From contig JAUCBJ010001293.1 in assembly GCA_032718475.1 (NCBI GenBank), positions 1 to 64,000 on the forward strand: a DNA stretch of 64,000 nucleotides, written 5' to 3'. The first letter of the stretch is position 1, and the number at the start of each line of letters is the position of its first letter. The stretch comes from Nemertoderma westbladi. Taxonomy: Eukaryota > Animalia > Xenacoelomorpha. The notes under the pieces were generated by a model that was not told where the DNA came from, ran no database searches, and was given only the letters and a program-made list of their open reading frames with translations. The position numbers and the translations under genes are program-made. Below are positions 1-64,000 of the stretch, piece after piece.

Positions 1-1568
1 TAGCGAGTACAATATATTCCCAAATCAACCGCTACGGTATCATAGCGAGTACAATATATTCCCAAATCAACCACTATCATAGCGAGTACAATATATTCCC
101 AAATCAACCACTATCATAGCGAGTACAATATATTCCCAAATCAACCACTACTGTATCATAGCGAGTACAATATATTCCTAAATCAACTAACTGTATCATA
201 GCGAGTACAATATATTCCCAAATCAACCACTACTGTATCATAGCAAGTACAATATATTCCCCAAATCAACCACTATCATAGCGAGTACAATATATTCCCA
301 AATCAACCACTATCATAGCGAGTACAATATATTCCCAAATCAACCACTATCATAGCGAGTACAATATATTCCCAAATCAACCACTACTGTATCATAGCGA
401 GTACAATATATTCCCAAATCAACCGCTACGGTATCATAGCGAGTACAATATATTCCCAAATCAACTACTATCATATCGAGTACAATATATTCCCAAATAA
501 ACCACTATCATAGCGAGTACAATATATTCCCAAATCAACCACTATCATATCGAGTACAATATATTCCCAAATAAACCACAATCATAGCGAGTACAATATA
601 TTCCCAAATCAACCACTACTGTATCATAGCGAGTACAATATATTCCCAAATCAACCGCTACGGTATCATAGCGAGTACAATATATTCCCAAATCAACCAC
701 TACGGTATCATAGCGAGTACAATATATTCCCAAATCAACCACTACGGTATCATAGCGAGTATAATATATTCCCAAATCAACCACTACTGTATCGTAGCGA
801 GTACAATATATTCCCAAATCAACCACTGTCATAGCGAGTACAATATATTCCCAAATAAACTACTATCATAGCGAGTACATTATATTCCCAAATCAACCAC
901 TATCATAGCGAGTACAATATATTCCCAAATCAACCAGTACGGTATTATAGCGAGTACAATATATTCCCAAATCAACCACTACGGTATCATAGCGAGTACA
1001 ATATATTCCCAAATCAACCGCTACGGTATCATAGCGAGTACAATATATTCCTAAATCAAATACTACTGTATCATAGCGAGTACAATATATTCCCAAATCA
1101 ACCACTATCATAGCGAGTACAATATATTCCCAAATCAACAACTACTGTATCATAGCGAGTACAATATATTCCCAAATCAACCACTACTGTATCATAGCGA
1201 GTACAATATATTCCCAAATAAACCACAATCATAGCGAGTACAATATATTCCCAAATCAACCACTACTGTATCATAGCGAGTGCAATATATTCCCAAATCT
1301 ACCACAATCATAGCGAGTACAATATATTCCCAGATCAACCACTATCATAGCGAGTACAATATATTCCCAAATCTACCACAATCATAGCGAGTACAATATA
1401 TTCCCAAATCAATCACTACTGTATCATAGCAAGTACAATATATTCCCAAATCAACCACTATCATAGCGAGTACAATATATTCCCAAATCAACCACTACGG
1501 TATCATAGCGAGTACAATATATTCCCAAATCAACCACTACTGTATCATAGCGAGTACAATATATTCCC
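1..1568. repeat. Minisatellite, mixed 37-bp and 42-bp units (ATCATAGCGAGTACAATATATTCCCAAATCAACCACT +/- ACTGT/ACGGT), runs off the left edge
   Basis: Tandem units read directly; the minus-strand ORFs (TVVVDLGIYCTRYD)n are translations of the 42-bp unit. Confidence 0.95.
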
Positions 1569-2231
1569 CGATATTATATTATTCATCCAAATAACATTAT
1601 AATGTTACGATTTATACCGCGTGGTAATGTTATTACTTTAACAGCTACAACTGTAGTTATTACCTGCAGAAGTAATTATCTAATGGCGACAGATCTGTAG
1701 TTATTGCAATAAACTTTTTAGAGAGATTTACAATGCTCTGTTGCTACCGTGTTCAATCTAATAAATTACTCCAAGAGCTGTTTATATTGCTTTAGTTTTA
1801 TAACATAGCGTTACACGCTTAACACAAATTGTCATGTCATACCACCAGTGGCAAATAAGGTGCGGCATAAAATATTCAAATCTAATAATTTTTTTTATTT
1901 TTTATTTATATTTTGTTAATTTTTTGTAACTGTATAAAGAACGATCACTTTTATATATTTTTTAAATTGTTTAGCTCAACAATAAGTACGATGTCTATTT
2001 TATAAATTGTGTTTATTGAATAGCTTGACTTCAGTACTACTGTAGGCCTATATACTGAATTATTATTATTATTAATTATATACTGAATTCCTACAACGTA
2101 GAAAATAATAGGCCTACACGCCTCTATGAAATATGTAGATCTACTAACTGTATATGTAAAAATGGGGGGGGGGGGGGGGGGGGGTGTCACTGAATTACGA
2201 CACATATATTCTAGGACATGGTGTATACGGT

Positions 2232-3829
2232 GGTGTCGTCGCGTTTCAGCAACAGTCGGGTTGCGGCAATAAAGTTGCGTTCCGGCAAAAAAGATGCGTG
2301 TCGGCAAAAAAAAATGTCGCGTTTCGGCAACAGTTCCGATTCGGCAAAAAAGTTGTGCTTCGGCAAAAGGTTGCGTTTTGGCAAAATTATTTCTTTATTG
2401 CAGGAGCATGCACTGTGGAGTAGAGTACCGCGCCTGTGCCCATTGCAGAAAGTAAGAGGCGATGTAACCTATTGCTAATCAAATGGTTACATCGCGTTTC
2501 GGCAAAAACGTTGCGTTTCGGCAAAAGTTGCGTTTCGGCAACAGTCGCGATTCGGCAAAAATGTTGCGTTTCGGCAAAAAAGATGCGTTTCGGCAAAAAA
2601 AGTCGCGATTCGGCAAAAAGTCACGATTCGGCAAAAAAAGTTTCGTTTCGGCAAAAAGTTGCGTTTCGGCAAAAAAAGTCGCGATTCGGCAAAAAGTCGC
2701 GATTCTGCAAAAAAATTGCGTTTCGGCAAAAAGTTGCGTTTCGGCAACAGTCGCGATTCGGCAAAACGTTGCGTTTCGGCAAAAAGTTGCGTTTCAGCAA
2801 AAGATATAGATAAATTCCTAGATGTTAGAACTGGGTTGAATTCAATTATTAAAATTGTAGTGGTCTTTCTCTATGTCAATTATGCTAGGTAGGTGGTGCA
2901 GTACTAATATTATTTTATTTATTTGTATGGAATTAATTTCGCACTACCAAATCGCCCAGATAGTTAGATTAGATAGTTAGATAGATAGATTTTGTTGGCA
3001 AGTTATTACTATTTACTATATTAATTATATATTTAATATCTATTTGAATTATTGTGTATGTGTTACCTATTATATATGAAAGCCGAACAGCCGACCACAG
3101 GTGACTTATGGAGGATCGCTAGAAGTCGGCTAGTTTACATATGAAGTATTTAGGTTAGGCCAAGTTCCAACCATTCTTGGGTCATGTATAAAGGCGACTA
3201 TTCGACCCAGTGAGTGAACTGGGGGTAAGTCGCAAGTGGTCGGCTGGTCGGCTTACATATATCATCATAGGTCGACTATGCAAGACTATATGACTGCAAT
3301 GCATGACTGGCAAGCTAAATATATTAGCATGCCCAAACTGACAAGTTAAATATATTAGCGTGCCCAAATGGGCAAGTTATCTATTAGCTTGCCCAAACTG
3401 GCAGGTTAAATATATGACCATGCCCAAACTGACAAGTTAAATATATTAGCTTGCCCAAATGGGCAAGTTATCTATTAGCTTTCCCAAACTGGCAAGTTAA
3501 ATATGTTAGCTTGCCCAAATGGGCAAGTTATTAGCTTGCCCAAACTGGCAAGTTAAATATATGAGCATGCCCAAACTGACAAGTTAAATATATTAGCTTG
3601 CCCAAATGGGCAAGTTATCTATTAGCTTGCAAAAACTGGCAAGTTAAATATATTAGCTTGCCCAAACTGGCAAGTTAATGTATACATTTATTATAGGAAG
3701 GGATCTACAGTAGTTTCACTTTTACTTGTATTGTTGATATTATAGTGTATTCTCCTGCAATAAAGAAATACTTTTGCCGAAACGCGACTGTTGCCGAATC
3801 GCGACAGTTGCCGAAACGCGATGTAACCT
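2232..3829. mobile_element. Foldback/TIR-type non-autonomous element with GCGTTTCGGCAAAAA subterminal repeats, rearranged
   Basis: GGTTACATCGCGTTTCGGCAA (~2485) is inverted at TTGCCGAAACGCGATGTAACC (~3808-3828). The repeats are expanded on the left (2240-2800). GCGATGTAACCTATTGCTAATC occurs at both ~2459 and ~3818. No clean TSD. Confidence 0.55.
3305..3680. repeat. ~29-31-bp minisatellite (TTGCCCAAACTGGCAAGTTAAATATATTAGC)
   Basis: About 12 tandem units visible. Confidence 0.9.
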
Positions 3830-4456
3830 ATTGCTAATCCAATTATCCTACTATTAATAAAACTGTTCGTACATACCGATAATAATCCAGTCAATCTAAA
3901 GCGATATAGAGGGGTAAACCAAAACTAATTCGCAATTCATACGAACCATTTTTTTTGATTCTACATTATTTTGCTAATATCAACAAAAAAATATATAAAA
4001 TTAAATTATGGCGATCACTCTTAATTCCATGCTTATTTCCTTAGCAACAGGGATTTTAGATAGCAACAGACCCCCTGTTGCTATCTAAACTACCTCTACC
4101 TGTTGCTCTATTGGTGGGATTTTCCCAAAATTTGGTACAGACAATCTTTAGTCCAATGACTATGGATTGACTGAACTATGCACTTCTACATAGTTACCAT
4201 TAGTTTCACGAGCAACGTAAATCCGTCTAACTATTTAACCATTATTAATACCCATTTTGCTGGTAGTAGTACAGTACAGTAGTAGTAGTAGGTAGTGCCA
4301 GAAGCGCTACATATTTAATTAATGAAATTATTATAATTATAGATTATAAATCACAAGACATCAAACTAACAAAGACAAATTTCTACGCTAGAGCACAAGA
4401 TTAACTAATACTTAACTAATTAACAATATACAGCATATGTGCTATGTACACGTCGT

Positions 4457-7400
4457 CACCTTCAAGGCAGAACCCCCTAAGTCGATTTTTGTAGTTCTGA
4501 GATAATCGATAAAAACTGTTTATTTTTTAGAGAGATGCCTCAGTTTACTTGTTATTGTGTTTTTTGATAACTAAATATATATAGAATTCATATAACTAAA
4601 CTTTCAATTTGATTTAGAATTACCTTTGAAATATATTGCGGTTTTTTTGTAAAAATTCTGACTTATGGTGTTTTGCCAAAACAAAGGGGAACACCATTTT
4701 CTGGTATTATCCCGTAACTATACGATAGTTGCGGGGTATTGCCTAGAAAACAAGGCATCCTCAATTTGGCAAAACACCATAAGTCCGAATTTTTACAAAA
4801 AACACGCAAAATATATCAAATTATAGCCAAGGCGTATCGTACGTCCTTAATAATTTAGTGCGTAGTGCGCACGTAATACATGTGCGCATTTGTTATTAGC
4901 TAATACGTGCTATCTAACATGTTAACTAGCACATGATCAGGTGTTAGTATTACCTGTAAACGCAATAATAACAAATAATCACATACAATATAGCTAACAC
5001 ACTTGCGCACATGTTGGAAATTTTTGAATTCAAAATTCTAAAGGGCTCCATAAGTTTTTGATATTTTGGTATTAATTGCTTCTAAAATAAGTACGGGACT
5101 GTAGTTAGAATCATGTATCAATACAAATTGAACAAAATGTAGCCAAATGCAGAACTATAAGAACAAAATTTAGATTCAAGCAAAGCGGAACTCTAAGTAC
5201 AAAATATAGCCATGGGTGGTACTCTACAGTAAGAACAAAGTCTAGCTACAGGGTTACAGCTACGTTAAAGTTAAAGTTCACTTACAGTACGTCATGACGA
5301 ATAATTAAAGACCTGTTTTTTCTACAGTACGTGGCAACATTTTGAGCAACTCTATCAGCAACTTAGTAAGCATGTCAGGTTGCCGATCAAGTTGCTCTAT
5401 GTAAACGCGAAGTTTGTTGCTGTAAAAGATGCCTCATATAACGGAGACTAAAAGTTAATGTTACTCAAATTAAGTTGCTAGTTGCTGACCAAATTGTCCA
5501 AAACGTCCGGCAACCTAGAGTAACTTATAGCAACTTGGACACAAACATTAAATGAGGGACAGATATTTATCAGCGCCACAAACATTAAATGAGGGATAGA
5601 TATTTATCAGCGCCACAAACATTAATGTGGGACAAACATTAATCAGGGGGACAAACATTAATGTGGGACATAAACATTGATATAGGACACAAACATTAAT
5701 GAGGGACACAAACATTAATGAGGGACACAAACATTAATGAGGGACACAAACATTAATGAGGGACACAAATATTAATGATGGACACAAACATTAATGAGGT
5801 ACACAAACATTAATGAGGGACACAAACATTAATGAGGTACACAAACATTAATGAGGGACACTAACATTAATGAGGGACACAAATATTAATGAGGGACACA
5901 AACATTAATGAGGTACACAAACATTAATGAGGGACACAAACATTAATGAGGGACACAAATATTAATGAGGGACACAAACATTAATGAGGGACACAAATAT
6001 TAATGAGGGACACAAACATTAATGAGGGACACAAGCATTAATGAGGGACACTAACATTAATGAGGGACACAAATATTAATGAGGGACACAAACATTAATG
6101 AGGTACACAAACATTAATGAGGGACACAAATATTAATGAGGGACACAAACATTAATGAGGGACACAAATATTAATGAGGGACACAAACATTAATGAGGGA
6201 CACAAACATTAATGAGGGACACAAACATTAATGAGGGACACAAGCATTAATGAGGGACACTAACATTAATGAGGGACACAAATATTAATGAGGGACACAA
6301 ACATTAATGAGGTACACAAACATTAATGAGGGACACAAATATTAATGAGGGACACAAACATTAATGAGGAACACAAATATTAATGAGGGACACAAACATT
6401 AATGAGGGACACAAACATTAATGAGGGACACAAACATTAATGAGGGACACTAACATTAATGAGGGACGCAAATATTAATGAGGGACACAAACATTAATGA
6501 GGTACACAAACATTAATCAGGGACACACATCAATTGATGGACACAAACATTAATGATATATACAAACATTAATGAGGGACACAAACAATAAACGAGGGAC
6601 AGATATCAATCAAGGACACAAACATTAATCATGGGCACTATCGCCCTTCGCACTTAGTATGATTCATGTTACCCCCCATGGCACTTAGTATGATTCCTGT
6701 TAACACCCATACACATACAATATATTACAGTATTACAATTCTCATTACTGTCAAGCAATAAAATAACAACAATAAATAATAACATAATTAATCTGACCAA
6801 ACCAATAAACTATGTTATTGCCAATTGAAGGAAGGGGTCAGGTTACAGAGATGGTTTTTCTAACCAACACAATAAACGATGTTGTTACTAAAAAGGGAAG
6901 GAGTAGGAGTAAAAAAATGATGAACATGAAGGGGAGACAGGAATGGGGGGGGGGGGGGGGGTCACATGAATGGTGGTGGTAGGAGGTAAATTGAAAATAT
7001 GGGGGTATAACAGACGGGGGGGGGGGGGGGGGTAGTAGCAAAGCAGGCAGCTGAACAACATAACCGAACGTCGCTTTCAATTAATTTCCATCTAATTAGG
7101 AAGATGGAATGTATACAAAACGGCGGTACTTTGATCGAAGCTCACGTTCCCATGGTAGTACTTTTTCAGTTAATCACTTAATATTTAATCGTCTGATGGC
7201 AAGCACCACCATCGCTCATATTAATATCCATTGGCAACCATGGACCCCTATTAATGTTTTGTGCCCCTTAATATGTGTCCCTCATTAATGTTTGTGTCCT
7301 GGCCGCAATACAAACCAGTATATAAATGATAAATTACGGGGTTTTGCCAGGCTATTGTTTCTGATTTACGGGGTTTTACAGGTTGTTATTTCTGATTTAA

Positions 7401-7652
7401 GGGGTTTTGACAGGTGGACTGAATTTCATATACTTGAATTTACGGTGTTTTGCAAGCCAATTATTGACTTGTGGGGTTCTGCCTCGAAGTGGGCATAAGT
7501 TACGGGGAACTGTCTTTGGCTTATAACTCAAAAATGGCTGGTAGAAAAGCTTTGGGGTTCTGCCAGACGAAAAAGCCGATATCGAATTACCCAAAAAGTC
7601 AAAAACATGAAAATCTAAAAAAATCGACTTAGGGGGTTCTGCCTTGAAGGTA
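4457..7652. mobile_element. Non-autonomous TIR DNA transposon hosting further insertions
   Basis: ACCTTCAAGGCAGAACCCCCTAAGTCGATTTTT at 4458 is the reverse complement of AAAAATCGACTTAGGGGGTTCTGCCTTGAAGGT ending 7651. No convincing TSD. Confidence 0.7.
5537..6630. repeat. 19-bp minisatellite (GGGACACAAACATTAATGA)
   Basis: Over 50 tandem units; two to three inverted units at ~7245-7299 suggest it is the expanded arm of a foldback element. Confidence 0.95.
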
Positions 7653-7654
7653 TC

Positions 7655-8225
7655 ACTGGGGCTCTGCTCGGGTTCCTGCAGCTATTATTAGTTTGTATGT
7701 TGGTTTGTGGCTGGCTGGCTGGGTTTGTGGGAGGACAGGAATGTTTGAACGCTAATAAGTCGGTCAATCTTGGATGAAATGGAACCAAAGTTGGTACATA
7801 TGTCATGTAGTCTATCAAAAGTTTAGAAATTATACACACAGACAGACTTCCATAGTTCCTCTGTCTGCCGCTAGGGGGCGAATTAACGGAAACGTAAAAG
7901 TGGCTGTAATTATAGAACCAACCATCAGATTCATCTGAAATTTGGTAGTAGTAACTTACGATCATTGCTTAATTATGAATTCTACACACAGACATACTTT
8001 TACTGTTCATCTGTCTGCCGCTAGGGGGTGAATTAACGGAAACGTAAAAGTGGCTGTAATTATAGAACCAACCATCAGATTCATCTGAAATTTGGTAGTA
8101 GTAACTTACGATCATTGTTAATTATAAATTATACACACAGACAGACGTTTACAGTTCCTCTGTTCTCTGGCTGTCAGAAGGGGGCGAATTGTCAGAGCTC
8201 CAGTTCATCGTGTGCTTAGCACGGT
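7655..8225. mobile_element. Non-autonomous element (Helentron/HINE-like) with 150-bp internal tandem repeats
   Basis: 150-bp period (CTGTCTGCCGCTAGGGGG at 7861 and 8011) and a short (GGCT)n tract near one end. The family assignment is inference. Confidence 0.45.
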
Positions 8226-10274
8226 GTAATTTACACAACTTTTATACTAAACGGCCCTGATGAAAAATAATAGTAGTTCTACTGTACTAAATACCGGCAC
8301 TGGTTGTCTGCCTGTTATATTTGTCAAACCGAGAGACCATGTTAATTTTTAAATATTTTGTAAATACTTCACAATAACTAACAATTTTGACAAGTTATAC
8401 TAAGTTCTTGATAAAATTACAACTTTTCTTTTGACTGACACTTTTCATAAATTTGTGTTAAGTATTTGACAAGTAACTAACAAATATGATAAATTATAGA
8501 AAATGATTGATACAAATTGCAATTTTTCTTTAAACTGTCACATTTTGATAAAATTTTGTGAAGTATTTATTTGACAAATCTAGTAGGCTATAGCTTTGAA
8601 TGCTGCATTACATGTAGATAGATAACACCGTACCGGTACTACAGTATGTCAGTGTCATTCACCCATACCCACTTCCTGGGAACAGGTTGATGGAGACAAA
8701 GTGGTGACAGGTCAGCAATCACCCCATACAGATACGCCATAACGGTACTGATGTCAATTCAACATTACATGATTTAAATATTATCTTCACTAACTTTCAA
8801 TCAATTGATTCATATCGGAAGCAAAGCAATAACCCTAGTGAAAAGACCCGTGTTCCTATATTATATCTCAACAGCTCAGAAAGCCGGGAATACATTTTGA
8901 ATTAGAGGAGTGTCTCAATTCGGAACAGCTATGTTCATCGTGGTACTAAAATTATTAGTATTTTGGATTCGGATAGCTTCGGATTTTTGGATCGCTCTGT
9001 TGGGAACGCTGCAAACTGCGGATTACACTACAAGAAGCGATTACAATGATATTCATTCTAATCAGTCTTACCGGATATCAATCTTCCTTCCACCAGCACA
9101 TCAGAGCACGGAAGGTGAAGAACATGGTATGTAAATTTTCAATAGGGGGTGGATGTAACCTCGCCCATCGGATTTGTCGAACTCAAAAACCCTTATCCCC
9201 AAAAATGTATTTGTTTTATTACAAACTATTGTGGTTTTTAAACTAAAACAAATAAATAAATTGCACCTAAAATTTATAGAGCAATCACAATTTCTTCGCT
9301 AACATTAATGGAAATTATGAAATTTCCTTGCAGTGGAATTGTATAATTTTTTTATCAGTTACCTTCTTTTATCTGCCAATGTTCCCATATGGGAACATGT
9401 ACTTGTTGCTAAAAAAAATAAGTACTATAATATATAATATTCTTCTTAACTTGCAATATGGGACAACATAATAAATATGTTTTGTCAGATTAACTGAAAA
9501 TTTACCAATGATTGACAACATTTTCGGAACAGTGGACCTCTACTTTCATGCAAAAATATGAATTTTGAACAGTATAATTTATTTGCATGAAATATACAAA
9601 TAACATAGAGTTATTGTAGTAGAAAGTTCTCAAATGTTGAATCAAGTAATTTATTTGTTGTTTAAAACAACATATACTGTATGAATGTGCAATGATTTTA
9701 TGGCCCGATATTGTACACATCTTTTTACCTCATGTTCCCATATGGGAACATTGGCCAAATGAGAGACCTAAGTAGGCCCATTGAGTACTGAGCCTACTAG
9801 GAGCATAATGAGTACAGCAACAGCACGTATTTCTAACCCTATAATTCTACAAGTAGTATCATATTTCTGCATTATTGATCAATTCTGCATTCTACAGTGT
9901 TAGACTGGAGCTCCGGCTCCGGTTCGGATCCGGCCCGGAAAATGGTGCTCCGGTTCCGGTCCGGCTCCGGCAAAAATAAGACCGGAGGACCGGAGCTCCA
10001 GTATAAAACTGTAAAAGACAGACAGAGACACACAATGCACAATTTACAATGCACAATCCAGCAATCAGTTGTCCACAGTCACAATCACCTAGTCCATCAT
10101 ACATCATAGTTGTATGGGGGGGTGCTACTCCCTGGGTGTTATAGAATTGTTGGAACTCAATATAAACAGCTACACTGCCTACTGCTGTACTGGCCTACCA
10201 GGTGCCAGGCTGAGGCTACAAAGACAGGCCAGTCAGCAGTCAGTACACTAGTACCTACAGTACTGCTATGCAGC

Positions 10275-11760
10275 TCATAATAAGTAAGTTCAAGTTCTAA
10301 AGTACACTGCACAGCACACTACTGCATACTTACCTACTAAGTTACTCATAATAAGTAAGTTCAAGTTCTAAAGTACACTACACAGCACACTACCTGACTA
10401 CTGCATACTTAAATACTAAGTTACTCATAATAAGTAAGTTCTAAAGTACTCTACACAGCACACTACTGCATACTTACCTACTAAGTTACTCATAATAAGT
10501 AAGTTCAAGTTTTAAAGTACACTACACAGCACACTACTGCATACTTACCTACTAAGTTACTCATAATAAGTATAATAAGTAAGTTCAAGTTCTAAAGTAC
10601 ACTACACAGCACACTACTGCATACTTACCTACTAAGTTACTCATAATAAGTAAGTTCTAAAGTACACTGCACAGCACACTACTGCATACTTACCTACTAA
10701 GTTACTCATGAAAAGTAAGTTCTAAAGTACACTGCACAGCACACTACTGCATACTTACCTACTAAGTTACTCATAATAAGTAAGTTCTAAAGTACACTAC
10801 ACAGCACACTACTGCATACTTACCTACTAAGTTACTCATAATAAGTAAGTTCTAAAGTACACTGTACAGCACACTACTGCATACTTACCTACTAAGTTAC
10901 TCATAATAAGTAAGTTCTAAAGTACACTGCACAGCACACTACTGCATACTTACCTACTAAGTTACTCATAAAAAGTAAGTTCTAAAGTACACTGCACAGC
11001 ACACTACTGCATACTTACCTACTAAGTTACTCATAATAAGTAAGTTCTAAAGTACACTACACAGCACACTACTGCATACTTACCTACTAAGTTACTCATA
11101 ATAAGTAAGTTCTAAAGTACACTGCACAGCACACTACTGCATACTTACCTACTAAGTTACTCATAAAAAGTAAGTTCTAAAGTACACTGCACAGCACACT
11201 ACTGCATACTTACCTACTAAGTTACTCATAATAAGTAAGTTCTAAAGTACACTACACAGCACACTACTGCATACTTACCTACTAAGTTACTCATAATAAG
11301 TAAGTTCTAAAGTACACTGCACAGCACACTACTGCATACTTACCTACTAAGTTACTCATAATAAGTAAGTTCTAAAGTAAACTACACAGCACACTACTGC
11401 ATATTTACCTACTAAGTTACTCATAATAAGTAAGTTCTAAAGTAAACTACACAGCACACTACTGCATACTTACCTACTAAGTTACTCATAATAAGTAAGT
11501 TCTAAAGTACACTGCACAGCACACTACTGCATACTTACCTACTAAGTTACTCATAATAAGTAAGTTCTAAAGTAAACTACACAGCACACTACTGCATACT
11601 TACCTACTAAGTTACTCATAATAAGTAAGTTCTAAAGTACACTGCACAGCACACTACTGCATACTTACCTACTAAGTTACTCATAATAAGTACTGCATAC
11701 TTACCTACTAAGTTACTCATAATAAGTACTGCATACTTACCTCCTAAGTTACTCATAATA
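10275..11760. repeat. 65-bp satellite (AGTAAGTTCTAAAGTACACTGCACAGCACACTACTGCATACTTACCTACTAAGTTACTCATAATA)
   Basis: ACTGCATACT recurs at 10681, 10746 and onward; about 22 units. Confidence 0.95.
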
Positions 11761-14592
11761 TATAACTATGCTGTTTATTTAAAATGTTATAAATATTTAC
11801 TTTGTCTGTTTAATGGCCAATGTTCCCATATGGGAACATACACTCCCTGAGTCAAAGAGTGGGTAGTTTTGAAAAAATCGTTCTGATCCTTTCATACCCA
11901 ACGAATCTAAAGTCAAAAACATGATAAAGTTATAATTTTTAAAAACATGGGGTGGCAGGTAAAAGGTAATATATCGTGATATTTTTTATATTTTTAATTA
12001 AAAATTAGATGTGACATATAGTTACCGAGAATAACAATTAACGTGTGACAGGCCAGTGAAAATTATATTAATTCCCCATTGAATTGCAGCATATTATGCA
12101 ATTAATTTAATTATTCTGGAACATTACTAATATGCCACTTATTCTTCCCTAATGTTCCCTTTGTTTGGCTTGTGTTATGCAAATTATGTATAATTTCAAT
12201 GAATATATATATAATATATATAAGTTTCGCAAAACACTTTTTTATAGTTTTTTTTGGTCTTTAACAATGTAATATAGAATCCCAAAAATGTGTTTCGGAT
12301 TGATTGCGAAACACTTATTGGATTTTATGCTAGATTGACTCGCCTATAAGGAATACGATTATCGGAAAACAGGTAAAAGCTATGTTATTTGAAACGGAAT
12401 TCTAAATAAATGATGAATAAATGAAATTGAATAAATTAGAAAATGTTTACACTCCTTTCGATCTATTAAATTTATAGGCCTTTGTGGTGGCTGGATGTAT
12501 TGGAGCGTGCTGAGTCTTTAGTTCTAATTTTAATAAACTCGTCTATCGTGTGGCAGTGGTCGCAATGACTGGTCAGTTGCTCAGTAGATTACTGCAAATG
12601 GTCTCTGGGACTAGACTGTAATTAAGTCTAAGTGTGCCTGTGCCTACTGCCTGTGGGTAATGTCGATTATCTTATCACTCACTTAGCAATTATCAGTTTG
12701 GCTGGGTTGGGATTGCCTTTTTAATGCTGTTAAACTTCCCCACTTCTTCATTGCCCACACCTAACTGTGGTCGACGTCCCTATTTCACTGAGAATATAAT
12801 CTAACGTGTTTTAGTATCAGTTGCTGCAGCCAGCCATGGGGTGACCGGTGCCAAACCATTGATCCAACCATGCAACCAACCCTGGCTGCCCGAACTGTGA
12901 AAATGATTCACAGTTGGTTGGATTGTGGTTACTCTCTACCAGGAACTGGTGATGAATACGGGAAAGAGTACCAAAGGGCACATCAGTGAGCCTGGAGTTC
13001 AGATCAACTAATGGGAGGAGCCGCTACTTACTGCTGATTCATAATGTTTCAATAATACCATCACACTGCCTTTGCTTTTGTGCCATTGTTCGTTCCTTCA
13101 GTTCCAGTCAATTTTATTTGTAGTGGCAGTGGGAGTGGGGTTGTCTGTTCACTGTAATGAAACTCTAAGGTAAGCAGCAACATAGATGCCTGAAGCGCTG
13201 ACTGGCTGAAGGGAAGGCTCAGGATGATCTCTTACTGTCTTCCTAAGTGGTCTGTGATTGGTTGCTTTATTTATTTCTTCTTCTGTTCTTTAAGGACCTA
13301 TTACCAGATTACTGCATTAGGCCTACTGCAGGATAGAGGACTCAGTATCAGTCAGTCAGTACACAGTAGGCCTATTCAGGTATTAGTGATGCAGGTGTGT
13401 GTGTATTAGGCCTACAGTATTACAGTATATTGTTACAGTTAGTATTGTGTAGTTTTCATTACCGGTATCTAAGTCTGTAAAAGTAGGCCTTCTGAATTAC
13501 CGTACAGAATCGCCGCACTGCGCACTGTCATATGTCAGACCAGCCAGCAGCTGAGCAGACTATCAGTATCAGTTTGCAGTTATCAGACTCACTGCAGCAC
13601 TGACTGTACTACTGTAGCTGTAGCACTGTAGGCTATTACTGTCAGTCAGTGAGAAGTCAAAAATTGGACTTCAAGTCCAATTTTAGACTTCAAGTCCAAT
13701 TTGGGACTCTGAAGTCCAATATTGGACTTTAGTACAACTCCAAGTGTACACATACTGTATACTGTATATATCGGTATTTAAATCAAAACTGCATCCCGCA
13801 TCCGGTCAGCCTAAACACCCAACTACACCCAACTTTCACCCAACTACACCCAACTACACCCAACTTTCACCCAACTACACCCAACTACACCCAACTTTCA
13901 CCCAACTACACCCAACTTTCACCCAACTACACCCAACTTTCAGCCAACTACACCCACACAGTTCCACCCCACTACACCCAACTTCCACTGCACTTCCACT
14001 CTGCATCCAACTTACACCAAACTATACCTACTGTATGGCACCAAACTTCCACAAATTACAATATGTACAGTAACAAACTCTTCGAGGAATTGCTGAGATA
14101 TGAGCTTTTAAATGTTTCATGTACTGTATGTTGCCCCCACTGCTGAGCAATTATGAAAATAACAAACTAACGTTTTATATTTTTTGCAGGTTGGTTCTAG
14201 AATAATTGATGAATTTAGCAATAAATATACAAAGGAGAGACGCAGAGACTATTGACGAACGATCCAAGCTACAGTATAAAACTAAACTGGCGCTGTTTGG
14301 GATTGTGGTGAAAATGAAAACGGTATTGATACACAGGGGGGTCACCGTCACAGCCTTAACGACGAAATCGCATTGGAAACTTCTGTTATGGGAATAGCAA
14401 TGCAGATAATTCGTACAAAGTTAATGGACATAAGTTCTATATTATACAGTATGTTTAATGCAATTATAATAATGTAATTATCCTTTATGTATCATAGAAT
14501 ACAAGAAAAAGAACTGTAACATTATTTTCAGCAGCTTTATTTTAATCTTGGGCCCATGTAAACACTTTCTGCCGTTATATATTTAACTTTGC

Positions 14593-14802
14593 AGTTGCCC
14601 CCATGTGAAGAATCCCAGGTTTTCATTAAAATCACAGGTTACAAAAGGACTGAATCTAACCAAAACAATAAACGAAATTTAGCCGTATCAAAACGAAACG
14701 TATCAAAAAGATAAATTAAAAAAAATAAAAAATCTTCATACATAAAATTCCAATAAAATGTCGACCGAAAAGTGAAATCCTGGTATTATTCACATGGGCG
14801 AA
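14593..14802. mobile_element. ~200-bp MITE
   Basis: CCCATGTGAAGAATCCCAGGTTTT vs GAAATCCTGGTATTATTCACATGGG; absent from the opposite foldback arm. Confidence 0.55.
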
Positions 14803-15263
14803 CTTTATGGCCTTTATATTAATTAATTTTTAACGAAACAACAGCAATAATTTTAGAACATTTTACATTTTTGATAAACTAAAAGGGGATCTGGTAAGAT
14901 CTGTACAGGTCAAGGGAATTTCTGCAAGGAACTTATTATGATCTTCACATACAGGCGATGCCAGAATGGACAAGATCTCTACAGTATGAGAATCGATAAG
15001 ATCGTTATACATTACAGATCTTACAGTAGTAGAAATAATAATTCATCACACTAGGGTAGAGAATTGCAGACGTTGATCAACGTAATCATATAGACGCGGC
15101 TTGTGGTCTCTAGTACATACTGTACAGTATATGTACAGTAGGATATGACAATATTCAGCTTATTTTATTACAAACAACGAAATGGGAGAAGTGTATTTAA
15201 TCTTTCAGACATTCCACCCATTCGAAAATCCTCATGTGATCAACATTGAGGTTTCCAAACTAA

Positions 15264-15751
15264 TGTGTGCATTGTACTTGACACAATGAACCCGGCGTAG
15301 CATTCTTGTGAATGTGCCATCCAGAGATTTGGTGTCCTCAGCAGTTAGAGCCCAGCATGGACTCCCGTAGAGGAGTACTGGAACTACTGCTGCTCTAAAT
15401 AATCGGACCTTGAGTTTCCGATTAATTCTCGGTGACTTCCAAATCCTGGAAAGCCTATTCAAGGCTGCCCATGCCTTTCCCTTACGTATTCGAAGGTCCT
15501 CACCTGACTTCCGGATCCATGATCCCAGGTAACAGAAGTTGTCCACATGCTCAAGCATACCATCCTTTGAGCTTATGCTCATCCGATCAGAGACTTGCTG
15601 AGGACTTTCAAAGTTAACTGTCAAAATTGTGGTCTTTCTGGAGGTAATAAAAAGACCAACACTAGAAGCAGAATGTTCTAATGAGCTGAGGAGCCGTTGG
15701 GCTCCCTCTAATGATTCTGAGAGTACTCCTAAGTCATCAGCAAAGTCTATC
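15264..15751 (-). pseudogene. RTE/RTEX-like non-LTR retrotransposon reverse-transcriptase fragment
   Basis: Minus strand reads IDFADDLGVLSES...VDNFCYLGSWI...RKGKAWAALNRLSRIWKS...LFRAAVVPVLLYGSPCWAL, i.e. the RT catalytic (F)ADD motif plus the downstream region typical of RTE-like LINEs. Confidence 0.85.
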
Positions 15752-17273
15752 TGATCAACATTGAGGTTTCCAAGCTAAATTCTCACATGTGAATGAATAA
15801 TACAGTATGTCACACACTTTAGGTATGTTGCTACATAGTCGGATCCCAAGTGGGGTTTCTCATGGGGCTTTAATGTGGATCAGTTGGCGAAAATCTTCAA
15901 AAGTTACTTACGAATGAATTTTTCGTTACAGACAGACAAGCGGACAGAACGACCGACTGGAGATGAAATTTTGCCCTATTTTTACTAATTGCAATTGTGC
16001 GCTAAGGCTTGCCCTGACTGCGTGACTCGTCCCACAGAACACCAAACTCTCCAACCAACTACACTCAACTTTGACTCACTTTCACCCAACTACACTCCAC
16101 TTCCACCCAACTCTCACCCAACTACACCCAACTTTCACCCAACTACCCCCAACAACACCCAACTTTCACCCAACTACACCCAATTCTCCACCCAACTACA
16201 CCCAACTATCACCCAACTACAGTACACTCAACATTGTCTCACTTCCACCCAACTACACTTACCTTTCACCACTTTCTCGCAGGTCAGGATTTTTGAAAAT
16301 AAAAAATTATAAAGCAAATTATAAAATTGTCAAAAACCATACAAATCCTAATCTACGTCGCTTTTTTGGATGTGAAGATGAGTAGGACATACAGTACAAT
16401 ATATCTAATGTTTAGTTCTGAGGCATAACAGCGAGAACATGCGAGCCACGTAGTAAAGGCGAGCCTTAACGCACTATGATAATTAGTAAATACTGGAAAA
16501 TTTATTTCGAGTTATTATCATATTCGAGTTAGTGAAATATTGAAACGAGGGACCGAAGTGAGATAAAAGTACATTATACACTATAATATGTTGTTTTATT
16601 GTTAATTTATTGTTATTACTAATAAATTTATTAATATATTGTTATTACTTAACGCTCGTCTATGGACGAGCCGCAAATAATCCATCTATCTACTGTATTT
16701 ACGGCTTGTCCAAGGACAAGCGTTAAGTACGGTAATTCAGAAATTTAACAATAAAATATTATAATTATCCTTTGTATCATATTACAAGAAAGATTGTAAC
16801 ATACAGTAGTCTTTATTTTCAACAGTTTTATTCTAAACTTCGTGGCCTTTATATTAATTTGATCTTATCTTTCGTTTATTATTTTGGTTCCATGAGAAAT
16901 TTATTATTCGCCTATATTATACAGAAAGTACTTTATTTGCTAACCATTAAGATTGGATCAGGGAGCCAAATGGAGTGTAAACTTGAGACATGTAAAATGT
17001 AATGAGAAATGTAAAAAGTTCTAAAATTATTTCTGTTGTTTCGTTAAAAATTAATTAATACAGTATAAAGGCTATAAAGTTTAAGATAAAGAAGCTGAAA
17101 ATAATGTTACAGTTTATTTTCTTGTATTCTATGATACATAAAGGATAATTACATTATTATAATTGCATTAAACATACTGTATAATATAGAACTTATGTCC
17201 ATTAACTTTGTACGAATTATCTGCATTGCTATTCCCACAGCAGAAGTTTCCAATAATGCGATTTCGTCGTTAA

Positions 17274-17983
17274 GGGGGGGTACACCATTTTCGGCCAACT
17301 CTTCGATTTATCACTCTCAGCGTTTCAAAATTGTTTGATTTTGGCTAAAATTTGGCATATAGGTGCCTAAGATGCTATTCTACATGACAGGTCAGAAAAT
17401 TTTTTTTTTTCGCTATTGAATATTAGTTAATACTAGTTAACAACAAAAAAAACTTGGTTGCGTTTAAAACCCTAAGGCTTTTACAGTTTTGAACCTAATC
17501 ATATGAAAGTTTTTTTATATGATAGATCAAAGATGGGGCAACATAACTATCAGGCGAAATTTTGTTAAAATAATTCTGCACCGCTAGGTGGCGCTGCAAA
17601 TTTATGCAAATTTTTAGGTTTTTTATAAATAGTATTAAATTTTATTAACAAAAAATTTCGAAAAGTTGCCTGATACTTTTATGCAGGGTGGCTATCTAGA
17701 CACCCACAGAAAGTTTCAGACTAATTGCTCAAACATTGTAGAAGTAGTAGGGTTTTGAAGTCGAGAATTTCATAAAAAATTTTTTTGGAGATAATCGACC
17801 TTTCATTATATATAGTAATAGTAATTTCAATAGGATTCCGTAAATGGAAATTTACATAACTTGAAAACTAAAAGAGCTATTAAATAGCGGTTTTCAGATA
17901 TGGAAACACCATTCAATGGTGCATTACAATAGACCATAAAAAAAATTTCGACATATTTTGGACCAAAATGGTGTACCCCCCCC
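17274..17983. mobile_element. Kolobok-like MITE, TTAA TSD
   Basis: TTAA|GGGGGGGTACACCATTTT..AAAATGGTGTACCCCCCCC|TTAA. The empty site CACAGCCTTAACGACG is preserved in the opposite foldback arm (~14349-14364). Purine-start termini with TTAA fit Kolobok rather than piggyBac. Confidence 0.8.
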
Positions 17984-18844
17984 TTAAGGCTGTGACGGTG
18001 ACCCTCCTGTGTATCAATACCGTTTTCATTTTCACCGCAATCCCACAGCGCCAGTTTAGTTTGTACTGTAGCTTAGTTTGGAGTTTTGATGCGTGGTATG
18101 TGTAGACATCTATAGGTATCTGGATCGTTCGTCAATAGTCTCTGTGTCTCTCCTTTGTATATTTTTTGCTAAATTCATCAATTATTCTAGAATCAACCTG
18201 CAATAAAAATAAAATGTTAGTTAGTTATTTTCATAATTGCAGGGCAGTGATGGCAAAATACAGCACGAGTACATGCAACTTTTAAAAGTTCATATCTCAG
18301 CAATTCCTCAAAGAAGTTCAGAGTTTGTTACTGTACATATTGTAATTTGTGGAAGATAGGTGCCATACAGTATAGAGTTTGGTGTAAGTTGGATGCTGTT
18401 GTGTTGAAGTTGGGTGTAGTTGGTGAAAGTTGGGTGTAGTTGGGTGAAAGTTGGGTGAAAGTTGGGTGTAGTTGGGTGAAAGTTGGGTGTAGTTGGGTGT
18501 AGTTGGGTGTAGTTGGGTGAAAGTTGGGTGTAGTTGGGTGATTAGGCTGACCCTCCCGCATCAGTACATACATATCATGCATATTACATAATTACAATGC
18601 AACATTATTTTAATGATCAAATTAATTATTCTAAGTATTATAAGCAGGGATCACATCAGTAGTTACTTTTTGCGGTAGTGGTATGACTTTGCGGTAGCCT
18701 TACTGCCTTAGCCAGTTAGCCTAGTTCATTCATACCCATACCTGTGGTATTTTCGTAAGGAAAAATTAAGAGTACTGTAAACTGTAACCTATTATTTGAG
18801 TTAATAAGTTGAGTTAATGTTTATTGACTAATTGTTTTGATTAG

Positions 18845-19170
18845 GTTCACTGTGTCAAGTACAATGCACACATCTCCAACCAGATGCTATATAACATGAG
18901 TTGATGTTGGAGGTGTCTCATTGGTTCCCCCAAGCTTGACACTAGAACAAAGCCGTCTCCGCTTTGCAGGACATTGCTTTCGCCGTGAGGACCAGCCAGT
19001 GCACCTCATGGAGTGAATATGCATGGTGGACAGCCCATGACTTTCTTGAGACGCATCTTTCTTACTGTCTTAAAGGACACTGGCCTTGAAGATGCGGATG
19101 ATCTAACAAATGTCATGGGTGATAAGGCTGTAAGGGAGTTGTGGAGGCGCAATTTTGTCAACAAGCCGGC
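18845..19170 (+). pseudogene. 3' part of the same RTE-like LINE family, degenerate
   Basis: Begins GTTCACTGTGTCAAGTACAATGCACACATCTCCAACCAG, shared with 15264-15290 and 61410-61448; then the RLRFAGHCFRREDQPV motif. Confidence 0.7.
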
Positions 19171-20523
19171 ACAGCATTCTTAATAGGGCCTATATATATA
19201 ATGCAGTTGCAATGCAGCATGCCGATTGTAGTAGTAGTTGGTTAGAAAAGCCTGCTTCTGTATGTATAAGCACATGCCCTATGTCTGTATGTGGTGATAG
19301 GGCTCCTTCAATTGGTAAAGTCAAAAGTGGCCGTTTATTGTTTTAGTTAGAAAAGCCTTCCTCTGTAACCTGTTCCTTTCCCCCAATTGGTTCATGTTTT
19401 ATTATGTGAAGACCCCAACACGTTAATCAGTTAATCCCCTTTCATTATCAGGCCGTTTTAAAATACCATTCCTGTTGTATGAAAAAATTAGAAGAGGCTG
19501 AGAGGTGGTGGTGGTGGTAGCATCAACTTGTAGTATTTCTTTCTGATAGGGCTCCCATAGGCTTAGACGAAATCGTAGCGTAGCTTGTACTGTAGTTAGC
19601 CTTAGCAGCAGCTGCAGTTGGCAAACCTGGCGTTGCTACCAGTTTCCACCAAATATAATTTGTAATTAAATATTTGTTGGAGCATAATCCAATCTAGTCC
19701 TAAAGACTCTAAAGTCCTGGGTACATAAGGCTGTAAGGTTAGACATAACATGAATGTAAACTAAACAATTACAATACTAAAAGTAAAGTACAAAGTACCT
19801 AGAATGCTAGAATGTACCATTATATTCTAAGTACAGTACGCTGAAGATACATACAGTATACAGAGAGCTGCAAAGGTAACTTTCCATAACTTAATAGCTG
19901 TCTGGCTGTCTCTCATCTGTCATGATTCATGTACCTTTAAGTTTTTTCATTCTCAATGTCACGTCCAAAATTGGACTTAAAGTCCAATATTGGACTTTTG
20001 TAATAATTCAAAGCCTTATAAAAAAAGTTCCCCCTGGTGAATTTCAGGTCCCCCTGTTCAAAACTCTTATTTTTTGATATACTTTCGATTAAAAAAATAA
20101 AATCCCGCCCGATCCAATTACCCAAGGCCCTGGAACAATTGGCTGATTTGAAGTCCAATATTGGACTCGCAGAAGTCCAAATTTGGACTTGAACTGGAGT
20201 CGAAGTCCAATTTTGGACTCAAGTCCAATTTTTGACTTCTCACCGACTGACTGTATTATGGTACTGTGGTATTAGGCCTAATTACTGAATTAGGCCTGCC
20301 TGACTGGGTGATTCAGTGATTACCGGTACAGCATTAAGTCAGTGATTACATCATTAAGCTGTTAAGTTAGCATATTAAGTCTGTAAGTATATTACCGCTG
20401 ACGGATACTTCACTGCTACCGTCTACCAGTCTACACCCGAATGTGGGCTGGGCATTCCCGTAAGTGGGCACCAACTTTTTAAAACTACTGTAATTTTTAA
20501 ACTACCGTAGGCCTATAATACTT

Positions 20524-21893
20524 GGGTGCGGGTCTATTCGCCCCTCGACCTTTTCGCCCCAAGTCTGCAAGTCGATTCGCCCCACATTTTAGGGGCATAT
20601 GGACCTGGCTGCCTGGGGCGAATAATAGACTTGGACAGTTGACTAATTCGCCCCACCTTCCAAGTCCATTCGCCCCAGATGATATTATTTAATGTTTTAC
20701 TATTCTTTTTATGTACGGTACAATGATATTATTAGAAAGTGCAGAAGTGCAGAAATACCAGATGATGACCAGAGGTTCACCATATCAATTTGTTTCACAG
20801 GTAGGCCTAATTCATTATGTATGCTTCTACTGTAGATTGGAGGTCCCGGGTTCGATTCAATATATTGAAGCTTAAAAGGAAATTAGACAGAAACAACATT
20901 TGCTTGATCCACCGTATCAATTTGTTTCACATTATAAGCTCCTGAAAAAATATTCAAAAGTGTTTGTAACAAGATTTCCTGTAATTTATTGTAATAGATT
21001 GAAGGTCTTAAAAATATTGCGCGCAATCGAGGCGAGGGTCAAACTATTTGTAACAAGATTTCTACTGTAATTTATTGTAGGCCTAATAGATTGAAGGTCT
21101 AAAAAATATTACGCGTAATCGTTTTTTTTTTTTACTAATTACATGCCGGTCTTACCGGATGTGCACCACATGCGGGGTGATGATGATGATGAATGAATAA
21201 GATAATATTATATCATCAGATCATGCGTAGTTTAGCATTAGGCCTAACTATTTAATATATTTACATCATATGCAATACAATCACAATTAATTTAGTGAAT
21301 AATGAGCCATATTATTTTGCGTAATTTTTTTTAGACCTTCAATCTATTACAATAAGTTACAGGAAATCTTGTTACAAATACTTATGAATAGTTTCTTATG
21401 AGCTTATAATGTCAGAATGTGAAACAAATTGATACGGTGAATCAAGCAAATGTTGTTTCTGTCTACTTTTCTTTAAAGCTTCAATATATCGAATCACGTG
21501 CTGACGTGAATCACATGTCAGTCCACAGTAGTAACAGTTGTACTTTAACTCTCATAGGCAAAGGCAACTCTTGTGGCTCGGCAAGGGTTCGAACCCGGGA
21601 CCGCCAATCTAGAAGCATACATAATGAATTACATGTGAAACAAATTGATATGGTGAACCTCTGGTCATCATCTGGTACTTCTTCACTTTCTAATATCATT
21701 CATGTCATTCTACCTAAAAATAATATTAGTAAAACATTCAATAATATCATCCGGGGCGAATGGACTTGGAAGGTGGGGCGAATCAGTCATCTGTCCAAGT
21801 CGATTCGCCCCAGGTCCATATGCTCCTAAAATGTGGGGCGAAACAACATTCGACTTCGGGTGAAAAGGTCGAGAGGCGAATTGACCCGCACTC
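20524..21893. mobile_element. Mutator/MuDR-like foldback MITE, ~550-bp TIRs, 9-bp TSD ATAATACTT
   Basis: GGGTGCGGGTCTATTCGCCCCTCGACCTTTTC vs GAAAAGGTCGAGAGGCGAATTGACCCGCACTC. ATAATACTT at 20515-20523 and 21894-21902. Confidence 0.9.
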
Positions 21894-22187
21894 ATAATAC
21901 TTCAAATAATAGTGAACAAATAATTAAATAGGTTTTTTACTAAATCTGCGGACTACCGGCTGAAGCTGAACGGTAATTACCGGTAATATTTATTATAACA
22001 GTATTAAGTTGATATTATTAAATTTCTGTATATGGTAAATCTTTCAGAGGTAGGTACCACAAAATCGTCGTCTGAAAGTTCGACTGTTCGAGCGACGATT
22101 TTACTAACATTTTCTTACTGGCATTATTTATTCATCAAACGCCTCTATCTGCAACTTTATTGAGTTCTCCCTCTGTACAAATTCGTC

Positions 22188-23159
22188 GGTCCGACGAATC
22201 TGTACAAAAAAAATACAAAATAGTACAATATAGTACAAAAGAGAACAATACAGTGCAAAAATAGTACAAAAGAATGCAAAAATAGTACAAACGAGTGAGA
22301 AACGCATGCAAAAGCAAAACGTGTATACCAGTGTAATATACCGGTACACTACACTTCAGCACTTGTATACAAATATAATTAATTGTTAGCAAAAATGCAA
22401 CGGCACCGAAACATGCGCCACGACAGTGTCAATAACAGAATAACGGCCTTGGTTCTGTGGTAAAGGTACCGTATGAAATGATTGACAGAACTTTGATTCA
22501 TGTAGATTTTGACTGGCATAGGCCTACAGTCTGACAGTAGAAGTAGGCAGGTAGGCTACTGTTCGTATAACTGTATAATAGACCTACAATATAATGCGAA
22601 ACATACTATGTAGTTTGTAGATGTAAACTCGTATAACTGATGATTTAGGTCATAGTCTTAAAGTAGCCCATATACTGCTGTACTGCAGTACTGGGTAGAC
22701 TGCATCACTGCATGATACGTCAGTACGTAGGCCTATAGACTACGTTATGTAGGCTATGTCCTATGTATGTATGCCTCTATCTACAGATCTAGCAACTTTA
22801 TTGAGTTCTCCCTCACCAATTTTGCGGGCTTGGGAAGGTCGACAGTTTTTTGTGTTTTTCGAACACAAAAAGCTGCATTAAAACTCATAAGATTGTATTG
22901 TCTTGTCATGCTCTCTGTCTGCTAGATCAGACCCCCGCTTAGTGCGTGGCTCGCCCCACAATGATTTTATTTTATTTTGCACATCATGTGCGCCCCACTA
23001 CACGATTTGAACTACACTTGTATACACGTTTTGCAAGTGTTTCTCACTCGTTTGTAGTCTTTTGTACTATTTTTGCACTTTATTGTACTCTTTTGTACTA
23101 TTTTGTACTATATCATTGTACTATTTTGTATTGCTTTTTTGTACAGATTCGTCGGACCC
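22188..23159. mobile_element. TIR MITE with AGTACAAAA-type subterminal repeats
   Basis: GGTCCGACGAATCTGTACAAAAAA vs TTTTTTGTACAGATTCGTCGGACC; inverted similarity extends ~150 bp. Confidence 0.7.
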
Positions 23160-24131
23160 TAATACTATGGTATAGGCATAGGGTAACCGGTGCCGGTACT
23201 TCTTTCTTTATTGCATTCTTTGTACTTGCGTCTTGGCAGTCTGCCAGTATAATAATACAACTGAATATATATTAATGATATTACAGTAGGTATTAAACCA
23301 ATATCCCAATCCATCCCAGTCACTATCTACAAGACATCCCAATCATCAAATCGCCCAGTATTTCGCCAGTTTAGTGTAATGTGCCTCGAACCAGGTTATT
23401 TTTATTGGAAGCCCAGGAATGTCAACACTAGCACTATGAGACAATACTGCACAGCTGCAATACGAGTGCATTAAAATTCAGAAATTTAGCAATAAAACAA
23501 GGGAGTAATTCCCTTTTTCTCACATGCATCCCTCGTTAAACCGATTTAGAAATTGTGATTTTTAATTACAAATTTCACTGTAACATATTTAGGGAAAAAA
23601 AACGTTGCCGCCGTGACCTATTTTATAAATATGCATGATCGGTTTACGTGTTGCATTGTTAAATAAAGTTTTCTTAATTGTTTGTCACCTTAATTTATAA
23701 TACAAACAGAACAGTACAGAGAGAGTTTAAATTATTTTATTACCGGTATTAAATATGTCTGTCTAAGTGTTATAGTCCTATGAAACGTTGATGTTATAGC
23801 CATAGCCTACTGTCAGACTGTTTTGAGGAGATTATAATCCTACCATTATCCTGCTTGTTTGTTGATGACATACCTATCTAATTTATATTATCTTTTGGTT
23901 CACGGAAAGTTTTTTTTATTGTAGTACCTATAGTCGGATCTTCTTTCATGTTTGTTAGCGATCAAAGGTCACCAATGGGTTTATGGTTGAATGCAACAAC
24001 TGTATATATATATATCTGTTGAGTTGATAATGGATTCAATTTCATCTCCAGCTCTAGTATAAAGTTATTTCCGCACATTATATCGATCTAACTCCTATCA
24101 CTGCGTACCGGTACTAACGTCGGCCCTCGAG

Positions 24132-27100
24132 ATGTGTTCGACCCGGATGGAGACTGGACTTGTAGACGTCCACTGTGGTGATTGGGAGCGCGTCGAGTGG
24201 GTTGAGATCGTAGAACCCCGAACCCACCAGCACATGTACGCGAACCTAACCAGCGGTGAGTGCGTCTGGGACGTACCTGCCGGTGTAGCGGTAAAACGTA
24301 CCGATAACAACCAGTGGTGGGAGCTTTTCGACCAGAAAACCTCGCGGTTTTATTACTACAACGCTGCCACTCAGAAAACCGTGTGGCATAGGCCGGTTCA
24401 TTCCGATATAATCCCGTTGGCGAAGCTCCAGACGTTAAAGCAAAACACGGAGGTGGGGTCTACAGCTCAGCTGCACCCTGCAGGGCCCGATACACCGGCG
24501 GTGGCCGCCGCCGCTAAGCCGCACCGCCCCCATCACCGCGGGAAGCAGCACCGCTCGCGTCGCGTTGCTAGTCGACCCAAACCGGAGATGCGAACCATCG
24601 AGACGCAGACGGAAACATCGCCGCCTCGCGGTTCCGGACTGCCACTCCTTCCGGACGACTCCCGCGGAAACAACAACCTCCACCTCCTCAACTACCTGCG
24701 GCAGGCCAACGCGGCCGCCGCCGATGCCATCAGCTACGCGAGCGCCGAGAGTTACGACAGCGGGATCCCGGACGGCTCGACGGCCTACCCGACCGCGGTC
24801 TACCAACCGGTCTACGGGGGCCGTTACTCCGACTCCGACCCAATCTACGCCGCTCTCAACCCATCCAGCGGAGGCGCGTCTAGTCGCTCGGCCAACTCGG
24901 ATCCCGATAATATATACGCGGCGATGCGGAGCAATAGTTGCCACGATAACCGGAGGTCCTCGTCCACGGACTACCAGCGTCACCCTGCGGACCCTCGCAA
25001 CCCGAGCGGCGACCACTACGGTCCCGCCACCTTCCATCCGCCGCCCACCAGCCACTACGGCCGGCCGCCGCCGCCCCACCATATCGTGTTCCAGAACGGC
25101 CGACACCCGCGGCCACAGAGTCGCCCCGTTGTCCGGGACGACAGCCAATCGGCGTACTCGACCGCGGACCCCCGGGTCTACCGACCCCAGCCGGATCCAA
25201 TCTACTCGGCCCTGCCGCATCACGGCGCCGCCGCCACCGGCGCCACATACTCGCCGCACCTGCCGCCGCGCTGCAACAACGCCGCCGAGCGCCGCTCCAG
25301 TCTCCCTGACAACCGAATGGACGGCGATCCCCGGCACCGTCCGTCGATCTACTCTCCACGCGCCGCGCGAAAACGGTTCCCCGCTACGGTGGCGCACCAT
25401 CGGGGTACCGAGACGAAGACGCCGCTGGACATTGTGGCGCAGCCGCCGCCGCCCGCGGAGCCGCGTCACGGCGCACCGTCCCCGGCTCTGCCGCGGCGCG
25501 CCCCATTGGCGCAGTCGGCGCGGGTCTACCAGTCTCCGGGCTCCCTCCCCCCGGGCCCCCAGGCCCCCCTCCCCCAGGGGAGGCCCCCCTGGGTGCTCCA
25601 GGATCCCGTTAAACGATCCCCCGCCAGGAGCGACTCCTCGTCCCTCGGGAGCTCCCACATCGGGAGTCCCGAGACCAACTCGTTGGTGAACCACTCCGAC
25701 TCAACCTGTCGCCCCCAGCAGCCTGTCGACCAGTTCATGGTGGACCAGTTGTGCGAGCGATTCCGATCCAACGACCTGCCGTCGACGCTGTCCGGAGTGG
25801 ATCAGAGGCGGCGGACTCCGGAGTCGAGCGAAGGGGAGGAAGTCCGGAGGAGTCGGGAGGTCGGGGTTGGGAGGAGTCGGGAGGAAGAAGGAGTGGTCGA
25901 AGGGAGCAGAAGGAGGAACGGGGAGGACCTCGGTTCCACCGACAGGGAGAGTTCCAGTAGCGACGAAGAGGAACTGGTGGAACAGCGTAAAGGAACGGAG
26001 GAACCGATGGAGAAGCGACGAGCGGCATCGTTGCAGGGCGGGTCGACCCGACCAATGTCGGTCATTATGGCCAGCCAATCGGAGGGCGACTTCCCGGGGT
26101 CCAATCGGATCTGCGTAAATAAATCCAACAGTTTGGTGGATCCGCGTCGATCCTCGGCCGGATCCCGAGTCGCCGACACCCCGGTGCAGCTCTCGCTGTG
26201 CGAGTTCGCGAGCGAGTTGAGTAAACCCGCGGCGGCTAGTAAGAGTCGGTTTGCTAAGAAGAAAGTCGCCGTGGAATCGAACCCGTTGAGTTGGAGTAAA
26301 GAACATCTGAAACGGCCGCTGTTGGATCCAACGGATAAAGTTTATAAACGCGACGCTTTGGATTCCTTTAAGTTGATACAAAGTTACATGGGGGACAAAG
26401 CGAGTAAGTTGGATCAGGACGAGGTCTGTTTGAATCTCACGGTTAAAGGCTGGTCGACTCCGTCGCTGCGAGACGAGATTTACTTACAGCTGTGCAAACA
26501 GACGACGCACAACCCCCGTCCGGTGAGCTGCCAGTACGGCTGGGAGCTGCTCGCGGTCTGTCTCGCCTTCTTCCCGCCGCAGCCCAAGTTCCACGCCTAT
26601 CTGGAGGCGCACATCGCGCAGCGGGCGTGCGGCGACGCGGGGGGGCCCCACGAGCGGCGGTACGCCGACCACTGTCTGCGACAACTCGCGCGGATCAGGC
26701 AGTCAGGCGGCGCAGGTAAGGCGTTGCGGCGGCCCAACGTGGAGGAGATCGGCGTCGCGAGGAACTCCGTCTTCCATCCATCGATGTTCGGGAACTCGCT
26801 GTCGGAGACGTTGGCGCTGCAACGGGAGCGCTTCCCGTTGCGTCGACTCCCCTGGGTGCAGACGGCCCTGTCCGCCGAGGTACTCAGACTGAACGGCGCC
26901 CAGACCGAGGGGATATTCCGGGTCTCCGGCGACATCGACGAGGTCAACGTGCTGAAACAGCGTTGCGACCGGTGGGACGTAGCGGGTACCTGCGACGACC
27001 CCCACGTTCCCTGCAGCCTCCTTAAACTCTGGTACCGCGAGTTATTCGAACCTCTGATTCCCCCCTCCTTCTATGACCAGTGTCTCGAACAGTTCGAATC

Positions 27101-27377
27101 TCCTACCCAAGCCGTCGGTATCGTTCACACCCTCCCCGATATCAATAGAATTGTTCTCGCCTATCTCATCAACTTCCTTCAGGTCTTCGTTCGCCCCGAG
27201 AATGTAATTCATACCAAGATGGATGTTAATAACATCTCCATGGTGATGGCGCCAAACTGCTTGCGTTGCGATTCTACAGACCCGAAGGTTATATTCGAGA
27301 ACACGAGGAAGGAAATGGCCTTTATTAAAACCCTAATTATCCACCTCGATACTCGATTTATCGAGGACATCATCTGA
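24132..27377 (+). CDS. ARHGAP39: Rho GTPase-activating protein 39 (Vilse/CrossGAP) ortholog: WW domains, Pro/His-rich linker, MyTH4, RhoGAP; single uninterrupted ORF, 1081 aa
   Basis: N-terminal VEWVEIVEPRTHQHMYANLTSGECVWD and QWWELFDQKTSRFYYYNAATQKTVWHRP (WW); LRDEIYLQLCKQTT..GWELLAVCLAFFPP (MyTH4); TEGIFRVSGD..LLKLWYREL..TKMDVNNISMVMAPN (RhoGAP with arginine finger). GC-rich against AT-rich flanks. Confidence 0.96.
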   Translation: MCSTRMETGLVDVHCGDWERVEWVEIVEPRTHQHMYANLTSGECVWDVPAGVAVKRTDNNQWWELFDQKTSRFYYYNAATQKTVWHRPVHSDIIPLAKLQTLKQNTEVGSTAQLHPAGPDTPAVAAAAKPHRPHHRGKQHRSRRVASRPKPEMRTIETQTETSPPRGSGLPLLPDDSRGNNNLHLLNYLRQANAAAADAISYASAESYDSGIPDGSTAYPTAVYQPVYGGRYSDSDPIYAALNPSSGGASSRSANSDPDNIYAAMRSNSCHDNRRSSSTDYQRHPADPRNPSGDHYGPATFHPPPTSHYGRPPPPHHIVFQNGRHPRPQSRPVVRDDSQSAYSTADPRVYRPQPDPIYSALPHHGAAATGATYSPHLPPRCNNAAERRSSLPDNRMDGDPRHRPSIYSPRAARKRFPATVAHHRGTETKTPLDIVAQPPPPAEPRHGAPSPALPRRAPLAQSARVYQSPGSLPPGPQAPLPQGRPPWVLQDPVKRSPARSDSSSLGSSHIGSPETNSLVNHSDSTCRPQQPVDQFMVDQLCERFRSNDLPSTLSGVDQRRRTPESSEGEEVRRSREVGVGRSREEEGVVEGSRRRNGEDLGSTDRESSSSDEEELVEQRKGTEEPMEKRRAASLQGGSTRPMSVIMASQSEGDFPGSNRICVNKSNSLVDPRRSSAGSRVADTPVQLSLCEFASELSKPAAASKSRFAKKKVAVESNPLSWSKEHLKRPLLDPTDKVYKRDALDSFKLIQSYMGDKASKLDQDEVCLNLTVKGWSTPSLRDEIYLQLCKQTTHNPRPVSCQYGWELLAVCLAFFPPQPKFHAYLEAHIAQRACGDAGGPHERRYADHCLRQLARIRQSGGAGKALRRPNVEEIGVARNSVFHPSMFGNSLSETLALQRERFPLRRLPWVQTALSAEVLRLNGAQTEGIFRVSGDIDEVNVLKQRCDRWDVAGTCDDPHVPCSLLKLWYRELFEPLIPPSFYDQCLEQFESPTQAVGIVHTLPDINRIVLAYLINFLQVFVRPENVIHTKMDVNNISMVMAPNCLRCDSTDPKVIFENTRKEMAFIKTLIIHLDTRFIEDII

Positions 27378-27965
27378 TATAGTCGATTATATTATCTCAA
27401 GTTTTTGTCTGTCGTGCTATAAATAGTAACAATCACTCAGCAGCACAGCTGTAGGGATTCCCCGGATATTCCGCTGAAATCCGCCCAATTTAATACTTAA
27501 CCCTATTTTATTTAATTTTCATAACTTTATCAAATAATACAATATTACGCAGATACACATTGCCACATCCTCGATATAATAAATGTATGAATTACCGGGT
27601 TGAAATTAGACTTTAACATTTTATTTTATCAACCGAGTTTCAATCTATAATATCTACTGTATCAGTTCTTAGTGTTTTTATTCCGGCGACCGACGAATTA
27701 TCCCGGATATCCGAAAAACCTCTACCGACGCTTCGCAACTCACATTGTAGCAGATTTTTTTTAATTTTTATTGGTATTATTATTATTATATTATATATAT
27801 TTAAAGTTAATCAAATATTATTAATTACAATTATAATATTGGCACTTAATCAACCACTTAGTGAGATAAACAGCAAATAAGTTGAATTTAATTAGCAATA
27901 ACTCGTCGATGTCGGAATGTATTTTAATTAGTTCCGTTTGTTTTTAATTGTAGCAGTTTAAATGT

Positions 27966-28142
27966 GCTCTAACGTTTTTGTTTTTGCTCTAACGTTTTTG
28001 TTTTTGCTCTAAAGCTCTAACGTTTTTGTTTTTGCTCTAATGTTTTTGTTTTTGCTCTAAAGCTCTAACGTTTTTGTTTTTGCTCTAACGTTTTTGTTTT
28101 TGCTCTAACGTTTTTGTTTTTGCTCTAACGTTTTTGTTTTTT
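27966..28142. repeat. 20-bp minisatellite (GCTCTAACGTTTTTGTTTTT) downstream of ARHGAP39
   Basis: About 8 tandem units. Confidence 0.9.
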
Positions 28143-31100
28143 TGTCTACGTTTTTTTTTGGAACTTTTACGATGATTTTCATTTATTTTAGCTACGCGTT
28201 ATTCTCTCATTGACATAGATTACGGGTTTATTATTATATTTTGATACACTACTATGTACTGTTAGTTTTTGCTTAAGGAATACAGTGTATTTCCCAATTG
28301 ATTGTGTGTTTTTAGGTCTGCGTACCTGCGATTTATTATTTATTGCACTGCCAAACCAAAATCGCTATGTAATCTTCCCCTTTGCTATGGCAACAAACGG
28401 TATATAGTTAGAAGGATAAAAATACATTTGGTTGCTCAGGGAGATATCCTATTTATTATATTGACTTGCCCAAATCAGATAGAATTTCTTAAACTTGTTT
28501 TTTATGTTTTCAACTTCTGAAGCGTTTCCTGATGGGTTTAGTGTTTTGGTTTGTAGTTCTCCGATTGTAGATTAATTTATTTAGTATCCAAAACAATTCG
28601 GCATTGGAATTAGCTGAATTAATAAGAATCTTGGCAATAATTAATTAATATACATTTGACGTAGACTTTATGTCTATCTTAAGACTAAATTTAACTTTCA
28701 GTCCAGAATTAAATGTTTACCAAACCTAAAATTATAACAGACCCATTATTTTGCGGAGTACCGGTATTTGTAGTTTTGATCTCAATTTTATTCAGCGGAT
28801 TTCTTAAATTCGTTTAGGGTGTCCTTCGTCGTTTGTTCATATTTTCCTACAGAGTACTTATTTATTGTCAGTTACTATAAGCATCGAGTTGCATTTTATT
28901 TCGATTGTTACCATTATGGCACAGCCACTTACGTTATGGCACTGGTCATGGCGTGTTATCTAGCTTATTGGAATTAATCTAAAAATGAAAAGGTCTTCTA
29001 CTACTAGACTTATTGTCTTATTCGCATATCAATTACTTTCCTAATAAAATAAATTTTTGTGATAATATTTCGTGGTGAGCATTTGCTACTGCCATGACAA
29101 CATCTAAATAATCTAATTAATTAAACGTTGTGTCGCACATTGTGTAATAATTTTGTGTATATTTTGGTCCATACACCAATCATATCGGAGATGTTATGTT
29201 CTGTTATTGTTCGTAAAAAAAAACATACAAAGGTACAGTTCGGTTCCGTGGATGCCGTGTTTTTTTGTTATCCCTTTCAACTTTGTGCATTACGTAATGT
29301 TTTATTTCAATCCTTGTAGTTATTTATTAGATGATCACATTTATTTATAAATATATATATTGCGTCATGCCGCATGATCAAAATCTGATATACATTAGTA
29401 ACCACCAGCAACCCAACCCCCCCCCCCCCCCCATCCCCTGTAGAACCCCCTTAACTATGGCTCCATAATTTCCTTACTCCAGACACCTTTTATTCTGAAT
29501 GAATTATTTACAAAGCAGCTGTTATCTTTCATTGTGATCTCATTTGCGCAATAATTACCCCTTGCAGAGTATTCACCTGCACGGTAGTTAGTTCATTTGC
29601 CAGAACGTCATTCATTGTGAAGATAATTAGTATCAACGTCAACACTGGTTTAACTAGCCGGAGGTTTGGTGTTCTAAATCAACCGATTACATGTTGGTTA
29701 TGGAAGGAAATCCATGCCATCATGGCATGGATTTATTTAGCTCATGTTCTATCAGACATAATTATAGTTTTATAATAAAACTCTCTCGGTATGGGTTCAA
29801 TAAATACTAATTAATAATAAGAGAGTTTATGTTGTCTTGTCTACTTACATTATCTACCCATCTCATCAAGAAATAATTACTTTCTTATCTCAATATGATA
29901 TATAATAATAGTTGAACTCTTGTGTTTGTAAGCAACCGGAGGGGGTATTGAACATTGGGGCATAAACTGACTGCCCATTAGCTTTTTATTTGGCCAAATG
30001 AGCGATATCCCGCTTAGTAATTCAATATGCGACAAGTTATATGCGCTGCGGTTGGTTTCTACGTATAAGTCGTTCTAAAAAATATGTTTCTTAGAAATTA
30101 ACGTTGATTTGTTGTTCGGTTAATAATGTCTTACCAACATAGAACACCGCTGGGCTCCGATCTCAGATAACATTCTCACAATCTGTTAGATAACGCGTTG
30201 CCCCTAAATAATGTCGTTATCGATTTGCTTATGGGTTGGCCGGTAGATTCTGAGTACCAGAGCTTCTACTGTACACCGAATTACACAAGTAAAGAGCCCC
30301 AGGGTAACTCCAATATGGGTTGCAAATTCCTGAACCCAGGTTAACGCTCTCTCCTTAGCTTTCTGCCTCCCTGTAGAACCGAAATTCCATGAAGATTTGT
30401 AGCCCAGGAGGTTCGCATCACCTCATAAACGGTGATTAGGGTTGCTTCAATGGGCACCGAAGGGCCCATGTTCGCCCCAAACAGCATGAGGTTTTGACGT
30501 CGATTCGATTTATAGCAACCAAGCGCAATGAAAATGTTGACCCGTTTTCCAGAAGATAAGGAAATGTCATCTTTTGTAAATGGAAATAAACTCTAGTCCA
30601 GTAATTGGATTTTTATCGAATTTCCTCGTGACATAAGGGTTGTGGAATGTGTACAATGCAGAAAATCTTCGAACTACATCCACCAGGCAACCATTAGTGC
30701 TTCCAATTGTTCCTAATCGAACACACATGGTTGTTAGTAGCAATAATAATATGCAGATATAAGCTGCAGTTATGTTTTTATTGCATGCCATTGTATGATT
30801 ACTATGTGAGAGTGAGCGTGATTGTGAACTGGAATGGAATGAAATGCTAATAGGAGATGATGGATGGGTAATGTTTTGAGACATTCTACAGACGAGACTG
30901 TATTAACTGAAAAATATAAACCATATGTTTTCAATGACTGGGTTCAATCAATCAATACTTGGTTTGGTCGGTAAACTTTGAACATTTTCTATGTGTTTGT
31001 GGAGTTCCCAATATCGGCGACACGTTCACCATGTGGTATATATTGCTCGCAGCTACTTAATGGATATTATATTTTGTGCCTTATATAAATAGCTAACGGT

Positions 31101-33714
31101 AACAGATCCATTGAACGCCGTCCGTCCTTCCGTATATTGGGCGTCTCGTCTAAGCTCGACCCAATGAACCTACATGTAGAGCTAATAATAGGCCCATGAT
31201 AAGTGGGCGAGTAGAATGGAGGTCATGGACCCAGATAACGGTTTTACATGATTCTCTAGGCTCCCTCGCACGCGTTACTGCAGCCACAATAGGCATCTCT
31301 AGGCGACTAGTAAATCGCCGCTGGCGCCATAGGGCATTCGATCCGCCCGTCATCCCGACTGCATCGGCGCCATTGGTAACCACGTACTTACTGCCCTTGT
31401 AGGCAGCCAACAAACACTTCAACACTTGTAATTATGTGGTTCGACGACCTTTTATCTGACCTCATTCGCTACAGAGAATAGGCCCTGTTGCCCCTGGCAT
31501 ACAACTTATCACTATCCCAGCTTCTCAACACCCAAGTTAATCTTTTTTGCTTTGAGGGATTGTAGCAATCAATGACCCCATTAAATAATTGGAAAATTCC
31601 TCGGTTCTGCAACTCAGATCACAGGTGACAATATTGTTTTTTTTCTCCAGAGTTAACGTTTAATCTAGTTGATGGCAACTGATTGATAGAATCCCTTAGA
31701 GCTCTCTTTCTGCTCGTTTAGTCGTTTATTGTTTCGCAATTCTCAATCAACGCAGCGGTGAAAACAAACTTACTCGCTCATATGAGTGAGTCACTATATT
31801 CTGTTCTGTATACTAGCAAGTCTCACTTTGTTCAAGGAAAGGACGTTATACGCTAATTCGAGGCAATCGTACGCCACACAATAGGTATAACTTGTTGTCA
31901 GCGAAACATTTTGACAACTCCAGCTCATTCAATTCTACCACCTAAAAGCTCTTGAGTTAGTTGAGTTACTTTGTATACTGCTAATTTAACTTTTATCGCG
32001 CCTTAAAATAGAATATAGGCAGGCCCTTATTAAAGATGACTTGTGTCCTAATTAGTTTAGACTATTCAATCTAAACCGGGCGCCTAAAAACTGCATAACG
32101 ATTTGTTTTGTATTGCCAATGTCCCTGGCTCTATAGTTAGACTCTCAAGGTTCAAGTATCTTTGCCTCACGGACGCAACAAACTACTCAATTAACTGGCT
32201 CACACAATGTCCCACCCAAAGTAGCGCACTCCAATAAACCTTTAAGATTGTTTATAAAAATATATGTGTCGTGTATTGGGTATTGAGCGTTAACGACCCA
32301 ATCACCAATAATACCATATGTTACCGTGACAATAATTACTTATAACATTAATGTAGTTAACCCGCGCTGATACTTCAAGGGAGATTTAATTTCGATTTGG
32401 TTGTGGCTTAAATGAATCCATGATATAACGCATTCAGCCTATAGATTCATTGTCTTCCGGCCCCGTGTCCTTGTTTCCGCTCATTGGTCACGCATTTGGG
32501 CAGTGCGTCACCACCGTAATCACACGCACGGCCTTACTTAATGCCCATTGCGGTTACTAATGCGTATATATATATACTGCCAATACCACGGCGGGGTATC
32601 TATGGCTGTACGTACGTGCCAGCTGCAGGGCCGCTTTGTGCTTGTTTCACACGTAATTTTATCGTTCCAGTAATTCCCTAGCTTTGTCCGCGAATGGTAC
32701 CAGTTACTTGCACAGTTATTTTCGGAGGCCTTCAATTTATTTGCACGTGGAAATGGACTGTAATCAGGTTGGGAAACCATCTTTGAGCCGACACAACCTA
32801 CGCTTCTTACATCCGAGGTAATTTACTCTTATTTCGGAGGTAGAATTCTGGCTTCCTGCTGCGTGTGCCTCCAAGCCGATATTGGATTAGGCTACGATGT
32901 GTGTTGTGGTTCCGCGCTGTTGTAGGAGGGGTGGCCCATTTGAGGCGCTTCCATTCTACCACTAGGATGGGGTCTCGCTAACAGGGCCACACTCTCCCAC
33001 TCACCTCGTTAGCCGTACTTCGGTTATTAGATTGAGAAAATACCGTCCCATTAAGTTCATTAGGTATTCGAACCCCCTTCAAGAATCCCCTTATAAATGA
33101 AGTCACAGTATTCACTGAGGTTTTAATTATTTAAACTAGTGGACCGTTAAGTATGCTGAATCACGATATAATAAAGTTACAAACCTTATAAGAGTATCAC
33201 AGGACGCTCCATTCCCTTTTTGTGGCAAAATGATGTTTAAAGACACATTTTAACGTTTCCCAAACTACGAAAGCATCAATCATGATTCTTTTACGCTGAA
33301 TTCTACTATTATTACGATGTTAATGAAATGATATTCAAAGTTTCCTATAGAGTCCTGCATCATTGCATGACAAAAAGTAGTACTTTTTATATAATATTAT
33401 GATGTTTTTAATGTTACCACGCTGTTTATATAAATTGCACATTTCATACTAAACTATTTAGATTAGTTGGTCTAAATATGATATCCCACTCCATAGCGAA
33501 ATATTCATCCGATCTGATAGCTCAGTACACACACCCGGCTGATGATAACCGGAAGTTTGAACACTATGGAGAGCATTATCATATTGTCCTATTTATTACA
33601 TTGTATATTTAAATTCACCGTCACTCACCCCACAACAATTCATTTATTATTATTCATTAACAGCCTGGGCCAGGCATACGGGGTTACAGTGGTTTCTACA
33701 ACTGTTTCCTTAAG

Positions 33715-34650
33715 GAATGCCTGGTGATTTTCCACAGTAAACCCTTCCACTCTGTTTCCTAAAGGCATGCCTTTTCACCACCATGGGTGATCTTCCACAG
33801 TTAACCTTTCCACTCTGTTTCCTAAAGGAATGCCCTCTTACCACCATGGGTGATCTTCCACAGTAAACTCTTCCACTCTGTTTCCCAAAGGAATGCCTGT
33901 CCACCACTATGGGTGATCTTCCACAGTAAACCCTCCACTCTGTTTCCTAAAGGCCTGCCTATTCACCACCATGGGTGATCTTCCACAGTAAACCCTTCCA
34001 CTCTGTTTCATAAAGGAATGCCTGTTCACCAATCCACCATATGGGTGATCTTTCACAGTAAACCCTTCCACTGTTTCCTAAAGGAATGTCTGTTCACCAC
34101 CATTGGTTATCTTCCACAGTAAACACTTCCACTCTGTTTTCTAAATGCCTGCATGTTCACCGCCATGGGTGATCTTCCACAGTAACCCCTTCCACTCTGT
34201 TTCCTAAAGGAATGCCTGTCCACAACCATGGGTGATCTTCCACAGTAAACACTTCCACTCTGTTTCCTAAAGGAATGCCTGCTCACCACCATGGGTGATC
34301 TTCCACAGTAAACCCTCCACTCTGTTTCCTAAAAGCCTGCCTGTTCACCACCATGGGTGATCTTCCACAATAAACCCTTCCACTCTGTTTCCTAAAGGAA
34401 TGCCTGTTCACCAATCCACCATGGGTGATCTTCCACAGTAAACCCTTCCACTGTTTCCTAAAGGAATGTCTGTTCACCACCATTGGTTATCTTCCACAGT
34501 AAACCCTTGCACTCTGTTTTCTGAAAGCCTGTCTGTTCACCACCATGGGTGATTTTCCACAGTAAACCCTTCCACTCTGTTTCCTAAAGGCGTGCCTATT
34601 CATCGCCATGGGTGATCTTCCACAATAAACCATTCCACTCTGTTTCCCAA
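33715..34650. repeat. 63-bp minisatellite (CCATGGGTGATCTTCCACAGTAAACCCTTCCACTCTGTTTCCTAAAGGAATGCCTGTTCACCA)
   Basis: CCATGGG at 33781 and 33844 and onward; about 15 units. Confidence 0.93.
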
Positions 34651-35854
34651 GTAGCCTTGGTTCCCATTTATCGAGCAGTGAAGGATGAAAGCCTCAGGTC
34701 TGTACAGCATTTAAAGCACTGGGCCCAAACAGTTCTTTTTAACAATAACGATTATCTAATCTTATATTTTGAAATACGTGACTTCGTTTGATTACTTATA
34801 TATACCGAAGTTAGTAACAGAACATTGGCTTCCGTTTGTAGTAGTTGGCAACCCCGCTTACAGATCAATAATTTATTCCGATCTCCATCTCCAATTCGGG
34901 TTTAGCTATAATCTCCGCGATTGTAATTCAACCGGGGGACACATATTATATTCTCAATGAGTTCGGAAAACATATCAACATAAAAGGTGGTCGGGTGACC
35001 GGTGAAGCCCGGGTTAGGGATAGTGATTAGTAATCTTTAGGTCAGTTTATTACCTTGTATGGTACCTGGAGTGTAGCTGAGTATTTAAGGATAATACTAA
35101 ATCGTGACAACAGATAAATATTTGGGACGTAAAAACGTATTGTATGTAGTGAAAACAGTAGAAAACAGATCTACAGTATATCAGATAAAAAAACCGTTTG
35201 GTAAATATAGAATTGAATTAAGTTAGCCTATTATAATAGGCTAGATTTACCATTCATTCTCTGGGGTTGAGTGGATTGGGTCCTTTGGTCTGGTGTCAAA
35301 TGGGTCTAGTCCACTTTTTTAAATTCCAGAAGTTCCGTCTAACGAGGTAAAAATTAACCTACTTATTGTCTATATATCACTGTCATCCATTTTCAAGATC
35401 CCCAACTATAACATGGTTATAAAACAGCATATTATTGACAATATTAATTGACCAATATACGCGTACAATAAGGACCCCCTTGGAAATAAGCTGCAAAGCT
35501 TTAGGGGTAATCCTATATGTTATGTTGGACAATACCTTTATACCGGTACATTGTTTGGTGTATTTGTTATTGTTTTTACATAATGTATAAATAAATCTAT
35601 CTATCTACAATATACATCATTACTAATTTAATAATTATCAGTAACTACAGTACTGTCGTAGATATTTGAGATGAGATTGGTGTAGTAAACTTATTAATTA
35701 ACTGTACTGATACTGGCAGGATACTGGCGGGTAGTAATTAACGATTAATATATTTAGGTTATAAATTTACACCATGTCTTAACATAGATAAGTTTTACCT
35801 CACTCCTAGTTTGTGGGTGAGCCAGAATTGTTATTTTCGCTTTCAATCTTTAAG

Positions 35855-36885
35855 TGTTTGAAAAAAGTGTCTCCGGCAACATTGCACCAGTCGTACTGCA
35901 GTTATTCTCCAATCTAGTAATATGTTGATAGCATTGGAAAACTGGTCATGCAAGGATTCCAAATATGTAAAAAATATTTGCATTTGGTTGGGAAATAGCT
36001 CAGTTATGGGCATTCGAAAGTATTTGTATTATATTTTATTCCGCTGGCATGCCATGTATTCTATTTAATAAAATACACAATATTCTGGAACATTTTGTTT
36101 ATGTAAGAATATCTACTTACCACAAGAAGGTGTACTATAATTATTTATTGCATGGCAAAAGGAGTACTCCAGGTAGGTAGCCATGGGGAAAATGTATAAC
36201 TTTCTTTCATTATTCTCGAGGCATTTTATTTACCGAGCATTAGCGAGGTTAATAATGGGTCGATACTTTTTGTTGCTCATTTCTTTAATAAAACATAGAG
36301 CGATATAACGTTACAAAATAAATTGAACTGCAGTATTTTACTTTATTGCTTCCATAGTTACTGCGATTCCAATTATTGTACTCTTCAACTCCTGATGCTG
36401 CCTTACTCAATGTTAAATAATTTGGTATTCTCGAATATGTATTACGTGAGAGCCGCTTAACAGCATATCCGTTTTGGAGTGGGCCTAGGCCGCGCAGACA
36501 CTAAATGTGCAATAACTTTTGAGTGCGTGCAGGATTTTTGGTCAAATTACCTGCAAACCTTTTCTTCGTCCATGCTCTTTCAACACATGTAATAAAATTT
36601 GAGAAATTCCACCACGAGTTGTTGTTGACAGTAAGACAGCTGACTTCTAGAACATTATGTATTTAATAAATAGAACAAATAAATAGCCAGCAGCGGAAGC
36701 AAATACATGCAACTTTGGAATGCCCATATCTCAGCTATTTCTCAACCAAATTCAAATATGTTTACATATTTTAAGTCCTTGCACATTCCACGGCCAGCTA
36801 TCCATTGCTACCAAATCACAATAAGATTGAAGAATAACTGCAATACGACTGGTGCAATATCACCTGAAACATTTTTTAATGCTTT
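35855..36885. mobile_element. Old non-autonomous TIR element (~170-bp diverged TIRs)
   Basis: ATTGCACCAGTCGTACTGCAGTTATTCTCCAATCT (~35881) vs AGATTGAAGAATAACTGCAATACGACTGGTGCAAT (~36825-36859). Termini uncertain. Confidence 0.6.
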
Positions 36886-38274
36886 TTTGTAGCCCTGGGG
36901 TAGGGAGGGGGGGGGGGGGGGGGGGGGGGCAGGTACCTGAATAACGACACTATATTCCAGGACATTGTGTATATGGGATGGAGGGGGGGGGGGGGGGGGG
37001 GGGGCAGGTAGGTACCTGAATAACGACACTATATTCCAGGACATGGTGTATTTGGTATTGTTTTTTAATGTGCTGTATTATTGCGAGAGTTATATCAAAT
37101 TTTTAACAACACGTATGTGGGAGCGAGCATACGTGTCAAATATAAATTTAAGTCAAGATATTAAATCTTTGACAATAAAGAAATACTTCATTAACCTCAT
37201 TATATAAACAGTGTCATTCCGTCCCTTGGTTAGGTGACTGCATTTTATCCAAATTAATTGAAGTTTGGATACCTTTATACTGTACAATAGGTTGATGAAA
37301 AATTACAAATAAATTTTTCAAAATTTTTAATTTTTTACCTAAATAACATTTATGCCATTATTATTTATTAAATGCAAACGATCTTAGATGGATTGTCTTC
37401 AAGTACCCAAAATTTCATCACTTGTGCACAATGGGGTCATGAAACGACTGTATTACCAGAATTTCGATAAATGCTAAATGTTTAAAAATTATTTGATAAA
37501 AAAACAATTTTTTGACACATTTTGCCATTTTGACATTTTTTTACATATTTTTCAGCAATCACAAACAAATTGAAAAAAAATTGTAATAGGTTTTAAGCAT
37601 CACCCATTCATCATACTTACCAAATTCCACGCGAATTCGTTTATTTTTGGAAAAGCCTTTGCAATTTGAAATTTATAAATTGCATTCGGCAGAAAAAGCA
37701 CCTAAAGTTTATGGTAAGGGTAATTGAATTAAGTCCGTCCATTGCAATGTTAGAATGCACACAACAACCCAGCTGAAACTTTTGTTGCAAGTGTTTCGGG
37801 TTAATTCTGATGACACTTTTCTCATTTGACAGCGTCTTGTAAAAAATAAAAATGAACTATGAAAATAAACTAAAAAAAAAAACTATAACCGACAGCTTAA
37901 CAGAGAAACAGACAATGTGGACCTTCCCTTATATTTTTACAGACACACCGACCGACAGACTTAATCGACTTCGCCAAAAAAGAACACTGACATCGGAAAT
38001 AAAAGCAGCGACCAGGAAAACCACAACAAATAATACGTTTTAGCTAGTTGGTGTATGTTCTTATATTTTTGCAGACAGATCGTCAAACGGACAGACAGAC
38101 TGACATAGAGACAATAGTTTTCGTTAAACGTGAAAACTGACGTTCTGATTGAAATCTGCGATCAGAATGAACCCCCATAACAAAACTTTGAGCTAGGATG
38201 AATGACAGACAAACCGTCAGAAACACAATCCCAGACAGACACTTAAACAGAGTATGGTTACCATTATTACTCAT

Positions 38275-40017
38275 GGGTGTAAACGTTACACCGACAGCAG
38301 AGAACCGACAGCAGACAACCGATAGAAGACAACCGAAAGCAGATAACCGACGGTTTTCACTTTTCGGTCTATATATATATACCGGTATATGAAGAATTTG
38401 TATTTGTTTTAAGTATATGGTGTATTTATTAAATAGAATATAATAGCCCAGCGCTGATCGAAACCATGCAACTTTTGAACACCCGCCTCAGCTATTTTTC
38501 AACTGCTGTTGGTTATCTGCTGTCGGTTGTCTGCTTTCTGTTGTCTGCTGTTGGTTATCTGCTGTTGGCTGTCGGTTGTCTGCTGTCGGTTGTTGCTGTC
38601 GGTCAGTCTGCTGTCGGTTGTCTGCTGTCGGTTGTCTACTGCTCGGTTGTCTGCTGTCGGTTGTTCTGCTTGTCGGTTGTCTGCTGTCGGTTGTCTGCTG
38701 TCGGTTGTCTGCTGTCTGTTGTCTGCTGTCGGTTTCTGCTGTCTGGCTGTCGGTTGTCTGCTGTCGATTGGTTATGCTGTCGGTTGTCAGCTGTCGGGTT
38801 GTCTGCTGTCACTGTCGGTTGTCTGCTGTCGGTTGTCTGCTGTCGGTTGTCTGCTGTCGGTTGTCTGCTGTCGGTTGTCTATGCTGTCAGCTGTCGGTTG
38901 TCTGCTGTCGGTTGTCTGCTGTCGGTTGTCTGCTGTCGGTTGTCTGCTGTCGGTTGTCCTGTCGGTGTCGGTTGTCTGCTGTCGGTTGTTACTGTCGAGT
39001 TGTCTGCTGCCGGTTGTCTGCTGTCGGTTGTCTGCTGTCGGTTGTCTGCTGTCGGTTGTCTGCTGTTGGCTGTCGGTTGTCTGCTGTCGTTTATCTGCTG
39101 TCGGTTGTCAGCTGTCGGTTGTCTGCTGTCGGTTGTCTGCTGTCGGTTGTCTGCTGTCGGTTATCTGCTGTCGGTTGTCTGCTGTCGGTTGTCTGCTGTC
39201 GGTTGTCTGCTGTCAGTTGTCAGCTGTATGCTGCGTTGTCATGCTGTCGGTTGTCTGCTGTCGGTTGTCTGCTGTCGGTTGTCTGCTGTCGGTTGTCTCT
39301 GTCGGTTGTCTGCTGTCCGTTGTCTACTGTCGTTGTCTGCTGTCGGTTGTCTGCTGTCGGTTGTCTGCTGCCGGTTGTCTGCTGTCGGTTGTCAGCTGTC
39401 GGTTGTCTGCTGTCGTTTATCTGCTGTCAGTTGTCAGCTGTGGGTTGTCTGCTGTCAGTTTTCAGCTGTCGGTTGTCTGCTTCGTTGCAGCTGTCGGTTA
39501 TCATGCTGTCGGTTGTCTGCTGTCGGTTGTCTGCTGTCGGTTGTCTGCTGTCAGTTGTCAGGTACGGTTGTCCACTGTCGGTTGTCTGCTGCCGGTTGTC
39601 TGCTGTCGGTTGTCTGCTGTCGGTTGTTTGCTGTCGGTTGTCAGCTGTCGGTTGTCTGCTGTCGGTTGTCTGCTGTCGGTTATATGTTGACGGTTGTCTG
39701 CTACCGGTTGTCTGCTGTCGGTTGTCTGCTGTCGGTTTTCTGCTGTCGGTTGTCTGCTGTCGGTTGTCTAATGTCGGTTTTCAGCTGTCGGTTGTCTGCT
39801 GTCGGTTATCTGCTGTCTGTTATATGCTGTCGGTTGTCTGCAGTCGGTTGTCTGCTGTCGGTTGTCTGCTGTCGGTTGTCTGCTGTCGGTTGTCTGCTGT
39901 CGGTTGTATGCTGTCGGTTGTCTACTGTCGGTTATCAGCTGTCGGTTGTCTGCTGTTGGTTGGCTGCTGTCGGTTGTATGCTGTAGGTTGTCTGCTGCCG
40001 GAGTGACGTTTACACCC
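38275..40017. mobile_element. Foldback element whose right arm is expanded into a 14-bp satellite
   Basis: GGGTGTAAACGTTACACCGACAGCAG vs CTGCTGCCGGAGTGACGTTTACACCC. About 4 units in the left arm vs about 100 in the right. TSD not clean. Confidence 0.8.
38500..39998. repeat. 14-bp minisatellite (CTGCTGTCGGTTGT)
   Basis: Direct tandem; the Cys/Leu/Val-rich ORFs are its translations. Confidence 0.95.
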
Positions 40018-40091
40018 ATCACTTTGTTTCCAATATTAGTGGACATGTTATTTATGGTTCGATTGGAAATTTTCTGTAGCCTACTTCCATC

Positions 40092-43000
40092 CACCCATCT
40101 GACCCCACACTACCCATTTTACGGTAGGTACACTATACCCATTTGACCCCACACTATACCTATTTGACCCCACACTATGCCCATTTGACCCTACACTATA
40201 CCCATTTGACCCCACACTATACCAATTTGACCCTACACTATACCCATTTGACCCTACACTATACCCATTTGACCCTACACTATACCCATTTGATACTACA
40301 CTATACCCATTTGAACCTACACTATGCCCATTTGACCCTACACTATACCCATTTGACCCCACATTATACCCATTTGACCCTTAACTATACCCATTTGATA
40401 CTACACTATACCCATTTGATACTACACTATACCCATTTGACCCTACACTATACCCATTGGACCCCACACTTCAATACCCATTTGACCCTACACTATACCC
40501 ATTTGACCCCATACTATACCCATTTGACCCTACACTATACCCATTTGATACTACACTATACCCAATTGACCCTACACTATACCCATTTGACCCTACACTA
40601 TACACATTTGATACTACACTATACCCATTTGACCCTACACTATACCCATTTGACCCTACACTATCCCCATTTGACCCTACACTATACCCATTTGATACTA
40701 CACTATACCCATTTGACCCTACACTATACCCATTGGACCCCACACTTCAATACCCATTTGACCCTACACTATACCCATTTGATACTACACTATACCCATT
40801 TGACCCTACACTATACCCATTGGACCCCACACTTCAATACCCATTTGACCCTACAATATACCCATTTGACCCTACACTATACCCATTTGACCCTACACTA
40901 TACCCATTTGACCCTACACTATACCCATTCGACCCTACACTATACCCATTTGATACTACACTATACCCATTTGACCCTACACTATACCCATTCGACCCCA
41001 CACTATACCCATTTGACCCCACAATATACCCATTTGACCCTACACTATACCCATTCGACCCTACACTATACCCATTTGACCCCACACTATACCCATTTGA
41101 CCCTACACTATACCCATTTGACCCCACACTATACCCATTTGACCCCACACTATACCCATTTGACCCTACACTATACCCATTCGACCCCACACTATACCCA
41201 TTTGACCCCACACTATACCCATTTGATACTACACTATACCCATTTGACCCTACACTATACCCATTTGACCCTACACTATACCCATTTGACCCTACACTAT
41301 ACCCATTCGACCCCACACTATACCCATTTGACCCCACAATATACCCATTTGACCCTACACTATACCCATTTGACCCTACACTATACCCATTTGACCCTAC
41401 ACTATGCCCATTTGACCCTACACTATACCCATTTACCCCACACTATACCCATTTGACCCTACACTATGCCCATTTGACCCTACACCTACACTATACCCAT
41501 TTGACCTCACACTATACCCATTTGACCCTACACTATACCCATTTACCCCACACTATACCCATTTGACCCTACACTATGCCCATTTGACCCTACACCTACA
41601 CTATACCCATTTGACCTCACACTATACCCATTTGACCCTACACTATACCCATTTGATACTACACTATACCCATTTGATACTACACTATAACCATTTGACC
41701 CTACACTATGCCCATTTGACCCTACACTATACACATTTGATACTACACTATAACCATTTGACCCTACACTATGCCCATTTGACCCTACACTATACCCATT
41801 TACCCCACACTATACCCATTTGACCCTACACTATGCCCATTTGACCCTACACCTACACTATACCCATTTGACCTCACACTATACCCATTTGACCCTACAC
41901 TATACCCATTTACCCCACACTATACCCATTTGACCCTACACTATGCCCATTTGACCCTACACCTACACTATACCCATTTGACCTCACACTATACCCATTT
42001 GACCCTACACTATACCCATTTGATACTACACTATACCCATTTGATACTACACTATAACCATTTGACCCTACACTATGCCCATTTGACCCTACACTATACC
42101 CATTTACCCCACACTATACCCATTTGACCCTACACTATACCCATTTGATACTACACTATACCCATTTGATACTACACTATACCCATTTGACCCTACACTA
42201 TACCCATTGGACCCCACACTTCAATACCCATTTGACCCTACAATATTCCCATTTGACCCCACACTATACCTATTTGATACTACACTATACCCATTCGACC
42301 CCACACTATACCCATTTGACCCTACACTATACCCATTCGACCCCACACTACACCCATTTGACCCTACACTATACCCATTTGACCCTACACTATACCCATT
42401 TGACCCTACACTATACCCATTTGACCCTACACTATACCCATTCGACCCCACACTATACCCATTTGACCCTACACTATACCCATTAGACCCTACACTATAC
42501 CCATTTGACCCTACACTATACCCATTTGACCCTACACTATACCCATTTGACCCTACACTATACCCATTTGACCCTACACTATACCCATTCGACCCCACAC
42601 TATACCCATTTGACCCTAGACTATACCCATTAGACCCTACACTATACCCATTTGACCCTACACTATACCCATTTGACCCTACACTATACCCATTTGACCC
42701 TACACTATACCCATTCGACCCCACACTATACCCATTTGACCCTACACTATACCCATTCGACCCCACACTACACCCATTTGACCCTACACTATACCCATTT
42801 GACCCTACACTATACCCATTTGACCCTACACTATACCCATTTGACCCTACACTATACCCATTCGACCCCACACTATACCCATTTGACCCTAGACTATACC
42901 CATTAGACCCTACACTATACCCATTTGACCCTACACTATACCCATTTGACCCTACACTATACCCATTTGACCCTACACTATACCCATTCGACCCTACACT

Positions 43001-46000
43001 ATACCCATTCGACCCCACACTATACCCATTTGACCCTACACTATACCCATTTGACCCTACACTATACCCATTCGACCCCACACTATACCAATTTGACCCT
43101 ACACTATACCCATTTGACCCTACACTATACCCATTCGACCCCACACTACACCCATTTGACCCTACACTATACCCATTTGACCCTACACTATACCCATTTG
43201 ACCCTACACTATACCCATTTGACCCTACACTATACCCATTTGACCCTACACTATACCCATTCGACCCCACACTACACCCATTCGACCCCACACTACACCC
43301 ATTTGACCCTACACTATACCCATTTGACCCTACACTATACCCATTCGACCCCACACTATACCCATTTGACCCTACACTATACCCATTTGACCCTACACTA
43401 TACCCATTCGACCCCACACTATACCCATTTGACCCTACACTATACCCATTTGACCCTACACTATACCCATTCGACCCCACACTACACCCATTTGACCCTA
43501 CACTATACCCATTTGACCCTACACTATACCCATTTGACCCTACACTATACCCATTTGACCCTACACTATACCCATTTGACCCTACACTATACCCATTCGA
43601 CCCCACACTACACCCATTCGACCCCACACTACACCCATTTGACCCTACACTATACCCATTTGACCCTACACTATACCCATTTGACCCTACACTATACCCA
43701 TTTGACCCTACACTATACCCATTTGACCCTACACTATACCCATTTGACCCTACACTATACCCATTCGACCCTACACTATACCCATTCGACCCTACACTAT
43801 ACCCATTTGACCCTACACTATACCCATTTGACCCTACACTATACCCATTCGACCCCACACTATACCCATTTGACCCTACACTATACCCATTCGACCCTAC
43901 ACTATACCCATTTGACCCTACACTATACCCATTCGACCCTACACTATACCCATTTGACCCTACACTATACCCATTTGACCCTACACTATACCCATTTGAC
44001 CCTACACTATACCCATTCGACCCTACACTATACCCATTTGACCCTACACTATACCCATTTGACCCTACACTATACCCATTCGACCCCACACTATACCCAT
44101 TTGACCCTACACTATACCCATTTGACCCTACACTATACCCATTTGACCCTACACTATATCCATTGGACCCCACACTTCAATACCCATTTGACCCTACACT
44201 ATACCCATTTGACCCTACACTATACCCATTCGACCCTACACTATACCCATTTGACCCTACACTATACCCATTTGACCCTACACTATACCCATTCGACCCC
44301 ACACTATACCCATTTGACCCTACACTATACCCATTTGACCCTACACTATACCCATTTGACCCTACACTATATCCATTGGACCCCACACTTCAATACCCAT
44401 TTGACCCTACACTATACCCATTCGACCCCACACTATACCCATTTGACCCTACACTATACCCATTTGACCCTACACTATACCCATTCGACCCCACACTACA
44501 CCCATTTGACCCTACACTATACCCATTTGACCCTACACTATACCCATTTGACCCTACACTATACCCATTTGACCCTACACTATACCCATTTGACCCTACA
44601 CTATACCCATTCGACCCCACACTACACCCATTCGACCCCACACTACACCCATTTGACCCTACACTATACCCATTTGACCCTACACTATACCCATTTGACC
44701 CTACACTATACCCATTTGACCCTACACTATACCCATTCGACCCTACACTATACCCATTTGACCCTACACTATACCCATTTGACCCTACACTATACCCATT
44801 CGACCCCACACTATACCCATTTGACCCTACACTATACCCATTTGACCCTACACTATACCCATTTGACCCTACACTATATCCATTGGACCCCACACTTCAA
44901 TACCCATTTGACCCTACACTATACCCATTTGACCCTACACTATACCCATTCGACCCTACACTATACCCATTTGACCCTACACTATACCCATTTGACCCTA
45001 CACTATACCCATTTGACCCTACACTATACCCATTTGACCCTACACTATACCCATTTGACCCCACACTATACCCATTTGACCCTACACTATACCCATTTGA
45101 CCCTACACTATACCCATTTGACCCTACACTATACCCATTCGACCCCACACTATACCCATTTGACCCTACACTATACCCATTTGACCCTACACTATACCCA
45201 TTTGACCCTACACTATATCCATTGGACCCCACACTTCAATACCCATTTGACCCTACACTATACCCATTTGACCCTACACTATACCCATTCGACCCTACAC
45301 TATACCCATTTGACCCTACACTATACCCATTTGACCCTACACTATACCCATTCGACCCCACACTATACCAATTTGACCCTACACTATACCCATTTGACCC
45401 TACACTATACCCATTCGACCCCACACTATACCCATTTGACCCTACACTATACCCATTTGACCCTACACTATACCCATTTGACCCTACACTATACCCATTT
45501 GATACTACACTATACACATTCGACCCCACACTATACCCATTTGACCCTACACTATACCCATTCGACCCCACACTACACCCATTTGACCCTACACTATACC
45601 CATTTGACCCTACACTATACCCATTTGACCCTACACTATACCCATTTGACCCTACACTATACCCATTCGACCCCACACTATACCCATTTGACCCTACACT
45701 ATACCCATTAGACCCTACACTATACCCATTTGACCCTACACTATACCCATTTGACCCTACACTATACCCATTTGACCCTACACTATACCCATTCGACCCC
45801 ACACTATACCCATTTGACCCTACACTATACCCATTCGACCCCACACTACACCCATTTGACCCTACACTATACCCATTTGACCCTACACTATACCCATTTG
45901 ACCCTACACTATACCCATTTGACCCTACACTATACCCATTCGACCCCACACTATACCCATTTGACCCTACACTATACCCATTAGACCCTACACTATACCC

Positions 46001-48040
46001 ATTTGACCCTACACTATACCCATTTGACCCTACACTATACCCATTTGACCCTACACTATACCCATTCGACCCTACACTATACCCATTCGACCCCACACTA
46101 TACCCATTTGACCCTACACTATACCCATTTGACCCTACACTATACCCATTCGACCCTACACTATACCCATTTGACCCTACACTATACCCATTTGACCCTA
46201 CACTATACCCATTCGACCCCACACTACACCCATTTGACCCTACACTACACCCATTTGACCCTACACTATACCCATTTGACCCTACACTATACCCATTTGA
46301 CCCTACACTATACCCATTTGACCCTACACTATACCCATTCGACCCCACACTATACCCATTCGACCCTACACTATACCCATTTGACCCTACACTATACCCA
46401 TTTGACCCTACACTATACCCATTCGACCCTACACTATACCCATTTGACCCTACACTATACCCATTTGACCCTACACTATACACTATACCCATTCGACCCT
46501 ACACTATACCCATTCGACCCCACACTATACCCATTTGACCCTACACTATACCCATTTGACCCTACACTATACCCATTCGACCCTACACTATACCCATTTG
46601 ACCCTACACTATACCCATTTGACCCTACACTATACCCATTCGACCCTACACTATACCCATTTGACCCTACACTATACCCATTTGACCCTACACTATACCC
46701 ATTTGACCCTACACTATACCCATTCGACCCTACACTATACCCATTTGACCCTACACTATACCCATTTGACCCTACACTATACCCATTCGACCCTACACTA
46801 TACCCATTTGACCCTACACTATACCCATTTGACCCTACACTATACCCATTTGACCCTACACTATACCCATTTGACCCTGCACTATATCCATTGGACCCCA
46901 CACTTCAATACCCATTTGACCCTACACTATACCCATTTGACCCTACACTATACCCATTTGACCCTACACTATATCCATTGGACCCCACACTTCAATACCC
47001 ATTTGACCCTACACTATACCCATTTGACCCTACACTATACCCATTCGACCCTACACTATACCCATTTGACCCTACACTATACCCATTTGACCCTACACTA
47101 TACCCATTCGACCCCACACTATACCCATTTGACCCTACACTATACCCATTTGACCCTACACTATACCCATTCGACCCTACACTATACCCATTTGACCCTA
47201 CACTATACCCATTCGACCCCACACTATACCAATTTGACCCTACACTATACCCATTTGATACTACACTATACCCATTTGATACTACACTATACCCATTTGA
47301 CCCTACACTATATCCATTGGACCCCACACTTCAATACCCATTTGACCCTACACTATACCCATTTGACCCTACACTATACCCATTCGACCCTACACTATAC
47401 CCATTTGACCCTACACTATACCCATTTGACCCTACACTATACCCATTCGACCCTACACTATACCCATTTGACCCTACACTATACCCATTTGACCCTACAC
47501 TATACCCATTCGACCCTACACTATACCCATTTGACCCTACACTATACCCATTTGACCCTACACTATACCCATTTGACCCTACACTATACCCATTTGACCC
47601 TACACTATACCCATTTGACCCTACACTATACCCATTTGACCCTACACTATACCCATTCGACCCTACACTATACCCATTCGACCCTACACTATACCCATTC
47701 GACCCCACACTATACCCATTTGACCCTACACTATACCCATTCGACCCTACACTATACCCATTTGACCCTACACTATACCCATTTGACCCTACACTATACC
47801 CATTCGACCCCACACTATACCCATTTGACCCTACACTATACCCATTTGACCCTACACTATACCCATTTGACCCTACACTATATCCATTGGACCCCACACT
47901 TCAATACCCATTTGACCCTACACTATACCCATTTGACCCTACACTATACCCATTCGACCCCACACTATACCCATTTGACCCTACACTATACCCATTTGAC
48001 CCTACACTATACCCATTCGACCCCACACTACACCCATTTG
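40092..48040. repeat. 21-bp satellite, ~7.9 kb (GACCCTACACTATACCCATTT) with occasional 24-bp variant units
   Basis: Roughly 375 units; ORFs (PFDPTLY)n, (HYTHLTL)n and (SVGSNGY)n are repeat translations. Confidence 0.97.
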
Positions 48041-49569
48041 GCAATAGGAACAAAATTCGCAAAATATCAATAGGAACAAAATTCGCGCCACCGTTCAAGG
48101 ATTAGTTACACCAACAGACACAGCGATGTTGAAATCGTGGGAACTGTATGATAAGCACGCTCGCTAACTTTAGTCTAGTAGTCAAGTAGACAGTACCGAC
48201 CACCGTTCAAATTGGGTATGACTGCAGTTTTTTTTGCTGAAAGTGTTAACTTGTATAAACCATTTGAAATTATGTTATATTTCACATAGTCCGCATTGAG
48301 CAATTTTTTCTAGAACACTATTTATCTTAACGACAGATTTTTTACATAGCAACAATAATGAATTAACACGCAGGGGTATATTTATCTATTTAGACAATGG
48401 TCAATCATAAATAAGGAGAAACCAAGCTCGAGAAAATAAAAATGTAAGGAATAAGGATTATGTTTGCAGTTATGAGTTACAAATTTTGTAACATTGCAGT
48501 GTTATGGCAAACACTGTTACTGGTAGTGAACTTGTAATACATACAAGGCTCGGTGTGCAATTTGGAGCTCATCACTGTGGCCAAGTAATGCACCGACATA
48601 TCTGTCTGTCAGGAATATATGCTGTCAGCACCCTAACTCTCGCTAGACATGTATCCTCAAGAACTGGTGGAAAATATGTTGGAAATATGTTAATTCGAAT
48701 GTGGACTTTGTGGCCGACGCATTTATGGACAGAATGGCGCAGGTTTATCCTTAACGAAGTAGCAGTGGTTACCCAAACTGAGATGTTGTTTCTGTAAGGT
48801 GATGTCCGGTATTACCAGTGGACCGTGAAATAAAAGGTGGAAGATTGTCGATGAAACAACTTCTGCATTTGCAGTAATTACTTTTAGTTGAATGTTTGAT
48901 AATATATTTATTTACACGTTATCACAGTCCTTGTTCGCACACTTGCAATAAAAATTGAAAGCCCAATTTACAAATTGCTCCCACATCCAACCAAAGTTTA
49001 TAGGCTATAGTAGCGGCTGCCGGCTGCATATTATCTACAGCCGCTCTCCAGAATAATACTTGCGAGCCCGCTCTTCTTATATTCATTCTTGACTGCTGCA
49101 GTTTCCTTTAATTCTAAATTTTACATCTGAAATAAATAATACTTTCATTATATTTTGTGCAAGATAATTCGCAATGCTAGGTTAGCTTTGCAGGAATTAA
49201 AAGTTCTAGGAATTCGAATAATATATCAATATCTGCATTATACAATAGTAAAAAAAACCAATCAAACAGTCGGACTGAAGGCATCTCTTCGAAGATAGGG
49301 ATTTAGTCGCAATCAAAATTCATCCCTCTCCAGGGAAAAATCGACGCAAATAACAGCTGGATACTCCCAAAAATAAAACTGTAACCTGTTCTGTTGACTT
49401 TCGTTTATCATTTTGGTTAGAATAACGTGCCACTGTAACATGCTTCTGTCTCCCTCTTCAGTAGCTGCTACCCGAAGGTATGACTGGTGCTACTCGTATC
49501 CCAAGGTTTGTTCCCAGTAATTCAACAGGTACTCATTTTATCGACCCCAGTGAATGAAAGAAGGTCGAG

Positions 49570-50685
49570 CAGAATGAGAACCAACCTGTTGAAACTTAGA
49601 AAGACACTAAATATTGCTACAATGAACGCACGCACTCTAAAACTGCTTATCAAACATTATTGCAGCTCTGGCAATGGAATATTACATCGACATCATTTGT
49701 ATTCAAGAATATCAGATTAGTCATGAGACATTGCCATCAAGTATAATGAATGACATTTGAAATGGACGTTTATAACGTCCATCCACTTCCAGTCTGCAAA
49801 TTCAGCAGAAAGCAATTCGGTCAAAGTTTCAATTGGTTGAGTATGAATTCTCCTAAGTCCATTTACACTTCTGACACTAAACCCCATCGAATATAAAAAT
49901 TCCAGGATCATAAACTAATATAATTACAACATTTTTGGTGGGAATCACAAGACAACAGCAATGTGTTGTTGCTACAGTCCAACCAACAATGCATCAGAGA
50001 CAGAACAAACAGTCAAGGACTAGACGATTTGAAAGGGCTTATAAAGTCATTGATACCTACAAACACCACATTCGAAAAGAGTAAGGATGGACATTTAACT
50101 GCGAGGCATACAGTAGTCAGCTCGTTCAACCTAATTTGTTCGGACCAGACCAGACTGCAGAGCTCAGACTCAGTTTGAGAGCCAGTAAACTCAGGACAAG
50201 CAAGCAAATCAACTATAACTGGGAGAAACTCAGAACTGACAATGCAGTAAAGGAAGCTTACACAGTAGAAGTTCAAAACCGCAAGAGAGAAGATGTTAAG
50301 ATACTCCTACTCCAAAGTAAAAACTGAACAACCAACAGCCGAAAACATCAACAAGGTTGAGAAAGCTAAACAACTAGGCACCTGCCGAACTCCAAAGAAG
50401 TATTAAAAGCATGTCCAATTATAAAGCGAGTAGTGGATTAGGTGAAATCCCTGAAGAGGTATGGAAAACCGGAGTGCTAAAAAGACCATTTTCGGATGAT
50501 TGCAACCGGATGTTAAAAGGGGACAATCCACCACCAATTTGGACTAAAGGTCAACTAAAGCCTCTCCCCAAGAAAGGAGACCTCGGCATACCAACAAACT
50601 ATCGTGGGATCTGTCTGCTTGTGGTAGCTGCCAAAATATGCAATAAAATGATTCTATATAGGATTAGGCCTCACTTAGAGAATGT
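49570..50685 (+). pseudogene. Degenerate RTE-like LINE: AP-endonuclease start and RT N-terminal part, with internal deletions
   Basis: LNIATMNARTL (APE motif I); EIPEEVWK..WTKGQLKPLPKKGDLGIPTNYRGICLLVVAAKICNKMILYRIRPHLE (non-LTR RT domains 0-2). Confidence 0.85.
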
Positions 50686-52349
50686 TGCTCTTTTATGTTG
50701 CGTTTTATTCACTTTTTTTTTTATATAGGCCTATGTTATAAACAAATAAAGTTGAAAAAATATTTCTTTCATAACAAAAAAAATCTGCCATATTTTAAAA
50801 TAAATAAATAAAATCTGAAATATTAAAAAAAAATGAAATAATATTGTATAAATGTTGGGTAACGGCAATATGTTCCAGAACATTTATATGTATCAAAACT
50901 TAAAAATAGCTACAAAAAAAAGTATTATAAAATGATCAATAATGCTTGATAGGGCCGCGGTGATGGAGACGTTTTAAAATTATTTTCCAACAACAATTGT
51001 AAAGCGAAAATACAAGTCTTTTTAAATATAAGTATTATACAATATTCTATATATTAAAAGGTGGTGTACATTAAGTATATTACCTTTAAAATTGACGTAA
51101 CAACTTCGATAGAATCGGGTTCCCAAAATAGTTAGGTCTTCAAGCTCACCATCTCCCAAATCCAAATGAATCTTCAAATTTCCATCAAATTCTTCGTATC
51201 GCGGCAATCTTGTTTCGCAAATCAATGGCAAAAGTCCTTTCTCATATTGCTATCGCTGCATTTTTCTTGCGTTTCCAACTTTTGGATTTTTTGGATCTAT
51301 CGCCTTACATAAGGCGGTAGATCCAGATAAGGCAATCTTTCTCAAACCTAAATGTCACTATTAATCACAATAATTTTTAATTATTTTAGTCAAAGCACTC
51401 GTTGCCTCCAACTCTCTTTAAGGTTATTTTCATTGCCTAAATGTAACTTATTACTGCAATGTTTTGAATCATAAAAACATAATATTCTAGAATGTTTAAT
51501 GTTGTTGCTAACACATTCTCTACATAGATTAACATTTTTTTGGAAATTTTGTTATGATTTTATCCTCCAAACAAACGGCAATAAAAAAAATTGCTCAACC
51601 TTTCCCAAAGTCTTTATAGCGAAAATTTATTATTATAATGTGGAACAACATCATGAGCAAATAAAATTGCAGTCATACGCTGGTGAACGGTTCGTCAGTA
51701 AAATGTACCAAGCGTCTACTCGACTATAGCTACTGTAACTGCGGAAACTTAGATAAAGGAATGTTTAACCTGGTTGCCTAACAATAATATTGTTAGGCAA
51801 CCAGGTTAAACATTAACAAAAATTAAATTTCACCATAAAAAGGAGATAAGGATATTATCCTTATCTCCTTTTTATGGTGAAATTTAATTTTTCAATTTAA
51901 TTTTGCGAATATTTAATTTCGCTAATCACTTTAAGGTCCCTTTACTGCCGGAATTATGAAACCTTTGTAATAACAATTATTTTTTGGTCCGATTTTACTG
52001 CATTACACTTAAATAACATAAAAAATATAAATATTACACTTATAAACGTTATTTTCAAGAACATATTATTTGGTATCGAATTCGATGCAATCGGCAAAAA
52101 AGTTATCTTTTTTATTTTGTTTTTTTAACAAATATGCCGATTGTATCAAATTAGATACATATTTAATTTATTTGGAATCGCAGGCATATAGTGGTGTATT
52201 AGTCATTTAGTTGCTACATTTAGGTTACTAGTGATGGTACAACTGGGTTACGAACGAGGTTACAATTTGGTAATGTGTGAGGTTACAATTTGGTTACGAG
52301 TAAACTGGAACTGGTTTATGACGAGGTTGACCTCGTTAACTGTGTCAGA

Positions 52350-53065
52350 AGTTGAGTTACAGTTCGGTCATGAGTGGGATACAGCTCGATCACAAGTGAG
52401 TAACAGCCTTGTTACGAGTAAGTTACAGCTCAGTCACAAGTGAGTTACAGCTTGGTCACAATTGAGTTACAGCTCGGTCATTATCACAGTTATGTTACAG
52501 CTCGGTCACAAGTCACAGCTCGGTCACAAGCAAGTCACAGCTCGGTCACAAGCAAGTCACAGATCGGTCACAATTGGGTTTTCAGCTCGGTCACAAGTGA
52601 CTTACTGCTCAGTCACAAGTGAGTTACAGCTTGGTCACAATTGAGTTACAGCTTGGTCACAATTGAGTTACGCTTGGTCAGAAGAAAGTCACATCTCGGG
52701 CACAAGTGAGTTACAGCTCGGTAACAGGTGGGTTACAGCTCGGTCACAAGTGAGTTACAGCTCGGTAACAAGTGGGTCACAGCTCGGTTACTAATGAGTT
52801 GCAGCTCGGTCACAAGTGAGTTACAGCTCGGTAACAAGTGGATTACAACTCGGACACAAGTGAGTTTACAGCCCGGTCACAAGTGAGTTACAGCTCGGTA
52901 ACAAGTCAGTAACAGCTCGGTCACAAGTGAATTACAGCTCGGTCATTAATAAGTTACGGCTCGGTCACAAGTAAATTACAGCTCGTTTACACGTGAGTTA
53001 CAGCTCGGTAACAAGTGGGTCACAGCTCGGTCACTAATGAGTCACGGCTCGGTTACAGGCGAGTT
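52350..53065. repeat. 22-bp minisatellite (GAGTTACAGCTCGGTCACAAGT)
   Basis: About 30 diverged tandem units. Confidence 0.9.
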
Positions 53066-53255
53066 ATGATCATGAGTGGGTTACTGGCCTAGAGATGATC
53101 CTCCTTCATCAGGAATTGACCTGCCTTAGTGAGATTTTCAAATAAAATTAAGCCTATTGTATCTAATTTGATACATGTTATTAAATGATCTCAAATATTA
53201 CTATTTACAGGGGTATTGTACGGAGCCCAGGAAGGGACATGAGAAAAATATTTTT

Positions 53256-53356
53256 CTAACACGAGTCCACGTGTTACTAACACGAGCCCTCGTGTTACTA
53301 ACACGAGCCCACGTGTTACTAACACGAGCCCTCGTGTTAGTAACACGAGCCCTCAT
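53256..53356. repeat. 21-bp palindromic subterminal repeats of the left TIR (TAACACGAGCCCTCGTGTTAC)
   Basis: 4-5 tandem palindromic units, mirrored at 58900-58999. Confidence 0.85.
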
Positions 53357-53389
53357 GATAGCTCCAACGACCATTTACGTTAATATTAC

Positions 53390-54537
53390 ACGAAGTGGGG
53401 CCTTCGCGCAGCACGTGACTTAATTATACTTAGTTATACATTTCGCCCTCTAGCGGCAGACTGGAGGACTCCAGACCGTTTACTGCCCACCAAAGACTCA
53501 GGCCGACTTCTACTACATATCTGCTACGTTTCAGCTTGAACGGATCATAAATAACGAGATGGGAGAAAGATTTCACTTTCAAACATTTCGCCCTCTAGCG
53601 GCAGACTGAAGAACTGCACACGGATTAGCCTTTAATTCAATTCAATTCAATTCCTTCTTTCAAAGTCACAGCTAATGGTCTAGTACATATCTGCCAAATT
53701 TCAGCATAAATGGATTAAAAGCAAAGAAATGGGAGGACATTTAACGTTTAGACATGTGGCCCTCTAGCAGGAGACTATTGCTCTGATGGTGTCTGAAAGT
53801 CTCTCAAACGTCTCAACTTTAGCTCATATTGATACCTACAAATTTTCAACTTGGCAGCTTTAAATCCGACAAAGTTATTAGCATGTCAAAATCGTAACGA
53901 CGACAACGATTTCACTTTCAGACCTTTGGCCCTCTAGCGGCAGACTGGAGAACTGCAGATGGATTCGCCTCCTTTGAAAGTCACTGCTAATGGTCTAATA
54001 CATATCTGCCAAGTTTCAGCTTAAACGGATTAAAAGCAAATAAATGGGAGGGCATTTAATGTTTAGACATGTGGCCCTCTAGCGGGAGACCATTGCACTG
54101 ATGGTGTCTGAAAGTCTCTCAAAAATCTCAACTTTTGCTCATATTGATACCTACAAATTTTCAACTTGGCAGCTTTAAATCCGACAAAGTTATTAGCATG
54201 TCAAAATCGTAACGACGACAACGATTTCACTTTCAGACCTTTGGCCCTCTAGCGGCAGACTGGAGAACTGCAGATGGATTCGCCTCCTTTGAAAGTCACA
54301 GCTAATGGTCTAATACATATCTGCCAAGTTTCAGCTTAAACGGATTAAAAGCAAAGAAATGGGAGGGCATTTAATGTTTAGACATGTGGCCCTCTAGCGG
54401 GAGACCATTGCACTGATGGTGTCTGAAAGTCTCTCAAAAATCTCAACTTTTGCTCATATTGATACCTACAAATTTTCAACTTGGCAGCTTTAAATCCGAC
54501 AAAGTTATTAGCATGTCAAAATCGTAACGACGACGAC

Positions 54538-54630
<93 letters not shown>

Positions 54631-54726
54631 AACGACGACGACGACGACGACAACTATTTGCATAAATTGACCCACCCCCTAACAGTGTCAATTCGCTAAG
54701 GCTCCGCCAACTTCGTGGCTCGCCCC
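53390..54726 (+). mobile_element. Non-autonomous insert (Helentron/HINE-like) splitting the left TIR; three ~315-bp tandem repeats plus (GAC)n
   Basis: The intact right TIR gives the empty site AATATT-AC-AAAT; the filled site is AATATT-AC-[ACGAAGTGGGGCC..ACTTCGTGGCTCGCCCC]-AC-AAAT. CATATCTGCC at 53686, 54001 and 54316. Confidence 0.8.
54527..54651. repeat. (GAC)n microsatellite, ~40 units
   Basis: Read directly; explains the poly-D and poly-R ORFs. Confidence 0.97.
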
Positions 54727-54932
54727 ACAAATTTGGAGTTGTTTGATTGGTTGTAGTAACATAGGAGAACTAAATTGGAGGGAAATTAAAATTGTATCTC
54801 AGTGGTTCTTACGTTTCTGTTCTGTTCCTGTATGTTCGTGTATGACAACAGTTCGAAGTTTCCCACTTAATTGAATTCGCAGTAATTCAACTTAGCAGCG
54901 CGAACTATTGCATGCCCAGCACATTTTGACAT

Positions 54933-56138
54933 ATGTGGCCCGATCAGTTAATGCCGCTTCGCAAAATTTATTTAGACCTTAGCATGCCTTATAAAGATAT
55001 TTCGTCTGTACTTGCCAATGATCATGGGATAAGCATTGGTGAGCGACAACTAAAACGTTTATTTAGAGATTTCGGATTACAACGTCGAAATTACACACCA
55101 TTGGAAGAAGTTGTAGAATTTATTAAAAATCAATTGGCTGGATCGGGAAGCATGCTGGGTTATAGAATGATGTTTGAAAAGTGTCGCCACAACGGCTTAG
55201 TTGTGAAAAAGGAGGACGTACAAAGAATTCTCAAGAAACTTGATACGCGAGGAGTCGAGCTTAGACAATCGCACCGACTTAAACGACGTTCATACTATGC
55301 CAGAGGTCCAAATTACCTCTGGGGCATTTGGACGGCTATGATAAACTAAAACCGTTCGGTCTATGTATAAGCGGTTGCATAGATAGGTTTTCACGCAAGA
55401 TTTTGTTCTTAGAAGTTTATAAAACCAATAACAACCCAAAAATTATTGGTGGCTATTTTGTTGATTTAGTATCTCGCCTTGGTGGATGCCCTTTAATGGT
55501 CAGGGCAGACTACGGAACTGAAAACACCTACGTGAGAAGCTTTCAGATGTTGTTTCGCCGCAATTGCACTGATGGCTTGGTAACCCGGGCGTATACAGAC
55601 GGGCGCAGTACGGCAAATCAAAGAATCGAGAGTTGGTGGGGGGTTCTTCGGAAGGAGAACGCGCAGTTCTGGATAGAATTATTTAAAGAATTGCAGGCAG
55701 AATGTATCCTCCCCGGAGACTTTGTTTCAAAGGCTGTTGTTCAGTTCTGTTTTACTTCACTAATTCAAAACGAACTAGACACATTAGCATCAGTGTGGAA
55801 CCACCATCTTATTCGTCCTTCAAGAAATCCCAACGTTCCAAGCGGTCGACCTTAATATTATGTATTGTTCGCCTAGCCTCTACCGTTGTGCTACCGAACA
55901 GCTCGTAACCGTAGCGCCTTCTGAAATTAATACCTGCTGCTCCAACGAATTATTCCGCTCATCAGCTATTCCTTGTGATGCCGATGTATATGAACTGTGC
56001 ATTCAGTTAATGCGTGAGAATAACCTCCGACTTCCTCTATCCGTAGACGACGCCGTGGAACTTTATCTCATCCTTCATAATGCAATTCGCGAACTTCTTG
56101 GAAACAACGTAAACGATATGTATACTGAGTCAGATTAA
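54933..56138 (+). pseudogene. IS3/integrase-core DDE transposase, two frameshifts (~55325, ~55855)
   Basis: N-terminal HTH-like region (ISIGERQLKRLF, GYRMM, LKRRSYYARGPNYLW), then DGYDKLKPFGLCISGCIDRFSRKI (D1), VRADYGTEN (D2), NQRIESWW (E) and WNHHLIRPS. Three consecutive ORFs join into one ~400-aa protein. Confidence 0.9.
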
Positions 56139-56423
56139 CTAATTATTATTATAGTTGAGTATGATGTAGGTGTGTTTTTATGATATACTGTACTATAATT
56201 ATTGACTGTATAGCGAGAATTAATTAATTTGATAATCGATATAATTTATTTATATCAATAATCAACCATCAATCAACCCCCCCCCCCCGCCCCTCGTTCC
56301 TTTATTTATTATCGGAGATATCTATTTTAAATTAAAATAATAAAATAATTACTGACCGTTTGCATTTGAATAATAAAAGTATGTTTAAAACACATGTTTA
56401 CAATTTATTTATTAATTAATAAT

Positions 56424-58702
56424 TTACATACCAACAAGGTCCTGGAGATAATCCCTCCAATAGGTTAGCATTCGACGCTCGCGTCGCCGCCGAATTGAAC
56501 CTTGCTCTGACCACTGCACTTCAAATAGCTGTTCAACAATAGTGGCGTCAAGTTCACACTTTGAATAAACGAAAACTTCCTTAAAGATATCTCTATGATA
56601 ATTTTAATAATTCTAATATTATTTAGAACTCCGAGAGTCTTTAATCCTTCCTTGAATCTAGAAAGGTGAATTACTATTGTAATACATTAACTTAACAATG
56701 TACCAAACTTGTAATTGCCTTTCCGTCGTCATAGTAACGATCATTATTGTTGATAATTATAGTTAATAAAAAAATTAATTAATTAAATAAATATTGTAAA
56801 TTCAACAACTTTAATAAAACATGGCTCAATAGAAAGGAGTGAAGGAAATTAAGAAAGTTATAAAGATTGATTAAGTTACATAAATTTTAGATAATTGTAA
56901 TTATTCAGCAATTAATCCATATAATTAGTGGCAGTTTTTAAATATAGGAAAAATTACTGTTCTAGTGGCCGGCGAATGCGATCGAAGCAAATAAACTTGT
57001 TAAGACTGGAGACAAGTGTATCTATATGGGTGAATTTTGTTGTCAAATTGTAGCAACCAGACATTCCAATAATCTTCTGGGCCTTATTGACTGCTTCGCG
57101 AAAGTTATCATCAGCTTCCGACACAGCTATCTAAAGAAACAGTACAAATAATTAATAAATAGCGGCCCGGATTTATAATGAATTAATGCCCTAGAATGGC
57201 CTTATAACTATTATGGTGGACCGGTCCGTTATAACAGTATATTTATACAGTAGTTATAGGCCGCCATAATAGTCTATAGTTATAGGCCTATATGTTATTG
57301 ATACAAATAGCATTGATTTGAGATCGCCAATCGTAGTCATTGATATGTTACAAATTAAACATAATTTGAGAATCCAGCTCTTGGGAAACCAGTAATTCGT
57401 AGGTAAACGGTGAAAAGAATAAGGGAACTGGGCCACGATGGGCTATCATATATGCAATCATGCGGCCAAAAATGAAATATTTGTTGTTAATTACACCTGC
57501 AAAATAATAAAAAAATAGACACTAACAAATTGGTCTAAATATTTAATTACTTTAATAGAATCCTATATAAATAAAAATAATTAAGTAATAAAATAAAATA
57601 ATTAAGTAATAAATAATTACTAACTGTTATAATCAAGAGCAAAGCATTTAGCAGTATCTGGTCCTTCAAAAGTAGGTGCTCTGGAAATAGCCTGCATGGC
57701 AAGTCGCATGAACTCCCTACGAGGACCCCCTGCATCCTTTCCGTCCTCGTCACTAAACTTTACATCCAAAGATAAACATGGATTGAAGGTACTTCGAGTA
57801 AACCCCCGCATTACTCCATCCATAACATCTTCTCTATCGACGTTGATGATGTTTCTTCCCTCCTCGTTAAGCTGTTCTAACAAACTAATTAAAATCTTTG
57901 ACAATGAAATTGATCGTTGACGTCAAAGTTACTTTCAGCTGCCGTATCCCTAGAGATGAGAGAGGAAAGCGGATCTTCGGAGATGACAGTAGGCCGATCT
58001 TCCGAGGCCTAGAATCTAACAGAGGGCTGAACTTCCAAGATGACAGAAGGATGATCTTCAGAGATGGATGAAGGATGATCTTCGGAGATGGATGACGGAT
58101 GATCTTCGGAGATGGATGAAGGATGATCTTCGGAGATGGATGACGGATGATCTTCGGAGATGGATGAAGGATGATCTTCAGAGATGGATGAAGGATGATC
58201 TGCAGAGATGGATGAAGGATGATCTTCCGTGATAGCGGAATGTGGATCTGGATAGGTTGAAAAGATTTCAGCAGGTGGATCGGCCGAGGAAACATCTAAT
58301 TTTAATTTCGAACCAATATATAATCGAAGTAAGCCAACCAAGCTCCAACCTCGAGCAAGATTTATCATAAGTATTACCATTCATATTAACATCCTGATCT
58401 CGGATTCGTTTTGAACCTTTAGCTATTCCCAGCCTATTTCGTATCCGTTCCAATACAGTATTTCCATTAGAGTCGGCGTTCGATTCAGAGGTTGGTTTAG
58501 GATTATTAGAACTACTGGCACCGTTCATCTGCCTACAAAATGCCTTTACAGAAACTCGGTCGCCGTATGCTGGTAAGTAAAGTTTCAGTTCAACGTCATT
58601 TAGTAGTAATATAACTTCTGGGCTTATCTTGTCGGTTACCATCCGAGGAATGAACTCGCCCAAGCTTCGTTCTCTCATGAATGTTTCAAGTTCGTTATTC
58701 AT
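56424..58702 (-). pseudogene. Spliced transposon cargo gene: N-terminal SAM-like region, (SEDHPSSI)n linker, HECT E3-ligase domain (G2E3-like), lacking the distal C-lobe
   Basis: Exons ~58702-57625, 57496-~57308, 57130-56958 and 56657-56432/56424, with GT..AG introns whose phases match at two junctions (57625/57496, 56958/56657). Motifs LDVKFSDEDGKDAGGPRREF, YFIFGRMIAYMIAHRGPVPLFFS, EQFKEGLKTLGVL and WSEQGS..TYWRDYLQD. Frameshifts and one in-frame stop. Confidence 0.8.
58040..58230 (-). repeat. 24-bp coding repeat (SEDHPSSI)x~7 inside the cargo gene
   Basis: GGATGATCTTCGGAGATGGATGA(A/C) tandem units. Confidence 0.9.
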
Positions 58703-59631
58703 TATTCACACTTAAGTCAGTATACCTGCAGCCGTTAAGAGAAATGCGAAATATATAATAGGCTTATACTGAACAGAAACGTAAGAACCACTTATATACA
58801 ACTTTAATTCCCCTCCAATTTAGTTCTCCTATGTTACTACAACCAATCAAACAACTCAAAATTTGTAATATTAACGTAAATGGTCGTTGGAGCTATCATG
58901 AGGGCTCGTGTTAGCTAACACGAGGGCTCGTGTTAGTAGCACGAGGGCTCGTGTTAGTAACACGAGGGCTCGTGTTAGCTAACACGAGGGCTCGTGTTCG
59001 AAAAATATTTTTCTCATGTCCCTTCCCGGGCTCCGTAGTCTTGCATTTTTTGAAGAAAAAATTTGTTTTTTGGCTATTCTTGATACGAAAAAAAATTTTC
59101 GAGTGGAACATTAAATTTATATAGAACAAATTAATTTTTTAGAAATGTTGAAAAATGGCATAATGTTAAAACGAAACCTTCTTATATACAACTGTAATTT
59201 AAAGTTACATAACTTGATGGTAGGTGGCGCTACAGTATATCAAACGAAACCCCAATAAGTATAGATAGAATACGATACAGCAGGCCACTATTATTCAAAG
59301 TGCTTTGAGTTGGAATTATATGTCCACTTAAATAACATGTATCGAATTCGATACATACGGTGGTAGAGGGTTAAGGGAGCCGGCGGGATAAAACAATAAA
59401 CTTTAGGATTATTAATAAATTTTACTAAATTTTCAATTATCAATTAAATTTCCGCTAAAACAGCACCCCACTTGGAAATTTGTGTACCTACCAACTACCA
59501 CAGGTACTGACTGCTTATTTGTACTATACTCTTCACTGGAAGGCTTATGAGTAGGCCCCTATCGTACATTAGTTTAATTTTTGATAAGTATTCAACGAAA
59601 CTGTTCATAGTTTTGCGTAACTGTTATTTCA

Positions 59632-59740
59632 AGCAAGCAAGCAAGCAAACAGTCGGCCGAAGCCGGAGGCGACCCGAAGGCTCCTCTTTCGATAGCTGCT
59701 ACCCGAGGGTAGGGGTGGTCGCTACTCCTATCCCAAGACT
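59632..59740 (-). mobile_element. Possible 3' end of a SINE/RTE-related retroelement with (TTGC)n tail
   Basis: GGCGACCCGAAGGCTCCTCTTTCGATAGCTGCTACCCGAGG..CGCTACTCC next to (GCAA)4; resembles invertebrate retroposon tails from memory only. Confidence 0.35.
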
Positions 59741-59936
59741 GTTATTTAGTGTGGGGGGTTTTGGTGGGACTACGCCATGGCCCCTTGGCTTGCACTAGGC
59801 AGTCAGCTGAGAGTCAGACTAGAAATACGGATGAAAATGTTGCTGCTACCTCTGGTAGTCAGACTAGAAATAGAACGTTCGAGAATACGACAACTTCTAG
59901 CGATCTGAAGGTAGTCTGACTACCTATCTAGTGATC

Positions 59937-60241
59937 TAGTTTATATGGAGGGTTGCAAAAAGTCGCAAAAGTTTATATAGAGAATAGGTGGGGCCGACAT
60001 CCATTACCAATTTGACATCTGAGTAAATGGTGATCGGAAGGGATGGTCGGTCATGGTCAGGGGCCGTATTTTCAGTTCTAGTGCGAAGACTACTGTAGAA
60101 CTGAAAATACGGCCCCTGACCATGACCGACCATCCTTTGCGATCACCATTTACTCAGATGTCAAATTGGTAATGGATGTCTCTGCCCCACCTATTCTCTA
60201 TATAAACTTTTGCGACTTTTTGCAACCCTCCATATAAACTA
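59937..60241. mobile_element. 305-bp hairpin MITE (TAG..CTA ends, ~145-bp arms, 15-nt loop), possibly Academ-like
   Basis: TAGTTTATATGGAGGGTTGCAAAAAGTCGC..GCGACTTTTTGCAACCCTCCATATAAACTA; near-perfect inverted arms. Confidence 0.8.
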
Positions 60242-60365
60242 ATGTGAATGGCTGTGTATAATCAGACCGCCAGCGACTTACGCTCAGTTCACTTTTGATC
60301 GCCTTTATACGTACCGTTTTATGGTACATGACCCAAGTGAAAGAAGTAGGCAGAATAAAGGTCAT

Positions 60366-60900
60366 AATGGCGAGCCACAAAGTTAGAGGTGCCTTAGCAA
60401 ACTGACTGTATTAGAGTGAGTCAATTTTTGCAAATAGTTGTCGTCGTCGTTGTAACGAGTTCAACATGCCGAAAACCTCGTACGATTTAAACTCACTTAA
60501 AGGGGGGGGGGGGGGGGGGGCTGCTTCGGCTACGGATGGCGAAGGAAGTTTCTGTTCTCACAAACAAACCCAAACAAACCCATTTATTCCTTTATTTTTG
60601 GTAACCGCAATCGGTCTTCAGCCCTGCCGCTGCAGTCTGCCGATAGAGGGCGAAATGTATATGAGAATGAAAACCTTCTCTCGTTTCCTTGATTTTGATC
60701 CGTTTTAAGCTTAATCTTGGCATATGTACTAGATCACTGGCTGAGTCTTTCTGGGGGAGCTAATCCGTCTGCAGTTCTCCAATCTTCCATTAATTGCCGA
60801 AATACTTGAAATGAAAAAAATGTATGAGTTCTTAAACCGTCTGCAGTTGCACAGTCTGCCGCTAGAGGGTAAAAGTAATGTGGAAAAATCTGCTTACATT
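60366..60900 (-). mobile_element. Diverged inverted relative of the 53390-54726 insert
   Basis: GGCGAGCCACAAAGTT..GCCTTAGC and TCAATTTTTGCAAATAGTTGTCGTCGTCG are reverse complements of the 54640-54726 end; it shares the CTGCCGCTAGAGGG motif. Confidence 0.7.
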
Positions 60901-60974
60901 GCATAAAGCTCCATACCATTTTTAGGCAACCACCAGAAGTCTGGGAAATCCAGCCAAGTATCTACCTGTTGACT

Positions 60975-61450
60975 TACATAGGAGTACACTCAGAATCACT
61001 AGAGGGAGCCTAGTTAGAACAGGCTGCTTCTAGTGTTGGTCTTTTTGTTTACTCCAAGAAGTCCGAAATTTTGACAGTTAACTTTGAAAGTCCTCAAGAA
61101 ATGCCTGATCGTATGAGCATACTATAAGCTCGAAGGATTGTTTGCTTGAGCATATTGACGACTTCTGTTACCTGGAATCATGGATCCGGAAGTCAGGTGA
61201 GGACCTTCGAATACGTAAGGGAATGTCATGGGCACCATTTAATGGGTTTTCCCGCATTTGGAAGTCATCGAGAATTAATCGGAAACTTAAGGTCTGATTA
61301 TTTAGAGCAGCAGTAGTTCCAGTACTCCTCTATGCGAGGCCATGTTGGGCTCTAACTGCTGAGGACACCAAATCTCTGGATGGCACATTCACAAGAATGC
61401 TACGTCGGGTTCACTGTGTCAAGTACAATGCACACATCTCCAACCAGACA
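60975..61450 (+). pseudogene. Second copy of the RTE-like RT fragment
   Basis: Close reverse-complement match to 15264-15730 (e.g. GAGGACACCAAATCTCTGGATGGCACATTCACAAGAATGCTACG), with indels. Confidence 0.85.
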
Positions 61451-62920
61451 CTACTGTATTATTTTATTTTATTGCTTTGCTGACCAATTTAAATTTATAA
61501 CTCAGATACCAACGTAAATAATTTCTAGAAAGGTTTTTTAGACAATAAGGCACTTAAGACCGGTTTACACGTGACATATTTTTCGATAATTTGTTCAGCA
61601 ACTTAATTTTGAACAACTTAGGGTACAGTCATAGGCGTACAAGGTGGGGGGAGGGGGGCTGCAGCCCCCCCCCCCCCCCCCCCCCCCCCTGTGAACCAAA
61701 AGTGGGGGCGAAAAATCCGACGAGGGAGAATGACATTCTCCCTCGTCGGATTTTTCGATCGATTCGTCGGATTGATTATATTTTTCGCCACATTGTGGCG
61801 AAAAATATAATCAATGGAGAAGAAGGGGAGAATGAGAGAGTGGAAAATAAAATCAACATCCAAAGTATAAATAATAATTGACCACATTTCTAATTTGTTT
61901 TATTACTTTATTATTTATTTTATTATTATAGATTTGTATCAATTTGTAGTAATTGTACTTTTCGAACGTTCCGTACAGCGTTCCTTCTGTATTTCTCATA
62001 GTACATGTTCCGATTGCTTAGTACGTTTTGCCTATGTAACTTTCTTTGAATGTGTTGTTGTATAATCTTTCAAATTAAATATTAAATTTGTATTTTATTA
62101 TTTAATTCCTTAAGTCTATTAGCCTCATTTATCCGTCTATGTCTAGGCGGGTTTATATAAACCCCACCATCCATTCCAATTTATTAGTCAACATGTATTG
62201 CATAACGTCGCATAAGATTCAGCGCTTCAACTGCTTTCAAAATAGTGTTTGGCGGCGCGGGTTCGAATCCAACTAAATGCTGTAGAAATTTTGCTTCTAA
62301 TTGTTCTGTCCCAAGCATTTGGACATTAGTGCCTACGCAAACCCATCCCTTATAGGTAACAGCCAAGAGATAGGATCCTGTGGGTTATTTCGTGTTTCAC
62401 ACTTTTATTTTATTTAATTAGTCATATATTGCCTTGCCCCATACAGTTATTCTGCTGTCTACTGTACAGCATGACTACACGAAGTAGCTACTTCAACTAT
62501 TTATTAATATTGATTCCACACTTTCTTGTAGCGGTACGCCAAAGTCACCATCCGTGGATTATGTAACGGCTGGCACATTTTTTTGTAGGAAAGTAAGTCA
62601 GTCTAGTTACTTTATTTCATAAACACCAATTATTTATTCATATAAACTGCATCCTTTATTAACATTGCGCTACTTTGCATCCACTATGATGTAATAACCG
62701 TTACTAAAGGCCGGTACGTGGCAACTTTCTCAACAACTTTATGAAAAACTCAGGTTGTCGAACAAAAAAGTTGCCACGTGTGCACTTGCTTTAATGCACA
62801 TTATTACTTTATGTAAATGTATACTGTATTTAGGTAGTGTTTATTTACGTAGTTAAATTCAATCACAGAGAAGTTTGCATTTTCCTTCGTGAAGAGTAAA
62901 TCGTTTACTGTAACTCTACA

Positions 62921-63040
62921 ATGTTAAAGGCAATGTCGTCTCTACTCCTGTTAACGTCTCTAATCCTGGCAGCTCTTTTAGCTGTTGAGTGCCTTGGAGA
63001 AAACAATCGGGACTCAGAAGATTTGGTTGAAAGAGACACT
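62921..63040 (+). CDS. Probable first coding exon of a secreted precursor (signal peptide plus acidic pro-segment)
   Basis: ACAATG start; MLKAMSSLLLLTSLILAALLAVECLG|ENNRDSEDLVERDT; a consensus donor GTAAGT follows at 63041 in phase 0. Confidence 0.55.
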
Positions 63041-63516
63041 GTAAGTTCGTTCTTAAAGCAAAATTGTCATACAATATGTACCGTAGCCACTGAACATAAA
63101 CTTACTACTGATACTTACGATAGTATTATAAAAAAAAGAACCAACTTCGCTGAAAATTCTTGATTTGGTAGATGCTGTAGGTCTACAGTACATCAAATTA
63201 CCATCCATGAACATCCAGTCTTTTGCATTATTTACCGCATCATAATGTTCTAAAACCAGTTTTGACTACAACGTCCCTGAGAATTATTGTATTTCATTCG
63301 AACCAGCAGTCATATCCAAAGTCTAAATGATAGTTTGTATTCAGGTTCTAATTTATATAATTTGTTGTGCAATTTAATACTACGTTTTAGACTTCAACAT
63401 TATTGTGCGCTATTGCGGAAATTGAAAAAGCATTTTTTTCAAGTAGGACTTGATGTATCAGACAGTTATTGTACACGTTTTTATGGCCCGTGAACCCAAT
63501 GGATCTATATAGTAAG

Positions 63517-64000
63517 TTGTTTGGGTTAGGAGGTTGGGCGTTGTTTGGGTTAAGAGGTTGGGCGTTGTTTGGGTTAGGAAGTTGGGCGTTGTTTAAGTTA
63601 GGGGATTGGGCGTTTTGGGATTAGGAGGTTGGGAGTTGTTTGGGTTAGGAGGTTGGGCGTTGTTTGGGTTAGGAGGTTGAGCGTTGTTTGGGTTAGGAGG
63701 TCGGGTGTTGTTTGGGTTAGGAAGTTGGGCGTTGTTTGGGTTATGAGGTTGGGCGTTGTTTGGGTTAGGAAGTTGGGCGTTGTTTAAGTTAGGGGATTGG
63801 GCGTTTTGGGATTAGGAGGTTGGGAGTTGTTTGGGTTAGGAGGTTGGGCGTTGTTTGGGTTAGGAGGTTGAGCGTTGTTTGGGTTAGGAGGTTGGGCGTT
63901 GTTTGGGTTAGGAAGTTGGGCGTTGTTTAAGTTAGGGGATTGGGCGTTTTGGGATTAGGAGGTTGGGAGTTGTTTGGGTTAGGAGGTTGGGCGTTGTTTG
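63517..64000. repeat. 24-bp G-rich minisatellite (GGGTTAGGAGGTTGGGCGTTGTTT), runs off the right edge
   Basis: About 20 tandem units with a recurring variant TTTAAGTTAGGGGATTGGGCG. Confidence 0.93.

What the first reader, a model, noticed from the sequence alone, without database searches (positions are those of the whole stretch)
53219..59037. DNA transposon carrying a spliced SAM-like/HECT ubiquitin-ligase gene opposite its IS3-type transposase
Seen: one TIR pair with a near-perfect 6-bp TSD encloses exactly two convergent genes, a DDE integrase-core transposase (+) and a multi-exon gene (-) with HECT signature motifs (DAGGPRREF; GRMIA..H.GP.P.FFS; QFKEGL..LG). Established: HECT domains are E3 ubiquitin ligases, and IS3EU-type elements are described as having a second ORF. 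I do not recall that ORF being characterised as an E3, but I cannot confirm novelty. Inference: the E3-like gene is a standing module of this family, since it has its own introns, a TIR-proximal start and moved inside the TSD. It might degrade or decoy host silencing factors, or regulate the transposase. It could also explain some expanded G2E3-like gene families in animal annotations.
Basis: partly seen in the sequence, partly recalled or inferred. Interest (0 to 1): 0.9.

Follow-up and report, generated by a model that had tools for sequence, protein, structure and literature searches.

The report
Transposon carrying its own ubiquitin ligase
This is a worn-out copy of a cut-and-paste jumping gene that carries, facing its transposase gene, a broken ubiquitin-ligase gene; the same gene pair recurs in related elements from other genomes, so the ligase is likely standard equipment that helps the element jump.

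Summary
The element is real and is an IS3EU/GingerRoot DNA transposon: TACGG..CCGTA ends, about 270-bp inverted repeats, 5/6 target duplication, rva_4 DDE transposase. Its convergent second gene is SAM + ubiquitin-like domain + HECT. This copy is dead: two transposase frameshifts, an internal deletion, a stop, a frameshift and no HECT C-lobe or catalytic cysteine; a 1.3-kb repeat splits the left end. The pairing is a family trait: 24 of 80 related transposase loci carry a convergent HECT gene (8 of 9 with at least 5 kb downstream), none elsewhere; one is a complete element with a perfect target duplication; Astyanax annotations list the two genes side by side. Relatives keep the cysteine (22 of 23). 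Against strict co-evolution: two HECT lineages are mixed across the transposase tree, and three distant relatives hold a protein kinase in the same slot. One subgroup adds a FAF1-like UBX domain. Likeliest job (0.45): tagging the element's own transposase complex; rival (0.35): disarming host silencing. Ten literature searches found no report of a HECT in IS3EU, but Repbase entries were not readable. The scan noted this pairing before in three other genomes.

The parts
53213..53218 (.). left target-site duplication GTATTG
   Evidence: matches right copy GTCTTG at 5 of 6
53219..53387 (+). left TIR, outer part, starts TACGG, with 21-bp subterminal repeats (53256-53354)
   Evidence: 95% identical to right arm
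53388..54726 (.). nested 1,339-bp repeat element (2.8 x 315-bp units, ACG run) inserted into the left TIR; not part of the transposon proper
   Evidence: related copy at 60369-60875 on the other strand; Helentron-associated type is a recalled label
54727..54825 (+). left TIR, inner part
   Evidence: 93 of 99 identical to 58768-58866
54933..56138 (+). intron-less DDE transposase (HTH/Clr5-like N-terminus, rva_4 core, DD39E), frameshifts near 55321 and 55852
   Evidence: other contigs of the species lack the extra bases
56139..56431 (.). 293-bp AT-rich gap where relatives carry the HECT C-lobe exon with the catalytic Cys; absent here
56432..56657 (-). HECT exon (QFKEGL..LG ... WRDYLQD), frameshift near 56603
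   Evidence: (E 2e-13)
56958..57130 (-). HECT exon (weak match, E 0.19)
57300..57496 (-). HECT exon (GRMIA..H.GP.P.FFS); in-frame stop at 57350-57348; 3' end of exon uncertain
57625..57922 (-). HECT N-lobe exon (DAGGPRREF)
   Evidence: E 5e-19; 43% identity, E 8e-21, to P0292
57923..58330 (-). low-complexity linker with a 24-bp repeat (58046-58227), one stop and frame changes
58331..58702 (-). start of second gene: SAM domain (residues 1-62), basic linker and first strand of the ubiquitin-like domain, cut by a deletion at 58331
58768..59037 (-). right TIR, about 270 bp, ends CCGTA
   Evidence: many different flanks in other contigs
59038..59043 (.). right target-site duplication GTCTTG

Best explanation
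This is a decayed, non-autonomous copy of an IS3EU/GingerRoot cut-and-paste transposon whose convergent second gene encodes a SAM, ubiquitin-like and HECT-domain protein, which in intact relatives is likely an active ubiquitin ligase that likely tags the element's own transposase complex for removal. Shown: ends, target duplication, both genes, their lesions here, and the recurrence of the pair in other genomes (identity and standing-module claim about 0.95). Inferred from a conserved catalytic Cys and purifying selection: ligase activity in intact elements (about 0.85). Inferred only: the N-terminal SAM/ubiquitin-like part picks the substrate, the HECT transfers ubiquitin, a UBX domain in one subgroup would call the p97 unfoldase, and the substrate is the transposase left on DNA after strand transfer, whose removal would let the host repair the 6-bp gaps and would cap transposase levels (about 0.45 for the whole chain, the figure given as confidence).
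For: Ends and TSD fit the published IS3EU definition; transposase motifs match IS3EU-1_DR by eye. Convergent HECT in 23 of 80 loci at E<0.01, 0 of 80 in any other position, 0 hits on reversed peptides, plus L056 by Pfam; 8 of 9 with at least 5 kb downstream. L068 is a complete element with 97% TIRs, a perfect GATTGT duplication and ends 20/24 identical to the window's. Astyanax transposase and SAM-HECT records have neighbouring accession or locus numbers in six listed cases. Cys kept in 22 of 23 loci; pN 0.24-0.49 against saturated pS 0.72-0.85 in 6 HECT pairs. SAM and ubiquitin folds. FAF1-like coil+UBX, E 2.7e-6, found in 4 loci of one transposase clade whichever HECT type they carry. N-terminus tracks the transposase weakly (Mantel rho 0.33, p 0.037, 8 elements) while the HECT does not (rho 0.05, p 0.32). 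ClpX removal of MuA and proteasomal removal of retroviral integrase are recalled parallels, from no call.
Against: The two HECT lineages are interleaved on the transposase tree (four mixed sister pairs at 92-100 support; Mantel rho 0.16 over 24 elements), and three distant transposase loci hold a protein kinase in the slot: a freely swapped enzyme fits a host target as well as the transposase. The weak N-terminus signal can come simply from its linkage to the right TIR. 8 of 26 loci with at least 2 kb downstream show no HECT, one explained by a LINE insertion; 0 of 6 loci from the genome collection have one. Type-A relatives P0291, P0292 and P0307 have a different N-terminus with no match to the window's. 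The window's own clade lacks the UBX. This copy has no catalytic lobe.
Confidence: 0.45

Rival explanations
1. Same element, but the ligase acts on host proteins: it ubiquitylates and removes silencing or restriction factors (chromatin, small-RNA or DNA-damage proteins) so that the element is expressed or its insertions are tolerated.
For: The enzyme is exchanged between transposase lineages and replaced by a kinase in distant ones; rust-fungus IS3EU carry an alpha-kinase in opposite orientation plus TET/JBP genes read as anti-silencing tools (passages of PMC12730594); Helitrons carry active deubiquitinases (passages of PMC9741609). SAM domains often polymerise in chromatin complexes (recalled).
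Against: The module is kept from corals to fishes, molluscs, echinoderms and a beetle with the same SAM-ubiquitin-like head, slower change than a host-specific arms race would suggest (inference); its head tracks the transposase weakly.
Confidence: 0.35
2. The second protein is a non-catalytic decoy or scaffold (E2-binding N-lobe only), and the missing C-lobe here is the family's normal state.
For: No C-lobe in the window; human and mouse G2E3 have a non-functional HECT (passage of PMC3673628).
Against: 22 of 23 related loci keep the Cys motif, including the window's nearest HECT relatives L047, L042, L043, L009; this copy has many other lesions.
Confidence: 0.07
3. The gene is an old passenger with no use to the element, kept only because it sits between the ends.
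For: GingerRoot elements of clubmoss capture host gene fragments (passages of PMC6839031); some loci lack the gene.
Against: Whole open frames, conserved Cys and pN far below pS between elements with saturated synonymous sites; fixed position and orientation in 24 of 24 cases.
Confidence: 0.06
4. A one-off capture of a host G2E3-like gene by this family, or a chance neighbour.
For: Databases name relatives 'G2/M phase-specific E3 ubiquitin-protein ligase', and a survey treats 'GL-Metazoa' HECTs as host genes.
Against: Recurrence in 19 of 60 transposase clusters at 70% identity, complete elements elsewhere, multi-copy paired records in Astyanax.
Confidence: 0.02

Closest known systems
[quoted passage not shown]
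   Same: TA..TA (TAYGG..CCRTA) ends, 6-bp target duplication, integrase-like DDE core with the WHxDGYDKLKP, RxDxGTEN and NQRIE motifs, two proteins per element.
   Different: The papers read do not name the second protein of animal families; here it is SAM-ubiquitin-like-(UBX)-HECT. This copy is dead.
Rust-fungus IS3EU with alpha-kinase and TET/JBP (PMC12730594)
   Same: An enzyme gene in opposite orientation to the transposase, and cargo that moves between transposon lineages.
   Different: Alpha-kinase and dioxygenase instead of a ubiquitin ligase; fungi instead of animals.
G2E3 / GL-Metazoa class IV HECT ligases (PMC3673628, PMC2837046)
   Same: Highly divergent HECT; databases give the window-type relatives this name.
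   Different: Host G2E3 has PHD/RING-like fingers and a dead HECT; the element-borne proteins have SAM and ubiquitin-like heads, keep the Cys, are multi-copy and sit between TIRs. Neither paper mentions transposons (0 hits for 'transpos'). Whether GL-Metazoa are these very proteins was not tested.
Helitron-encoded VTD/OTU deubiquitinases (PMC9741609)
   Same: A DNA transposon that carries its own ubiquitin-system enzyme; later domestication by hosts.
   Different: Opposite reaction, rolling-circle element, domain fused to RepHel; activity was shown by experiment there and is only inferred here.
FAF1 coil + UBX p97 adaptor (PDB 11ta)
   Same: Helix plus UBX match in one subgroup of second proteins (E 2.7e-6).
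   Different: Not present in the window's own clade; p97 binding untested.

Membership tests
IS3EU/GingerRoot | TA..TA termini (TAYGG..CCRTA) with TIRs | tested here: met
   TACGG..CCGTA, about 270-bp TIRs; definition from passages
IS3EU/GingerRoot | 6-bp target-site duplication | tested here: met
   GTATTG / GTCTTG, 5 of 6; perfect GATTGT in relative L068
IS3EU/GingerRoot | IS3/integrase-like DDE transposase of the IS3EU type, no HHCC zinc finger | tested here: met
   PF24764 E 1e-25, HTH-like N-terminus; D, D, E invariant in 48 relatives and kept here; motifs match IS3EU-1_DR and IS3EU-4_CGi rows by eye
IS3EU/GingerRoot | Falls inside the IS3EU clade in a tree with the Repbase reference transposases | not testable with these tools
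   Reference rows could be read but not loaded into a tree
IS3EU/GingerRoot | Two proteins per element | tested here: met
   Two convergent genes; 'only two proteins' from a passage of PMC8232023
IS3EU/GingerRoot | Multi-copy with different flanks (mobility) | tested here: met
   8 contigs in run X1 and 9 in X3 leave the right end at 59037/59038 into unlike sequence; both TIR arms and non-autonomous copies contribute
HECT E3 ligase (PF00632) | HECT N-lobe homology | tested here: met
   Exons match a profile of relatives at E 5e-19, 4e-7, 2e-13; P0292 43% identical and matches 34 solved HECT sequences; Pfam alone below cut-off on single exons
HECT E3 ligase (PF00632) | C-lobe with catalytic Cys in this copy | tested here: not met
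   Profile positions 296-380 unmatched in the whole window
HECT E3 ligase (PF00632) | C-lobe with catalytic Cys in relatives | tested here: met
   22 of 23 loci and P0153
HECT E3 ligase (PF00632) | Ubiquitin thioester and transfer activity | not testable with these tools
   Needs biochemistry
SAM domain | Five-helix SAM fold | tested here: met
   Model of window residues 1-69, pLDDT 84.9; top VIA hit tankyrase SAM Z 8.4, rmsd 2.4, 62 aligned, top 11 rows all SAM-containing entries; Foldseek rows SAM but none at E<=0.001; P0301 Pfam SAM_2 E 8e-4, just under cut-off
Host G2E3 orthologue | N-terminal PHD/RING-like zinc fingers (zf-HC5HC2H) | tested here: not met
   No such family in 34 of 71 relatives scanned nor in the window pieces; SAM and ubiquitin folds instead
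Host G2E3 orthologue | HECT groups with host G2E3 in a tree | not tested
   No host G2E3 sequence came out of any call

The most novel reading that the evidence does not exclude
IS3EU transposons have a dedicated, swappable slot for a protein-modifying enzyme. Animal elements fill it with their own E3 ligase, in one branch with a p97 adaptor, to strip the spent transposase off DNA, a eukaryotic counterpart of ClpX acting on MuA. Most 'G2E3-like' genes in animal annotations are this cargo, and the late-arising, catalytically dead HECT of vertebrate G2E3 was itself taken from it.
Probability: 0.25. Interest if true: 0.8.

Novelty: new variant of a known kind. Interest (0 to 1): 0.6.

Why it matters
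It names the second protein of a poorly described transposon superfamily and shows a DNA transposon carrying a complete ubiquitin ligase as standard equipment. That makes two open questions testable: how eukaryotic transposase complexes are taken apart after integration, and how transposons handle host silencing. It also warns that many multi-copy 'G2/M phase-specific E3 ligase-like' genes in coral, mollusc, echinoderm and fish annotations are transposon cargo, which affects gene-family and copy-number studies, and it offers a possible origin for vertebrate G2E3.

Tried and rejected
No whole genome is held for the window, so copies could not be collected. No RNA holder was listed: the junctions are untested. 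The complex prediction of transposase with the N-terminal domains was not available: no verdict. The word-index search with the HECT exon found nothing among 67 candidates, a sensitivity miss. No relative in viral contigs (65 pattern matches, 0 confirmed). The six hits in the prokaryote genome collection look like eukaryotic DNA binned into MAGs (frameshifts, introns), so no bacterial member is claimed. No Rfam match in 52000-62000. Atlas hits for the N-terminus scored 0.76-0.80, leads only. Contig depth was not used as copy number, and thin cover at 56208-56313 was not used as evidence; whether other copies in this species keep the C-lobe is not settled. A PDB sequence search with the N-terminal alignment gave only weak SAM hits (E 0.11, 1.6). 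dN/dS could not be put as a ratio for 7 of 9 pairs because dS is saturated. No formal topology test was run. Rejected: tree congruence, one-off capture, an active gene in this copy, 'exactly two genes' between the ends.
Full report
OBSERVATION. The sequence at 53219 begins TACGGAGCCC and the one at 59037 ends GGGCTCCGTA; the six bases outside are GTATTG and GTCTTG. The inverted repeat is longer than its outer arm: the right arm 58768-59037 aligns to 53219-53387 and 54727-54825 with 256 of 268 bases identical, so a 1,339-bp repeat element (315-bp units, ACG run) was inserted into the left arm later; a relative of it lies at 60369-60875. The + strand gene at 54933-56138 matches Pfam rva_4 (E 1e-25) with a helix-turn-helix-like start and is split over three frames. 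A search with its core gave 264 longer relatives among 540 candidates, 120 listed, up to 62% identical, named from fishes, a frog, echinoderms, a hemichordate, bivalves, beetles and a coral. The three catalytic residues are invariant in 48 aligned relatives and present here. The published definition of IS3EU/GingerRoot is TA..TA ends and 6-bp duplications (passages of PMC10045372; PMC12730594), and the core matches the IS3EU-1_DR row of that paper's supplementary alignment motif by motif, by eye (one of 18 parts read). The host is an animal by inference from these relatives; it was not identified.

THE SECOND GENE. On the - strand it starts at 58702. Its first exon found 71 relatives in 1.84 billion representatives. 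Of 34 longer ones scanned, 8 matched Pfam HECT, 6 above the cut-off; full-length ones are 690-800 residues and come from Astyanax, Salminus, Hoplias, Patiria, a firefly, Sinanodonta and others. A model of an intact head (P0122, pLDDT 88.5) gave ubiquitin-fold matches for residues 100-208 (12 at E<=0.001; best Z 9.3, rmsd 2.2, 76 aligned). A model of the window's own first 69 residues (pLDDT 84.9) matched SAM domains (best Z 8.4, rmsd 2.4, 62 aligned; no Foldseek row at E<=0.001). The HECT exons fail Pfam singly but match a profile of relatives at E 5e-19, 4e-7 and 2e-13 and P0292 at 43%, which matches 34 solved HECT sequences and aligns its Cys with theirs. Introns 57624-57497 and 56957-56658 have GT-AG ends and join frames; the junction between them is unclear.

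THIS COPY IS DEAD. Contigs of other runs of the same species lack the extra bases at 55321 (about half of the depth in three runs) and 55852 (nearly all). In three of four runs, contigs leave the window at 58331 and continue in frame like the family's ubiquitin-like domain, so that domain is deleted here. There is a stop in the linker, a stop at 57350, a frameshift near 56603, and no match to the last 85 profile positions, the C-lobe with the catalytic Cys, anywhere in the window. A joint from 55875 to 57402 in three runs shows another, deleted copy that also held both genes, and many contigs leave the right end into different flanks. The four runs stand for at most three samples and are all contigs.

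IS THE PAIR A FAMILY TRAIT? A HECT lies downstream on the opposite strand in 21 of 80 at E<0.001, 23 of 80 at E<0.01, with 0 of 80 in any other position and 0 hits on reversed peptides; Pfam adds L056, 24 of 80. Most loci are too short to tell: the counts are 17 of 26, 13 of 19 and 8 of 9 for at least 2, 3 and 5 kb downstream (L056 not counted), and 0 of 12 with at least 2 kb upstream; the ninth long locus, L059, has a LINE inserted there. The 21 firm cases fall in 20 of 70 transposase clusters at 90% and 19 of 60 at 70% identity. L068 is a whole element: TIRs 3215-3316 and 12507-12608, a perfect GATTGT duplication, ends 20/24 identical to the window's; L031 also has enclosing TIRs; the other 9 of 11 loci scanned showed no convincing enclosing pair (L044 duplicates L043). 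In Astyanax, all 3 listed GenBank transposase accessions follow a SAM-HECT accession directly, and 3 RefSeq cases do so within two numbers, while 3 listed RefSeq transposase accessions have no listed neighbour and 1 is only near; lists are cut at four accessions, numbering is only a proxy for position, and the two annotations may count the same loci. The Cys is kept in 22 of 23 loci, and pN is far below a saturated pS in all 6 HECT pairs. Relatives of the window's HECT type are named 'G2/M phase-specific E3 ubiquitin-protein ligase(-like)' in Acropora and Paramuricea.

RESULTS AGAINST A SIMPLE PICTURE. Trees of 24 paired elements (L044 dropped as a duplicate; several HECT rows are short) show two deep HECT lineages (support 92 and 100) mixed over both transposase clades, with four mixed sister pairs at 92-100; Mantel rho is 0.16, p 0.017. 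In the 8 elements with a head, head and transposase correlate weakly (rho 0.33, p 0.037) and HECT and transposase do not. A FAF1-like coil plus UBX (E 2.7e-6 to FAF1; Pfam UBX below cut-off) occurs in L030, L077, L068 and L013, all in the clade the window is not in. None of 6 loci from the genome collection has a HECT; in the three distant, intron-rich ones (L083, L084, L086) a protein kinase gene fills the same convergent slot, though enclosing TIRs were not seen. So the slot is stable and the enzyme is exchangeable.

HOW IT LIKELY WORKS. Shown: architecture, linkage, selection. Inferred: an active E3 in intact elements; substrate choice by the SAM/ubiquitin-like head; p97 recruitment by the UBX subgroup. 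I put 0.45 on the transposase complex as the substrate (removal after strand transfer, and dose control), because the module is kept across animal phyla, the head follows the transposase a little, and integrase-type complexes are known to need active removal (recalled, from no call). I put 0.35 on host silencing factors, because the enzyme swaps freely and fungal IS3EU carry anti-silencing cargo.

WHAT IS IN PRINT. Searches: IS3EU+HECT 0 papers; IS3EU 62, 40 listed; HECT+DNA transposon+Repbase 73, 30 listed, none on topic by title; GingerRoot 13; G2E3/transposon/transposase, 25 listed; transposon+E3+TIR+HECT domain 0; phase-specific E3+transposase 2, off topic by title; transposon-encoded ligase terms 42, 20 listed; G2E3-like+expansion 0; G2E3+HECT+evolution 3. 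Passages only were read from PMC10045372 (plus part of its supplement), PMC12730594, PMC6839031 (no 'ubiquitin'), PMC5638112 (G2E3 hits among unclassified repeats), PMC4455052, PMC10853768, PMC9741609, PMC8232023 (IS3EU 'encode only two proteins', published only in Repbase), PMC2837046 (G2E3 arose after the chordate/echinoderm split), PMC11353290 and PMC3673628 (divergent G2E3, GL-Metazoa, GL-Bikonta families, no 'transpos'). The Kojima review is not held and Repbase text cannot be searched; entry names ending _1p and _2p suggest curators annotated both proteins, so the HECT may be noted there. Unread supplements of these papers may bear on novelty.

VERDICT. A real, decayed member of a known superfamily; the ligase cargo is a family trait for which I found no report; new variant of a known kind, interest 0.6. 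The scan noted the same pairing in three other genomes; my reading was set down before that look-up.

Noticed in passing
L083:7514-7954, L084:7924-8352, L086:7231-8265 (minus strand): Distant, intron-rich IS3EU-type transposases face a protein kinase gene (Pfam Pkinase E 5e-15, 1e-15) in the slot where animal relatives have the HECT gene; enclosing TIRs not seen. The contigs sit in bacterial MAG records but look eukaryotic.
   Followed up: partly
L030:7442-7870, L077:3740-4162, L068:9832-10368, L013:3225-4889 (minus strand): A FAF1-like coiled coil plus UBX domain between the ubiquitin-like head and the HECT, in one transposase clade only.
   Followed up: partly
window 24063-27374 (+): A single 1,104-codon open frame at 58-70% GC in a 35% GC region, with WW, MyTH4 and RhoGAP domains (ARHGAP39/Vilse-like architecture, name recalled), with no intron inside the frame.
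   Followed up: partly
window 53388-54726 and 60369-60875: Two related repeat elements with internal tandem units and a short ACG/GAC run, in opposite orientations; resemble Helentron-associated non-autonomous elements (recalled label).
   Followed up: partly
window 59937-60241: A near-perfect hairpin (arms of 61 and 85 bases, 98% complementary), MITE-like.
   Followed up: no
window 40129-48040, 38503-40001, 1-1568, 10292-11692, 5537-6629, 33723-34647, 52344-53066: Many long tandem arrays, the largest 374 copies of a 21-bp unit with strong strand skew.
   Followed up: no
window 15235-15774 (-): Fragment of a non-LTR reverse transcriptase (RVT_1 E 8e-5, below cut-off).
   Followed up: no
P0291, P0292, P0307: Fish proteins with the window's HECT type but a different N-terminal domain; the head and the HECT are shuffled independently.
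   Followed up: partly
L059:2967-7825 (minus strand): An intact-looking L1-type LINE inserted just downstream of the transposase.
   Followed up: partly
P0123, P0129: Database gene models that fuse the SAM-ubiquitin-like head to leucine-rich repeats or to a piggyBac transposase; likely annotation joins across an inserted element.
   Followed up: no
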